NCBI GenBank assembly: GCA_958009085.1 | Contig: OY253669.1 | Coordinates: 992,001 to 1,056,000 of the forward strand | Length of the DNA stretch: 64,000 bases | Origin: Protoeuglena noctilucae | Taxonomy: Eukaryota | Direction: 5' to 3' | Shown: positions 1 to 64,000 of the stretch, in pieces | Numbering within the stretch: the stretch's first letter is position 1 | How the letters are laid out: every line of letters starts with the position of its first letter | Notes under the pieces: generated by a model | Told to the model about the DNA's origin: nothing | Database searches by the model: none | What the model saw: the letters and a program-made list of their open reading frames with translations, nothing else | Position numbers and translations under genes: made by a program

Positions 1-1797
1 TGGGCAGCAGGGCGCTTTTGGCGGGCAACAGGGCGGCTACGGTGGGCAGCAGGGTGGTTACGGCGGGCAACAGCAGAGTGGTTACGGCGGGCAGCAGGGC
101 GGGTATCAGGATGGGGGTTACCAGCAGACGCAGGGCAGTCCGGCGGTCAATGGCGGCTACGGCGCTACGCAGCCCGCGTCTCAGGTGGGACTTGCTTGAT
201 GCCTTGCCTGAGGCCTGCTGAGACCCACCAGCGGCCGACGAGCTGCGCACGCCATGTGCACATCATAGGACTATGCGCGTTGTAACATCTGCAAATAATG
301 CATTTGATACAGCTCTCATAGCGTTCTCACTCCGTCTCGCAGGCGTACGGCTATGGGGCGAGCCAGGCCCAGGCCCCCAGCTCTCCCTACGCTGCGGCCG
401 CGCCAGCACAGCTCCAGAGGTGACGACCGGGAATGCCGATGCTCACATGGCGCACGCATGCTAGCGTTTGTCTTGCACCCAGCGCAGCCGCGCACCGCAC
501 TGCGCGTTGCGTCTCTCTCCCACCGCAGCACAGCTGTACGATGCCCTCGTCAGTGTTATGCCTTATCGACAGCTGCTCGCTGATCCCCGCAGCGTGCCGT
601 CGATGGCTGGCCGCAACTTCAGCCCGTCGGCTTCGGTGAACGCGGCCCAGGGCCCGGCTGTGCCTTCCGCCCAGGCTCCCGCCGCTGCCCCGACCTCCTT
701 CTCCCGCCACGTGTACAACACGGGCGGCAACTACAACGCGGGCCGCGCGGGGGGCCAGCCGGCACCTGGGGCCCAGGCTGTGCCTGCTTCAGGGGGCTAC
801 GCTATGCAGGGTCGGCCGCAGCAGCAGCCGCAGCTGCAGCAGCAGCCCTCTATGGGCGGATGGGGCGGTGCGGGAGGCATCGGGGCGACGCAGGTGCAGC
901 CCACGGAGCCGAGTGGTGCCATGGGTGGGTGGGGCGCCAACGCGCCAGCGATGGCGACGCCGGCCATGCCCGCGGCAGTGCCCCAGGCGCCCTCGATGAT
1001 GGTACCGGGGCAGGGCATGGCCCCTCCGCAGCCGTCGCAGAGCCCCCAAGGCCCTCCGCCCAACCTCGCGCTCAGGTGAGCCTCACATATGCTGTGGTGA
1101 TAGAGACGACTGGTCTCGGCCTCAGTCATGGGGTCTGGGTCGCGTGTGTACGTCCGCCCCGCATCTCAAATGTGCCGCGGACGCGCTCTGCACCCGCCAC
1201 TCCACCGCCGCCACCCGCAAGCGCACGTGCGGTTGGGTGCACGCTGACACGCATTCCCCGCCACTTCTCTCTGCAGCTCGTTTGATGAGAAGGCTCTTCA
1301 TAACCCCAAGTTCATGGACTTCCTTCGTCCGTTCAAGCGGCTGCTCGAGATGTGCCGCCACAGCGCCACCGTGCAGGGCATGCCAGCGGCGAGGCACAAG
1401 GAGCTTGACGACATCGACAGGTGATTAGTTGCCGTCACGAGAAGTGCACCAGGGTAATGTGGGAATGCGCAACCTGCAGATGGCTGCAAGACTGGCGTTG
1501 GGAACGCGTGAAATTCGCCTGGCACGGGCCCATCCGTCAGTGGGCTCATGCGTCGCCCTCACTGTGCCCACTGTCACCCCTGGTCGCAGGAAGCTGGGGC
1601 AGCAGCTGGTGTGGCAGCTCATGCAGGGGTCGATGCGCCCTGAGATCCAGCAACTCCTATTCGTCCTGGGCTATGCCGTCGAGCGGCAGGAAACGGAGAG
1701 GGTGACGCACTTCGTCACGTCCCTCGTCAAGGGATACTTCGACGAGTGCCCGTGGATCCCGTCGCTCAAGCGCCTCTTTAAGCTCTCCGGGCTCTGA
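1..1797 (+). CDS. Sec31/SRA1 C-terminal-domain protein (5'-partial) with G/Q/Y- and Pro-rich low-complexity regions
   Basis: Inferred exons <1-184, 343-419, 529-1075, 1277-1420, 1590-1797 with GT-AG junctions in phase. The C-terminus (GPPPNLAL...RHKELDDIDRKLGQQLVWQL...YFDECPWIPSLKRLFKL) resembles the Sec31 C-terminal helical (SRA1) domain. No WD40/ACE1 part is visible in the window. Confidence 0.7.
2..125 (+). repeat. Imperfect ~21-bp coding tandem repeat (GGQQGGY-like units)
   Basis: Translates GQQGAFG-GQQGGYG-GQQGGYG-GQQQSGYG-GQQGGYQ; the DNA unit gggcagcagggc/tgg recurs. Confidence 0.8.
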
Positions 1798-1935
1798 GGA
1801 TGCACGCATGGCAGGGCCTCACGGAGCTGTCGCTCCCGTGGCGTGCTGTTTTCACACAGCAAGGGTCGTTAAGGGCTTCCGTGGGGTATCGTTCGCTGGG
1901 TCTTTTGTTAGTTGTGAACTTTCAGAGAATATTAC

Positions 1936-1940
1936 TTACA
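1936..1940 (-). terminator. Candidate TGTAA polyadenylation signal of the PNUTS-like gene
   Basis: TTACA on the + strand, ~115 nt downstream of the minus-strand stop at 2055. Confidence 0.4.
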
Positions 1941-2054
1941 GCCATGGTCTTCAACGGTGGCAGCTCTGACGTCAAGAACACATGCACATCGGCGCAAGCA
2001 GGCAGCGCCACCGCGAGCACATGAGGGCGAATGAGCGTCCCTTCGCATTGATAT

Positions 2055-5000
2055 TCACTGCTTCGCATCGTGAGAGAACAGGCACCGGCTCCCGAAACGG
2101 CACCCCTGCGCAGTGCCGAAGAAGCGGCAAGGCGTGGACACCCGCCGCTCGGGCAAGCTGGGTCGACGCCGCGAGCGGCCCTGGTCCCTCCCGCGCGGGC
2201 TATCCCTCTCCCTGTCCCTATCCCGGTCCCGCTCCCGGTCTCGACCCCTGCCCCGACGATCGTCCCTGCGACCCCAGCCCTCGCCGCCCTCATCCCAGTC
2301 GCGACATGCACCCCATGCGTCCCCCCCGCCACGCCCCCGGTCCCTCGCAAGCCCACCCTCGTCCTCTCGTGCCCCCCAAGCATCTCCCTGCTCGCCCCTG
2401 CCCTCCTCAGAGCCCCACCGGGACCGTTTCCCCAACACCCCCGCACCCGCACCCGGCAATGCACCCCCCAAGCCCTGCTGAGGCTCCGGGTAGGGTGGCT
2501 GCCCCGGCGCCACTACGGCACCGCCCCACGGCTCCCGGCCGAGCGCAGCCTCGAGGGAGGCAAGGGCACCCGTGTCGAGACCGATTGTGCTGGGCGGTCC
2601 CATCGGGGGTGCCGCGGGGGGCCGGGGCTGCATCACGGAGGGCGGCGGGGCGGCGGCGCTCTCCGGGCCCCCGCTCACCGCTGCCAGGATGCCGGCGAGG
2701 TCGCTGGCGCGTGGCAGGGCCGGCGCCGGCGCGCTGGCCGGCTCGGTTGCCTTTCGCAAAATGCTCTCCAAGTCAATGGTGGCTAAGAGCGACTCGGGCC
2801 CCGCGACGACGTCGGCGGGTGCTGTCTGCGGCGCGCTCGCTGGGTAGGGCGCCGCGGCCGGCGCCGGCAGCGGCGTGGGAGGCGGTGGGTCGTCCGGCTC
2901 TGCGGGGTCATCGTCGGCCCTGTGGTTCCAGGTCCGCGCGAGCATCGACCGCTGCGCCTGTTCCAAGCGGTCCAAGGACTCCTCCCCGCGAGCCAGTGGG
3001 AGCGCCAGGAACGCCTCGCCCGCCTCGTACGGCAGCGGCTCCACCCACGAGACCTGCTGGTCCACCATGTCCTCCAGGCGCTCATCCAAGGCGAACTGCT
3101 CGTCTTCGTGCTCCTGCGGGGCGCGGAGGAGCGGCGCGGGGGTGGCGCTGGCGCAGGCAAGCGGGCGGGCGGGAGCGGGGCGGCCCACCGATCCCGCACC
3201 ATGACCCCGCGTAGGCAGCTTGGTGGCCAGGGGGCCCAGGCGTCCCGCCCCCGCGCGCCGCTGGGGCGCCACGCTCACCTTGCGGATGTTGCTGATCATC
3301 TGGAATTCGAGGATGTGCTCGTTCTGCGCCGCCAGCGAGAAGCCCGACGAGACGGTGGCGTTGTTCGCACGCATGCGGGCCTCGGCCAGGGCGGCAGCGT
3401 CCGGGTCGCTCTTGGCGTTGGCCGGCAAGTCGTTTTCTAGGAACAGCCGCGTTGCCACCAGGTCCTCCGTTCGCCCACCCGCCCGTTGGTCGGCCCACGA
3501 CACTGTCTTGTCGCGCTTCCTCTTCCGAGGCGGCCCGTCTGACAGCCTCGCGACGGGCGCGTCCGAGGCCGACGCCTCCGCCCCGAACGCAGAGCCCCCA
3601 CCCTTGGGCGTCCCCGCGCTTTTGCCCCCGGCCCCCGAGAGCCCACCCCAGGGCGACAGCACCGAGTCTTCCTTGGTCTCGCTCAACAGCGCGTTGAACA
3701 AGCCCTTCTGCCCGAATCTCCCCGCGCGCTGTGGCCTCGGTGCACCCTGCGCCGCCCCCGATCCGCCCGTGGGGGTGGTGGCACCCGCCCCGGCAGACAC
3801 GGGGGAGTGCTCGCCACGGGGGCCAGCCACGGCCGCCGAGGTTTCCCTAGCTGCCGGCAGCGAGATGCGCGGCCTCGCCAGGCCCCCTGCCACGTCACGG
3901 CTCGAGCCTTCGGCCGTCACCGAGGCCGCCCTTCCAGGGTCGGCCCTTGGGTCGGCCCCCGCCGCCGGGCGCTGCTCTTGCGAGCGCACGGAGCCATTTT
4001 GCGGTGCAACCGTCGCTGCCGCAGCGCTGCGGGGTGACCCGGACCCCTGGGGTGCAGCGGCCGTTTCAAGCACGGCGGGTCGCTGGGCCGTGGCAGAGAC
4101 GCTGGGGACTGGGTCAATGGGAAGTGTGACCTCTTCGGGGCTAAGCTTGTCCCCTCCTGCAAGCCATACGCCGCCGGTGACTGTCGCTTTTCCCACGTCT
4201 CCCCCCAATTCGGTGCGGGCGCCCGCGCCCTCCACCGCGCCCCTCTGCTCCTCGCCGCCCACCCCGCCACCGCTTTGATGCACCGCCGGCGCCCCAGCCG
4301 CCTGGGAGGCATCGCTGGGACCCGCCTGCGGGTCCGTGACGGTGCTGGTGTGAAATGCCTGCCCTGTCGCCAGAGGCGCCGTTGCGGAAGCCGAGAGCGG
4401 CTGCGGCGATTCCCGTGCGACAACACTGCGTGAAGGCGAGATGGGGAGGCGGTCCTTCGTTGCGCCCGAGGCACGCACAGCTCTTTTGACAAGGCCCAGT
4501 GTGGGTGGCAGTTGCCGGCCAGCAAGCGCCCGTGGCATCCTGTTCGCTGGCGCGCAATACCTGGGCTTATCATCAGAGGCAGCGGCAGCGTCCCGGGGGC
4601 TCGTTGCGGCCCCGGCCCGGGCCTCTGCGGCAGTGTGCTCCGTCGCACTGCGCCCGGCCGCGGGCGCGCCCTCGGTCCTCGTGGCTTTGCCTGCGGGTGA
4701 GCATTGGGTGCAAACATGTTAGTCAAGGGTGCGCGGCGACGAAGGGCGCGCGTCGGTGGTCGGGGCGCGCAAACGCGGCTGCACCATACACGAGCCGTGC
4801 TTCCAGCTCGCCGGGAGCACACGCGCGTTCTGGCCAGTCGCGAGCCTCACCTGCGCTCAGCATAGCCCTCCATTTGTTCACGAGCTTGGCGGCCGCCTCG
4901 CGGCAGCCCTTGTCCTCGACCTTCTGGACCTGCTTGACCGTCACGCCGACTTTGCTGCTCGCGAGCAGTTCCGTTGAGATCGGGAAGCTCAGCACGGACT

Positions 5001-6080
5001 CCAGGGCAGCTGCAAGCAAGGATACGGCGAATGCCTGTCACGCGCAGCAGCAACGGGCCCTCCGGAGCACAGGGCGGCCCACGTACGCCCACACGGTGTC
5101 GCAATGGGCTCCCCTCGACGCGGAGCGCTTCCCTAAACCGACCGGGCGGTTCGAGAAAAAACATTTCACGTATAAGTGCAAGAAAGAAGCGTCTAGACCC
5201 CGGGACGGGGACGAGCGCAACATGCGCGACGTCTCGGGCCCCATCATCCCGTGCGGACGACCTCCTGCGGGCGATTCGGGCAACACACTCACGTTTCAGC
5301 TCCTCCCAGCGCTTCTTTTCGACGAACTCCTCGAGCCACTTCTTGATGATGGGGAGGAAGTGTTCGTGGCGCACGGCTTCTTCCATGACCGCGGCCGAGC
5401 CCTTGGCGGTGCGCTCAAGGATCGTCAGATACACGGCGCGGTACTGGAAGGAGAGCGTGCGCCCCATGTGGCTGATGAGGGCGGGGACCTGGGTGCTGCG
5501 GATCTGCCCATGGTTGTCCAGCAGGTTGCCGAGCTCGGCCTCAAAAGCTGCCGCCTCTCGGGCCTCCTGCACTTTCAGGCATGCTTTCCCCGGCGCAGGG
5601 TTCACGCAGTGCTCGCACGTCCCGCACTTGGGGGGATCCGCCCTGCGCCTCTTCGTCGGCTTGGGCAACTCTGCGTCGAGAGCGGGCGGAAGAACGGTTT
5701 GAATGGATGCAGGATACGGCCGCAGGGGGCTCCGGGGGAGCCTGGGGAGGCCCCGACGTCCCTTGGGAACTGGGCGGGTCCCACGGGAATTGGGCGGCCC
5801 CGGGCGACGTTCGCCGCGAACGCGGCTGCCTTCTCGAGCTTAGGAGGCGCGAATAGGAGCTTTGGCGGCCGGCCGCTCGTTCCGGGCCGCCCGGGGGACG
5901 CGGCAATCGCTTCCCGCCGAGCCGCGGCTCGTGGGTCCGCGATCCGGCGACGCAGGCACGCCCCTCGCCGTCAAAGCTAAACAATGAAGCACGAGGTCGG
6001 GCGTCGGAGCTCAGGGGGCAGGCGAGGCGTCAGATATGCCGAAAGTGCTCACCAGCGCTCATGACGGCCGCCGCGACCAT
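2055..6080 (-). CDS. PNUTS/PPP1R10-like PP1 nuclear regulatory subunit (mono-CXXC + TFIIS N-terminal domain + RVxF-type motif + C-terminal CCCH)
   Basis: TFIIS-N-like segment FPISTELLASSKVGVTVKQV...AAKLVNKWR (~4860-5010); KRKRDKTVSWAD PP1-docking motif (KTVSW 3495-3509); RD/RG-rich stretch; terminal CRFFGTAQGCRFGSRCLFSH CCCH finger; CGTCEHCVNPAPGKAC at 5579-5626. Exons upstream of ~5670 and the start codon are uncertain. Confidence 0.75.
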
Positions 6081-6527
6081 GGAGGAGTCACTCCACGTCT
6101 CGAAGGAAGATGGACAATCTGCTGAGCGACGAGCTGGGCCCTGCGTGCGACCGAATCGCGCACTGTGCTCCACGGGCACCGAGGGGCCACCCAGGGCGTG
6201 CCGCAAAGCTTCTCCACTCCTTGGGAGTTGCAGACTCGACTGAAGAGCTTCGTTTCGCTTCGCCTGCGGCTGGATGCTGCTTTCTCCTCGGCCCACGCCC
6301 GGTCGAAGCGCTGCGTCCGAGCAGCGCGAATTTGTGGGTGGTGGTGAAGATGTGACGCGATTCCGTCCGCAGCGGGGGTCACGCGCGGACTTTCATCGGG
6401 CTCGCGCGAAACTGCCAGTTTTGGCGTCGGAAACAGCAGCATTGCAAGAGCCCCCTCGGTGGGCTCGCCGGTGTGGAGGTACGTCTTGAGGCCGCCACCC
6501 CGACGACGACCGCCACCCCGCCCGCCC

Positions 6528-7540
6528 CTACTTCGCCATGCCGCCGGGCTTGAAGTAGTGGGGCTCGCTCCCGGGTGCCCACTTGATGTTGCACCCGATG
6601 CTGCCGGGCGCCTGCGGCACGTCCCGGCCCTCCACGAGCGCGTCCAGGGCCGCGCGGATGTCGCTGGCGGTGATGGGGACGGGGTTGGGCCCCGCGTACT
6701 TCCCCGGTCGAGACGCGTCCCAGCGCCTGCGTCGCACGACCAAGCCCTCGTTGAAGTGGCCATGCCTTCGCCCCTCGCCTTCCAAACCCACCCGCCTGTG
6801 CATCACCCCGGCTCACCCGTGGTAGACCAGCTTGTCGCTGGTGTCGAAGACGTAAAACTCGGGGGTGCACGCCGCCTTATAATCCTTTGCCACCGCCTGG
6901 GGCCGATGTCGCATGGAGCAGCGTTCGCGTCGCCGTGACCAGTGCTGGCAGCCATGGCAGCCAAGCTAAGACCTCGCCTGCGTCTCGTCGAAGAGGTAAG
7001 GGAAGGGGTACCCCGCGGCGGTGGCATCCCGCGCCATCTCGTCGGGGCCGTCCTGGGGGTGCGTCACCGTCGAGTTGGAAGAGATGGCGACGAAGCCGAC
7101 GCCCTTCGCCAAGTATTCCTGCGGGCGAGCGACACCAGCAAGTCCAGCCCTGGCATGGGCCCAGCAATGTCACGGGTCCTGGGTGCTGCCCACCTTGGCC
7201 ACAACAGCGATGGAAGCCTTCAAGTGGATGACGAAGGGGCAGTGGTTGCAGATAAACATGACGACCGTGCCCTTGGCACCCCGCACGTCCTCGTACGAGA
7301 CCGTCTTGCCCGTCAATGGCTCCCGCAGAGCAAACGACGGGGCCTGGGATCACGGGGGCACCTCGCTGTCGGCGAGCGATATCTCGCGGCGCACCACCTG
7401 CTGCACGACGCTCCATCGCCGTTAATGTCGAATGGGGGGTCGCGATGCGCCTCCGCCCGTCTCCCCGCGCTTGGAATACTCTGCGCATTCCTCACCTTCT
7501 CCCCGACGCGCAAAATGTATTCGCTCTCCGTCAGCACCAT
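6528..7540 (-). CDS. Thioredoxin-fold AhpC/TSA-like family protein
   Basis: Five exons: MVLTESEYILRVGEK|APSFALREPLTGK...VMFICNHCPFVIHLK...|...AISSNSTVTHPQDGPDEM...YPFPYLFDETQ|AVAKDYKAACTPEFYVFD...YHG|RWDASRP...SIGCNIKW. CNHC and SIGCNIKW motifs are typical of the family. Confidence 0.9.
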
Positions 7541-7875
7541 CGCGCGGACGTTCCGCTTGAAAACCGCAAAGCCACGGGGGTGGATTGGGGGACCAGATCG
7601 GATCCCGATCGTCTGTGTCCTCGCAGGCGCTTGGGCAGCGTGGCGCGGCGCCGTGGCAAGCATGGGGTCGCAGCCAATACCCTAACGGCAAGCTTAGAGG
7701 AGCTATATATCTGCCGAGGTAGCCGCGGGGAATTGGATTCGTCCCCCTTCCTGCAAATCTCCTGGCGCGATGTCAGGCACTTACAGCTCCCCAGGCGTCA
7801 TTCCCCAGGACCCCGGGACGCCGGGAAGGATTGAGTGGGAACCCTGATGTCCGCTCCGCAGGTTGGCAGCGGCCC

Positions 7876-9248
7876 ATGCGCTTCCTAGCGTCCGCCACAG
7901 TCCGCCTTCAGGGACGGGCGCAGGCTTTAAAGGATGCTGCTTGGATCTGTCGGTCCGTGGCGTCGTCGGCCGACGCATGGAGCTCTGAGGATGCCGCTGT
8001 ATCCCTTTACGCGCGGGCGGAGGCCCGGGCCAACGCCAGGTGCCCTGGCCACGCCCGCGCTGTGCCTGGCGTGCCTCCTGTCCGCTCCTGAGAGCGCCCT
8101 CACCCTCGTGCGCTCTCTTCGTCGCGCAGTCATGTTACGCTCCAAGCACGGGTGGCCGGCGTGAGCTTCGAGGGTCGCCAGGACGTGGTCCGGGCCCTGC
8201 GACCGACGCAGCGGCTCCTCCTGCACACCGAGCCACAGAACCCCTACGACCCGCGCGCCGTCGCGGTCTTCACCCTCAGCGGCCAGCAGGTCGGATACCT
8301 TCCCGCGGACGTGGCGCCCACGGTGCCCTTCCCCGAGTGCTTTGGGGAGGTCCTCTCGGTGGGTCAGGCAGAGGAGGGCGCACCCTGGGGGGCCATCATC
8401 GCCGTGCCGACGCTCTTGGTGCCCGTGACGGCCGACGCCGTCGTCGAGGACAGCCTGGTCGCCCAAGGTGCGCAGATCCCAGGCGCAATCGCTCCGCCGG
8501 TAAGCAGCCGCCCCACAAGCCCAGGCTCCATGTTTCCAGCCACGCACCCCATCCCCATCTCGCACTTCCCGCAGCGGTCGCGGACCTGAAGGCATTCGTG
8601 AGCCCAGAGGCGTGGTCGGCCCTGGAGGGCGAGGTCGCCTCAGCTGCCATGCATGCCTGCCAGGTGTGCGGAGCGCCGGGGCCGGAGTCCCCGGCCGCGT
8701 CCGCCGCCACGCACGAGGAGACGGGGTTCCTGTCCAGCCGGCGCGGCCCCTCCACGGGCGACCCCCGCCGCCCAAGCGCCCTCCGTAGCGTCCGGCCAAG
8801 GGGCCACGTGATACCTGCCGTGGACGGCGTCGTGCGAGGGCGCTTCGGCGCGTCTCCCTTATGGCAGTTCTACCCGGTGCTCGCCTCGACCGGCCAGAGC
8901 CCGTCCGACGCGCCCCCTGCCGCGCGGGAGTACCGTGCCACGCTGGTGGACGTGCGCTGGGCCTGCCAGTGCTGCCTGCGGTCCCGCGCCGCGCTGTCGG
9001 CGGCGGTGCGCGAGGTGGCCGCGGGCGCCGCGTCGATCGAGCCCACCCCGGAGCTCGACTTTGCCGCGGACATGAACGGATGGACCGAGGAGGAGGTGGG
9101 GCAGTACGTCTGGGCCAAGGCGCGGTGGCTGTCGGGCGCGAACGCGCTGTGGCCGCACGCCGCGCGCGCTCCGTGGCGGGCGGACCTGGGGTGGCTGGGG
9201 GCAAGGGGCTACGAGCATGCCGTGCCCACGGACGCTGTGGTCAGCTGA
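7876..9248 (+). CDS. HIRAN domain + degenerate HNH-like zinc-binding domain protein
   Basis: Exons ~7876-8039, 8130-8467, 8575-9248 in phase. HIRAN motifs VAGVSFEGRQ...EPQNPYDPRAVAV...VGYLP. C-terminal part has CQVC (8658-8669), HEE, CQCC (8964-8975), NGWT and WRADLGWL. The start codon is uncertain. Confidence 0.7.
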
Positions 9249-9426
9249 ACTGAGCAGTTGGTGCAGATATCGATATGTATTCATGTCACACTCCATTTCG
9301 AATGCATTCGTATTGTTTCAGGTCCATTGGGGGCGCAGGTAGCTTCATGCACACACACGCCACTATCGCATCCACAACGGCAGCTGCAGCCGTCCATTGA
9401 ATAGAGAAGAGAGTCCGCTTCCTCTC

Positions 9427-12400
9427 TTACGCCTGGCTCAGGTACGCGCGGTACTTCTCCCGCCAGCTGGAGAACTTGGCGAGCGGGGGCGGTCCGAGGG
9501 GCACGGCCGCGGCCCCACTGCGAGCTGGCGATGGGGATGCTCTCAGCAAGTCGCAGACCAGCTTTTCCAAAAAAAGACACGGCATCGTTGCTGCCTGCCA
9601 GGGTGTGCCGTGCCCCATCGTCTCACCTGGGCGAAGTCGTACTTGGCTGCAGCGGGTCGTGGCGCCAAGGCCCGGACTGCAGCGTGCTCATCAGCAGCAC
9701 CTCCAGCTCCAACGGAGTGGGGACGCCCCACGGAAACTTGCCGCCGCCTGTCGCAAACGCCGGGTCACTGGCAGCGGCCGCGCCAGACACCGTCGGCCCT
9801 CCTGCCTCCGCCGTGCCTGCACCCCGAGACACGTCCCCACCCTGCCGCTCAGGCACAGCGCCTGCGCCCGGCATGCCGCCGGGTACGGAGCGACCCTCCG
9901 AGGGGCCAGGAGCCGCAGCTGGGCTCCCTGCCAGCCCGTGCGACCCCGCCCCTTCCCTGCGCCCCTGCGGTGCGCCTGTAGGAGGGGCACGAGCGCCGGC
10001 GGGCTCCGTCGCACTCGCGGCCGTCGGTGGCGAGGCCGGCATTTGCCTGGCGCCCTCCTGCACGTGGGGGTGAGCATACCCCGCATGCAGCGTGGGTGGT
10101 GCGGGCGGTGGCGTGGGACCCAGGGATCCGACGAACACGTGCGGGACGAACGCACCCCCGCACGATAGGCACCGGTGGCAGCTGCAGAAGCCCAGCAGGT
10201 GCTGCCTCGTGGGCTCCATGCTTTGCCCCACGCCTGGCGACGGTCCCTGGGATGACGGACCCGCAGATGTGGGACCCGCCCGGTCCGCAGCGGCTGCCGA
10301 GCTCGCGCTCGCGTGTGCCGCGCCCGATTCCCCGCCCGGGACGGCGCCGCGGGCGGACGGAGGCGGCTTGGCTGCGCCAGGCCCTGCCTGGCGAGGTGGT
10401 TCAGCCCCACTGCCAACCCCGCGCTCCCCCACCCCATGTGCATTCCGCCCCGCCTCGCCAGACCCCGCAATGCCTTCCTCTCCAGTCTTTCCAACGGGAG
10501 TCTCCCATGCCGCCCTGTACCCCGCCGTAGGTGGCGTCACGACGGGCAAGCTCGCCTTCACGCCCGCCTCGGTCTGCGGGGTCCCACGGCGCGCACCGAC
10601 ACCGCCCCAGACCGGCGGCGTGACGGGGGTCCCCTTGGGCACCCCATGGGCCCTCAGGCTAGCCCCGCTCGCGTCCCTGCCGCCCTCGCGCGCCCCCCCT
10701 GCGCCGAACCCGCTTGGGCCCCTCGCCTGCCAGGCATCTTGGGCCGCGTGGCCCGTCTGCCCGACAGGGGCGAACGCTGGACCGCTTGCTTCCCAGCGCC
10801 TCTCCCCCACCAGACGACCCCCGGCTGTCTCGTTCGCCCCTCCCAGCCCCCACTGTCGTACCTCCTCCATCAGCCTCCTCGTCGCCTCCTGCAAATCACC
10901 CAGGCCCCCGCGCCCTGCACCCATCACCCCCGCCTCAGGCACGCTAGGTCGCTTCGGACCCGCGGGCGGCCTCCTCTCCGGCCCCTCAGCACCAGCGCTT
11001 GGCTGTGCCTGACCCTCGTGAGTCGTCAGCGGGGAGCACGGCACCTCGCGATCTACGCCCCCCGCAGCCCTCCCATCCCCATGGCTCCAGCCCCGTTCAG
11101 AGTTTGGCACCCCAGGGCCGTCTTCCTCCTCACGATCCGCCCCCGCCGCCTCCGCCTCTGCGAGGCCCGGGTGGCTGCCCAGCGGGCGCTCCGCAGACAT
11201 GAAGAGCGTACGCGGCACCCCAATGCGTGGCGTCCGCGCAGAAACGTCGCTTCCGTCTCCGTGCAGCCCGCTCCACTCCGACCCACTGCCGCCCCGCTCC
11301 TTCCTGCCGGCCCCATGAGGACTCCAGTCACTGCGCCGCGACGCACGGGAGCCCACCCCAGCCCCGGAAGGGTCGCCGGAGGTCGCCAACGACGCGCTCG
11401 GCTGCGCGTTCGCTGCCACCCCGGCGGCCCCCGCAACAGAGGCGGCCCTCGGCGCTGCGGGGCTGCCGCGGTGGGTGCGTGCGAGGGGCCGCGTGGAGCT
11501 GACTCGGGCGCTGGCGGCGCTGTGGATCCTCTCGTCGATCGCCCACACGATGGGCGAGAGGCCCGGGCTGAGGTCCAGGTCGGCTGCAGCCCGGCCGCCT
11601 GGGCCCCTGTCGGGGCTCAGTGGTGCCCCGACGGAGCCCCACGGGGACGTGCCGGGCGGGGTGCAGGGCGTGGTACACGCGGGGCCCAGCGGCGCCCGCT
11701 GCGGCGAGGTCGGGGGCGTGCGCGAGGCGCTGTCCGCGCCACCCCGGAAGCGCTTGGCCGGCGTGCCGTGGAAAGCCTCGCCTTGGGCAGGGGCGCCGTC
11801 CACGTTGCCGTCCCGCCAGTGGCGCTTCTGGGCGGACCCGTGCGCGTGCCCCTCCCCGGCGCCGCCGCCACCTCCAGGCCCTCGGCTCCAGTCCTGCCGG
11901 GCGCCCCAGCCGCCCGCTGCGCTTGCGGGGCGATCCCTGCCCAGCGTCCCTCCCGCCCCGTGCCCCGTCCATGCCAGATCCCCGTCGAGGATCTCTCGCG
12001 GCATGTCATCCTCCGACTCTGTGGACCACGTCGGGGACCCCGGGGACCGAGGGCGCCGCGTTGTGCTGGGCGGGGCAGCCGAAGGCCCAACGACGGGGTC
12101 GGCGAGGAGAGGGGGCGCCTCCACACGCGAGAGAGGCTGCAGGACGGACTGCGCATTGAGAGGCCCTTCGAGGTTGTTGGGGCCCGGTGGCGACCCGACA
12201 CGGCTGCCAGCGACGTTTGCAGGCAGCGGGGGGTGCCGGTCCGGGCTGACGGCGGCGACGTGGCCGCCCCAGCCGCTGAGCGTGGGTGCGGGCGCCAGGT
12301 ACGGAGTCGGGCGGCTGTCCACGCCGCCTGCATCGGCACGCAGGGGACTCCCGGACCGGGAGGGCCCCGCCCGCCCAGCGCCATTGTCCTCCCTTCCTGC

Positions 12401-13590
12401 CGCGCCCGACGTTTTCCCGCCGGATCCCGTGCGAACACCAGACACGTCGTTCTCGGAGGGCCGGTCCAGGTCGACGCCTTCCAGCAGCCCGGAGATGTCC
12501 GGCGTGCCCGCCCTGCCCCTCCCTTCGGGCGAGAGCTCCCTCGGGGAAGCGCGGCCCTGGCGCCTCGGCGGTGGCCGGAAGCGAGACGGCCGCGGCGGAG
12601 ACGACGGGCCCCCGGGACTCTCCGGGCCCCTGCCGAGCGATCCACGAGATGCAGGCCTCGCAACCTCCTGCGGATGCGTCGGGGTGGCTGAGCTCGCCCG
12701 GCTGGCAGGCATGAGGTCAGACGGACATCCCCAGGCCCCGTAGCGCGAGAGAGGCGCACCGGCATCATGTCCAGCGCCTGTCCGAGGTGGAAGTAGCGGT
12801 AAACGTCCCACATGGCGGGCCCAGCACCGTCCATGTCAGCGTCTGCCTCCACCCCGCTGGGGTCGCCCCTGAGGGAGCCCTCGCTCTCATGATCCGTGTC
12901 CTCGTCGACGGCGCGCACCGCCACCCCGGGCGCCGTCCCGGACCGCACCGACGCCGGGGACAGTGGCGAGGCGTCTGCCATGCCCGGCAGGTCGGCGGCG
13001 CTGCGATGGGGCGACAGGGCGCTGTGGGCGACCGACACCCAGTCCGCAAGGAACATGCTCCCTGCGAAGGCGGCCGGGACTGCACGCTTGAGGCTCCATG
13101 TCGCGCCGCATGAGGCAGATCAGTTGATCACTGTGAAGCAGTGCATGTGCTTGCCTGGGCCACCCGAGCCCCTGCGCTGCGGGCGTCCGCGATCCGCGTG
13201 CTGCCCCTCCTCGGCCAAGGACGGCGCGCTCAGCTCCGCTTCCAGGTCGGGCCCTGACGCGTCTGGCTCAAGGGCAGACAGGGACGCGTCGATCAACGAG
13301 GCCAGGAGCAGCTCGCGCACTTTCCTGGCCATGCCCGAGTAAGGGGCCGCGGGACGCGGCGGGGTGCGCAGGACGGCCTCTGCGGCCCCGCTGTGGGCAG
13401 GTGAGCGAGGGGGTTGTATGGTGAGCGCGACTGAGGCTGGTGGCGCTGCCAGTGTGGGCGGCATTGCGTCATTAAATGGTGGGGCTCAGCATCAGCCCGG
13501 CCTGACGCACCTGTCGAAGAAGTCATCGCAGATTGCTTGGGCCTTCTGGTCCACTTCCTCCTGCGAGCGAGCCATCAGGGGCACCTTCAT
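9427..13590 (-). CDS. Uncharacterised large protein with one ~3-kb low-complexity exon
   Basis: Exons assembled in phase: MKVPLMARSQEEVDQKAQAICDDFFD|...KVRELLLASL...GGP|GSMFLADWVSV...WDVYRYFHLGQALDMMP|EVARPAS...(~1,000 aa)...PLELEVLLMSTL...|...LAKFSSWREKYRAYLSQA*. No family recognised. Confidence 0.6.
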
Positions 13591-14527
13591 GGTTCACGGA
13601 AAGGCGCACTGCGCACATGCATCATGGCCACTGCTCGGCTTGCCTTGGCGACGTTGCCGGTCCTGGAAGCCTCTGCCTCATCTGTCGGCGATGCCGAGGG
13701 CACAGCGCCTCTGCAAAGGAGCAGGGATGCGATGTGTCAACACGGCGCCTGCCTACGGCGCCATGCTCGTGGCACGTCGCGGCATGGACATGCGCCTCAC
13801 GTGATCTTGATGTCATCTGCAGTGGGCGGCGGCGTCTGCTGGGGCGGACCAGGCGCCGAGCGCTGCGGGCAAGGCGCACGGGCAGTGGTGGCTCTGTGTG
13901 TGGCGCAGGAGCGCGGATGGGTGGCCAGTCTCGGCGTTACCGGCTCACCGCTTTTGCGAAGACCGTTTCCCACGCGGGGAAGTTGTCCCTGTCGGACCTC
14001 TCGAACGGGGCGGGCGGGTAACGCAACATCGCGCGTCAAACGTTGCAAGCCCGCCGCTCCTCGCGTATGGCACTATACGCCGGCAGGGGAGGTGGACATG
14101 TACACGCGCTGAAAAGGAGCGGTCTTGCTATGTCCAAGGAGACGGCGGCCCTTTGTGCGACGAAAGCGCCCGAGACAGATGTGGCTATGCTTTTGAATGC
14201 ACAGCCGGCGCCCTTCGCACCTCGGGCGCCTCGTGGCGCGCCACCGCTGATCCCGAGTCACGGACAAGTCAAGCAATCCGTCGCTCCTCGCCACGGTCGA
14301 CAGCCCTTCTTACTCGGGGCCCCCACCCGTCAGTGCCGGTGCGTTGTGCCAGACCCGGGCGAGCACAGCCTGCACCCACCGGCCAAGCGCGGCGCCAGTC
14401 TCCTGACATCCTGCGTGATAGCCAGTTGGACTGCGATTGGAAAAGCGGCGAGCATCGCGGCGGAGAGGGTTGCCTGCAGCGGAGCCAAGTGAGGGCCAGT
14501 TGGCCGGGATCGTCGCTCGAGAGCGGG

Positions 14528-16509
14528 ATGTTGTCGCGCGCGTCGCGCCACGCGCTGCATGCGGGGAGGTCCCTCCTCGGACTCCCGGCGGGGCTGGCGC
14601 AGGCCCGGTTCCTCAACATCCACGAATACCAGGTGACGTGCATCTCTCATCTTCGTAGACTCCATCGCATGCCGCGGATGCGGCCGCGCGCGCCTCGGCG
14701 CGGGTCGTAACGGTCAATGCACGGAAGGCCGTTCCGAGCGCGCCAGGCTCCCCTCCCTGCACCCCCGCGACGTAATCTCCGCGCGCTTTGGTCCCTTGGC
14801 TCTTGGGGAGAGACGTGCCGTGCGCTCCCGGGCCTCGCTTGCGCCGGCGTGGGTCTCGACACCGCGGGACCTCGTCGTGGCCTCCCGCTGTCGCTCTGGA
14901 GCCCCGCCCGCGATGCCTGTGCCACGACTCGTACAACATATGTACTAGTATCTTCTCGCGCTGCCGCACTCGTCCCAGCTTCCCCCCTGGCGCTGCAGGG
15001 CGCCAAGTTGATGAGCGAGATGGGCATCTCGGTGCCGCCGGGGACACCTTGCCAGACGATCGATGACGTCAAAAACGCAGTCAAGGTGCGGCGCACACGA
15101 CCCCGTACGTGCCAGCCAGGGATCCCTTGCGGCGAACCCAGCCCGGACCTTTGACCCCTGGACCCGCACTCCCTTGCAGCACTTTGAGGACAGCGGCGAG
15201 GAGTCCGTGGTGGTCAAGTCGCAGATCCTTGCCGGGGGCAGGGGTATGGGGACCTTCAAGAACGGCCTGCAGGGCGGCGTACACATCACCAAGCCCTCGG
15301 AGGCCGTGGCGCTCGCCAAGCGCATGCTGGGGCAAGTGTTGGTGACCAAGCAGACGGGGCCGGCGGGGAAGCCCGTCAACACGCTCTTCCTGGTCAAGAA
15401 GATGACTTTCGCGCGGGAGATGGTGAGACCACTGGGTGGGCGGCAGGGAACGCCCGTGCCTGTTTGCGTGCCTTGCCCACGCCGGCGTGCACGTTGCCAA
15501 CCACCGGCCACGCTGTTCTCCTTGACGAGTGCTTGCTCGTTCGCGGGTAGGTGCCCGAGTCAGGGAAGTCCCTTGTCGCCCGCAGTACTTCGCCATCCTG
15601 CTGGACCGCAAGGCGGGTGGCCCCGTCATCATCGCCTCGCCTGAGGGCGGCATGTCCATCGAGGAGCTGGCGGAGAAGCACCCGGAAAAGATTGTGCGTG
15701 TTCCCGTCAACATCACGGAGGGCATCACGCACGCGCAGGCGGCGGCGGTGGTGGACGGGCTCAAGGTCCGGGGCAACCGGGACGAGGCCATCAAGATGGT
15801 GTCCAACCTGTACCGCCTGTTCACGGAGAAGGACTGCACGCTGGTTGAGATCAACCCGCTCGCCGAGACCCGGGACGGCAAGCTGGTGGCCGCCGACGCC
15901 AAGCTGGGCTTCGACGACAACGCGGCGTTCCGCCAGAAGGACCTTTTCGAGATGAGGGACGAGTCGCAGGAGGATCCCCGCGAGGTGGCGGCGAGCAAGC
16001 ACGATCTCAACTACATCGGACTGGACGGCAGCATTGGGTGCATGGGTGAGCGCACGGGGCGCGGGATCTGCGCGGGCCCTGCGTGAGCCTGCGCGGCGGC
16101 CGAGCGCAGCAGCTCTGCGCTTCCGCCTGCAGTGAACGGCGCCGGGCTGGCCATGGCCACGATGGACATCATCAAGCTGCACGGGGGCACCCCCGCCAAC
16201 TTCCTCGACGTCGGTGGGTCTGCCTCTGAGGGGCAGGTGGTGGAGGCTTTCAAGATCCTCACGTCCGACCCGCGCGTCAAGGCCATCCTTGTCAACATCT
16301 TCGGGGGCATCATGAAGTGCGACGTCATCGCCTCGGGCATCGTCAACGCCGCCAAGCAGGTCGGCGTCCCTGTGCCCCTGGTCGTGCGCCTTGAGGGCAC
16401 CAACGTGGCCGCCGGGAAGAAGATTCTCAAGGAGTCGGGCCTGAACATCACGACGGCGGACGACCTGGACGACGCGGCGAAGAAGGCAGTCGGGGCGATG
16501 CGCAAGTGA
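14528..16509 (+). CDS. Succinyl-CoA ligase beta subunit, mitochondrial
   Basis: Presequence followed by [95 protein letters not shown]. Five exons. Confidence 0.95.
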
Positions 16510-16820
16510 CTTGCGGCGATGCGCAACTGACGCCGGCGGCACTTGAAACAGACTCCACAGCCGCTGGAATGAGCTGAAATGCGCGCCGCTGCTGTCGTCT
16601 GCGAGGAAGCCACAAAGGACCACGCGCGTAGTTGCCAACCTTGCTCTCCTGAGCTGGACAGCGTCATCATAAGTGCTGTGGCAGGGCATCCGCTGCGACT
16701 GTGCCGCTTTCTCCACCACCTGCGGGTCCACGCTTCTTTGAGAAGAACGCTGGGAGAGCGGGCGCGCTAGTCGCGCTGGGGGCGGTCCCCGCGAGCCCTC
16801 GCTGTGCAGCGCTCTAAGCA

Positions 16821-18434
16821 ATGACCCGCGACGAGCGGGCGCCCATCTCGCGGCCGACGGATGCCGTCTTCACGACGTCGGAGGTACCTGAGCGGTACGA
16901 CAAGCCGTGCTCGATCGGCCACTGGCAGCTGCGCGACCTCATGCACTTCGACGGTGAGTTTCCCCGGCGCTCGGCCCGCCGCCTGGCGCTCAAGGTGCAT
17001 CGGCAGTTGTGTATGGCGTCTGTCCTCCCCGCAGACACGGGGGACGCCGTCTACGTGTGCCATTCGCGCGAAGTGCAGCGATACAGTTTTAAGAACAAGC
17101 GGACGACGCCGACGATGGTTCTCGGATGGGTCGCGACGAGCATGGCAGTTCGGTGAGGTCGCTACGAGGACGGCACTTTGGTAGGCGCTTCGCTGTTCCC
17201 TCTGCCTGGCCCCTAGCTGGCCTGGTTGGGTCCTGGCCCAGTCGGCGTGAACGCCGCTGCCGCACTGTGTCGCAGATACGGCTACGTTGCGGCGGGGAAC
17301 CAGGCCTCGGACGTGAAGATATGGTCCACCATGGAAGGCAAGGTCATATACGAGGAGCGCATCAACTCGGGCAGGTGGGCCGTTGCAAGGGGGCTGCTGG
17401 CAAGGTGTACCTGAAGCCCCGTGCTGCTGGGACTGACAGGCTTCGACTCCTGGCGCATCGCAGTGTCAACAACGCGATGCACTTCTCCCGGACGCCCGAC
17501 GCGCTGGAGCTGCACGTGTGCAGCAACGACTGTGTGGTGCGGACCTTCCAAGTCAGCGAGAGCCAGGACACGTGGGGTGCAGAGCGGCGCGTCCGCCTGG
17601 TGAGTGGTGCGCTGGGGAGAGTAGGCGCCGTCCGCGGGGGCGCCGACCCGACACGGTGCCGAATGTTGGCGAAGAGGGCATCGCGAGTCTCTTGCCCGGC
17701 CAGCCCGCAGGCGCAAGCGACGCAGTTTGAGACGCCCATCAACTACGCCGCCGTGTCGCCCGACGGGCGGAGCATGTGCTGCGTGGGGGACAACCGCGTG
17801 ACATTCCTGGCAGACCGGCGGGAGAGCGGCGAGTGGGAGATTACGCGGTGAGTCACGGGCATCCGGAGCGTCGCCTGGCTGCCTGCCGTGTGCGGGCATG
17901 GGTCGGTCAGCGTCCGTCACCACCCCTGCAGGTCGTTGAAAGAGTTCGCCGACGCGGGCATGATGTGCGATTGGAGCCCCCAGGGCAAGATCTTTGCCGC
18001 CGGCGCCCAGGACGGGAGGTGCATGGTGTGGGACGCCCGCGACCGTCGGCTCGTCGCCAGGTACACGGTGCAGAACGCGGTGCGGTCGGTCAAGTTCAGC
18101 AGCAGCCCGATGGACCTGCTGGCTTTCGCGGAGCAGGAGGGGCGGGCCCACCTGGTCGACACGCGCATGCTCGACAAGAAGCAGGCGAGTCGGCGATGGG
18201 CACGCGCGCATGGGATGCTGGGAGTCGATGCAAGTCGAGACGATGCATCTGGACGTGTGCTCGCAGGTGCTCAAGCTGCCAGCGAGTGGGGCGAGCACGC
18301 GGGAGAACATGGTGGCAGGAATGCACTTTGCGCCGGACGGGACGAGGCTCGCGCTCGCATGCGAGGCGGGTATTTCGGTGTGGGACGTCGACACGTCGAC
18401 GCGCAGGACCTTCTCGGACGCCGAACTGCTCTGA
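16821..18434 (+). CDS. DUF2415-type WD40-repeat protein (Gid11/YLR149C-like family)
   Basis: SIGHWQLRDL motif near the N-terminus; SVNNAM; CSND; AAVSPDG...VGD; WSPQG.IFAAGAQDG...VWDAR; AVRSVKFS...DLLAFAEQ.GRAHLVDTR. Seven exons; the last intron is GC-AG. Confidence 0.8.
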
Positions 18435-18820
18435 TATTGCTGGGGGAGCCCTCGTTAGGTCAAGCAGGGCAGCCCGCGAGCGTGGCGCTTGCCGCTGCGC
18501 AGGTCCGAGTCCCACGCGGTCTAAGGAAGGTTTGAATTCGTGTGGCCATGCCGGCAGGGCGCAACTCGCACGCAGGACGGCGCGCCAGCTGGCGGTCTTC
18601 TGTCGAACTCCGCGTCAGATTCGGGACGCGGGCCGCGTCTCCAAACTTGCCTGCTTCATGCTGGGCGTTCTCACTTCCATAGACAGCACAGGGACGTGAT
18701 GAACAAATGCTTTCAGCAATGCAGCGGCAAAGCACTCTTGGCAGTTTGGCGGATCGCGTGGGGGAGCCCTGCGCGTCTGGACGCGTCGCGGCGGCAATGG
18801 AACTCAGCACGTCTTTAGAC

Positions 18821-19559
18821 ATGTCCTGCGCAGACACCCTGAGCATGGTCGACGAGGTGCGCTGAGAGAAATAATTCTCTGCCTCGTCGCCCCTCGCCAT
18901 AGGATCCCTGTTATCCGTCGTTAACGAGTTCATACTTCAAATTCTATGCAGGCTCTCGAGTCGCCGAGCGAAATCCTGCGCTGGGAGCGAGCGGTGGCCG
19001 CGCTGACGGGGTGCGCATTGCGTAGGATCCAAAATCCGTACTCGCGATTTAAGGAGGACCTTCAAGACGCGCGTCCTGTTCCATGCTCCGTGAGCTCGCG
19101 CAGGTGGGTTGCTGCCGGGGCCGCGCGGCGCTGGACGAACATTGTCGACTCCACGGCACGCTGCCGTGTGGCGCGGCGAGCCGACAGCGTTTCACGGCCC
19201 ACATTCGCGTCCCCCGCAGCCTTCGTGTTTACCCGGAGGATGACGGCCTCTTCAAGTGCGGATCTACTGCCTTGCGGTCCTCCCAACGGAAGGTGAGCCA
19301 TGCGCAATGTGCCGCAGTAAATCATGCGCATCCCAATGCTTCGATTGGCTTTCCAAGCGCGAACCTCGCATCACGGCTCTTTCCTCTGCAGATCTCTCGG
19401 ACCCCGTCGCGACTGGGCATGGGCGCCAAGAAGATCGATGCCAGCAGCGCCCGCACCATCTCTGTGGACGGGGGGAGCTCGCGCAGCCTCGACTGCGCGG
19501 GGGACAGCGCCCGGAGCATCGTCATGCCCGAGGTCCTCGAGGATGTCAGCACGGTGTGA
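18821..19559 (+). CDS. Hypothetical small multi-exon gene
   Basis: Several plausible GT/CAG splice pairs (e.g. donors near 18858 and 19293) and a GC3-rich terminal exon (ISRTPSRLGMGAKKIDASS...EDVSTV*). No recognisable domain; exon joining is ambiguous. Confidence 0.3.
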
Positions 19560-19759
19560 CTATTCCTGTTCACACACCCCCAGATGAGAGTTTTTTGCGA
19601 GTCCCAGACGGCAACCTGCCAGTGAGATACAACTCTAGAACGGACGCCAGGCCGTGTTGATGGATGTCGACACGCGCCCTTACCCTGCTAGCCGCCCTGC
19701 TAGCCGCTAGCTGGTAGCCCCTTTCCCTATAGCCACCTCTTCCTAGCTCTAGCTCCCCA

Positions 19760-21624
19760 TCAGGACGCCTTGTAGTCGTCAATCGCGCGCCTCATTCTCT
19801 GCACCGCAACCGCCAGCCCCTCGGCACGGGCCACCCACAAAAAGCAGACGCGGAAGAACCCAGGAGCCTCGGCTTGCGTCGCACGTCCGGGGGTGATGAT
19901 GAGGCGGTACTTCCTCGCCATCACCGCCCACAGCGCATGCTCCTCCTCCCACGTGGGCTCCTTAAGCACCGTCCTGCGTGCACCAAGTCAGGCGTCATTC
20001 TTCGCTGCGCCATTGCACAGTTGTCACTCCCGCGCTCGCAAGGAACGCCGACTTGCCTGAGGTCGATCCAGCAGAACATGGACCCTTGAGCCGGCACGTA
20101 CCGGATGCCTTCTCGCCGCAGCGCCTCGGTCAGCAGGTCCCACGCTCCCCTGACGTGCTTACGCGTACCCTCTGCGCCCGTAGCACGCGGGCGACATCAA
20201 TCGCATCGCCGGCGACATCGCACCCGTCATCTCTCCGAAGCGACTCAGGCCCGTCACCCTCACCAAGGAACGATTGGACCCAGGGCAGGTCGGCAAGTAC
20301 CGTGGCGATGGTCCACTGCGCGAGGTTGCTGACTGCCCCGAAGTAGCTGAGGTTGTTGAGTGCGTTGTGGATGCCCTCGTTGCGGGTGTGGAGCACCCCG
20401 ACGCGGAGGCCGGAGGCACAGAAGTCCTTGGAGAGGCCGTAGATGACGTGCACGAGGTCGTCGACGGCGCGGGCATCGCTGGGAGACGCCTGGGTTGGGC
20501 GGGAAAGCAGGACTTGAGGAGAGAGCCGTGGCAGTCGGTTCCATCAAGGGCACACCGAGTGTGGTCCAGTAACAGGTCTCCATTGCCTGGCAGAAGCCAA
20601 GCACACCACTGCACCTGCTTGCACTGCTGGGCCACCGCCAGGGCGCTCACGAACGCGGGCCCCGCTCCCTCGTCCGTGTTGAACACCGAGTTGGCGTAGA
20701 TTTCGTCGGATATGAAGTGGCACGAGCGGCCGACGCACCACCGCAGCAAGGCCTCGACGACGGCCACCGAGTACACGCGGCCGATGGGGTTGCCTGGGTT
20801 GGCGACCAGCAGGCCCCTGACCCTGCGCCCCTCTTTGCGCTCCACCTCAGCCGCCCGGTCCTCCAGCTGCCGCACCGCCTCTTCAGGCGAGAAGGCCGCG
20901 GCATGGTTGCGGTCAATGTCGCTGGACAAGAAGACGGGCTCGGCCCGCACCCCGCAGCGGATGGCCAGGTCGTTCTCGAACGCTGCGCGAAGTGACGGCG
21001 TTTGCCAATCGACTGTTGGCCCATGGGGTCAGCCTCACCCGCACCCTCCGTCTCACGTCACGCTAGGGGCAGAGACAGGCACCCGCCCAATCTCACCGGG
21101 GTAGAAAGGAGCAGGGACCAGGATCACGTCGCCCGCATCACACACCAGATGGATGAGCTGGTCGATCACAGCCCCGCAGCCGGAGGCCACGTGCAGGTGC
21201 TCCGGCAGCACAGGGACCTCCCCACGGACAAAGGTCTTCTCCATCAGCCAAGCCACGGCCGACCGCATCTCGACGATGCCCTTCATGTTGTTATATCCCA
21301 ATAACTCGACGGGCATCGGTGACTCGGTGGCTGCCCTTGCCAGGCGCTCTGCCAAGGGGCCGCGGCATTGGCGATTCTCCGCTATCGTTAGCGATATGTA
21401 GCCCTGAGGAGAGGGTACGCAGTGCGTTGCGACGCCGCAGTGGGAAGGACGCTGCCGCACGCGCTCCGCAACACCTGCGTGTGCACAGCAGCCGCTTCCT
21501 GGGCCGCTCTCGCCTCAGGGTTGCTGATAGGATCATATTGATCACTGAGAGACTCGATGTGGATGCTCATGTACGGCAGCGACGGCTGCGTCGCGCGCGA
21601 GGACCTGCACAAAGAGGACGACAT
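19760..21624 (-). CDS. ACC-synthase-like class I/II PLP-dependent aminotransferase/lyase
   Basis: YDPISNPE|GYISLTIAEN, PAPFYP, NPGNPIG, ISDEIYANSVF, HVIYGLSKDF (PLP lysine) ...GLRVG, MFCWIDLR, PGFFRVCF match the conserved ACS-family boxes. Confidence 0.85.
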
Positions 21625-21871
21625 AGACGTCACGGATTTATGAACATCCACAGTGGCCTCCGCACCCCCATGGCTCCCCGCGGCTCCCACCTCTCCGACA
21701 GACCATGATCCATGACTTCCTGGACGCCGCAGCGCGGATCGCGCGCAAATTAAGTGGATGCCGACCCACAGACCAGCCAAGACGCGAACTTTCAACCTTC
21801 GCACACACACGAGCCTATCAGAAGATGCTAGTTTGCTATTACTGTCCACAGTCACCCCAGTCTCCTGCCCT

Positions 21872-24374
21872 TTACCCCTGCGGCATGACGGGGATTGCCC
21901 CCCGCGTCGGGTCGACCATCTCCTTCCCCACCGTGTCCCTGGACCCCGACCCGCGGTGGGGCATGCACACGCCGTGCGCGTCCTGCAACGAGGGGCCACG
22001 ACACGGTCAGTCGAGGCAGCCACACTTGCAGCGCCCACCGCATATGCTGCGCATGTCGAATCAGCGGCCTGTGCCGCACCTTGTAGTGGACAGCCCCGGA
22101 CTTGTGGTACTCGTCCCAACATTCGATGTCCCCGGTGGCCCTATTGATCATCTCGACGAGCCGCACCGTGAGCTCGTTCTGGCACCCCGCCGGGGGTGGC
22201 TGGGAGAAGACGGGCGGGGGTCTGGCCGACCAGTCCCGCTTGTCCCAGTGCCAGAAACCGACCTTGCCGGGGACGAAGCGCCCGGCCTCGTCGAAGTCCT
22301 GCCCGAACGTGTAGTGGAGGATGTCAAACGGCGCGAGCTTCTCGTCAAAGGGCGGCTGGGCCATGAAGTCTACGTCCAGGTCGAACTCGCCCAGCCCCTG
22401 CTCGTAGCACGTCATGGCGAAGGCGTACATCTCCTGCACCCACCCCCACTCCTTGTTCGCCTCCTTGTCCCTGCGACGGGGACGAGCGCGACGTGACATC
22501 AGTGGGCGCTCCCTACGAGAGCGAGGCTGCCTCTCGTCTCGAGAGCAGCCGCAGCCCTGTCGTCACCTGTACACGTCGAGCGCCATGTCGTACCAGGCGG
22601 GTGCCACCTTCTGCAAGTCCTCACGAGACAAAAACGTCGGGGCATTGCCCACCGGTGCGATCTTCTCCAACTGCAGACAGCAAGGCGGATTCTGTCTCCG
22701 TTCAGTCAGGTCATCACGTGAGTCGACCTTGGGTCCCAATGCAGCGTCGGGTCTGGGAGGTGGGACGAGCACGGATGGGCACACGGTGCGCTCATGAGGG
22801 TGAGCTAGAGGTTGCGAGGCTCGCAGCGGCACACCTCCTTCAGCGAGACGTCGCCCACGAAGCGCCGAGCGATGGCCTGGTACTTGGGATCGTTGGGGGC
22901 GATGTAGAAGAACGGGAACGCGAAGGGGCGCTGGCCTCGCATGCGGTTGGGGAGTGGCCGTAAAAGGATGTGGTCCGGCTCAGCCATCAGGACGTACCGC
23001 TCCGTGATGCGTGCTTTCTCTGCGGTGCACGCACGAGCGCGTGGGCCACAGCCGCGTGTGCCAGGGCGCGGCCGCATCATGTCCGCGTTACCACACCTGT
23101 CCACTGCTTGATCGCGAACGGACGGTTCAGCACCACATACGAGGTGTTCTCCACGTCTGGAGGGATGGGGTCCACCACGAAAGTGGGGATCTCGTCCACT
23201 GCGGGGCATCATCGATGGGCGATGGATGTGAGACAATTGCAAATGCAGACACAACATGCGTGCTCTGGCGCACCGCACCTAGGTCGTCCGGCTGCCCCGA
23301 GTGCAGGAGGCGCGTGTAGGTGCCCATCTGGCAGGCGTCGCCCTGCTCCTCCAGGCACTTGGCCTTCATCACGCGCCACCAGAAGTAGTTGATCCGCGCC
23401 TGCCAGTGCGTCGCCTGGCCCTGCGCCGTGATCACGTAGTGATACTTGCGCTCCGCGTCCGTCTCGTCCAGGGCGCCGATGCTGTCGTAGAAGCCGGGGT
23501 CGAATGGGTCGTTCGCAACCGGCAGGAGGCCCGACGTCCACCCAACGCCGTCGCCCTCGGCCCGCGGGCGCGAGGCCGTCGGGTGCGCGAGGTGCTTGAG
23601 CCAGCACTCGTGGAACTGAGGGCCGCACAGGCGCTCGTCCCCGCACCACACCCACACGTTGCAGAGGGGCGCGTCCGGCCCACCCGGGACAAACTCCTGG
23701 CACGCCGCGCAGCACTCCTGCCACGTCGACACCTTGTGGTCCGCGCCCCACCGCACCACGTCGCCCCAGAACTCGGAATGGAAGCGCACGCCGCACGGCC
23801 CGCCCTGCTCCGCTGGCGAGGCGGGGCGGGTGGCAATGTCCAAGGACGGCGGAAGTGCCCCAACAGCAGGTGCCCTCTTCTGAGCCTCGGCCGTTGGGGT
23901 GGCTGCCCTCCCGGAACCAGCCCTGGCGTCGGCCCCGCGGCTCCTGCGGGCAATGGCGAGGCGCGGCATGCAGGGCAGGAGGGGCGGCGCGCGTTGCAAC
24001 TGTGCACGGCTGCGCGCTGACCTCTCAAAGGTGCTGCGCAGGTCGTCGGAGGTTCCAAGCGTCAGCGACCGGCCCTGCTGGATGGCTCGCGAATGGTGGT
24101 GGGCCAGCACACCTGCCAGCTGCCTGCGTGCGCGCGGGCCAGGGACGTCGGGAACGCCAGCGATGTGTTTCGACGAGATGTATCAAGTGCGCGGCTGCAG
24201 GCATGCGCACCTCATGTTCAGGAGGAGGAAGGTCACGCAGAAGGCGGTCAGGCCCGCGATCATGGGCCCCTGACGCAGTGCCGCCCAAATGTGCTTCATC
24301 TTGCGGGCTGCATCGGATGCCAGTGCCACGAAGGCACCGCCGTCAGAAGCAGACGGCTTCCCGGGGGGCGTCAT
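21872..24374 (-). CDS. Hydroxyproline O-arabinosyltransferase (GT95, HPAT-like) with N-terminal TM and PAN/Apple domain
   Basis: TM segment IAGLTAFCVTFLLL; Apple-like ECCAAC...CNVWVWC...CWLKH; GT95 motifs WQARINYFW, TRLLHSGQPDD, YVLMAEPDH, FPFFYI, GNAPT, WGWVQEMYAF, QPPFD, ILHYTFG, WHWDKR. Confidence 0.88.
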
Positions 24375-24710
24375 GCGCGGTGCATCTTGTCGCCCCTAAC
24401 TGCCTCCCTGCCTCCCCAAGGGCCCCCCAAACCGCCCGGATGCTGACCGGGTGATCCAACGTTTACGCCCCGATACGTCCAGCACCCAGAGCGTCTCTAC
24501 TTCCTCCCGACAGAGTGGGAATTAGATGCGCTGCTCATGCAAGCAGGCGGGGCATGAAATTCGCTGGTTATCTCGGGCCATCCCACGCGCATCGGCTTCT
24601 GTCATCGCTTCTTTTTCACACCTGAGGGACTGGGAGTCCAGAAAGCGCGCCCGGGGCACGGGCGGTGACACGGAACCACTGGCGCGCGGCGTGCGGACTC
24701 GCCAGAGCCT

Positions 24711-24718
24711 TTTGGCGC
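24711..24718 (+). promoter_or_regulatory. E2F-like motif TTTGGCGC upstream of SMC2
   Basis: Exact TTTSSCGC match ~230 bp 5' of the SMC2 ATG; a short motif in a GC-rich genome. Confidence 0.3.
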
Positions 24719-24944
24719 ATGTCGCTCGTCGCGCCGCAGTCCACTCGTTCAACCTGTGGTCGTATGTCACCAGGCGCGGCTGGCTCTTTGCGTGTCAGTC
24801 GCCTCGTGTCCCGCGCCGGTCTCTCGTGGGCCGATGGTGCCCGCTTGAGTCGCTGACATCCCCTTCTTTTAGATATCCGACCCGCGTCTCGGACGCGCGG
24901 GCGCTCGACCGCCTCCGGCGACGGTGTAGACAGGGAGGGGGGAA

Positions 24945-27900
24945 ATGCACATTGAGGAGATAACGATCGACGGATTCAAATCCTACGCCCAGCGGGTTGT
25001 TGTTGGGAAGTTCGACCCCCACTTCAATGCCATCACGGGCCTGAACGGGTCGGGCAAGTCCAACATCCTGGACTCCATCTGCTTCGTGCTTGGGATCAAC
25101 AACCTGAGCCAGGTGACGGCCGGGGACGGCGCTTGCTTGCGACAGAGAGCAAGAGCCACGCGCGGGCGGCGGTGGCTCCCCGCGCCACGGCCGCGAGGGC
25201 CTCGCGAGCAGACGCTGCGCCGTTGTCAGCGCTGGGCCGGGCCGGCGCGGAGGCCGCGTGCGGCCGCCCGGCTCCGCACGTTTCGGCATCTCCTCTTCCG
25301 CGCAGGTTCGCGCGAACTCCCTCCAGGACCTGGTCTACAAGAGCGGCCAGGCTGGCGTGACCAAGGCGTCCGTGTCCATCGTCTTCAACAATGAGGACAA
25401 GGACAACTCGCCGGTCGGCTACGAGGAGCACGACCGCATCGTCGTGACGCGGCAGATCGTCATCGGCGGCCGGAACAAGTACCAGATCAACGGCCAGACG
25501 GCCAACCCGTCGCGCGTCCAGAACCTGTTCCACTCCGTTCAGCTCAACGTCAACAACCCGCACTTCCTCATCATGCAAGGCCGCATCACCAAGGTCCTCA
25601 ACATGAAGCCTCCGGAGATCCTCTCGATGCTCGAGGAGGCCGCCGGCACGCGCATGTACGAGACCAAGAAGGAGGCGGCCCTCAAGGCAAGGCGGCCACT
25701 CCTGCACCCAGCCCTGCCTCGCCCGGGCGGCCCCGCCACGGTCGCGCCCTCGGCGATCCGCGGCGAGCTCTGCGCCCCTCTGCCCCCGCAGACGCTTGAG
25801 AAGAAGCAGAGCAAGGTGAACGAGATCGACACGGTGCTGGCGGAGATCCTCGGGGCCATGGACCAGCTGAAGAGCGAGCGGGCGGCGTTCCTCGAGTTCT
25901 CCACGCTGCGCTCCCGCGCCGACGAGATGAAGCGGTTCCTGGTCGCGTGGCAGTGGACCCGGCAGCGGGAGTTGGTCCAGTCCGGGGGCGAGGCCGGGGC
26001 CATGCGCACGCTGCTGGAGCAGGCCCAGGCGGCGGCCGCGGAGGCGCGCGCCGACATCCGCGACGCGGAGGCGGACATGGAGCGCGTCGCGGCCGAGAAG
26101 GAGCGCCGCGAGGACGCGGAGATGGCCGAGATCAAGGCCAGGTGTGGTTGCGGACCGCCCCATTGGGGTCGTTTGGGCAGACGCGCACAAGTGGGCGCCC
26201 GGGGTGCTCGCAAGTCCCTGGTAGTCATGCTGCGTCCCTGACCAGCTATTCTGGTCCCTCACGGTCCATGAGACTCGCTTTTGCCACGCAGGGTGGACAA
26301 GGCCACGAAGGCGCTAGTGACGCGGGAGAGCNNNNNNNNNNNNNNNNNNNNNNNNNNNNNNNNNNNNNNNNNNNNNNNNNNNNNNNNNNNNNNNNNNNNN
26401 NNNNNNNNNNNNNNNNNNNNNNNNNNNNNNNNNNNNNNNNNNNNNNNNNNNNNNNNNNNNNNNNNNNNNNNNNNNNNNNNNNNNNNNNNNNNNNNNNNNN
26501 NNNNNNNNNNNNNNNNNNNNNNNNNNNNNNNCGCTGGCGGAGCGCGAGGCGGCCGCGGGGGAGCGCGAGGCGGTGGCGGAGCGCACAGAGGCGGCACGGG
26601 AGGCGGTGGCGGCACTCGAGGGCGAGGTGGCGGTGGCCGAGGCGGCGGTGGCGTCGGCGCGGGAGGAGGCCGCGCGGTGCCGCGAGGCGCTCGAGTCGGC
26701 GCGCGCGGAGCTCCGGGCGTGCGACCAGGACCTGTCGCGGCTGGCGCGCCGCAAGGCCCAGGCGGCCCGGCAACTGGAGAAGGCCGAGGAGGAGGTGGCG
26801 AACCGGCAGCAGCAGCTGGCCGGGGCGCAGGGCGAGGTGGCGCGCGCCGAGCGGGCCCTGGCGCAGATGGAGCGCCAGGAGCCCTGGATCGCCACGGAGA
26901 AGGTCTTCTTTGGGGTGCCGGGCTCCCGGTACGACTTCGCGGAGGCCGAGGGCGCCGGGGGCTTTGAGAAGTACCAGCAGGAGCACGACCAGATGGAGGC
27001 GGAGATCAAGTGAGGCGCCGGGGCGGGTGGTGGGTGCCATGCTGGGCCAGCGCGGTCGGGTGGGGCAACAGGGCGACGCGCCGCGAGTGTCCCTGCGTGC
27101 AGGAAGAGGGACCGGTCGATCAACAAGAAGGCGCTGGCCATGTTCGACAAGGTGGAGCAGGAGTACCAGCAGCTGGCCGAGAAGAAGCGCATCGTGCAGA
27201 ACGACCGCGACAAGATTGAGCGTGTGATTGCGGAGCTGGACGAGAAGAAGCGCGAGGCCCTGGACGCCACGTGGCGCAAGGTCGACAAGGACTTCGGCTC
27301 CATCTTCTCCACGCTGCTGCCCGGCACCTCCGCCAAGCTCGAGCCCCCCGAGGGCGCCCGGTCCTTCCTGGAGGGCCTGGAGGTCCGGGTGGCGTTCGGG
27401 GGCGTGTGGAAGCAGTCGCTCACGGAGCTCTCGGGCGGACAGCGCTCCCTCCTCGCGCTCTCCCTCATCCTCGCCCTCCTGCTCTTCAAGGTGCGTTGGT
27501 TACTCGGGCGCTGTGAGGGGCGCACGCCGCGTGGCAGGGTGCCCGCTTGAGGGCCCGGGAGACGGAAGACGGACGGTCACGTTGTGCCCGCAGCCGGCCC
27601 CGATCTACATCCTGGACGAGGTGGACGCGGCCCTGGACCTGAGCCACACCCAGAACATCGGGCGCATGATTAAGGCCCACTTCCCATACTCCCAGGCGAG
27701 CCTCGGGGCGAGGCGGGGGCCGACCCGTCGCGCTCCGGCCCGTGCTTGCACTCCGCGGCCGGGCCTGCCGTGCCAGCGGCGCCTTGCAAGGGCAGGCGCG
27801 GGTGCCTGCGATGAGCTCACACTCCTCAGTGCAGCGGTGCTGACTCCAGGTCGCCGCCCCCGACCTTACCCCGCAGTTCATCGTGGTGTCGCTCAAGGAG

Positions 27901-28065
27901 GGCATGTTCAACAACGCCAACACCCTCTTCCGCACCAAGTTCGTCGACGGTGTGTCGACCGTCACGCGCACGGTGCCCACGCGGCCGGCAGCGGACGCGG
28001 CGGGCGCAGCGCAGGGCAAGGGCGCGGGCAGGGCGCGGCCGGCACTAGCGGAGAACATGCGCTGA
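24945..28065 (+). CDS. SMC2: Structural maintenance of chromosomes protein 2 (condensin core subunit), interrupted by an assembly gap
   Basis: [35 protein letters not shown] (Walker A), [73 protein letters not shown]. The hinge domain is not visible. Confidence 0.95.
26332..26531. other. Assembly gap (200 N)
   Basis: Run of exactly 200 N inside the SMC2 coding region. Confidence 0.99.
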
Positions 28066-28515
28066 GCCTTTGCCGGCCCTCCTTGCGCCGAGCCAGGGCA
28101 CATGCATCATGCCCGCACCCGTGACAATTGAAGCTGATGAGATGGCTTTCAAGATAGACGATTCGCTGGCGGCCAATCAGGTGCCAGACGGCTAGAAGGG
28201 CTCCTTCTTACTAGGACTTCGTGGTACAAAGTGGGAACACAGCCACTGTGGTCGGGGCCACGACACGACAGTGAGGCCCGGCGCATGCATGGATCAGGGG
28301 ACCCTACTGGTGGCTCACATCAAACGATCAAGCAGTGCAGTCCGAGCGGACGGCCCGGGCCTCTACAAAGTGGGCCACGGATGGCAGGCGCGGGGGCCAG
28401 CCCAGCGACGAGGGGCAGCTGGCGCGGCCGAGCCTGCCGCCGCGTGGCAGGAAAGATACGATACGACGCGCGCGCCTCGCTTTCACCGGCGTCATGCGGG
28501 GTCGCGAGGCGTCGC

Positions 28516-29853
28516 TCAGGGCTGCAAGAGCTCCTGAATCAGCTCCTGCAGCGGCGTCAGCTCCTTGCTGTCCACGAGGTTGAAGTGGAGCGTGAAGTAC
28601 ATGAAGTGCTTGAAACACGTGTTCAGGTGCGCCTGCGAGTGGTCAGGGAACCGGCAGAGGTGTGGCGGGCGTCCCACGGCATCAAGTCAGCCGGGCCGCT
28701 CGCTGAAAACGTACATGCTTGCTGCCGCCTGCCCCGCGCTGCCCGCCCACCTCTGCGCCCAGGTTGCAGACGTGCTTGAAGTGGTGGTGGTAGATGTGCC
28801 CGTAGACGCGGAAGAGGCGCTTGAAGATGTTGCGGACGACCTCGTTGAAGTTGGGCGGGAAAGGGTCGGTGGGCGCGACGGGGAAGATGTTCCGGTCGTC
28901 CAGCTGAGACTCGATCCACTCGGAGAGCTTGTCCATGTACTCGGGCGCCGAGAGCTGCGGGGTCGAAGCCGTGCCATGTCGTGGAGAGACGGGTCAAGGC
29001 ATGGACACCCCCACCATGGCACCTCATCCACGGCAGGGAGCGCCCGCGCACCTTAATTGGCTTCTTGATCTTGACGCCGTCCGCCCACAGGTACTCAAAC
29101 TTGGGACCGGCGTTCATGGTCGGGCAAGTCCTGCGGGGAGGCGCGCGCGAGAGGGTGGGTAGTCGCGTTGGGGCTTGGGGCGCTGAGTAGAGCAGCGAAG
29201 GACGCGTCGGCCCTCACCTGGTTTGGCAGAAGTCCTCCAGCATGCCGTAGAGGAAGGTCGCAGCGTTGAAGAACTGCGCGCGGGACGCGGCAAGCGCGTT
29301 CAGCTCTGCACGCGTCAGCGACTCCCGCCGCGACCCGAGGGCTCCGAGACGCGCCAAGCTCGCGAGCGCACGCGCACATATCAATCGTGGCCCAGGCAGC
29401 TGCGCCGGGCGTCCCGGACCTGCGTCGTGTTCACGGCGAGCCACTCGTTGAGGTCTTCGCCGGGTGGCAACCGCACCGCCTCCTTCACGTTCCCCGCGCC
29501 GAGCGTCGCCTCGATGTGCCGCTTCAACTGCTGTCCCTTGGAGCCCATAGGGGTGTTTTTCTTGGTCCGGAGTGTCTTGGCACTCCTGCGCACTCAACAA
29601 GTAGGGTGCGCCTCGAATTCTCGGTCAGAGCGGAGCACAAGCGCTCGCATCGTGTAGTGTCAGGTCAGTAGGGTAGCGACAGCAGAGACGGACCCCTCCC
29701 TCGCGCGGGAAGGGCGTCTCCACGCGTCCCCAAGGGAGGGCTCGCTGCTCGACGCCTCCGAGAGCGACCTCAGGCGCTCCAGGTGCCCCGTCCGCGAGGT
29801 CGACATTGAATCCGCCAATATACTCACCGGCCAAGCCCTAGGGCGCTAAACAT
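28516..29853 (-). CDS. MOB1: MOB kinase activator 1
   Basis: ATLGAGNVKEAVRLPPGEDLNEWLAVNT, CPTMNAGPKFEYLWADG..IKKP, SAPEYMD.L..WIESQLDD..IFP, IFKRLFRVYGHIYHHHF, AHLNTCFKHF. Six exons. Confidence 0.95.
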
Positions 29854-30173
29854 GGCGTCCTCGGCCCCGATCTTTGACACTGTTCGTGTTGGACGCGAGG
29901 ACACCCCCCGAAACCCCAGATGAGACGATTTCAGTGCAGACACTTGCGGACGCGGCGAGCGCACCCGCCCTGCGAAGGGGGCGGCACTGCACAGAGACTG
30001 AGAGTTCTGGCCTAGGGCAGCCCCGGCCAAGGACAGGGACGACACCTTCCATGCCGAGGCACGACAAGATCCACTTCATTCGACGTGACTTGAGCCTGCC
30101 AAGCCATCGCCTGTTCCATACGCCAGCTTGCTACCCCCGAAACGGGCCAACGCTGCGCGAAGCGTGATTGGCG

Positions 30174-31636
30174 ATGCCCTATGCCCCCAGCGGGCATGGG
30201 ATTGAGATCTTCTATGAAATTTTGACGACCCAGAGCTATCAGAAGGGGGACCACGGGGAGAATGGCATCCTGGGGCGCCTGGCGGGGGCGGCAAGAGCGT
30301 CCTCGGCAGATGGGGTCGTGCGGGTCGTCCTCGTCGCAGGGCTCGCGGCGGATAGGCACATGTGGCGCCGGCAAGCGGAAGGTCTCTTCGGGTCGAACCG
30401 GGACCCCCGGCTTCCTCAGGCGAGTCCGCACTTGCTGCCGCATGGCGCAGGTGTGAGCACACCCCCACAGCATGCCCAACAATCTCAGCATGGCGAGGCA
30501 CGCAGGTGGAGCTCATGATCCTTGATAACAGGGGCATCGGCAAGAGCTCGGAGCCGAAGGACAAGCGCCTCTACAGCATCGCGCTGATGGCGTCGGATGT
30601 CCTAGCGGCCGTGGACCACGCTGGCTGGGGGTCCTTCCACTTAGTCGGACACTCCATGGGCAGCTGCATTGCGCTGTACGCTGCAGCTCAGCACCCGCGT
30701 CGGATCCTCTCGCTCCTGCTCCTTGCCCCCGTCGGCTGGGGCGGGATATGGTCCATCCCATCCCTGCGCGGCCTCCTGTTGGCAGCCAAGAGCGGAGGGG
30801 CCAAAACCAACGAGCAGCGCGTGGACCTCGACCTGCAAGTGGGGACGGCTCCTGCACTGGGTTGAGGAACACGTGAGATGTTGGCGCTGGCTGGCGACCG
30901 TTCACCCGCCATTGCTCCTCTGCAGTGCCACTACTCGACAGCATTCTTGGACGAGCGCGTCCCAGGTGGCGCCACGCGCCGCTCCTTGCTCAGGGAGGAG
31001 TATCTGCAGAACATGAAGGACTACGGCAGGATCAGCGCGTGCGGGGAGCGAGGGCAAGTCCGCGCCGTCGTGAGCACGTGGCGGCTGAAGAAGTCCATGC
31101 TTGCTGCCCTTCTCGATGCGAAGGTCCCGTGTGCCGTCGTGTCGGGCTACAACGACATCATATGCAAGGCGACCCGGGGTCTGGACGTGGCAAAGCGCAT
31201 CCGGGCGGTCGTGCACATGACGTCCGCGGGGCACTTTGTGAGCATCGAGTCCTGCCACGAGGTCAACGTGGTGCTGGTCGATCTCATCCTCAACCACCCA
31301 GCGGGGAGTAGGGACGTCGAGGCTGGGCCTTACGCGGACGGGGCCCCACTTCACCACGTAGTCCTGGAGATGGCGAGCGAGCGGTCGGCGGGCGCAGAGT
31401 CGCGACAGCGCAGTTCCACTGCATTACGGTACGCTCTCTGCGCTGCTTTGGCCGGCGAGCAGCGCGTCTCGAGTGCCCAATCGCGCCACCAGACTGCCGC
31501 CGCCACCCCCGCAGGGACTGGGTGCCGTTGTTGTGGACGTTCAAAGGACGGCAGGGCCAGAGAGAACAGGCAGCTTAGCCGCGCGTCTCTCCGGTATCCA
31601 GGCTCGCTTACTTCTTGGGGTGCGGCCGCTGGATAA
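30174..31636 (+). CDS. Alpha/beta-hydrolase fold protein
   Basis: VVLVAGLAA, LDNRGIGKS, HLVGHSMG nucleophile motif, GYND acid region, AGHFV histidine motif. The 3' end is either 31636 (no further intron) or 31578 (with an intron near 31428-31514). Confidence 0.85.
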
Positions 31637-33293
31637 CCTCCACGCCGTTCTTGCCGGCGATGATGCACACGTCGACCATGTTCATGAAGAGACCGTGCTC
31701 GACCACGCCCTCCAGCGCGTTGATGGCCGCGGCGGCCGCGTTCGCGTCCTTGATCGCGTCCTTGAGGAAGTAGAGGTCCACGATGTAGTTGCCATTGTCC
31801 GTGACGTACGGCTTGTCGCCGTCCATCCGGAGCTTGGCGTCGCAGCCCGCCACCTCGGGCAGGGCCCGGAGCCGCTCCAGCGTGTACTTCCAGCAGAACT
31901 GCACGATCTCGACCGGCATCGCGAGCTTGGACCCGCCGAGCCCCGAGACCATCTTGGTGTCGTCGACGATGCACACGAACATGTCCGACGCCATCTCCAC
32001 CATCTTCTCGCGGAGCAGCGCGCCGCCGCGGCCCTTCACGACGTCCAGGTTCGGATCCACCTCGTCCGCGCCGTCGATCGCCACGTCCAGACGCGGGACC
32101 TCGTCCAGCGTCGCGAGCGGGATGCCCAGCTCCTGCGACACAGCCCCGGGCGGCCGGTTGCGCGGGGCGCCGAGCCCCCCCTCGAGACGCAAGGCGTGTG
32201 CGCGCTCGCCGCTCACCTTCGCCTGCTCGAACGTGCGGATGGACGTCGGGACGGCGATGATGTCCTTCAGCGAGCCGTCCTTGAGCTTCATCCCCAGGCG
32301 CTCCACGGCGAACGCGGCCGTGGAACCGGTGCCCAGGCCGACCTTCATGCCCGACTGCGGACACGCAGTAGAAGGCGGCACTCGCGGCGAGGGGCGGCCG
32401 GCGGCGTCCGGGAGGGCGCCGACGGGCGAGTCGACGACTCGGGTGTTGGGGCGGCGGCATCGCAAATGGACATGCCATGGTCCCCCACCTTGACATAATC
32501 GTCAACGGACTTGTACCCAACGACCTTCTTGAGCTCCTCCACCGTCTGGGTCGCCATCGCCAGGCACCTCACGCTGTTGGGCCTCCGCACCGGCCGCGCC
32601 GAGGGCCGCGCCTGCGAGCAGGAGGCCGATGGCTAGCCATGGAGGCAAGCGACTTCTACAGCATGAGAAGATGTCGGCAGGGCCGGAGCACTCGCGGGCC
32701 GGCGCGATGCTGCTCGGCAATGTATGCGGCACAGCCAGGGGCGAAAAGAAACCTCTCAGGTGGGGCGGGCAGGCAAGGCAGTGAGGGTTGCCGCAGCACA
32801 AACGGGGGCAGCCAGGTGCCGCGCCAATGCTGCGGAAACCACGCTGCTGCGAGAGCCCGCACCGCACCACGCAGGGATGGGGACGCCAGCGGAGATGAAA
32901 GCGAACGACAGAGAGAAGGACATAAGCAAGTCTCACTGGGCACGCCATTGACGCGAGAGCCCCCGCGCGGCGGGCTGAAGGCTGGATATCGCTGTGGGCA
33001 AAACCATGCAAGTCCGGCCGCAGGTTGCGGCGGGAGAAGAGGCGCGCATGACATCGGCTGCGACCGACGCTGAGGTCAACAGCGGTCACGCCATCGGAGC
33101 GCCGGGAGCCCGCAGAGTCGGGGTGAGTCCTCGACCACAAATGCAGGGAAGCCGGAAAGGCTCGGGGCGGGCGCGACCCGAAAAGTTGTCATGATTGGGA
33201 AAACGACAATCGAATTAAGTGACCGAGCCCGGCCTCGTGTCGCTGGGGCCCCCTCACCGTCGACGTGAAGCTGAGGGTCGCAGTCGCCGACAT
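31608..33293 (-). CDS. RPI: Ribose-5-phosphate isomerase A, probably plastid-targeted
   Basis: GMKVGLGTGSTA, IDGADEVDP, KGRGGALLREK, TDNGNYIVD, GVVEHGLF. The inferred first exon MSATATLSFTST joins ARPSARPVRRPNSVRCLA to form a transit peptide (first exon less certain). Confidence 0.92.
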
Positions 33294-33551
33294 CCTAACG
33301 CGAATGAGCCTCTGCAACGCAAGAATCACACGCTCAGGTTGCTGGGGGGCGCTGAAGGCCCCCTGAGACCCTGAGCACATGGATGCTTGCCTCGTCTGAC
33401 GGTCCAGGGCAACCCTGCCTCGTCGCGAGCATCATCTTGCCCCGCCCTCGATGCTCTGTTTAGTTATCAGGGCGTGGGTCACAGCTGGCGAGCGCAGAGG
33501 GCTGTTGCCACTGGGGGCACAGGAACGCGTGGGGGAGCTTCCTGCCTCAGG

Positions 33552-34942
33552 ATGGGGAAGCTCAAGAGCGCCCTCTCATGGGCTGACATTTATAGGGTAA
33601 GGACCGCAGGAGGGCCCGAACGCGCTTAGCGGCTCTCTGGGGGAAGCGATCTCGATGGAAAGCGCTCTTCTGTGAGCGATGCCCGCTGTTCCATGGCTTC
33701 GTGGCGCCGGGCTGTGCCTATGCAGGTAGCATATCCCATTCGCATGTCCTCGTCCCACAGGATGGCCTTGGAGCTGCAAGGACGCTTGCCTCGTCGCTGG
33801 GGGAGGCAACGCTGGGAGGTGGTCGCGCCGGCCTCACCCGGCCCGTCGGATCAGCCGCGATGCCGCGCGGTCCGTGCTCTCCGTCTACTTCGGGACGCGA
33901 GCGTGGCCCCGCCCTCCTCTCTCACCTCCGCCGCACCGCCAGGAGGCCCTGGCGGGCCTTCGCTCCTTGGACGCCCCGCTTTGCCAGCGCCGGGCCGAGC
34001 GCGCGGGCGACGGCAGATCGTCTGAGGATGCTCAACGCAAAGGGCGACTTTTCCGCGGTGGTGGAGCTCTTCGAGAGCCACGCCGTGCCCCGCAATCGCG
34101 AGACCACGGCCGAGTACGTGGCGGCGCTGCTGCAGTCGGGCCGCCTGACCCCGCAGGACGCGGCGCGCGTGCTGTCGGAGGGCCTTCGCGCAGTCGAGAC
34201 GCAGCTGCCGCTCGGGGCGCACCGGTCTGCCGCGAACGGGGGGGAGTGGGCGTCCCGTGCCGACCGCACCTCTGCACCCTGGTGGCAAGCCATGGCCGGG
34301 CCGGCCGAGGCACAGCCGGCGCAGAGCCGGCCTTGGGCGTCGTTCCGGAGCTTCCTCCCGTCGTCCTCGGCCCCCTCCGTACCCCCCGGGGCTAACCCTG
34401 CGGCAACCATGGAGGCGGCATCGACGGGGGCGGCGACGCTGGCGGCGGCGGGGCAGCTGGGCACGCGTGCGTCTCCCGTCGTGGTGCAGATGGCGGAGCC
34501 GTCGCTGGGCGCGTCGGCGTGGAAGACGGTGCGGTCGGTGGCGTCGCTGGTGCTCATGCTGAGCTTCCTCAGCGTAGTGATCGACGAGCGTGCAGGCGGC
34601 GGCATGCTCAAGGGCATGATGCAGAGCCCGGAGGCCTCCCCCAAGACGGGCACGCCGACGCGCTTCGCGGACGTTAAGGGCGTCGACGAGGCCAAGTCAG
34701 AGCTGGAGGAGATCGTCGAGTACCTGAAGGACCCCGTGAGGTTCACGAGGCTGGGCGGGCGCCTGCCGCGGGGGGTGCTGCTCGTGGGGCCGCCCGGCAC
34801 CGGCAAGACCATGCTGGCGCGGGCCGTGGCGGGCGAGGCGGGCGTGCCGTTCTTCTACGCCTCCGGGTCCGAGTTCGAGGAGATGTTCGTGGGCGTCGGG
34901 GCGCGGCGCGTGCGGGACCTGTTCGCCGCCGCCCGCAAGCAG

Positions 34943-34974
<32 letters not shown>

Positions 34975-36479
34975 CGCCATCGGGGGCCGCCGCAACCCCC
35001 GCGACCAGCAGTACGCCCGCATGACGCTCAACCAGCTCCTGGTGGAGCTGGACGGGTTCAAGGCGCAAGAGGGCATCATCGTGGTGGCGGCCACCAACTT
35101 CCCAGAGAGCCTCGACCGCGCCCTCGTGCGCCCGGGGCGCTTCGACCGGTGCGTGTGCACCTCAGCGCTCCTGGCTCGCTTGCAAGGGTGGCCGTGGTTG
35201 CGGGGTGGTTGCCAGGGAGTTCCCAACTTGCTGCGGATGGTGGTGTGGGTCACGAGAGCGGGAGGAGAGGAGAGTGGCACTCCTTTTGTGTGCCGCAGGA
35301 ACGTGTATGTGCCGCTCCCGGACGTGATGGGTCGCAAGCAGATCCTGGAGGCCCACGCCCGCAAGGTGCGGCTGGCGAACGGCACGGACATGACCGCCAT
35401 CGCCAAGGGCACCAGTGGGATGTCCGGCGCCGACCTCGCCAACGTCGTCAACCTGGCCGCCCTCAAGGCTGCCAGGGATGGCCTTGAGACGGTGGACTCC
35501 AACGATCTCGAGTTCGCCAAGGAGCGCATCCGGTGCGTGTCAGCTGTCTTTGGCAGTAAGCCAAGTGTGCCAAGTGTTGCGGTCTTAGAGAGGCGCTAGG
35601 GTTTGTCAGAGTGCGGGTGGCAAAAGGGATTGCGGCTGGCAAGGGGTCCACCACCGCGCGCGTCCATGCAGGTTCGGGACGGAGCAGCGGTCGCGTGTCA
35701 TTCCCGACGATCAGAAGCGCCTGGTGGCGTTCCACGAGGGCGGCCACGCGCTCGTGTCGCTCTACACAGCCGGGGCGCACCCGCTGCACAAGGCCACGAT
35801 TATTCCACGGGGCACGGCCGGCGGCATGACGATGTTTTTGCCAGATGACTCCCGCACCCTCACGTCCCGCAAGCAGCTGATGGCGCAGCTGGACGTGTCG
35901 CTGGGGGGCCGCGTGGCGGAGGAGCTCGTGTTCGGGGAGGCAGAGACGACGACCGGGGCGTGGGATGACCTGCGGAAGGCAACGCAGGTGACTGGTGGGG
36001 CGGGGAGGTGGGGGATGGGACCGTGGCGTGGGGTTGGGTGGCGTTGCTGGCTAGGGTGGGAAGGAGGGTGAGAGAGGCTGTGAAAGGGTTCGGGGCCAGT
36101 GGCGTGACAGTTCAGGATGCGTGTCCACTTGCTGACCGTGCACGCACCAAATGACACCCCCATCCCTGGGTCCCCCCCGCAGCAAGCCATGGCGATGGTG
36201 ACGCAGTTCGGTTTCAGCGAGCGCCTGGGGTACGTGCACTTCAAGGAGGAGGACCTCAAGTCGCTTTCTGACAAAGAGAAAGAGACGATCGACGCGGAGA
36301 CAAGGCGGCTGGTGCAGGGGGCGTACGAGCGGGCCAAGAAGCTGCTCAGCGAGCACCGGGCGGAGCTGAACGCGCTGGCGCAAGAGCTGCAGGACAAGGA
36401 GACACTGACCGCGGAGCAGATCCGGGCGGTGTGCGTGCGCGCGGGGGGGTCGCCACCCGAGGCCCCGCAAGCCGCTTGA
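33552..36479 (+). CDS. ATP-dependent zinc metalloprotease FtsH4/YME1-like (mitochondrial i-AAA)
   Basis: Single [21 protein letters not shown] (Walker A); FIDEIDAIG (Walker B); RPGRFD; AFHEGGH (HEXXH); LGGRVAEEL. Five exons. Confidence 0.93.
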
Positions 36480-36634
36480 ACCGGGTGCAAGTTGCGGTGC
36501 TTGCGGGAGGCCATTAGAAAGGTTGGGGCCCCACAAGCGGCGCCTGACGCGCCGCAGAGACAGGGAGCTAGCGTCGTAACGAATCATTGAAGCGAATCGA
36601 TGCGCCGGTGGTGGCTTTGTCATTGCTGCGACAA

Positions 36635-36639
36635 TGTAA
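36635..36639 (+). terminator. Candidate TGTAA polyadenylation signal of the FtsH4-like gene
   Basis: TGTAA ~155 nt after the stop codon in an AT-richer 3' region; UGUAA is the known poly(A) signal in several chlorophytes. Confidence 0.4.
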
Positions 36640-36707
36640 TGCAGTGAAGTCACTGATCTTCGTGATATAATCGTTGGAAAGATCTCTGCAGTGCACTTTT
36701 GGTAACG

Positions 36708-39700
36708 TCACTCCTGGAATCTCACGCCCCTGGGAGGCTTTGCCTTTTCCTTGGTTCCCTTGTCTTTGCCCTTCCCGGCCTTCCCGGTACCCTGGGCGAT
36801 GCCGCCCCTCTTCTCAGCCGCCCCTTTCCCCCCCGCGGCCGACCGCTCGCTCTTGCGCATGCTCGGCGGCAGCACCGGACCCTCGGGCCACTTGGGCCCA
36901 TGCACGGGCAGCATCGTCACTCCTGAGGGTAGGCGAGGCGACAGGGGCGCACGTGAGAGCGACCGTGGCTGCCATCCAGCACAGATAGCACCGGCAAGCA
37001 CTGATGCAGAGCGCTGCGCGAGACCAGCACGCAGTTGCGACTCGACTGCAACAGCTATGCTGGCAGCCTCGCTTGCAAGCTCGCATGTCGCTGCACGACC
37101 CAGCACCACTCCCAAAATCTCTTGCACCGCTCAGCTCACCGGACTGCACGGGCAGCGATGCGTCGTCGAGCTCTTCAATGAAGTACCGCCATTGGTCGCG
37201 ATTCTCCTGAGTCACCAGCGGAGACAGGACCTGCCAGGACTGCTCCATGCGCTTGCGAGTGCCGGCGTCCACCGGCTGACTGAGGGGGACGGGCTCACAG
37301 TGAAGGTGAATTGATGCAATGGATGATCGTCAGGGTATTGCTAGCGAGTTCTGTGACACTGAAGCGCCTGGGTTGGAACGTGCTGTTCAGCGGATGAAGC
37401 AGAGCGGAGCGGGCAACGATAGCGTGATGCTTGTAGCAAGGCACTGGAAGAGCGCTGAGCGTTGCTGGGCTCACCGTGTGAGGCTCCGTGCGGGCCGTGC
37501 GAGGTCGCGGCTGAGGGGGTAGGTGGCGACGGCGATGGCGGGGAGGATGTCCGGGTGGCAGTTGGCGACGGCGCGGCGGAACACGCGCGCGGCGTTCTCG
37601 TGGTGCATGTGGGGGCCGGACCAGGAGTGCAGGACAGCGGCGTCGCGTGCGATGGCCCACACGCACGCCTTGCACATCTCGACCAGGTTGCCACGCGCCC
37701 CCTGCTGCAGGTGCCCGCGGAACATCCCATCGAACGCCGCCCCGTTGAGGAAGTAGCTCCCCAGGTCCTGCATCGGTACGCCGCGCACCACGACGTTCAT
37801 CTCGTCCCTGCAGAGCACGGCACGTTTTGGTGTTAATGACTGGCACGGACAAGTCGGGAATTCGACTCGCTGCGGCATGCGTTGGTGTGGACTTGTCACC
37901 AGAAGGAAGGGTCCCGGGTCAGTCGCTCGACCAATGCGAGTCGCGCTGCACGGCCGAAGCGTGCCACCCCGTAGCTCTGCAAAAAGGGCATGGGACTGAA
38001 CTGAAGGCACCAGCCAATAGCGAGGACCTTTCCATGCACGAACACCCCGCCCTTGCTCACTCAGACGCATTGCAGGCGTATACGAAGCATGGGCCATGCA
38101 ATGTTAGCAGTGGGGCTCGCACAGACGCTCACCTCGTCGACCTTGTCCCAGAGGAGCCCTGCCGCGAAGCGCTGCAGCGACCGCAGTGCGATCTGCATGT
38201 CGTGGGCGGTACGGAGCCGGGGGTGGCTCAGCAGCGCCAACAGCAGCTCGACCACGGGGTCAATCAGCATGTATGCTGCGGGAAAAGAAGAGATACAGTG
38301 GTGACAGCGCCAAGGCAGGTGCATGTGTGACCATGGTTGGGGTGCCCCTGACCGACTCGTCCCATTGTTGTCGATCCCTGCGTTGCATTGCGAGACGCAG
38401 GCGCCACTCACTGACTTTGAAAGACGAGTACATGTCCGGGCCCTGCCGCGCCTCCAAGCCCGCCACCGGGAGCTTGTCCCTCGCGTGCTGCGACAGAGAG
38501 CACGGCACAGTCAGGGCATGCGCATGGCGTGTCAGAAGCACACCCTGTGACAGCCAGCCTTATTGCGCATGGCATGCGAGCATCACACCCTGACAGAGTC
38601 ACGCATGCAAGGACATCCACCTTGGTGCACACGAGGAATGTCTCCACCAGGAAAGCCAGGTCGATCACGACGTTGATCTTGGCAGCGGCCCGCTCGTTCT
38701 CATAGGCCAGCACCGCCAGCATGCGCAGGGACAGCCCCACCACCTCCGCCACCTCCTTTGGCTGCTCGGGCGCCAGGTACACCTGCACCTCCTGCGCCCC
38801 TCGCTGCAGAGAGCAAACAAAAGTGTGAGATGTGTCAAGTTGTCGTCCGTCGCGTGGACGGCGTCAATGCTTTTCCCCAGCCGGGGCACATGTAGCCCAC
38901 CAGCCATGCGCGCACCCCATGCCCTAACCCTAACCACAATCATACCCCACCCATCAGCCGTGCGACCGCCCCTCACCTTTGGGGCCTTCCACGTCGTCTC
39001 TCCCCGGACGATGCGCGCGAGCGGCTGCAGCACCGAGCCCAAATGCGCGATGACGGCGGCCCGGGCGGCCCGGTTGTGTGAGGTGGGCGCAAGCAGGAAC
39101 GCGTCCACTTGCTGGTCGAGCCCCGTTGCTCCCCCGACCGCCAACTCCTGGGGCAGGAGGTGCCCCGCGAGCAGCGTGAGGGCCATGCTGGTGCCCTCGA
39201 TGCACCAGTGCTTGCCGGCGATGCACGCCGTCAGTATGCGCTCGACACCATTGCATGACAGCAGCCGCTGCAGGGCCAGGAGCGCCGGGGGGGTCTCCGC
39301 GCGCGTCTCCGGCTTGCTCGGGTCCGTCGAATCCTTCACGTTATCGTCCAGCTGGCGCCTGCGGACAAACCAAAGCCGGCAGCTGTGCTCAGCAGGTCCC
39401 CACGCACATGGCGCACCAATCACCTACCAGGAGAGATGCTACGTGCCGGGAATGGCCGTAATGGAAAACGCGCTTACCTCGAACCGCCGTTGGCTTCGGC
39501 GTCCTCTCCCACACCTTCTGGCCCGTCCTTCTGCTTGGCCGACGCGAGCAGTCGTCGCACGCTGCGCAGCGGGGTCAGTTGCACCGCCGACAGAGCCTCC
39601 GCTTGGTCGGGGTTGCCCGGCGGGAGCGTGAGGCTGTACAGGCACCGGAGGGCACCCAGCAGAGACTGGCTGAGGGCCTGCCGCCTCAACCGCACCCTGC

Positions 39701-42165
39701 ATGTGCGCAAGTGACGGACTGTGAGCCAGACCAGCACCCTGTACGGCAAGATGCGCGGCATGGCCGATGCGCATTCGCATGCCACGCACCGGACCGCTTC
39801 GCGAGCGGTGGCTGCCGCCTCCTCCTCTCCCCCACCGCTGGTGAGGCTCGTGGAGGGCCCGCCGTACACCGTGCTGCCAGGCTGCCACGCCAGGTCCCCC
39901 GCGCGGCTCTCCACGTCCAGCCACGTCCGCGACACGTGCTCCACGCACGCCACCAGGCGGTCCACGGCCCCCATCTCCACGCTCAGCTCCACATCGGCCA
40001 GCAGCGCTGCCCTCGCCTCCGTGTAAGCAAAAGGCTCCTCCGGGAGGCGGTCGAGCACCGCCAACGCGCGCCGCACCCCGGTGAGCACCCGACACCTCGC
40101 GCGGTGCTGCGGCCAGTCCTCCCGCTGGTGCGTCTTGCAGCAGTACCTTACGCCACGACACCGCTCGCACCGCCACAGCTCCACTCCCTTCTTCGCCCTG
40201 TGCGGATGCGAAATCCCACACGTGTCTCCCCATGCCAGCCAACGCCCACGCATCGCCGCGCGCGCCTCACGATGCTGCGCTGCCCTCACCCTGTCCCGCA
40301 CAGGTTGCAGTGCACCGCGTGCCAGAGCCATATCTTGGCCTGCCGGCTCTGGCCCAGCGCCCTCTTGCTGCAGGGCCAGAACTTCGCCACATCCGGGTCC
40401 TCCCACCACATCGCCCCGTGGCTGAGATGCGGGACCCCGTCTGCTGCCCCGGCCCCAGGGGACCCACCACGCTCACCGCCCTGCGTCAATGCACTCGCTG
40501 GCCGCGGGACCGTGTTGGGCCTTGAGACAGGGCTCACGGCCCTGGTGCGCTCTGGACTGGACGTGTGAAGGGCGGGGGCGCCGGGAGCGTGGGCCGTCTC
40601 GCACAGCCGGGCAGGCCGCTCGGCCCTGCGTGCACCGAGGGAGCCCAGAGCTGTTGCCGAGCCCTGCACTCGCACCTGTGACAGCCCATACGCGCTCCAC
40701 AGCCATCCTAAGCGGAAGCAGTGCCTCCCTCTCCTCACCCGCCCGTTCCGCACTCACCTCCCAGGCACCAGCAGCGCCTCCCTGTCTGCCCTTCTCGTCA
40801 CCCACCGCACCACCGCCTCCCGCATGTCCGCCCGCACCACCTCCATCTCCGCCGCCCTGCTTTCCAACGCCCACTGCAGCTGCTCGCCCTGCAGCGTGCC
40901 CTCCAAGTGCTGCAACAGCGCGGAGAGGGCAGGGACAGGCCCGGGCTGCGGGTGTGGAGCGGGCGGGTCAGCTACTCGTCAGGACCTGACAACTATGACA
41001 CAGGTGCAGCCCGGTGTTGCACAGCAGGGGTCGAGCGAGGCTGGCGCAGAGTCGGCGCGACTCACCCACAGCGCCCATCGCACGAGGGTGGGGTCTGCGC
41101 CCTTGGAGAGGAGCAGGCGCACGACGGGGAGGTTGCCGCCCGCGACGGCGACGGCGAGCGGCGTCACGTCCCGCGCGGGGGCGCGGAAGTCGATGGGGCA
41201 GCCGGCGTCGATGGCGAGTTCGACCATGGCCAGCAAGTCACGCCGGCGCCGCTCCTCCCACGGCGGCACCCACGTCGCGGCGAGGATGTGGGGAATGCAG
41301 AGGCCGACGTTGGTGGCGAAGGAAGGGTGTATGAGGGGCAAGTGCTGCGGGAACAGGTGGATACGGGCGCTCAGTTATGCAAACGGGTGCGTCCCAAGCA
41401 CAATTCGGTGTGGCCATGTCAGCGGGCACTCGCCACAGCGCGGGTGAAGGCTCGCGGGTCCAGGGCCGCAGCGGCGGAGACGACTTGGAGCTCTGAGGGC
41501 GAAGGGGCGCGTATCTCCCCCGACGCCGTGAGGCGCACGCGGTGGCTGTTCTGAACACGCGCCGCGGCGCACTCGGCGCACAGGCAGGTGCGCCCGGCGC
41601 TGTAGGCCATCTTCCCCGGCACGTGCGTGATGCCCGAATCGAGGACGCAGCGGGCGTGGATGCCCGCCCGCGCCGCCTCGCTCGTCTGCCGCACCTCCTC
41701 CAGCCCGCGGGCCGGGTCCCGCAGCCGCTGGAGCTCCGCGCGGCCCTGCGCCACGGACAGCACCGCGGCCGCGTCCTCAAGGAGGCCCTGGGCAAGGAAG
41801 CTACGTGCCAGGGCAAGGTGGCCCTCTAAGTGGTCCGGGAAGGCCCATATGGTGTCGAGGCCGACGTCCTGCGCCAGGGTGTCCTCGCCGAGAGCCAGGA
41901 GAGCGTGGGCGCGGAGGGCCAGGACCCGCACGTTCGTAGGGTCTCGCTGCTGGGCGCGCATGAGGAGCTCGGCCGCGACATCCATGCGGGAATGCCGCAT
42001 CGCGTCCTCGGCGAGAGCCTGGAACTCCTCCGCCTCGCTCTCCCGCTTCTTCCTCTCGTCAAAGGCCTCGCGCCCAATCACGGATGGCGCCTTCATCGGG
42101 CCCTTGGGGCCCCTCTGCCGCCCCAGTCGCCCGCGGGCCGCGAAGAGGGCGTCCGCGGTGCGCAT
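36708..42165 (-). CDS. TPR + ankyrin + MYND zinc-finger protein with helical-repeat C-terminal region
   Basis: TPR-like helices (~41700-42040); ankyrin TPLAVAVAGGNLPVVRLLLSKGADP (~41090-41165); MYND finger split by an intron, CNLCGT|..WRCERCRGVRYCCKTHQREDWPQHRARC (~40090-40312); many downstream helical exons; basic tail ending KPPRGVRFQE*. Internal exon boundaries are only partly resolved. Confidence 0.7.
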
Positions 42166-42969
42166 ATTCCCTCGAGTCTCGGCCGGTTGGGACCTATGTG
42201 CACGAAGGAAATGCCTTGACGCAGACTCGGACGCGAGCCTCGCGAGGGTGACGCGGGAGATGCGCCTGGCATTGTTCGCGGCACCTGTCCTGCGCATCCG
42301 GGCCCTGGACGCCCCCTGCGGGTGCGACCGCAGACTCTTCCTTGCGAGACATGTTGTTCTCGCGAATCGCTTTCCCCTCAAAGCGTCAACGCGGTGGCGA
42401 GGGGGGCAACATGTTGCGCCATTCGCGCTTCCACCGCCGGTGGCGCTCCAGCCGGGCTGCCCAGCCAAGAGTGAGGGCATTGCATGAGCGTGCCTCGGCA
42501 TAACCACGCTGACCGGTGCCAGCTAAGCGACGTTGCCAGACGTGCACTGGCGCGGCGCCCATCGGCGGGGAAAGCTCGCCAAGGCGCGCTCACGGCGCTA
42601 CTTTCCGTTCGCTGGGGTGCGTATCGTGTTCTGGGAGATCGGGAGGGGGCCAATGGGTGGGGAAGCACAGCGGTGGGGCGTCCACGTCCCCGCCGCGGCC
42701 CCTTCCTGTTCGTCGCGGTGTCCAGATGACGATGCGTGGTGAGAATTGGAACATCGCAGGGGCCTCCGGGATCATCTTGACCCCAAACGCGGGGCTTCGC
42801 GAGGCTGCGTCAAACGCTGCACGGCATCGCCCGCCGCGCCCCCCTCGCGGCATCAATTTCGGGCCTGGGCCCTCACATGGCTAATTACAAAGTATGCAAA
42901 CGGGCCTCGAGCCCCGGGACACCTGCAGCGCGGACCAGGAGGCGTAATTTGGCAGGATGCCTTGCGACA

Positions 42970-44906
42970 ATGTTGAGCTGCGCGTCTGCGCGGCGGCCCC
43001 CGAGAGTCGCCGTCCTGCCTTGCGAGAGATCTTCTCCGTATCCATTCCGCTGTTCCTGTCAGCAGGGCCCGCTTCGAGCTTTCGGAGGAAGCTGCAGCAC
43101 CTCGCGTCAGTGCCCGATGCATCTCGCACGCGGCGCGGGTGCACGGCGAGGGGGGGCAGGGCACGGGATGCAGACGAGGAGTCGTTACCGTGCTTCGTGG
43201 CGGAGGGGGACGCGGGGCCCGCATCGCCTTCCCTGGCGCGGGGTCGGGGCCGCACCGGCCGCGCCGGCGCCGCGCCCCCGCCCCGCTGGCCATCATTGAG
43301 CTGCCGTGGGACGCGCGGGACGCGAGCATCGCGGTGAAGGGCTTCGTGGCGGGTTCAATCGCGGCGACTCTCTTCCAGAACGCGGTGGCCGTGGGCACGC
43401 TCGTCCGTCGGGGCATGGACGAGCTGGTCTCTGGCCTCCAGGGCCTGCAACCGGGCGTGGCTCGTCACGTGGACATGGTTCTGGCGCCCCTGCGAGCGTT
43501 GGCGACGCGGCTCGTGCACCCGAGCCAGGACATGATCCGCCACACGGGTGGGTGCCCAGATGCCTCGCGCGTGCTTTGCATAGGTGCTGGCTTCTTCTGG
43601 CGCTAAGCAGATGTTCTTGCGCGTCCCGCAGTGCTCGCCTGAGCTTGCACAGAGCGCGTGCGGCATGCACCAGGGCTCCTCACCCGTCCTGACCCATCCA
43701 TTTCAATTGCAGTGGCGGGGACCCTCGCGAGGACGATGGCCCAGATCGCCATCCACCCCATCGACACGGTCAAGACGAGGCTGCAGGTCAAGACCCCGGT
43801 GGAGAAGCTGATACGATGGAAGAGCAAGGCGAGCAGCTGCGGTACATGCCACGTGACGATGCCGCCCGCGACATCTCTCTAGAAGCGCGACCCCGCTGTG
43901 GAGTCGACCGCCACCACCCCGGCCTTCCGCAGATCATGACCAAGTCCTTCACGGTGGCCCTGGGCGGCCGGCAGTTCCTGGACGTGAAGAACGTGCTGTA
44001 CCGGGGACCGAGGGACATCTACTTGGGCGTCATCGGGTCGATGGTGTCCACGCTGGGGGTCGGGGTCCTGTACTTTGGCACCTACCAGGCCTTCAAGGCT
44101 ACGGCGGACGAGCACCTTGCCTCCACGCGCTTCGCCTCCCTCAGCCACGTCATGGCCGCGAGCACGGGCGCGGTGGTGTCGGCGCTGGTGCGCGTCCCGG
44201 GCGACACCCTCAAGCACCGGGTGCAGGCCTACTTCCACCCCAACTGCTGGGCGGCGTTGCAGGCGATCGTGCGGGAGGAGGGCGTCGCAGGGCTCTACAA
44301 GGGTTTCTCCGCCACGCTCATCCGCGACGTCCCGGAGATCGCCATCCAGTTCACGGCCTACGAGGCCTTCCGCCGGGCGGTGGTGCGGCGGCGAGGAGAG
44401 GAGAAGCTGCCCACCTACGAGCACCTGCTTCTGGGGGGCGCCGCGGGGGCGCTGGCGGCCAGCTGCACCATGCCGCTTGACTACATCAAGACGGTCGTGC
44501 AGTGCGGGCGGCCGGAGCCCATCTTCCAGGTCCTGCAGAACACGCTGGCGGCCGAGGGACCCCGGGGGCTGTTCAAGGGGATGGGGCCACGCGTGCTGAT
44601 GACCACCACGATGAGCGCGGCGTTCTTCGGCCTTTTCGAGTTCTGGAAGCAGGTGCGGGCAGATTGGGGTGTGGTATGGGTATGGCAGGGCATGTGCATG
44701 GGGCGTAGTGTGGCTGGGTATGTGCGTGGGGCATGGTGTGACGAACACTGCGTGTGGTGGTTACCAACGTCCTCTTGCCTCTCGCGCAGGTCCTCAAATC
44801 GACCGAGTTTCGAAAAGGAAGCGACAAGGCCTTCTTGCCGAAGGTCATGGGGAAGAAGAGGGACAAGGTGCGGCACAGCGGCAGCGCGAGCGTGTCTGCG
44901 CTGTGA
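42970..44906 (+). CDS. Mitochondrial-carrier-family (SLC25, SAM-carrier-like) protein with N-terminal extension
   Basis: Three PX[DE]XX[KR] motifs: HPIDTVKTRLQ, VPGDTLKHRVQ, MPLDYIKTVVQ; also GLYKGF...RDVP and GLFKGMGPR. The long Arg/Ala-rich N-extension suggests plastid targeting; the start is uncertain. Confidence 0.85.
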
Positions 44907-45669
44907 GCGCGCTTGTTCGTCATCAGCTGGCGCGACCCCGGCGATCGCCAGCGCGTGTCCCCAGAGATGAGGGGCTAGAGAGAAATGAAATTCATGCAGT
45001 CGGGGCGTTCGCCGCGCCTGGGTGGCAGTGGGGGGTGCAAGAGAGCGTGTATGTGAGCCTTGTCTGTCAGACCGACCAGTGCGAAAAGGTACTAACACAT
45101 GCCCCCCAGGTTCACTCCAACCACACTGAATCCGCGTTACCATGTACCCGTCAGTGCCGCCGCCTGCAGATGCACAGGGGCCCTCTCTCACGCGTGGTGT
45201 CTGTGTTTGGTCACTTGTAGTGTTGGCGAGCGCCCCTGCCAATGTCAATTCCATGACCAGCGCCTCCTGACTTACCGCAGATCTGGAAGCGGCAAGGGCT
45301 GACGTCATGAAATGTTACCGGAACCCTCTCGCACCGCGGGACGTCGATAATCACCGGACTGGGACCGACCCTGACGACGCCGCTCAGTGTCAGCTGTTGC
45401 CCTGAGTCAACTCTGCGGACCGGATATCTGCTTCTTCCAGCAACTGCCGTGCTGCTTTTCGGACGCCGCCGTTTGCCATACGGAGCGATGACTCTTTGTG
45501 ATAGTTGCGTGCCTTTGAGTGTCCATGGGCGTGGGTTCTAACTCCAGAGGCCCTCATCCGGGCCCGCGCCTGCTGCTCTTCACATATGCCAGCGTCTGCC
45601 TACGCACTTCGTGCTCCGACGCGCACCTACTTGAAAAAGTCACGCCATGAATCGTTGCGAGCCAGGACC

Positions 45670-47435
45670 TCACGCCTTGGTGCCCTGCAGGGAATCCAGC
45701 TGCGCCTGCGGGCACGGGCGATTGCGAAGCGACGCGTTGCTGGCGAGTCAATACAGCAGGTGTCATTGCCGAGTGGATACGGGCCCAGGCCGCAGCGTGT
45801 CGTGTGTCAGTCACGGGGGCGTGTCGGGCACACACGCGCCCCTCGGCGCAAAGACAGGGCCTCTCTCCGCCTCACCTTGGCCTGCTTGGTCAGCTGCTCC
45901 AAGGCCTGGCTGCCCTCCTTGGGGAAGTTGAGGGCCAGCGCAAAGATGCCCACCAAGGCACCCAGCTCGAACATCTGCACGTGTGCAGAGGCACCAATGC
46001 TGGCTGTCAGCTACCACCGCCGCTGGCCATGAGCAGGACTGAAGATGGACATGGACAGATGCCCACGCTGGCTATGAGCGCAAGTCGGCCCTAGCAGCCT
46101 TGCCCGCGCCCCTCGTGTCCCAGCGAGTCGCTTGCCTGAGTCATGAAGAACGTGAATGCGCCCTTGTACCTCTTGCTGCGCACGTGGCCGAAGGGGTCGC
46201 GCTCCACCGGCTTCTCCTTCTCCTTCTCCGCGGCCTTCTGCGCTGCCTTGGGAGCCTCCTTGGCAGGGGCGGGCTTGGCAGGCGCCGGCTTCGACTCCGC
46301 ACGCGTCACGGGGGCGGGGGCCGGGGCGGGGGTCGGCTTGACCTGAGCGGCCTCGCGGATGGCGTCCATGAAGGAGCTGGTGGACGTGTCGGCGGCGGGG
46401 GCAGCCGTGGCGGCAGCAGGGGCGGGGGCGGGGGCGGGGGTGGCTGGCTTGGCGGGCTCGGCGGCCGTCTGGCCCGCAGTGCGACCGAAGCCGCCGAAGG
46501 AGAAGGGCTTGACCTTGGCCGGGGCGGTGTCCGCCTTCTCGGCAGCGGGCTCGGCCTTGGCAGGGGCAGGGGCCGCCTCAGCCTTGGCCGGGGCGGCCTC
46601 AGCCTTGGTGCCCTCCGCCTCCTCCGCGGCCTCCGTCTTGGCTTCCTTGTTAGCGCTGAAGTTGCGGAACGAGAAGCCACCGGACGCTGCGAGCAATGGC
46701 GGGGTCTGAGCAGGTGAGCTGCTGGGCCTGCGTAGCAGCACCCATGCAGCCGCTTCGGAGGAGCTGCAAGTGTCCGAGAAACAAGTGCGGGCTTGTGACT
46801 GCTCACGCTTGGGGGCCACGTTGGGGGTAGACGACGAGCGCGTGGCCGCCTCGTACATGCTCAGTGCCTCGGAGGGGTCGAGGGCAAGGGCAGGGTTCAC
46901 GGACAGCGAGAGGCCGGCAGCGAGCAGGCCCGCCAGGAACGCCTGAGGGGGAAGCTGAGAAGGGCCAGTTAGCAGACACAGGGAAGCCGGCAGTCCATCG
47001 GGGCGGATGCGCGGAGACGGCGGAGACCTATGGCGGTGGCCTCAGGTAGGCTTGATGCGTTATAGCGGGAGTGCTTGGCTCTCGATGGCCAGATGCAAGG
47101 GCCACCGCAATCTAGAACGTGCACTATGCATGGCAGACTGCAGTCCGCGATTGCGAAGGCGCAGGCGCGGAGGACAAGGTGGATTTCTGCACCCTCATCC
47201 ACAACCGCGCGCTCCGACGATGCTGCACCGCAGCCTTCCGTGACACGTGTATCCCTAACGATACGATGTCGTAGCTCCATCTATGCTATCGAAAAGGCCC
47301 CCGTCGCTCTCTCTGCTCCGGCACGCCGCCCACCTTCTCACGGCGAGCAGCTTGGGGCGCGACGGAGCGCGCCCGGCGCGCGCCCGAGGCGGCGCTGCCG
47401 GCCGACACCGGCTTTGCAATAGGAGCGACCCGCAT
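45670..47435 (-). CDS. Uncharacterised thylakoid protein (bipartite transit peptide, Ala/Pro/Lys/Glu-rich region, one C-terminal TM)
   Basis: Exon 1 MRVAPIAKPVSAGSAASGARRARSVAPQAARREK joins AFLAGLLAAGLSLSVNPALA-LDPS (RR, hydrophobic core, A-x-A). Then PAPAK-rich low complexity, FTFFMTQ|MFELGALVGIFALALNF and a short tail ...AQLDSLQGTKA*. Confidence 0.7.
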
Positions 47436-47714
47436 GGCCGTCATCGAGGATCAGAGGCCTGGGTCAACTCCCTCGTGACCAAAAGTCGGACTCTTGCCCG
47501 TGCGCGAAACGGCTGGAAAGATTGTGATAACGAATGCAAGCGATGTGCCGAAGGACACGCAGCTCTCGGTCGGCAGCCCGGTGTCACTGGCATGCGAAGG
47601 CCGTGCTGCACAATCTTCACCCAGCAGCGCACATGTGGACACAGCGATCACGCTTTAGGCATCTCCGGTGTCATGCTACGCTCTTCATGCACGCTCTCAT
47701 CCGCTCATTCGGCG

Positions 47715-50700
47715 CTATTCATCCGCCTCCTCGTCACAGTAGAAGGCCTCGCTCGAGATGGAGTCGTCTGCGGACCCGTCCATGTCTGCGTCGCTCCGCC
47801 CGTCGCTCGCCACAGCTGCCGCGACCGCCTCCTCCCCTCCCTCTTTTCCATCGCGAGCCCCGACCGCGCCCTCCCGCTCGCCCTCCGCATCTCCAGACGC
47901 CTCCTCGCTGCTCCCCGCGTTGGCACCCGCCCGCTGCGCCCGGTGCGCCTCTGCGGCCCGCGCCACCTCCTCCTGCTCCCTCCGCTCGCACGCGTGCTCC
48001 TGCAGCTTCGCCTCGAACTCCTCAATCGCCTCCCGCACCTCCGGCTTAGTCGCTGACTTCTGTGGAGGTGCAAAGGACCCGGCAGAGGCACTTGCCGGGA
48101 GACAGCGGGTGCCGGGGTGGCCCACCCGGCCGCCTGTGACTTGACCCAGAGCCGTGGACAGTTTCGTCGCACCCTTGCCAGCGCAGATGGCCTGGTACGG
48201 CTTGCCTGGCGCAGGGGCGGTCCCCGCATTGCTCACGCACCTTGGCTTTGGTGACGGTGGCGTTGAAGTGGTGCAGCACCTCCTCGTCCGATAAGGCCTC
48301 CTGGTAGTGGCCAAAGTGCTCCGTCAGCTTGCGAAGGCCCTTGTCAGACAGCGGCAGCTGAGACAGGCAGAAGGCTGCGGAAACAGGGGCGTAGCGAGGG
48401 CGTGAGGGCGGGCGCAGGGAGTGCACGGGAGCTAAGGGCCACCAGGCAAAGCAAGCAAGCACACAGGCACACACACAGGTGTGCTCACCCAGGTCGCGCC
48501 ACTTGCGGGGCTGGTGGGTCTGGCCCATGCGCAGGCAGAGCTTTTCCACGAGGCCGTGCAGGTGCTGGTCCTTGGAGATGAATTGCAGGAGGAAGGCGAG
48601 GATGCGACTGCGGGCGCGGTCGGCCAGGGCGGCGTGAATGGCAAAAGGCTACGGGCTGCAGCGTTCCCGAAATCGCCCATGCAGCCCCACACAGCCGCAC
48701 TGTGTCCCAGGCAGTCGCGAGTTGCGCGCACAACGCCTTGCATCGCATCTTGCCCCTCCTGCATCTTGTGCATGGCACAGCACGTCTGGCCCCTTCGTCT
48801 CACCGGAAATCATCCACAGTGAGCCCCTGCTCCTCCCCCAGGACCGACAGGATGTCGGGGAGGAGGTTGTAGATGGGGTTAGTGTTCTTGACGCTCTTCT
48901 TGGCCAGCTCGTGGAAGAAGAGCTGGGCCTGGGGCCGCAGCATGTCGTCGTCGTCCGTCAAAAGCAGCGCCATTTTAGCGATGTTGCCCTTGACCTTGAG
49001 CATGTCGTTCAGGATCAAATGCGTGAGGACCATGAGCGAGGTGCGGCGCACGCCCAGGTTACCGTTCCTGAGAGCGCGCAGGCACAGGCGATGCTGGTGA
49101 CGTTGCGGCATGAAGAGGGCATGAAGAGGGTGGCAGTGGCAGCGGGGGAGGGCATCAAGCGTTCGCGGCGACTAAGCAAATTGCGGCCGTGGTCTCACTT
49201 GAGCGGCATGTAGATGTAGTCCGTGTATGGCTCGAGCACGTTGGGGAAGCGGAACGCCAGGTCGCCCGCGGCCACCACCAGCGTCTTGTGCAACTCCGGG
49301 GACTCGCCGTGGTGCCCCAAGGCCTTGAACACTACGCCGATGTTGGCCTCACTGCGGACGACACGCGGGCGCGCGACACGAGGTGGCACCGACACCCGGC
49401 AGGTGGGCAGTGGCGACGAGCTGCGCTGTGCTGCGCCCATCATGTGCAAAGGTGAAGGATGAGCAGCGCAGTGCCTCACCAGAACTCCGCGTCCAGCGCC
49501 ATCATCTTGCACAGGGCGAGCAGGGCCGATGACCGCAGCCCCGGGGGGGCGCGCGTCAGAGCCGCGTCCTGGCACAGCGCAGACACCAGCGGGCGGTACC
49601 GGCCCAGCAGGCCCCGCGTCCCGATGATCTCCTGCTCCACCGCGTCCTTTAACGCATCCAGCTCTGCGTCCTCTGCCACGGCGCCCACGCCGACCTGCAT
49701 GGGACCAAGGTGACGCACGCAGCTCATGCAGCGCATTGTGACTCCCAACTTGCGCCAAGTGTCTCAGCGGGGGTCGTAGCTCGCATCGTGGGTGGTAGCT
49801 TAGGCAGTGAGCCGTCCCAAGGACAGACGCCCTGCTCCCACCATGGATGTTCCACCTGCGTCGCATGCGCTGGCGAGGTCACCTGTGCGGCGATGTCGTC
49901 TTCGTCATCGCTGGCCTCCCCTTTTGTTGCCTTGGCCTTGCCGCGCGGCCCCGCCTTCTCCACGGCCGCCTCTGCCGCCGAGTCTGCCGCCTGGCGGTCC
50001 CTCGCCAGCCGCGCCGCCCGCACACGCGTCACCTGGCTCTCGCAGTACAGCAGGTGCTGCAGCGCCACGTGGGAGATCAGGAACTGCGAAATGTGAAAGG
50101 AATCTTTGCGTTGTCACGTCGCAGCATGGGTCTGGCGGCTCTTAGACAACGCAGCAAGCTGGGACATGCAAACAACCTCGCCACGGTTGCGCCCAGCCAG
50201 GCCCTCCAAGGCAGGCCGTGCTTTGGATGCAACAATATGGAGGGCCCCCGCTATCGCCGGCGATGTCGCCCTGCCGCCCGCCCTCGTCTCCTCACCAGGA
50301 ACCTGGACAGCTTGGACGCGCTGGCGGTCTCCACGTCGCCCTCGGCAGGCAGGCACTCGCCGTGCATGTGCACGATCAGGCTGCACGCGACGCTCTCGGG
50401 GCGCGGGTGGAGGGCGTACAGGGCCCTGATGGCCGCCTCGCATGCCGTGAACCAGCCCTCGTCGGCCAGCCCTGCGTTGACCACCACGCGCGACAGGCAC
50501 TTGTACGCGCTCTGGAGGACCTCGGGGCTGGGGATCTCGTCCCGCTCGAGGGCGGGAGGAGCGGCGGCGGCCGAGGAGCCCGCGGGCGCCGCCGGGGCCG
50601 GGCCGCCCGGGGGCGCGTTGTGGGGCATGGCCCTGCCGACGTGGTAGAGCGCGACGCAGGCATGGCGCATCAGCAGGGCGTCCGGGTGGCCGAAGCCCGC

Positions 50701-53700
50701 GCGTAGAAGGGCCTCCATTTGCGTGGCGGCCATGCCCGGGGCGCTGCTGGCCAGGAGCGAGATCACGCACATGGCGTTCCTGGCCGCCACCGGCTCCCGC
50801 ACCCGCAGCGCCACCTCCCACAGGCTCGCCAGGACGTTGTTGCCCACGCCGCCCTTGGCCGCCACCCCCTGCAGCACCGACTCGAGCGCGGCGAGCTCCC
50901 CGACCGTGGCGGCGCCTGCCAGCGAGCACAGGCCGCGTGCGACTGACATCGAAGCCTCGACGGCGGACAGCGGAGCGCCCGCGGCGGGCGTCGGCGGGCA
51001 CAGGAACATGTGCTGGAAGGCCTGCGGTGGACGAGACACTGTGCTGTTGGCACCGGAGCCTCAGCAGGGGCGGCGCCTGGGCAGTTGGCGAGTCGCCAAG
51101 TCGAGGTGGCTCGCAGCCTCAGTACTGGCCAGAAGCACATTATACATTCCTTTGGGGTGGCACATGACTTATAACATATCTAGGAATGCGCATCCGCTGC
51201 CACTCGCCTCGATGACGGCCTCTTTGACCGCCTGCTCCCGCGAGAAGACGAGGGGCAGCGTCCGCTTGGCGGCCTCCTGGGCGCCCTCGATGTCGAAGCT
51301 CTTGGCCAAGACGATGAAGGTGATGGCCTCCGTCACGTCGCTCGTCGTGCCGCTGGCCAGCAGGTCCGCAGCCAAGGCCATACCCGCCGCCAGCCGCCTG
51401 CGTAAGGTGAATGCCAACGTCAGGCAGGCAGGCATGGCAAGCGTGGCGTGGGCCCGGAGCGCATGCAATCGCGGCTTCCCTTGCCACAGCTGCTGCCACC
51501 GGCCCAGCTGGCTCAGCTCACTTGACGAAGTCCACCGCGGTCTTGAGCGACGCCACGATCGCTCGCTCCCGCTGCAGCTCCGCGTCCCCCTCCGCCGTCG
51601 GTGCGTCCCGGCGCTCCCTCTGTGCGCTGTTTCCCACCGCCGGCTTCTCCTCGGGCTCGGGGAACCCTGCCTTGGGCCCTGGCGTGCCCATCGCCACGTC
51701 ATCGTCCTCCGCGCCTTCCCGGCCGTCGGCGCCAGCCTCGCCCTCTGCCGCTTTGAAGGGCTCCGCGCGCAGGAGGTCGTCGGCGGTCTTGCTGCGGGCG
51801 AAGACGAGGGCCGGGTGGTTGAGGTCACATCTTACAACCCCACATCTCATGGCAGCGCACGCTCCCTGGCGAGGGGTTAGTCCCACTGCACCGCCCGGAC
51901 TCAAGCTCACTTGACCTCCTCGAGTCGCGCGAGCGTGTCAGCGTGGGTCGCCAGGGCGCCCTCCAGCATGGCCAGGTGCAGGTTGCGGCCGAAGGGGTTG
52001 TTGAGCACCATCTCAGCCAGGCATTGCAGCGCGGCCCGGCGGACGTTGCTGGCCTTGTCGTGCACCCGCGCCAGCGCCAGCGTGGCCACCTCCACCCAGT
52101 GGCTGATCGGGATGCAGTGCTGCTTGGCCAGCATGCCCCACGCCGCCATCGTCCTGGCTCGCGTGTAAGCAGACGAGTCCCGGGTCCTGCAAGCGGGCGC
52201 AGGTGATGCCGGAATCGACACGTACGGCCAATAACTGGTCCTTGTGTGGTATGTCCACTCCAAGGCGACGCCGACTGCGCAGTTACCCGCTCCCAATCAG
52301 TCCTCACGCACGCCTCGGCATCGCAACCGCGGTATCTCTCCAGTACTATCCATCCGCTCGCGCTCACCTGGCCATGAGCGACTCGAGGAGGTGCTGCACG
52401 GTGCGCGTGCGGGCCACGGCCTGCGCCGTGGTCGTCTCTGGCACGGGCAGCCCCTCGGCCACATGTTGCTCCTTGAGCCTCCGGTCCTCGTCAATGCCCC
52501 ACAGCACGGCGGCCATCGCTGACACCACCGCGGAGCGGATCGTGTACGACTCCCCGCCCAGGTGCGGCACCAGGAGCGCTGCGAGCGGCAGAGGGGTGGC
52601 CGGGTTGAGATGGGGCAGGGCGGTGGCGTGCGAGTGGATGGACTGGTGTACATGCGGGACCGCAATTTGTCAGACGGCCAGGCTCACCCATGTTGGTGCA
52701 CATGGCCTTGGGCATGAGGGTGGCCAGCTCCTGGATGAACGTCGCCACGTTGCGCACCCCGCTGCTGTCCGCCAGCTGCTGCTTCTTGTACTCCCTGCGG
52801 GTGCGAAGAAGTGCACAGGAGCTCGCTTGGCATTGGCCTGGCATCGGCCGAGTCAGTGGCTGTGCCCAGGGGCAAAGCCATGAAACACCACATACAGGAG
52901 GCGTAAAGTGTTGCTTGGGCTCTCCAGCTTTCGCTCACCGTGGGTCCACCTCGCAGACGAGGTTGAGGACGGCCAGCCCCAGCCCGGGGTCCTCGTAGCA
53001 GCGGTTGGCGTAGGCCGACAGCTGTGCCACGACCGGCGCGGCGTGCTCGTGCTTGGACACCAAATCAAACAGCGCTGCGGGCAGGCGGGAGGTGGGCGTC
53101 GCTCGCGCATGGCCCGGTCCGGCGCCCGACATCCACGCGCAGCGGCCAGAGCGGCGCGTGGCGCACCGGCTGAGATCGGCTCGACCATCTGGTAGCGTGC
53201 AGCGAGCGCCGACACGACCGCAAAGGCCGACTCGCGGCACTCGACGCTCTTCATGGCTTCGGGCGAACGCAGGAGGTCCATGCCAGCGTGGAGGAGGCGA
53301 GCCAGGAGGCGCTCGGGGGGGCGCTCAGGGCTGAACAGCGCCCAGAGGTCCACAGCAGCGGCAGTGGTGAGGGAGCGGGCCGACTTGTCGCGGGTCAGCT
53401 GCCAGTCCCAGCCCGCGTGGGCCACCGCTTTCTTCTTGCCGCGCCTGGGAGCGGAGAAGTTGAATGTTGCGATCAGTGCCGGAGCTGGGAAGCGTGCGTT
53501 TGGCATCCCCCAGCACAGTGCGCGGTGGTCAGCCTCACTTGTTGGCCGCGGGTGCTTCGGCCGCTTGGGCCTTCGAGTGCTCTTCCTCGCACTGCGCTGC
53601 GGCCCATGTGAGGAGCATCACGTGCACCTGGAGCACGTCGGCGTGCTCGTTCACCGCGTCCCGGCCAGCGCTCGGCGCCCCGGACAGGGCGACGGGACAG

Positions 53701-54223
53701 GACGCGCCAAGCACCGACAGAGAGGTGCACAGGCAGTCAAAGAAGCGGGAACGCTGCGGGGGTCGAGGGCATCGAACGGTCGTGGCTTGAGGCGCGGGGT
53801 GTGTCGTTCATTCGGATTTGCAAGACGTGCAAGCTCGCAGAAGACGAGGTTCGGACATGCAGGAAGTCCTCACCTGATCCGGGGATAGATAGAGGAAGCC
53901 CTGCACCAGTGAGAAGACCTGGTCAAAGACATCCTGCTCCAAAACGCTCGCCGACTCGCCGGTTGCCAGGGCATGGACCGCCTCTGAGCGAGGGGAGGGA
54001 GGCGTGCGGGTTTCGGCACTGAGACGTGGAGCTTGCTTGCGCCGGTATCGGCTGCGCGGGTCAGCGCAAAGGCAGTCCGCGCGTGCGGCGCACCTTCCAC
54101 GAGCGCATCGAGCTCCTTCTTCCCCAGGCCCGAGACGTCCACGCCGCTCTGGACGCGGAGCGTATCGCCCTCCCCGGTCTCGAGGAGGTCCTCGGGCTTC
54201 TCCGGCAGGACGAAGCGCGCCAT
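47715..54223 (-). CDS. NCAPD2: Condensin I HEAT subunit CAP-D2 (Cnd1/NCAPD2)
   Basis: PHLGGESYTIRS; RDSSAYTRAR; RVHDKASNVRRAA...NNPF; ALLALCKMM; GDLAFRFPNVLEPYT; VRRTSLMVLTHLILNDMLKVKG; IYNLLPDILS; LVEKLC. Many exons. Confidence 0.93.
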
Positions 54224-54566
54224 GGTGGCCGCGCGGACGCGATTGTTAGTGCACCTGGCGGGCCGTCCCGTTCAAAGCCCACGCGATGCCACGCGCGGGA
54301 GGAGCCCCCGCTGACGCTATCTTCTTATTGGTCAGACCCTCGACGGGCCGACGAGCTGGGCGTCGCGCGTCCCTGCCGGGTTCGCGGCGGACGTTGCTCG
54401 GCAGTGTCACGAGGGAATATACCGGCACCAACGAACAAATCAAAGGCGAAATATCTATCATGGAGGCGGTGGGCGACCGCAGCGAAGCCTAGCCCGCGGT
54501 TTGACCCGCCAGTGGGCACGTTTCAAGCCCTTTGCGACCAGCGATGGGCGGAACCGAAGCCCTGGT

Positions 54567-54574
54567 GCGGGAAA
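54567..54574 (-). promoter_or_regulatory. E2F-like motif TTTCCCGC upstream of CAP-D2
   Basis: GCGGGAAA on the + strand ~345 bp 5' of the CAP-D2 ATG, in the divergent CAP-D2/ENGase intergenic region. Confidence 0.3.
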
Positions 54575-54775
54575 CTGCCTTTGTGCAATACCGCGGGGCC
54601 CGCGACTGAGTGTCTTTCCCCCGCGTGCCGCTTTTTAGTAACTAGGACTTTCAGGGAGTTGGTTGCGCTGTAAGCGCGGTGCTCTTTGCTCCTGCTTTGA
54701 TAATGCGCGACTTGCTGGTGCGGATGGGCGGCAAGGTGCGCGACGCTGCGCTGTGAGCAAGAGACAAGCAGAGAC

Positions 54776-57700
54776 ATGGACGACGCGGCCTCCCTGCTGG
54801 ACAGAGGGCTGAGCATACGCTCTCACCCGATCGATGGGAAAAACTCGGACTCGGATGAGAACGACGTGGGCTTCATCGCGCCATGTGAGCCGTGGAATGA
54901 GCCGTGTTCCGCGTCGACGCCTGTTCCACGCCTCCTGGCCGTAATACTCGCCAGGCTGCTTGATGCCGTCGTCGATAGCTACCAAGCTTGCGAGACTGAC
55001 AATCCCTCACTCCCGCAGCGCGCGCGGCGGGGAGGGAGGCCCAGACGTTCGTCTACACCGCGCGGGTGATGTCTGCGGAGGCCGGGCCGCTCCTGCCCCC
55101 GCCTCGCATGGAGCCGCTGCGCACCGTCCAAGAGGTCATGCAGTGGCAACCGGGCGTGCGGCCGGGCGACTACTTCTGCAGCTCCAGCGTGGAATTGCCG
55201 AGGGACGCGGCGTCTGTGGCGGCCATCTCCGTGCCTGGCCGGCCCCGGCTGCTCGTCTGCCACGACATGATGGGTGGCTACCTGGGTGACGCCCTGACCC
55301 AGGGATGCCCCGACCCCGACGCCTACAAGGTCACCGCCTGGGCCCTCGTAGACACGTTCATGTACTTTTCGCACCACCTATGCACCATCCCTCCGCCCGG
55401 CTGGACAGACGCCGCGCACCGCCACTGCACGCGGGTCCTCGGCACCTTCATTTCCGAGTGGGACGGCGGGGCAGCCGAGTGCGCCAGGGCGTTTGCGACC
55501 GCGGAGTCCGCGGCTGCCCTCGCAGAGAAGCTCGCAGGTGACTGGCTGCCCCGGCCCCTGTCTCGCGAACACCCCTCGCATGACACCTGGCTTACAAAGA
55601 AGCATGGAATCAACTTTGTCTTGCACTCGTCGTGTCACCTCCGTCTTGCAAACTCTCGTGAGACCACCCCAACCCCATGAACACTGGCCCCATGGTGTGA
55701 GCCCCCGCAGAGATTGCGGAGTACTTTGGTTTTGACGGATGGCTGGTCAACATTGAGAACGCGCTGAGCGAGGAGGGCGTGCGGAACATGCAAGTCTTCC
55801 TCACCCGCCTGACGCGGCTGATGAAAGAGGTGCACCCGCTGGGGCAGGTGCTGTGGTACGACGCGGTGACTGTCACGGGGCAGCTGAGGTGGCAGGACAC
55901 GCTGAACGACGCCAACCGGGCCTTCTTCGACTGCTGTGACGGCATCTTCACCAACTACACGTGGCGAGGTGCGTGGCTGGCTCAGCTACATCGACGCAGC
56001 ACAGGCTTGCTAGCCCGTCGTCGGCGGCATTCGGAAACGTGGAGGATTCTCCATGCAACGCAGAGAGCACGCTCGACCAGCTTGCGGAGGCAATGGCTGA
56101 GCATCCCCGGGCCGCGGACGTGTATGTGGGCGTGGATGTGTTTGGGCGTAACACGAGCTACCAGGGCGGGGCAGAGTCTGACCAGGCCGTCCGCGCCGTG
56201 GTCTCCCGGGGCCTCTCCTGCGCCCTCTTCGCCCCCGGTGAGACGCATCGCTGCTTGCCCTGACCTCACCTATTCTCTGCTGACCCTGGCACCGCCACAT
56301 GACATGACTGCACCACCATTGCTGCATTGGACTTTCTTCACTCGATCTCTTGCGCAGGGTGGACCCACGAGTCGGCTCCGATGGCCGGCGACCCACCCCA
56401 GCGCGAGTGGCGTGCCAGGGATGCCACCTTCTGGGACCGCATCCGCCGCTGCATGCGGGTGCCGCGCACGCTCGCGTGCTCGCTGCCCTTCCACACGAAC
56501 TTCTGCCGAGGGGGCGGGCGGTCGTGGTTTGACCAGGGACGCAAGGTCCGCGCCATGCCGTGGTGGTGCCTCTCCGCCCAGTCGCCGCAGCCCCTCTGCG
56601 GCGGCGCTGCCGAGGCCACCACCTGGAACGCAGGCACACGCCACCAGCAGACCGTGCGGGCCCAGCTGTCCGACCGGGTGAGAGCCGCGATTAGCAAAGG
56701 GCCTTGCTATGCTCATCAAGACACCTAGCTCCACTAAAGCGACTGGGACCCTATGGACGTCGATCATGTGCTAGCAAGCGTCAGCTTGTGGAGTTCGGTG
56801 CGTTCCGTTCCCTTTTGTTGACGGATGTGGAATGTTTGACTAGTTCCTTTTACTGTAATCACCCCAGGTGGCCTTCGACGGGAGCGACAGCCTCGAGCTT
56901 TCCGGCGTCATCCCGTGCGGCGCCCGCGTCGAGTTCCGACTCTTCACGACGGGCATCGCCCTGGAGCTCGACAACGCCGGACTCGCTGCGTCCTACACCG
57001 CGCTCCTCACCGCCTCCTCGGACCTGTGGCTCACGCTGTGGATCAGGTGCCAACCGTGCACTCACGTCGCCATCCGATCCTATGACTGATAGACATCACA
57101 TGATGATCTCACAGCGACTGCCGCGGCTCTGGAGACCAATCAGTGAAAGCTTACTGCCACAAGGCTCTCCCGCACGCAGCTTCACGGACCCTGTGCACCC
57201 GAACACGCCTCCGTCCGCCTCCCACCCCAACGGCGCCGGCGCCGCCCTGCGGCAGCCCCACTGCCTCATCCTGCGGGGCGAGGTCGCAGACGCAGACGGG
57301 ACCTTCCGCGGCGCTGTGCTGGGCCCGGATGGGGAGGCTCCGATGCTGGCGACGACGGCAGAGAGGACCGTCTTTGCGCAGTCCAGCCAGGACGAGTGCG
57401 GCGCTCACGAGTCCGCCACGGCCGCCCTCTCCGGTGCGTGTCTCGCTTCTATGTAACTGTGCGAAACTGTCAGCTGAAGCATCATGCGCTAGCTAACTGC
57501 AGCCGCATACCCCGGCGCTGACCCGAGACTCTGCCCCGTCCCCTGCCCCCGCAGAGGCCCTGCAGCGCGCCGCGAAGGCCATCCGCCGCGGCGTGGCCCA
57601 GAGCGGCTCCTACATGGCCAGGGCGAGGGCCGCAGAGGCGCGAACGGGCCCTGGGCCCACGGCGTGGGTGCGCTGGCGTTACGTGGTCTCCGAAATGCAG

Positions 57701-60700
57701 CTCCGCGCCGCCCTGGCCATGCCGGAGGAGATGCCCCTCTCCGCGCTCTCCGTCACCGCCGTCGGCGTCATGTGCGTCCCCACCGCCCTGCATCCCCCGG
57801 GCCCCGGCGTCTCATCCCTGGAGCCCTTTGCCGCCTTCCTCAGGTCCCTGAGCCTCGCCCCCGCGACCCCCGACCTCGCGCGGGGCTCCCCGCCCGCCCA
57901 TGCGTCCGTGGCCGTCACCGACCCCTCCTGCCACGCCGTGTCTCTCGTGGCAGCCCCCGGGGTGGCCATGCCGGTTAGGGTCGAGGGCGGACCGGAGACG
58001 GGCGCTCCCTGCCCCGAATGCACGCTGTCCCTGGACCTGAGGTGGGACCTGCCGGACCCAGAGACCCACCCGCGCCTCCCGGGCCCCGACGTCCTCCTCA
58101 CCCGCGTGCTCGTCTACCTGGAGGGCGACCCCACGCAGGCCAAGGCCGCGGGAGCCGCGCCCTTCTCAAACGGGGCTAAGGAGACCTCAGAGATCGCTCT
58201 GGGCCCCGCCAGTCCCACGGCACGGCCACGCAGCGCCGCGCCCACGCCCGCCTCTGCGCCCGCGCCCCGCACGTCGGATCGGCCGGGGTCCTCCGCCGTC
58301 GCCAGCCGCCTGGGCCCCGCCCGCTCGGTGGCGCCTGCCACGTCGGTCCGGGCCGTGCACGCGACGCCGGCCACGGACCCGCTGGCCTCGCACCCCGAGC
58401 AAGGCGACCACGTCTTCGGCCGCCCCAGGCGCAGGGGATACGCCACGGGGCCGCGCGCGCAGGCCCACCGGCCGGCGATGGCGGGACCCGACAGCCCCAC
58501 CGCCGCCCCGTTCAGCGCCCCTGTGCCGCGCTTCATGCTGCCCACGGCCTCCGCACTGTCCAAGGCGGGCCCGGCGGCCCGCATGCCTTCGGGCATCCCT
58601 CCAGAATCCCTCCCGCGCCTGAGGGGTGCGAGCGGCGCGACGTCCTCGGGGCGCCCGAGCCCCGCACGCAGCCGAGCAGGGTCGCAGCTCCGCGAGCGAT
58701 CGGGTCCCCGCGCGCGGCAGGACAGCCCCATCGTGGCCGCCCTCGACTTGGCCGGTGCGCCGTGGGCGTCCGCGCCCGCACGCGCGCTCCCGATGGACGG
58801 GGGGCAGAGCCAGGGTTCCGCAAACGAGGCCGCCCGCCGCGCCCACGCCGGCGCCGGTGCGGGCGCGGACGACGTGGGCGACCGGGTGGTGCAGCGGCAG
58901 CTCCTGCAAGAGTTTCTGGAACTCGAGCGACTCACACAGGCACCCAAGGGTGCAGGCACGGGTGCGGGGGAGGAAGCATCGGCGCTGCGGCTGCGGGGCG
59001 GGCACCGCAGCGAGGCGGGGAGCTCGTGCGCAGGGAGCGATGCGGGGGAGGGCCAGGAAGCGGCCGCGTCCGAGTACGGCCCCGCACCGTCGTCGGTCGC
59101 CTTCAAGGCTGTCACCTCCCCGGGACCCTCACTGGCACCGTCGCGGCCCTGGGTCCCCTCGGGAAACGCCCGTTCGCTCCGATCGAATGCCTCAGCAGGT
59201 GCGGAGAGAGCCCAGGGACGTCCGCACCCGGCGGCCGTGTACGTCGTTGCCCCAGCAGCGTCCCCGCCGCGCCCCGCCACGCCCACCCGCGAGGCATCCC
59301 GGGCAAGTCTCGGCACGGGCACCTCGGCGCCTGCCCACGTTTGCGGGGGCGCCGCTTACCCGGTGCACGAGTGCCCGGCATGCTCGGCAAACGTGTCCGA
59401 GCACGCGGTGCGGCCGAGGGGCAGCGTTACCGAGTCTTCCGTGCGCCCTGCGTCCCCGACGCACTGCGAGGCGCGGGCCGGTCGCCAGGGCGGCGCGGAG
59501 GGCGTCGGGGTGCGGTCGTGGCCTCGGCGGACAGCCGAGGGTGCAGAGGCGGGGTCAACGAACGCCCGCCGCCTGACTTACACGTCAGCCCTGGACAGGA
59601 TGGTTGCTGGCATCGCGGCGGTGTCGCAGGAGCGTGATCCGGGCACTGCAGTGCGCGAGGAGACGGGTGTGGGGATGATCTGTGGGGCCGAAGGCGGCGA
59701 GGGCGGAGGGGCCGGGGTGGAGGGCTCGTGGGAGGTGGAAGGGGCGCCGCGGGGGGCAGAGAGGGATGGGCTGCCGAAGATCTCGGCCGGTGCGATGGGA
59801 GTCGAGGGTGGGGTGGCTGTGGGCGGGGAGGGTGGGAGTCACACCGCGTGTGAGGATGCAAGCGGTGCGGCTCATGTTCGTGACACGGAGGCGAGGGGAG
59901 GGGCTAGTGTTGGGGCGGGGCGGCTGCCGAGCCTTGACCCTGGAGAGAAGGGTCGCCCGCCCATTGAGCCTGGCGAGCTGGGAAGCACGGGTGGGGTGGC
60001 GACGGAGCCAGGCGAGCGCCTGGGCCAGGCGCATGATGGGTGCGTCGTGGCGAGCCTGCATGAGGAACAGAGCGTGGAGAGGGCCGGGGCTTTGCTGTCT
60101 CGTCAGGAAGCAGGAATCGGGTCCCATGACTCGCCAGCCGGCGCAAGGGTGGAGATGGAGGCCCTTGCAGCGACTGTGGACGGCACGACGTCAGCCGTGG
60201 CAGTGATGCAGCCGTCGGTCGAGGCGATGACCGATGCCCCATCGACTGTGCTGATCAGAGACCCGGTCGCTGCTGCCGCGGGCACCAGTGGGGGTGACGA
60301 TGTGGGCTCGGATGCTCTGCCTGAGCAGGGCTGTGAGCTGGGCGCGGATGTGGGCCCTGAGGCGGGTGCGGCGGTGGAGGGTGTCTTTGGGGTGGTGGGT
60401 GTGGTGATGAAGGGCCCTGGTGCAGTGGAGGATGCCATTGGGGAGGGTGCTGTGGTGCAGGGTACCCTGGGGGAGGGTGCTGTGGTCGATCATGCCGGGG
60501 TGGTGGAGAGCGATGTGGCGGGAGAGCGCGAGGAGGGTTTGAGGGGCACTGCAGTGATCGTCGAGCATCCTGACGCTGCTTATGCTTCCACGGCAGAGGC
60601 GCCGGTAGGGGTCACGGGGGTCGCTGGGGTGGCCTCTGCTCCCCGTGACGCTGACGTGAAGAGCGAGGGCGTTGCAGAAGCACGGGCCACAACCACGGGC

Positions 60701-63700
60701 ACACCCGCGCTCGTGGGTGGGGAAGATGTGACTGGGCTCGAGACCCCAGGTCAGGCTGGGACAGCAGGCGTGGGTGGTAGCGGCAGTGGTCGGGCTGAGG
60801 AGAGGGGTGGGGCGGACGGGGTGGCAGCTGAGATGGTGTCCGAGCGTGGAGCTGCTGACAAGGGGCCGGAGGGCTTGGATGGGCAACTGCAGGTGGAGGG
60901 GCAAGGGCGGATGGAGAGTGATGCGCAGCGGGGGAGCGCCGTGCTGGATGAGGGGCCGCAGTTGGCAACGGGGAGTGAAGATGGGGTGGGTCCGAGTCAT
61001 GTCACTGTGTCAGCACTGGAAGAGGGCAAGGTGGACGTGGTGGCAGTGACTTATTGGGATCCACACTGCGCGTCTCAACAGACCGCTTCTGTGACGATGC
61101 CGGTGGCACCAGAGAGGAAGGTACAACCAACCACAGACGCGGCTGATGCCGTGGAGACCGGGCGAGACCGAGGCGTGGGTCCCGCCGCAGATAAGCGTGA
61201 CCCTCGCGGCCAGGCCCAACTGGACTCCACCGGCCCTTTGGGATCCTCCCACGCTGCCGGCGATGCCCCGGCAGCAGACACAGTGTGTGTGACAGCGGTG
61301 GTCACAGAGCCACTGCCGTCTGGGGACGCGCAGACAGGTCCAGCCGGTGCGTTGTCGGGGGTCAGTGGCGATGGTGCGACGGTCAATGCGCCGGTCGAAG
61401 GCAAGGGCGCGCACTGCGCAGTCCATGAGCCAGTAGCAGCCACCGCAGAGGGCGCAACGCTTGATGCATCAGGTGGAGGCACTGACGAGGGCGTGGCGAC
61501 GCATGGGGCACCAGACACGCTCAGGCCAGCCGCAGTGGCAGACGATTGCCTTCCATCCCACTTTGCCACGCTTGACGAGGCCCCATCTCCCAGCGAAGAA
61601 GCTGGGCACCGACGCAGCAGCCCGGGCGGCGACGGGCGCGTGGATGCAGCACCCGTGGCTGTTCTGGCAGTTCCGGCACCACCCCAGCACGGTGCAGTAA
61701 CAGACGCGTTACCGATTGTTGGTGAGACCTTGGTTGGGACCCCAGCACAGGGCGAGGCTGACCCTGACGTGCTCCCTCGAGACCACGTCACGCCTCCATC
61801 GGTTGCCCTGGCTGATCTCTCACGCCACTCTGACTTGCCCGGCGGGGCTGCGGAGGGCGCTGGGGTCGTCGCCTTGGCGGCCGGCGATGCGTTCCTGGCT
61901 GACAGCCAGGCAGGCTTCGTTGAGACAGCAAACGTGCCCTGCGCCACGGGCACCGGCAACACGGATGCCGCCCTGATATCAAGCCCTGCGATGGGTGGCC
62001 AGCTGGCATCTGCAGAGGAGCATCAGCCACCCTCGGATGCGGGGGAGGCGCAGGCGCGGCTCAGCACAGCATCGGGGGCAGCCAGCACGCAGGCCGAGCA
62101 AGCAAGCAACAATGAGGGTGGCGACGTGGATGCGGGTGATGCGGTGGAACCTCATGCTCAGAGTGACCGGGGCAGCCTTGCCAGCGATGGCGGGGCCATC
62201 GGCTTGCACGCGTCAACAGCGGGCCTGGAGATGACTCACAGGCAGCGCTCGGTACCCGAACCTAAAACAGCGACGCTCAGCTCTCCGCGCGTTGCACAGT
62301 CGGGGCCAGAGGAGGCGGTGGTGGGGAGCGAGAGCAAGAGTGGGTGCGCAGACAGCGAGGTGCTACCTGAGCCATTGCTTGCGGCCACCACACGCCCACA
62401 AGCGGCCGAGGGAGATGCGGGGCGGAGCGCGGTCATCCGCCGCGCTCCTTCGCATCGCGCCAGTGCGGGTGCCGTGGCTGGGACAAGTGATGTGACCGGG
62501 ACAGGTGGGGCTGACGGCGTGGCCCTGGGTGCGGGCGAGGAGGGCACAGCCCCAGTGGGGTTGGCTGTACGTGTTGCCGGGGAGAGGGACGTCCGAGAGG
62601 GTGTGGCCATTGGTGCTGCCGAGGACGCCACTGCGTCAGTAGGTGTGGCTGGGCCTGAGGCGGCTACGACTGAGAAGGCGACGGAAAGGGCGGGGGCGAG
62701 TGTGGTCGTGGGCTCCAGACAAGGCGCGGCCATCGACACAGCGAGCGAAGCGCCTGAACGCTGTGACCAGGATGATGCTGCAGCGTCGGCTTGCGAGGTG
62801 ATGCTGGGCTGTGGCAAACATAACGCTTCCAGCGTCGCACAGCTCATGCCAAGGCACTCGTCTCAAACACCGCAATGTACCGTGCATGCGCAGGTCCCTG
62901 GGCAGCCCGTGGGGAGGGCGGAGTCGCTGTCGGCGCCGCAGAGCAGGGCTGAGGCTGTGCAGACTGATGTTACGCCGAGTGCGCACGGTGTGGCACAGAC
63001 GGATGCCATGCCGAGCGCACATTGGGCTGCGCAGACAGATGCGACACCGAGCGCACATGGCGTGGCCCAAACCAACGCCCTACCGAGCATGCATGGGGTG
63101 GCGCAGACAGATGCTGTGCCGAACGTACACGGGGCCGCACAGACGGAGGCTGTGCCGAGCGCACACAGTGTGGCCCAAACAGAGGCTGTGCCGAGCGCAC
63201 ATGGGGTGGCACAGACGGAGCAAGCGATCGTGCCGCAAGAGGGCGCTATGCCGATTGCGATGTCGACCACGGCTGAGGTGGTCATGCAGACGCCGTGCGG
63301 CCCCAAGGCTCACGATCACGGAATCGTCACAGCCTCGAGGGTCACGAGCGTGCAGACGGACGGCGTCGCTTCAATCCACCGCTCCGTGCAGACGGATCCG
63401 ATCACCCCATCGCCTCCGTCCCTGCCAGTCACTGCGGACATTCCGATACGGGACGCAGCCGGCCCACTCTCCGCCGCCTATCCATCGCTTTCGCAGTCCA
63501 AGCAAGCCCTCCCGCGGCCGGCGCGCTCCCCAGCGGTCGCGACGCCCGCGTTTGCCAGCACCCGTGCGCTCTCGGGAGTGCAGCGGCTCCGGGGAGGCGG
63601 CCAGGTCGGCGACGATTCCGTTTCGGGTTCCCAGAGCGGCTCACCGGACGCGCCAGACCGGGCTGGGCAACACGAGGTGCGCGACATGCAAGCCAGATCG

Positions 63701-64000
63701 GGCGGACCCCCGGTTGCAATTGGTCCCCAGCAGAGCAGCCCGGGACCGGTGGAAGCTGGCTTGCCATCGCCGACACCGGCAGACCCGCCCTCAACTGCCC
63801 AGCGGTCCACGGGGCTGCCACCGAGACACGACGGGATCGCGACTGGGGCGGGTGGCGTGACTGGGGCGAGTGGCGTGGTTACTGGGGCAGGTGCTAGGTC
63901 GGTTGTGGACTCACCAGACGGCTGGGACGGCGCAGCTGCGGCCGGGAGTGCGCAGGAGGAACCGAGGAGCCACGAGCTGGAGGATGCGAGGAGTATAATC
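54776..64000 (+). CDS. ENGASE: Cytosolic endo-beta-N-acetylglucosaminidase (GH85 ENGase) with a >2,000-aa low-complexity extension; 3'-partial
   Basis: Inferred exons 54776-54884, 55019-55537, 55711-55968, ~56064-56237, ~56359-56677, 56868-57046, 57180-57433, 57555->64000. GH85 motifs LLVCHDMMGGY, YFSHH..TIPP.GW..AAHRH...VLGTFISEW, YFGFDGWLVNIEN (catalytic N-x-E), VLWYDAVT..G.L.WQ..LN, DGIFTNYTW, VYVGVDVFGR, ALFAPGW. The last exon has no stop before the window end. Confidence 0.88.
62957..63220 (+). repeat. 36-bp (12-aa) coding tandem repeat, ~7.5 units, consensus V-A-Q-T-D/E-A-V-P-S-A-H-G
   Basis: Translation VQTDVTPSAHG VAQTDAMPSAHW AAQTDATPSAHG VAQTNALPSMHG VAQTDAVPNVHG AAQTEAVPSAHS VAQTEAVPSAHG VAQTE. 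Confidence 0.9.

Follow-up and report, generated by a model that had tools for sequence, protein, structure and literature searches.

A GH85 enzyme with a probable giant C-terminal extension

The window, a 64,000-nucleotide stretch of Protoeuglena noctilucae DNA, most plausibly holds one nuclear gene for a catalytically intact GH85 endo-beta-N-acetylglucosaminidase (ENGase) with a very long, lineage-specific C-terminal extension (probability about 60%). The tail is judged to be a real, lineage-specific addition to a known enzyme, exceptional in its size and an extreme example of what seems a habit of this genome; it demonstrates no new mechanism. Transcription and splicing on the + strand were seen for the enzyme part as well as for the distal tail. 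A seven-exon model with GT..AG introns (55069-57433 plus 57555 onward) comprised 2,700 codons with no stop. Removal of an RNA-proven intron at 62798-62893 left 2,668 codons, a lower bound because the frame is open at the window's end. The initial annotation had put the model above 2,700 residues. The features of the locus were as follows.

55069..55537, + strand: ENGase exon 1, start codon at 55069, N-terminal section of the GH85 barrel, donor GT 55538; the 55000-55680 piece of the frame matches PF03644 with E 5.2e-24 (Pfam)
55711..55968, + strand: ENGase exon 2, catalytic N-I-E and W-Y-D motifs; PF03644 E 1.1e-32
56064..56237, + strand: ENGase exon 3, PF03644 E 1.2e-11; splice sites read from the sequence
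56358..56677, + strand: ENGase exon 4, where the GH85 barrel ends; Pfam matches it weakly (E 0.0033); donor RNA-proven
56868..57046, + strand: ENGase exon 5, in which the beta-sandwich begins, with the motif VAFDGSDSLELSG; acceptor RNA-proven
57180..57433, + strand: ENGase exon 6, poorly conserved, loop-like, in frame; splice sites read from the sequence
57434..57554, + strand: intron 6, 121 nt, GTGCGT..CCGCAG, GC 0.62; junction of enzyme and giant frame
57555..58129, + strand: start of the giant frame (exon 7) with ENGase-like C-terminal strands, from collinear MAFFT alignment, hhalign and profile score
58130..62797, + strand: orphan low-complexity tail, part 1, no stops, no Pfam family, collinear RNA contigs
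62798..62893, + strand: in-frame intron in the tail, 96 nt, GTGATG..GCGCAG, GC 0.57; joint in an RNA contig
62894..64000, + strand: orphan tail, part 2, with a 36-nt tandem repeat and RNA contigs, frame open at the end

The enzyme part

Matches to PF03644 were found in four exon pieces, three of them above the curated Pfam threshold for GH85 (85.7, 114.2 and 45.2 bits; cutoff 22.2) and the fourth below it with 17.4 bits. The spliced model scored 524 bits with a profile built from 11 full-length ENGases, the set that also served for the alignments. When exon 2 was aligned with 3fha_A (phmmer, E 5e-12), N-I-E fell on N171-Q-E173 and W-Y-D on W204-Y205-D206, and the catalytic Asn-x-Glu and Tyr of Endo-A (N171, E173, Y205) were both present. 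Catalytic roles of Asn171, Glu173 and Tyr205 in Endo-A are described in passages of PMC2646837. On sequence grounds, the locus encodes a GH85 ENGase, as the initial annotation had proposed for the region upstream of the giant frame, and its catalytic N-x-E and Tyr are intact. Like other cytosolic ENGases, the enzyme would cleave N-glycans, free or protein-bound, in their chitobiose core.

A search covering lengths up to 2,000 aa identified 13 homologues of 336-1,174 aa, whereas the model here comprises at least 2,668 aa. None of the 13 BLASTP alignments extended into exon 7. Cytosolic GH85 ENGases among the relatives were those of Cuscuta (P0006, 692 aa), Capsaspora (P0004, 805 aa), Ectocarpus (P0009, 680 aa) and a EukProt entry (P0008, 813 aa). 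The GH85 barrel shared 31-44% identity with the 11 full-length homologues over about 320-500 residues. The model resembles eukaryotic ENGases in its invariant motifs, in the apparent order of barrel, beta-sandwich and Ig-like end, and in having no N-terminal extra domain. Endo-A from Arthrobacter protophormiae (3FHA, 3FHQ, 2VTF), whose residues 159-246 align with exon 2, is a 621-aa bacterial three-domain enzyme that has no extension, and likeness to it was detected here in the barrel only.

The junction and the beginning of the giant frame

Exon 5 aligned with the 'AFxGGxSLxxxG' block of the 11 homologues. For exon 6, comparison with the homologue profile by hhalign found nothing (E 0.55). 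Intron 6 begins with the donor GT at 57434-57435 and ends with the acceptor CAG at 57552-57554. Joining 57433 to 57555 keeps the frame, with codons from 57557, and the acceptor at 57554 and the in-frame continuation had been read correctly from the start. The giant frame is the sole in-frame exit from exon 6. If intron 6 is retained, TAA at 57454-57456 ends the product after 558 residues.

The following strand-like motifs lie in the start of the giant frame.

57665-57688, + strand: WVRWRYVV
57758-57775, + strand: AVGVMC
57839-57862, + strand: LRSLSLAP
58022-58054, + strand: TLSLDLRWDLP
58094-58129, + strand: LLTRVLVYLEGD

In the MAFFT alignment, these motifs were collinear with the 11 ENGases. 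Comparison of the exon 7 start with the ENGase profile by hhalign was weak (E 0.047, probability 1.1%). The HMM alignment of the entire model extended to residue 598 and its envelope to 736. A C-terminal profile scored 6.0 bits on the exon 7 start, a value equalled in 5 of 3,000 shuffles. The roughly 190 residues after 57555 thus weakly match the C-terminal strands of ENGases in the right order; for the beta-sandwich, exon 5 gives a good alignment with the first strands and exon 7 just a weak one with the last. Within the Ig-like end domain, the likeness is lost beyond roughly the second strand. An insertion into the C-terminal beta-sandwich, as suggested in the initial annotation, would place the remaining strands beyond the window's end. 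PF25529 (Ig_ENGASE1_C) gave no match at E <= 1 on the residues from 57557-58210. Among the homologues, it was present in P0006 (E 1.7e-21) and P0005 (E 3.7e-08) and absent in P0008 and P0009. P0005 and P0006 thereby differ from the model, in which about two Ig-like strands are followed by the orphan tail. The alignment placed 'LDLRW' and the next strand, the 'LGxAxxxxFxV' block had no counterpart, and a complete Ig-like domain was not found on these residues. An AlphaFold2 model of the 218 ENGase-like residues, made without an alignment, reached a pLDDT of 35.2, too poor for a fold search. The initial annotation had described the first ~190 residues as still ENGase-like; the order of the strands stood, but the likeness is weak and PF25529 was not found.

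The open frame

A + strand frame without a stop runs from 57497 to 64000, comprising 2,168 codons in the stop-to-stop listing, and is still open at the window's end. The runner-up in the entire 64-kb window comprised 1,070 codons. Over the 2,147 codons of the giant frame, 25.8 stops were expected from its own position-specific base frequencies and none was seen, which confirms that the frame stays open to base 64000. The other two + frames of the stretch contained 26 and 56 stops and the three - frames 21, 22 and 37. Block shuffles (n=1,000) held 44.7 stops on average and 25 at minimum. GC1 exceeded GC2 in 18 of 21 segments of 300 nt; the three exceptions (58157, 58457 and 59057) all lie within the Pro/Ala/Arg/Ser-rich part. 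Over the entire tail, codon position 1 held 51% G and 9% T. By a codon-usage measure learned from 767 domain codons, the open frame came first in just 11 of the 21 segments. GC3 was 0.91-0.92 in the ENGase-like start and dropped to 0.56-0.74 in the distal tail. Near 59500 the composition changes abruptly, with GC skew going from -0.02 to +0.38, GC3 falling and the charge flipping. GC fell below 0.60 at two places in the tail, namely at the proven intron 62798-62893 and at a site that a collinear RNA contig crosses. A 48-kb DNA contig (X5), possibly the source sequence itself, spans the stretch with no difference and extends about 10.7 kb beyond the window's end. Local GC content was 60-78%. 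The window contains many frames of 300-500 codons lying over other open frames, be it on the same or on the opposite strand.

RNA evidence

Transcripts were represented by marine metatranscriptome contigs from three runs (X1-X3), all from one study; such RNA libraries can hold DNA, and contigs cannot show transcript starts. All pieces matched without a differing letter except X2 record 11, which had one. The contigs covered most of 57196-59808 and 60956-63813. Depth was zero over 59889-60522 in all three runs, which was not counted as evidence either way. A joint 56676->56867 in run X2 (cut +1) corresponded to a GT..AG splice 56677/56868 on the + strand. In the tail, a 1,429-nt contig of X2 had the joint 62795->62892 (cut +2), corresponding to a GT..AG splice 62797/62894 on the + strand. 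This contig removes the 96-nt intron 62798-62893 and the stretch is therefore not a single exon, which refutes the one open exon of the initial annotation. Collinear contigs in part 1 of the tail covered 58086-59808, 60956-61150, 61178-61432, 61514-61762 and 61842-62795, and part 2 was covered at 62892-63566, 63498-63732 and 63545-63813. Splicing out of the frame soon after ~58140, named at the outset as an observation that would speak against the long frame, did not occur in the RNA contigs, which are collinear over 58086-59808. Two loose-end strings of X2 contigs (58768 and 59498) were considered as splices from another exon in the window and rejected; neither was present there with <=3 mismatches.

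The junction 57433/57555 was covered by two RNA contigs, X1 record 3 (57196-57625) and X3 record 16 (57445-57712). Both run unspliced through intron 6 and no spliced joint was listed; the fusion is therefore not demonstrated by RNA. None of the RNA contigs links the enzyme with the distal tail. X1 record 2 extends 5 nt into intron 4, suggesting unspliced precursor RNA or DNA in this run. Of the proposed fusion of the ENGase with the giant frame, the single in-frame exit from exon 6 stands, but the splice itself was not seen in the two contigs.

Composition and relatives of the tail

The tail is basic and rich in Pro/Ala/Arg/Ser up to about 59350. Beyond this point it is rich in Gly/Ala/Val/Glu/Asp, with a net charge of -13 to -19 per 150 residues. 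The shift from a Pro/Ser/Ala-rich to an acidic G/A/V/E/D-rich sequence had been noticed from the letters alone and is located here at about 59350. Tandem Repeats Finder detected a 36-nt (12-residue) repeat with 7.1 copies at 62960-63216. An origin of the tail by internal duplication was rejected, as its self-match was limited to this repeat.

No Pfam family matched the tail, and Rfam had no family within the window. An exhaustive HMMER search with the first 1,200 tail residues against 1.84 billion representatives matched P0015 alone, the window's own ORF. P0015 was also the sole match in a word-based search among proteins of 1,191-3,793 aa. It comprises 2,162 aa, is a public ORF call of the tail from an internal Met (ATG 57614) and extends 34 codons past the window's end. 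Its ending, 'EVML', suggests a GTGATG donor shortly downstream of 64000. The second cluster member, P0017, is the same ORF with seven further residues. Against shorter proteins, the distal 988 tail residues matched only P0016 (96 aa). P0016 was rejected as a relative; 54 of its residues are identical to the tail, both flanks are unrelated and its left edge has no splice signal, and it was taken for a chimeric short contig. The ESM Atlas gave no usable match to the tail (recognition 734). Among JGI metagenome contigs, a 40-nt exact string from the window's end had 0 matches, and a protein-guided scan matched 100 pattern stretches, of which tblastn confirmed 0. As judged from its letters, the tail is an orphan, lineage-specific sequence with no detectable fold or relative in the databases searched.

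Sequence entropy was 3.3-3.7 bits in the tail versus 3.9-4.0 bits in the barrel, and order-promoting residues made up 13-23% versus 31-37%. A charge-hydropathy plot called 3 of 18 tail windows disordered, a small number because Ala and Val are abundant. AlphaFold2 in single-sequence mode predicted coil except for one hairpin in 600 tail residues, with a mean pLDDT of 36; when no alignment is used, a low pLDDT does not point specifically to disorder. The low entropy, the few order-promoting residues and the coil model speak for the description of the tail as disordered, and the charge-hydropathy plot speaks against it. The idea of a scaffold or polyprotein was not upheld, the tail having no domain, repeat architecture or relative.

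Alternative readings

The locus might instead yield two products, a compact 558-residue ENGase with intron 6 retained or bypassed and a separate orphan protein from ATG 57614 or from a transcript starting in or near intron 6. This is unlikely. It agrees with the RNA contigs across 57434-57554, both unspliced and one starting inside the intron at 57445, with the public ORF calls P0015 and P0017, which match a tail product from the Met at 57614, and with the missing RNA link between enzyme and tail. However, it would split the beta-sandwich, whose first strands align with exon 5 and whose last strands match exon 7 weakly, and the 57433/57555 splice restores exactly the open frame, which by chance would happen one time in three. 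Run X1, moreover, apparently holds unspliced precursor RNA or DNA (the 5 nt in intron 4), transcript starts are not readable from contigs, and the output of ORF callers is uninformative on eukaryotic splicing.

An incomplete gene model is a quite improbable explanation. Undetected introns in 57713-58085, in 59809-60955 or past the window would divert the ENGase to a nearby stop, and the distal frame would belong to another transcript or isoform. One unexpected intron has already been found within the supposed exon, the composition changes sharply near 59500 and 59889-60522 is without an RNA contig. Yet a splice leaving the frame would lift the constraint on it, and 0 stops were seen versus about 26 expected; a 3' UTR, a promoter and a 5' UTR would all need to be stop-free in the same frame. 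The two intron-like GC dips are accounted for by the proven intron and the RNA-crossed collinear site. It is hardly credible that the open frame is meaningless, arising from GC-rich chance, as the shadow of an opposite-strand gene or as an assembly artefact. The local GC content, the overlapping 300-500-codon frames and the weak codon-usage support (11/21 segments) would fit such an origin, but none of the 1,000 shuffles had fewer than 25 stops, the - strand frames are closed by 21, 22 and 37 stops, and the proven tail splice has its GT..AG on the + strand. The X5 contig, possibly the source itself, is identical, and the RNA contigs of three further samples agree with it, with a differing letter in just one listed piece.

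Proposed structure and origin

In the preferred reading of a single gene, six short exons would encode the TIM barrel of the GH85 enzyme together with the first part of its beta-sandwich, and splicing of intron 6 would lead the frame into the giant coding stretch. The first ~190 residues of this stretch would complete the beta-sandwich and start the C-terminal Ig-like domain. The frame would then run for ~1,900 more residues inside the window and continue beyond it, with a non-repetitive sequence rich in Ala/Gly/Pro/Ser/Val/Glu/Asp. Intron 6 is presumably spliced out in productive mRNA, by which enzyme and tail would form one polypeptide. The tail is probably a flexible, largely unstructured extension, with at most a role in tethering or spacing the enzyme. 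Its frame appears to be kept open by selection, the simplest reason being that ribosomes have to pass through it on their way to exons further downstream or to a proper stop. Very GC-rich genomes with few stop codons may readily accumulate and tolerate such extensions.

An origin of the tail as de novo coding sequence is possible but doubtful. The frame would have lost its ancestral end in the Ig-like domain and run into non-coding DNA, of which more than 6 kb would now be transcribed, spliced, stop-free and translated. If so, it would rank with the most extensive de novo additions to a conserved enzyme, and the cell could pick the compact or the giant form through retention of intron 6.

What makes the locus interesting is the size of the tail and what this tells about its evolution; the enzyme part is ordinary. 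A tail without relatives in these searches and without some 26 predicted stops offers a clean test case for coding growth in GC-rich genomes. It also poses the question whether cells translate and use giant low-complexity extensions or just tolerate them. If the fusion protein exists, annotation calls for caution, as gene finders and ORF callers would split or truncate the gene; in public collections the tail ORF stands alone and begins at an internal Met. By retaining intron 6 or not, the cell could then switch in a simple way from a giant to a short isoform. Should it prove to be read-through ballast, the tail would be a curiosity of one lineage.

Comparison with other extended frames

Among the matches listed in a literature search on ENGase, GH85 and microalgae, titles and the beginnings of abstracts mentioned no algal or giant ENGase. 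Additional parts at the C- or N-terminus have been gained by other GH85 enzymes of algae and other eukaryotes. Scenedesmus 'ENGASE2' (P0010, 1,052 aa) carries a thioredoxin domain (PF00085) and P0012 a glutaredoxin domain (PF00462). These additions are known folded domains of ~100 residues, whereas the extension here exceeds 1,900 residues and belongs to no family. The window contained two further long frames of low complexity.

2055-4718, - strand: 887 codons, CCCH zinc finger at the end
9623-12835, - strand: 1,070 codons

Both resemble the tail in being Ala/Gly/Pro/Ser/Arg-rich over hundreds of residues without a Pfam family. They differ from it in being half its size or less and in their GC3 of 0.77-0.79, versus 0.56-0.74 in the distal tail. 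Their presence suggests a genome-wide habit of such coding stretches.

Enzyme domain and gene model

Four consecutive frame pieces from 55000 to 56530 gave Pfam matches to the GH85 domain (PF03644). The surrounding gene was resolved into seven exons.

Exons of the ENGase gene, from DNA reading
55069-55537, +, exon 1
55711-55968, +, exon 2; Endo-A alignment with catalytic residues
56064-56237, +, exon 3
56358-56677, +, exon 4; donor in an RNA joint
56868-57046, +, exon 5; acceptor in an RNA joint
57180-57433, +, exon 6
57555 onward, +, exon 7 or giant frame, beginning at model residue 552

All model introns were GT..AG, with 95-190 nt and a GC content of 0.51-0.62. The joined exons gave a stop-free translation of 2,700 residues; removal of an RNA-proven 96-nt intron leaves 2,668 codons inside the window. 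The spliced model scored 524 bits against a profile of 11 eukaryotic ENGases. In the alignment of exon 2 to Endo-A (PDB 3FHA), Asn171, Glu173 and Tyr205 were all matched, which an excerpt of PMC2646837 names as the catalytic residues of Endo-A. Based on domain and catalytic residues, the predicted protein is affiliated with GH85, and the profile score together with the matched residues suggests a functional enzyme part. Usual cytosolic ENGases, represented by 13 homologues found in a search that reached 2,000 aa, comprised 336-1,174 aa, whereas this model held at least 2,668 aa and no detectable complete Ig-like end. Some GH85 proteins carry an added thioredoxin or glutaredoxin, but these additions are small known folds, unlike the tail found here. 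Among the papers listed in the literature searches, giant or algal ENGases did not appear. Upstream and divergent, a gene for condensin complex subunit 1 was present at 47700-54270 (-), with Pfam Cnd1_N and Cnd1 matched in two exon pieces; it shares an upstream region of ~0.8 kb with the ENGase gene.

Start of exon 7

The initial annotation had seen a likeness to ENGase C-terminal strands in the first ~190 aa of exon 7. BLASTP alignments with the 13 homologues ended at model residues 123-515, none reaching residue 552. Ig_ENGASE1_C (PF25529), present in two homologues, was undetected by Pfam at the exon start even at E <= 1. An AlphaFold2 single-sequence model of the 218 ENGase-like residues was of no use (pLDDT 35). 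In the MAFFT alignment, however, WVRWRYVV fell on an invariant Trp block (WETRRYVL in P0008, the nearest homologue), AVGVMC on E-I-G-x-x-C and LRSLSLAP on L-G-E-I-x-x-x-P. The first Ig strand was matched by TLSLDLRWDLP and the following one by LLTRVLVYLEG, and all these motifs were in the correct order. The hhalign E-value for part of this stretch was 0.047, and the HMM alignment of the whole model extended to residue 598, with the envelope reaching 736. Against the homologue C-terminal profile the exon start scored 6.0 bits, equalled by 5 of 3,000 shuffles. We read this ENGase likeness as weak but real, with exon 7 probably completing the beta-sandwich and beginning the Ig-like domain. As exon 7 had no counterpart of the conserved 'LGxAxxxxFxV' block, the family likeness ends at ~58130.

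Transcript evidence

Four runs of marine metatranscriptomes, all from a single study, contained between 9% and 37% of sampled words of the window. Four runs termed 'organism A' contained all sampled words and may be the source of the window. Contigs were mapped for three metatranscriptome runs and for a single run of 'organism A'. Apart from a single letter in one listed piece (run X2, record 11), the RNA contigs did not differ from the genome.

RNA contigs collinear with the genome, from contig alignment
57196-57712
58086-59808
60956-61150
61178-61432
61514-61762
61842-63813

Spliced RNA was proven by two GT..AG joints on the + strand, both from run X2. Joint 56677/56868 corresponds to intron 4 of the enzyme. 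Joint 62797/62894 removes a 96-nt in-frame intron with a GC content of 0.57, which contradicts the single giant exon assumed before. The RNA contig from run X1 that retains intron 6 (record 3) carried 24 extra CACCCT-repeat letters at its 5' end (57196) that were absent from the window and that the assembly probably joined on at a low-complexity word.

Open frame and its explanation

From 57497 onward, one + frame was free of stops and still open at the end of the window, with 2,168 codons in a stop-to-stop listing, which bears out the uninterrupted frame reported initially. The other frames of the same 6.4 kb held 26 and 56 (+) and 21, 22 and 37 (-) stops. In 1,000 block shuffles the mean was 44.7 stops and the minimum 25, and 25.8 were expected from the frame's own per-codon-position base frequencies. 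The second-longest open frame in the 64-kb window had 1,070 codons. The GC content of the region was 60-78%, and codon position 1 of the open frame comprised 51% G and 9% T. The length was confirmed to be far beyond what composition allows. The enzyme exons had a GC3 of 0.88. GC3 was 0.91-0.92 where exon 7 begins and dropped to 0.56-0.70 past 60500, near intron GC. A codon-usage log-odds score derived from 767 codons of exons with Pfam support put the open frame first in just 11 of 21 segments. The G-rich first position held throughout the tail. The frame is therefore kept free of stops yet shows little of the enzyme's codon bias, as would be compatible with a weakly constrained, little translated or young sequence. 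Chance, a shadow frame or an artefact was considered very improbable. Undetected introns leaving the frame were considered improbable, though less so. GC dipped below 0.60 at just two places in the tail, the intron at 62798 and a site crossed by a collinear RNA contig; 59889-60522 was covered by no RNA contig.

Intron 6 (57434-57554), whose splicing would join enzyme and giant frame, was unspliced in both RNA contigs crossing it (X1, 57196-57625; X3, 57445-57712), and no spliced joint was listed there. If this intron were kept, the enzyme would stop after 558 residues, giving a compact enzyme and a separately translated tail. This reading is unlikely, but ahead of the two preceding ones. A further X1 contig (record 2) extends 5 nt into intron 4, so this run may contain precursor RNA or DNA, and the contigs of these runs cannot decide between splicing and retention. 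No RNA contig linked the enzyme to the distal tail. The fusion originally claimed fits the stop-free joined model, whereas the RNA at intron 6 speaks against it. We favour, with a probability of about 0.6, one gene encoding one polypeptide in the productive isoform. In it, a lineage-specific extension of at least 1,900 residues would break into, or take the place of, the Ig-like end of a working GH85 enzyme, and this extension would stay open because ribosomes must read through it. If the tail is an insertion, the remaining Ig strands would lie downstream, past the window. Nothing supported a 'scaffold' or 'polyprotein'.

P0015 and P0017, public ORF-caller products of this same DNA, start at Met 57614 and 7 residues earlier. 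According to P0015, the genomic frame closes 34 codons past the window end. In P0015, T-E-V-M-L follows the last in-window residues, and E-V-M-L is also encoded at the donor of the 62798 intron (GAG before, GTGATGCTG after the junction). These shared protein letters lead us to suspect a further intron starting a few bases past 64000, with the stop inside it.

Composition and orphan status of the tail

The tail was Pro/Ala/Arg/Ser-rich and basic from ~58130, Gly/Ala/Val/Glu/Asp-rich and acidic from ~59350, and Pro/Ser-rich again at its end; the first two stretches agree with the compositional turns described initially. A sharp boundary lay at 59500-61000, where GC skew rose from ~-0.02 to +0.31-0.38, GC3 fell and net charge turned negative; the two parts may differ in origin or age. 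The only self-match was a 36-nt unit with 7.1 copies (62960-63216), ruling out a tail built of repeats.

Pfam found no families in the tail. No relative was found: P0015, a product of this same DNA, was the only match both in a word-based search over proteins of 1,191-3,793 aa and in an exhaustive HMMER search of the first 1,200 residues against 1.84 billion representatives. Two scans of JGI metagenome contigs for the tail or window end gave no match, and the ESM Atlas no usable one. The distal 988 residues matched only P0016 among shorter proteins. P0016 is 96 aa long, derives from an ENA contig of 593 nt and shares 54 identical residues with the tail at 61379-61540. Its flanks were unrelated on both sides and AT-richer in coding style, and no splice signal was present in the window at its left edge. 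The protein probably stems from a chimeric assembly, or possibly from a fragment copied elsewhere.

The tail is a low-complexity orphan with low sequence entropy and few order-promoting residues. AlphaFold2 single-sequence prediction of 600 tail residues gave a mean pLDDT of 36 and no secondary structure except one hairpin (V-D-V-V-A-V-T-Y-W, 61031-61069). Disorder, part of the initial description, is likely, but the charge-hydropathy plot called just 3 of 18 tail windows disordered.

Other features of the window

Two further long open frames were Ala/Gly/Pro/Ser/Arg-rich and of low complexity. Such stretches therefore seem to be a habit of this genome, with the ENGase tail as an extreme case. 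Given how the hydroxyproline O-arabinosyltransferase family is distributed, the gene of that family in the window would fit an alga of the green lineage.

Further features
2055-4718, -, 887-codon open frame with a CCCH zinc finger (PF18044) at its end
9623-12835, -, 1,070-codon open frame, no Pfam family
23127-24182, -, PAN domain and hydroxyproline O-arabinosyltransferase-family piece (Pfam)
26332-26531, 200 N, assembly gap or masked stretch
33596-35599, +, AAA ATPase with lid domain (Pfam)
43693-44970, +, mitochondrial carrier (Pfam)

Follow-up and report, generated by a model that had tools for sequence, protein, structure and literature searches.

What reads a string of eleven xQT motifs, resembling binding sites of the dynein light chain LC8, in the long C-terminal part of an algal protein? 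The motifs lie at 62954-63397 on the + strand of the window (the whole 64,000-nucleotide stretch of Protoeuglena noctilucae DNA that was analysed), in the frame of an open reading frame that runs from 57497 beyond position 64000. The sequence reads there exactly as listed in an earlier note on this DNA: AVQTD, VAQTD, AAQTD, VAQTN, VAQTD, AAQTE, VAQTE, VAQTE, VMQTP, SVQTD and SVQTD. As set out below, the array is a real, expressed and constrained string of eleven 12-residue short-linear-motif units. The features of the locus are collected in Table 1.

Table 1. Features of the locus, in window coordinates
Feature	Position	Strand	Remarks
GH85 cytosolic endo-beta-N-acetylglucosaminidase (ENGase) exons	55105..57089	+	Pfam PF03644, ORF translations, homologues
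Upstream part of open frame	57497..62797	+	About 200 residues look folded, GC3 0.88-0.90; remainder tail
Intron, 96 nt, phase 0	62798..62893	+	GT..AG; just upstream of array
Array exon	62894..64000	+	Reaches window end; RNA contigs 62892-63566, 63545-63813 and 63882-64000
Units 1-7, full 36-nt/12-residue	62954..63205	+	Consensus (V/A)AQT(D/E)AxPSAHG
Unit 8, VAQTEQAIVPQE	63206..63241	+	QT(E) head retained, tail diverged, no His
Unit 9, VMQTPCGPKAHD	63281..63316	+	Decayed copy; Q, T, P(+5), A(+7) and H(+8) in register (by eye)
Units 10 and 11, SVQTDGVASIHR and SVQTDPITPSPP	63347..63418	+	Adjacent, 12-residue spacing

Tandem Repeats Finder reported a repeat with a period of 36 nt (7.1 copies, 71% matches) at 62960-63216, which corresponds to seven full copies and one partial copy. 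Within the full units the anchor is VQT in unit 1 and AQT in units 2-7. Along the array, the distance from one QT to the next is 12 residues seven times, followed by 25, 22 and 12 residues; the 12-residue spacing equals an 8-residue motif plus a 4-residue linker. The invariant His that had been ascribed to every unit is present in all seven full units, but not in the truncated or diverged unit 8, which has Q in its place; two of the four diverged units contain His. When units 9-11 were compared by eye with the consensus QT[DE]AxPSAH, in register from Q, unit 9 was found to keep P, A and H, unit 10 D, S and H, and unit 11 D. Because consensus residues persist in register, units 9-11 are best regarded as decayed copies of the 12-residue unit. 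Hence the last three motifs, previously described as outside the DNA repeat, do lie beyond it, but they are diverged units in a common register rather than independent motifs.

The whole frame contains 14 QT dipeptides, 11 of them within 145 residues. In composition shuffles, at least 14 QT occurred in 5 of 20,000 cases, and a given 61-residue stretch contained at least three QT in 7 of 20,000. Since eight of the eleven motifs stem from one duplication series, fewer than eleven independent events lie behind them. The array is the only well-supported periodic repeat of the 6.5-kb frame: its 36- and 108-nt rows score 199-260 in Tandem Repeats Finder, and the other 11 repeat rows in 57000-64000 score 67 or less. 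The earlier placement of the array between two RLRGG sites (58988-59002 and 63584-63598) is literally true but has little meaning, the first site being some 1,320 residues upstream.

The units are conserved position by position. Four residues, Q, T, P and H, never vary among the seven full units, and S and A hardly do; Q and T are also invariant across all eleven units, the three decayed ones included. As had been remarked before, QT is retained while synonymous codons vary: Q is encoded by two codons (CAG five times, CAA twice) and T by four (ACA three times, ACG twice, ACT and ACC). Pairwise differences among the seven full units are distributed over the codon positions as 38/50/137, corresponding to pS of 0.645, with synonymous divergence near saturation, pN of 0.184 and a pN/pS ratio of 0.29. 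We conclude that the repeat units are old and under purifying selection. The Ala residues that precede Q are encoded by GCA, GCG and GCC, each used twice, and since Ala at position -1 (Q being 0) has been kept through three synonymous codons, AQT itself is selected and not merely tolerated. The P, S, A and H of the would-be linker are conserved as strongly as QT. No such linker conservation has been described for LC8 arrays, and it points to a reader that recognizes the entire 12-mer.

The array exon is transcribed and spliced. Metatranscriptome contig 25 of run X7 (1,429 nt) covers 62042-62795 and 62892-63566, skipping 96 nt, and this spliced + strand contig continues unbroken through the array. 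Because the intron contains no stop codon, ORF-based gene calls read through it. Four RNA runs revealed no differing letters, and three contigs of the RNA run labelled organism B showed 0 differences from the window. The open frame ends 34 codons past the window; consistently, the window's own protein, P0002, extends 34 residues past it, and P0003, the second member of its cluster, is the same protein save for its start. Together with splicing of the + strand mRNA, the low pN/pS, as against 1.0-1.46 in four of the other five frames, upholds translation of the exon in the frame assumed earlier. An antisense reading was considered and rejected: the wobble-sharing - strand frame has pN/pS of 0.33, but its ORF comprises merely 148 codons, and the GT..AG boundaries are on the + strand. 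An AlphaFold2 model of 62894-63598, a weak test because it was built from a single sequence, had a mean pLDDT of 42.5 and no secondary structure, and the array region is predicted to be intrinsically disordered.

To which protein does the array belong? Its host is a 2,167-codon open frame starting at 57497 (+), in which the part that looks folded is followed by an A/G/P/S/V/E-rich tail of about 1,900 residues without a Pfam match, and along which GC3 drops from 0.90 to 0.60-0.71. Upstream, the GH85 catalytic domain was recognized in exon 55701-55985 (Pfam PF03644, E 1.1e-32), and the ENGase N-terminal exon matches 158 homologues (E<=1e-10) that their source records call ENGase; the best matches, from plants and green algae, are 55-61% identical. 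An RNA contig shows the ENGase exon joint 56676->56867 to be spliced at GT..AG. The giant exon shares its strand with the GH85 exons, their order matches that of an ENGase, and hhalign aligned the C terminus of an ENGase profile with giant-frame residues 55-188 (probability 52%, E 1.4e-4). BLASTP of the giant-frame N terminus against two ENGases gave no significant match, and none of the RNA contigs listed links 57089 to 57600. The giant frame probably encodes the tail of a cytosolic ENGase of family GH85, and the GH85 exons are probably the 5' part of the same gene. ENGase homologues do not have this tail. Since 120 of them carry four QT at most (median 1 per protein), the array is not a feature of the ENGase family.

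Two word-indexed searches, with residues 1700-2167 and with residues 30-260, among proteins of 1,191-3,793 residues, found no protein other than the window's own. HMMER, run exhaustively with 62600-63997, yielded 44 proteins at E<=1e-3, but all 43 non-self matches cover the repeat part only, never the array flanks or the tail, and the majority consist of unrelated repeats that also have a 12-residue unit, for instance the python acrosin-like WAQASTLPSAHT. None of these protein searches found an orthologue bearing the tail.

We compared the motifs with published LC8 rules (PMC6607443). These place Q at 0 between mid-sized hydrogen-bonding or hydrophobic residues (T, V or I) at -1 and +1; at +2 they call for P, D or E, strand-breaking or acidic and not hydrophobic; -3 is large, often K or R, -2 is not a bulky aromatic, and -4 is polar, with no hydrophobic residue larger than Ala. 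Deviation from the anchor yields non-binders, and motifs reside in intrinsically disordered regions as 8-mers without internal proline. As reference we used the 79 validated binder 8-mers of Table S4 of that paper, counted by hand. Their residue at -1 is T in 62, I in seven, V in six and S in four, and never A or M. In the array it is V in units 1, 10 and 11, A in seven units and M in one, and neither TQT nor IQT occurs anywhere in the 2,167-residue frame. Thus three of the eleven units agree with the anchor rule and eight depart from it at -1; the seven Ala residues, flagged from the outset as non-canonical, are indeed so. At +2, ten of the eleven units carry a preferred residue (six D, three E and one P, with N in the remaining unit), and Pro is absent at -5 to +1 from all eleven 8-mers. 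Positions -2 and -3 are less typical: V at -2 in six units (0 of 79 binders; A in three and S in two) and G at -3 in five units (1 of 79; S, W, E, V and T once each, R in unit 11). The H found at -4 in eight units is acceptable (5 of 79 binders, among them Chlamydomonas RSP3 RHIDIQTD); A or E stands there in two units, and V, 0 of 79, in unit 10.

The two most LC8-like sites are unit 10 (RVTSVQTD) and unit 11 (IHRSVQTD). Unit 11 alone passes throughout, each of its eight residues occurring at that position in validated binders; in unit 10 the V at -4 is the single residue absent from them. The VQT units resemble validated sites of MAST1 (RHQSVQTE), ZFPM1 (SDKGVQTP) and SON (RCVSVQTD), the SVQTD core being identical to that of SON (tables of PMC6607443). 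The only AQT peptide assayed in that study, VDTAAQTN of IRS1, did not bind by ITC (PMC6607443); the IRS1 AAQTN peptide was, however, recovered by LC8 phage display, under avidity, and the authors allow for binding weaker than 40 uM. No paper whose full text contains both 'LC8' and 'AQT' as whole words was found. One LC8, encoded on a metagenome contig of 66% GC and perhaps not from this organism, is identical to mammalian DYNLL2 at 82 of 87 positions, so the published motif rules should transfer; the LC8 sequences compared are 82-97% identical among themselves. We modelled a complex of two LC8 chains (alignment A1, first row L047:1045-1308; it may not be the host's) and two 39-residue chains made up of AQT units (62972-63088). 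Its scores of 0.49, 0.02 and 0.47 compare with 0.38 and 0.45 for unrelated-partner controls, and the model weighs neither for nor against binding.

Four of the 43 non-self HMMER matches are themselves QT[DEP] arrays with 12-14-residue spacing and at least four canonical [TVI]QT anchors: P0010 (Pythium oligandrum TMW68367.1), P0020 (Ptychodera flava XP_070559511.1) and the metagenome proteins P0038 and P0046. Since the search was seeded with a 12-residue periodic query, their common period is partly a selection bias. P0010 shares P-S-x-H at +5 to +8 with the array units, P0046 shares H-G at -4/-3, and in P0038 the common residues are V at -2, G at -3 and the A-x-P that follows QTD. In P0046, TQTD (four), AQTD (two) and VQT (one VQTD, one VQTN) all stand on the same H-G-x-x-Q-T-D skeleton. 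I, T or V occupies -1 in six of seven QT in P0010, six of eight in P0046, four of four in P0038 and ten of 19 in P0020; here V does so in three of eleven, and T or I in none. The look-alike host proteins are unrelated, and these uncharacterised arrays are analogies, not evidence of function.

The proposal of an LC8-binding array thus stands in part: invariant QT, D/E/P at +2 in ten of eleven units, disorder, 4-residue linkers and the VQT units speak for it, and A or M at -1 in eight of eleven units and the failure of the IRS1 AQT peptide to bind speak against it. LC8 is the leading candidate partner, and we put the probability that the array serves this dimeric hub as a multivalent docking strip at roughly 0.4. 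The competent sites, which capture LC8 dimers, would be the pair of neighbouring SVQTD units at the C-terminal end and perhaps also the AVQTD unit that opens the array; the captured dimers would bring two tails into register, and the eight other units, seven AQT and one MQT, would act as weak sites, filled only through avidity, that extend the duplex. LC8 contact, dimerisation and an influence on the enzyme are all inferred. The boldest version, in which LC8 occupies all eleven units and two enzyme tails are zipped by a strictly periodic 12-residue 'ruler' to form a rod some 11 beads long, strikes us as quite improbable. Were it true, the rod would equal the record valency of human ASCIZ, the accepted LC8 anchor would extend to Ala at -1 where sites are rigidly spaced, and the oomycete, hemichordate and uncultured-eukaryote look-alikes would be independent inventions of the same ruler.

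The strict conservation outside QT also fits a docking strip for some other partner that reads most of the 12-mer (AQT[DE]AxPSAH), its likeness to LC8 sites being partial and coincidental, and we regard this as possible though rather doubtful. Conservation of Ala(-1) across its three codons, and of P and H strictly, and S and A nearly so, in seven of seven units at the low pN/pS given above, means that selection acts beyond the LC8 8-mer, on residues LC8 disfavours. However, the decayed units have lost PSA but retained Q and T better than anything else (11 of 11), an indication that QT is the functional core; same-skeleton arrays elsewhere carry canonical LC8 anchors; and no reader of AQT[DE] or PSAH motifs is known to us. 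On general knowledge we set aside ATM/ATR SQ/TQ cluster sites, as AQT has the residue order reversed, CK2 or FHA-type phospho-Thr motifs, and caspase-like xxxD cleavage, as the N, E and P variants break the pattern.

Alternatively, the array could have no specific partner and be a disordered spacer, or a low-complexity expansion of the sort typical for GC-rich algal genes, retained only for bulk properties such as charge, flexibility and solubility. The tail of about 1,900 residues, for which neither a Pfam domain nor a homologue was found, its lack in ENGase homologues and the falling GC3 agree with this. We nevertheless consider it unlikely: bulk-property selection would not predict the position-specific conservation manifested in four invariant residues and in pS far above pN, nor does a spacer sit well with QT surviving in otherwise decayed units or with the array being the sole well-supported periodic repeat of its frame. 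Least probable of all, and by our estimate very improbable, is that the units form a structure of their own, either a repeat fold or a His-based metal-binding ladder with one His per 12 residues. The regular period and the His, invariant in the full units and kept in half of the diverged ones, would suit it; the low-confidence model with neither helix nor strand (weak evidence, from a single sequence) and the A/P/S/G-rich composition would not, and by general knowledge a lone His every 12 residues, unaccompanied in the unit by Cys, Asp or another His, makes a poor metal site.

With LC8 as the leading candidate, the locus offers a clean test of whether avidity rescues off-consensus anchors: it is a natural, strictly periodic, selected array in which QT is fixed and Ala stands at -1. 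LC8 motif prediction fails on weak, multivalency-dependent sites, according to PMC12057147. If LC8 binds, LC8-driven dimerisation would reach an enzyme that processes glycans in a marine alga, and animals and fungi would no longer be alone among the sources of clients with very high valency. If it does not, the array marks an unassigned motif, AQT[DE]AxPSAH, that is clearly under selection. The practical consequences are modest whichever reading holds.

Among known LC8 clients, a green-algal one with several motifs is Chlamydomonas RSP3, whose N-terminal site RHIDIQTD shares H at -4 and D at +2 with units here; RSP3 differs in being a flagellar structural protein, with TQT, IQT and TQI anchors and sites that are not a tandem repeat. 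The dynein-light-chain interaction domain of yeast Nup159 carries five Dyn2 dimers as 'beads on a string' (PMC5963919). Its closely spaced tandem QT motifs, like those here in arrangement, are described there as stacking LC8/Dyn2 dimers into a rigid rod that pairs two chains; Nup159 has five sites, with stacking shown experimentally, whereas LC8 binding by the present array is a prediction. A further parallel is the LC8-binding domain of ASCIZ/ATMIN. ASCIZ is a zinc-finger transcription factor and not an enzyme tail, shows no sequence homology to the array region in the HMMER search, and has TQT anchors plus one TMT and one VQV where seven AQT stand here; its spacing is irregular (linkers of 1 to 41 residues, no tandem DNA repeat), unlike the strict 12 residues and sequence repeats of the main array. 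Both have many QT-anchored motifs, a disordered C-terminal region and short inter-motif linkers. ASCIZ linkers of 1, 3, 6 and 9 residues occur, short ones giving stable duplexes, and the 4-residue linkers here fall within the described 1-9-residue range. PMC5963919 gives 11 sites for human ASCIZ, 'the most by far', a count that eleven sites here would equal, and seven for Drosophila. That paper also describes a TMT motif that is undetectable as a free peptide and occupied in a multivalent context, and a Drosophila site, QT4 (tSAHMYTQTC, Kd 15 uM), whose S-A-H at -6 to -4 is common to the array units.

Read in the giant open frame on the + strand, the eleven xQT motifs listed in the earlier note match exactly. 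The GC content of the window is 64–75%, and the frame stops 34 codons beyond the window end. Tandem Repeats Finder detected a 108-nt super-period on top of the 36-nt repeat. Units 1–7 are complete, with the consensus (V/A)AQT(D/E)AxPSAHG, and unit 8 retains VAQTE, its remainder having diverged. The last three motifs had been placed outside the DNA repeat; in a register set by eye and counted from Q, they are instead decayed copies of the unit: VMQTPCGPKAHD (P, A and H retained), SVQTDGVASIHR (D, S and H retained) and SVQTDPITPSPP (D retained). The frame encodes 14 QT, 11 of them inside 145 residues. Composition shuffles of the frame contained at least 14 QT in 5 of 20,000 cases; at least three QT within one given stretch of 61 residues arose in 7 of 20,000.

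Features of the window discussed in the text (window positions)
Feature	Position	Strand	Remarks
CCCH zinc finger	2055-4718	-	Pfam
Long ORFs with Pfam domains	20159-53617
Spliced joint, ENGase exons	56676->56867		RNA
Contig of RNA run X12	57196-57625		24-letter unmatched end of CACCCT repeats before 57196
Giant frame	57497 to past window end	+	2,167 codons
PRLRGAS	58616-58630	+	in giant frame
LRLRGGH	58988-59002	+	in giant frame
Contig 25 of RNA run X7	62042-62795 and 62892-63566		1,429 nt; 96 nt skipped
Intron	62798-62893	+	96 nt, phase 0, GT (62798-9)..AG (62892-3), no stop codon
Segment modelled	62894-63598		AlphaFold2, single sequence
xQT array	62954-63397	+	eleven motifs
Tandem repeat	62960-63216		36-nt period, 7.1 copies, 71% matches
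QRLRGGG	63584-63598	+	in giant frame

The sequence RLRGG, the C-terminal sequence of ubiquitin, occurs twice in the giant frame, compared with about 0.007 occurrences expected by chance (a hand estimate from the composition of the frame). After each of the three RLRG[GA] sites comes a stretch that is rich in Ser and Gly and in part acidic.

The window stretch is present in marine metagenomes, metatranscriptomes and runs labelled "organism A". The spliced junction in contig 25 identifies this contig as RNA, and since the intron is in phase 0 and lacks a stop codon, the giant frame is kept. Contig 25 spans the entire array without a second joint. The ORF-based gene calls P0002 and P0003 include the intron and thus carry 32 residues absent from the mRNA; one residue of an SSQTP motif is intron-encoded, so SSQTP is not in the protein. 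Compared pairwise, the seven full units differ 38, 50 and 137 times at codon positions 1, 2 and 3, with pS 0.645, pN 0.184 and pN/pS 0.29, indicating that the units arose by old duplications and have been conserved as protein. In four of five alternative frames pN/pS is 1.0–1.46; the antisense frame that has its wobble positions in common gives 0.33. Antisense coding was rejected, that frame being just 148 codons long and opposed to the direction of splicing. Translation of the exon in the array's frame, as the earlier note had assumed, is thus borne out by the + strand splice and by pN/pS. Its remark that synonymous codons vary while QT stays holds too. All seven full units share Q, T, P and H; in six, Ala precedes Q, encoded by GCA, GCG or GCC. 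A single-sequence AlphaFold2 model of the segment has a mean pLDDT of 42.5 and no secondary structure. Together, the data establish that the array is real, expressed and predicted to be disordered; it evolves under purifying selection, and QT is the core that is best preserved.

The genes of the window are eukaryotic (hydroxyproline O-arabinosyltransferase (HPAT), SMC, AAA ATPase, mitochondrial carrier, condensin Cnd1), a set that fits a green-lineage alga. Pfam domains in the long ORFs comprise aminotransferase class I/II, HPAT with a PAN domain, the SMC N-terminal domain (two ORFs), AAA ATPase with lid, zf-MYND, TPR, mitochondrial carrier and the condensin Cnd1 N-terminal domain. The giant frame is preceded on its own strand by exons of a GH85 cytosolic endo-beta-N-acetylglucosaminidase (ENGase; PF03644, E 1.1e-32), with ORF translations in ENGase order. 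A search gave 158 homologues from plants and green algae with E<=1e-10, the top ones sharing 55–61% identity. The first ~200 residues of the giant frame align with the C-terminal part of an ENGase profile (hhalign probability 52%, E 1.4e-4), and BLASTP gave no significant match of this start to two ENGases. From sequence comparison, the giant exon is likely to encode the ENGase C terminus and a tail of ~1,900 residues; the CACCCT end of the X12 contig lies where the intron between the ENGase exons and the giant exon is expected. Searches with the tail turned up neither a Pfam domain nor a homologue. Among the 120 ENGase matches listed, the median number of QT per homologue is 1 and the maximum 4. 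GC3 falls from 0.88–0.90 over the first 1.2 kb to 0.60–0.71 in the tail, and GC1 stays at 0.70–0.81 along 57497-63999, as would suit a frame that begins with a conserved folded part and continues into a disordered tail that evolves fast.

To our knowledge, LC8 (DYNLL), proposed in the earlier note, is the sole reader of tandem QT-anchored motifs that can be named. In the LC8 anchor, mid-sized hydrogen-bonding or hydrophobic residues (-1 and +1) flank Q at 0; the residue at +2 is P, D or E, that at -3 is large and that at -4 polar, and internal proline is absent (Jespersen et al., 2019, PMC6607443). Table S4 of that paper gives 79 binder 8-mers; by our hand count, position -1 holds T 62, I 7, V 6 and S 4 times (A 0, M 0); position -2 includes S 20, A 7 and V 0; position -3 T 11, R 7, V 7, S 4, G 1, W 0 and E 0; and position -4 H 5, E 4, A 3 and V 0. 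Ala at -1, flagged from the start as non-canonical in seven units, thus has no precedent among these validated binders.

Array units compared with the 79 binder 8-mers of PMC6607443, Table S4
Unit	Sequence	Unseen among binders	Remarks
1	RAEAVQTD	E at -3
2, 4, 5, 8	xHGVAQTx	V at -2, A at -1; also M at variable -5 (unit 5)	G at -3 rare; N at +2 in unit 4, 1/79 binders
3	AHWAAQTD	W at -3, A at -1
6	VHGAAQTE	A at -1	G at -3 rare
7	AHSVAQTE	V at -2, A at -1
9	AEVVMQTP	V at -2, M at -1
10	RVTSVQTD	V at -4
11	IHRSVQTD		all residues represented

The proposal of an LC8 site array has partial support: the two C-terminal SVQTD units look like competent sites, but most units are AQT, which contradicts what the anchor requires at -1, and they match the binders poorly at -2 and -3 too. 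We tentatively favor, at a probability of about 0.4, LC8 docking that would nucleate at the VQT units, with the AQT units as weak, avidity-dependent sites; occupancy of all eleven units, a subset of this reading, is distinctly unlikely. The sole AQT peptide in the data set of PMC6607443, IRS1 VDTAAQTN, was recovered by LC8 phage display and did not bind by ITC; the authors note that affinities of these peptides could be weaker than 40 uM. A TMT motif undetectable as a free peptide was occupied in a multivalent context, according to Clark et al. (2018, PMC5963919).

Selection has kept Ala at -1 as well as P, S, A and H in the would-be "linker"; a reader of the whole 12-mer other than LC8 is possible, if doubtful. 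That the disordered array is a spacer without partner is unlikely, its QT core being the best kept part. The one His per unit claimed earlier is invariant in the full units but is lost in unit 8, which diverges after VAQTE, and a fold of its own or a metal ladder is highly improbable for a segment modelled without secondary structure. LC8 docking nucleated at VQT units would be cheap to test on this well-documented array, though with limited consequences.

We fetched metagenome LC8 genes to check whether the motif rules transfer to GC-rich marine eukaryotes. An LC8 on a 66% GC contig (P0168; PF01221, E 1.4e-43), whose host may not be the window's organism, is identical to mammalian DYNLL2 at 82 of 87 residues. 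Among 47 metagenome loci with the conserved LC8 motif, 32 have a complete intronless ORF (14 distinct, 82–97% identical to the first); judging from translations, the gene is intron-split or cut at contig ends in the others.

An exhaustive search with the array region gave 43 non-self matches, all to the repeat part of the query alone, 11 of them with at least four QT. Four have at least four canonical [TVI]QT anchors (4 to 10 each) at 12–14-residue spacing with QT[DEP]: a hypothetical protein of the oomycete Pythium oligandrum (P0010, C[ITV]QT[ED]xVPSEHQ), an uncharacterised AAA protein of the hemichordate Ptychodera flava (P0020), and two metagenome proteins, P0038 (VIQTDALPKAFG) and P0046 (ATQTDSAVMTHG; source name carboxypeptidase C), the latter with four TQT, two AQT and two VQT units, AQT interspersed with TQT. 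They have the QT[DE] head in common with the array unit and, in part, the P-S-x-H or H-G positions. Since the host proteins are unrelated, the shared 12-residue spacing looks like convergence, the 12-periodic query itself biasing matches toward this period. By their motifs, all four uncharacterised proteins look like candidate unannotated multivalent LC8 clients.

Tandem, multivalent LC8 clients are already known; with 11 sites, human ASCIZ has the highest number on record (PMC5963919). A full-text literature search, subscription journals aside, returned no paper with "LC8" and "AQT" together as whole words. The core SVQTD of units 10 and 11 is that of the validated binder SON, and the MAST1 binder HQSVQTE is close to it (PMC6607443). 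ASCIZ linkers span 1–9 residues, short ones giving stable duplexes (Walker et al., 2023, PMC10046861), and the 4-residue linker implied by the array falls inside this range. Next to these systems, a strictly periodic, AQT-dominated array carried by the tail of an algal ENGase would be a novel variation on known LC8 clients.
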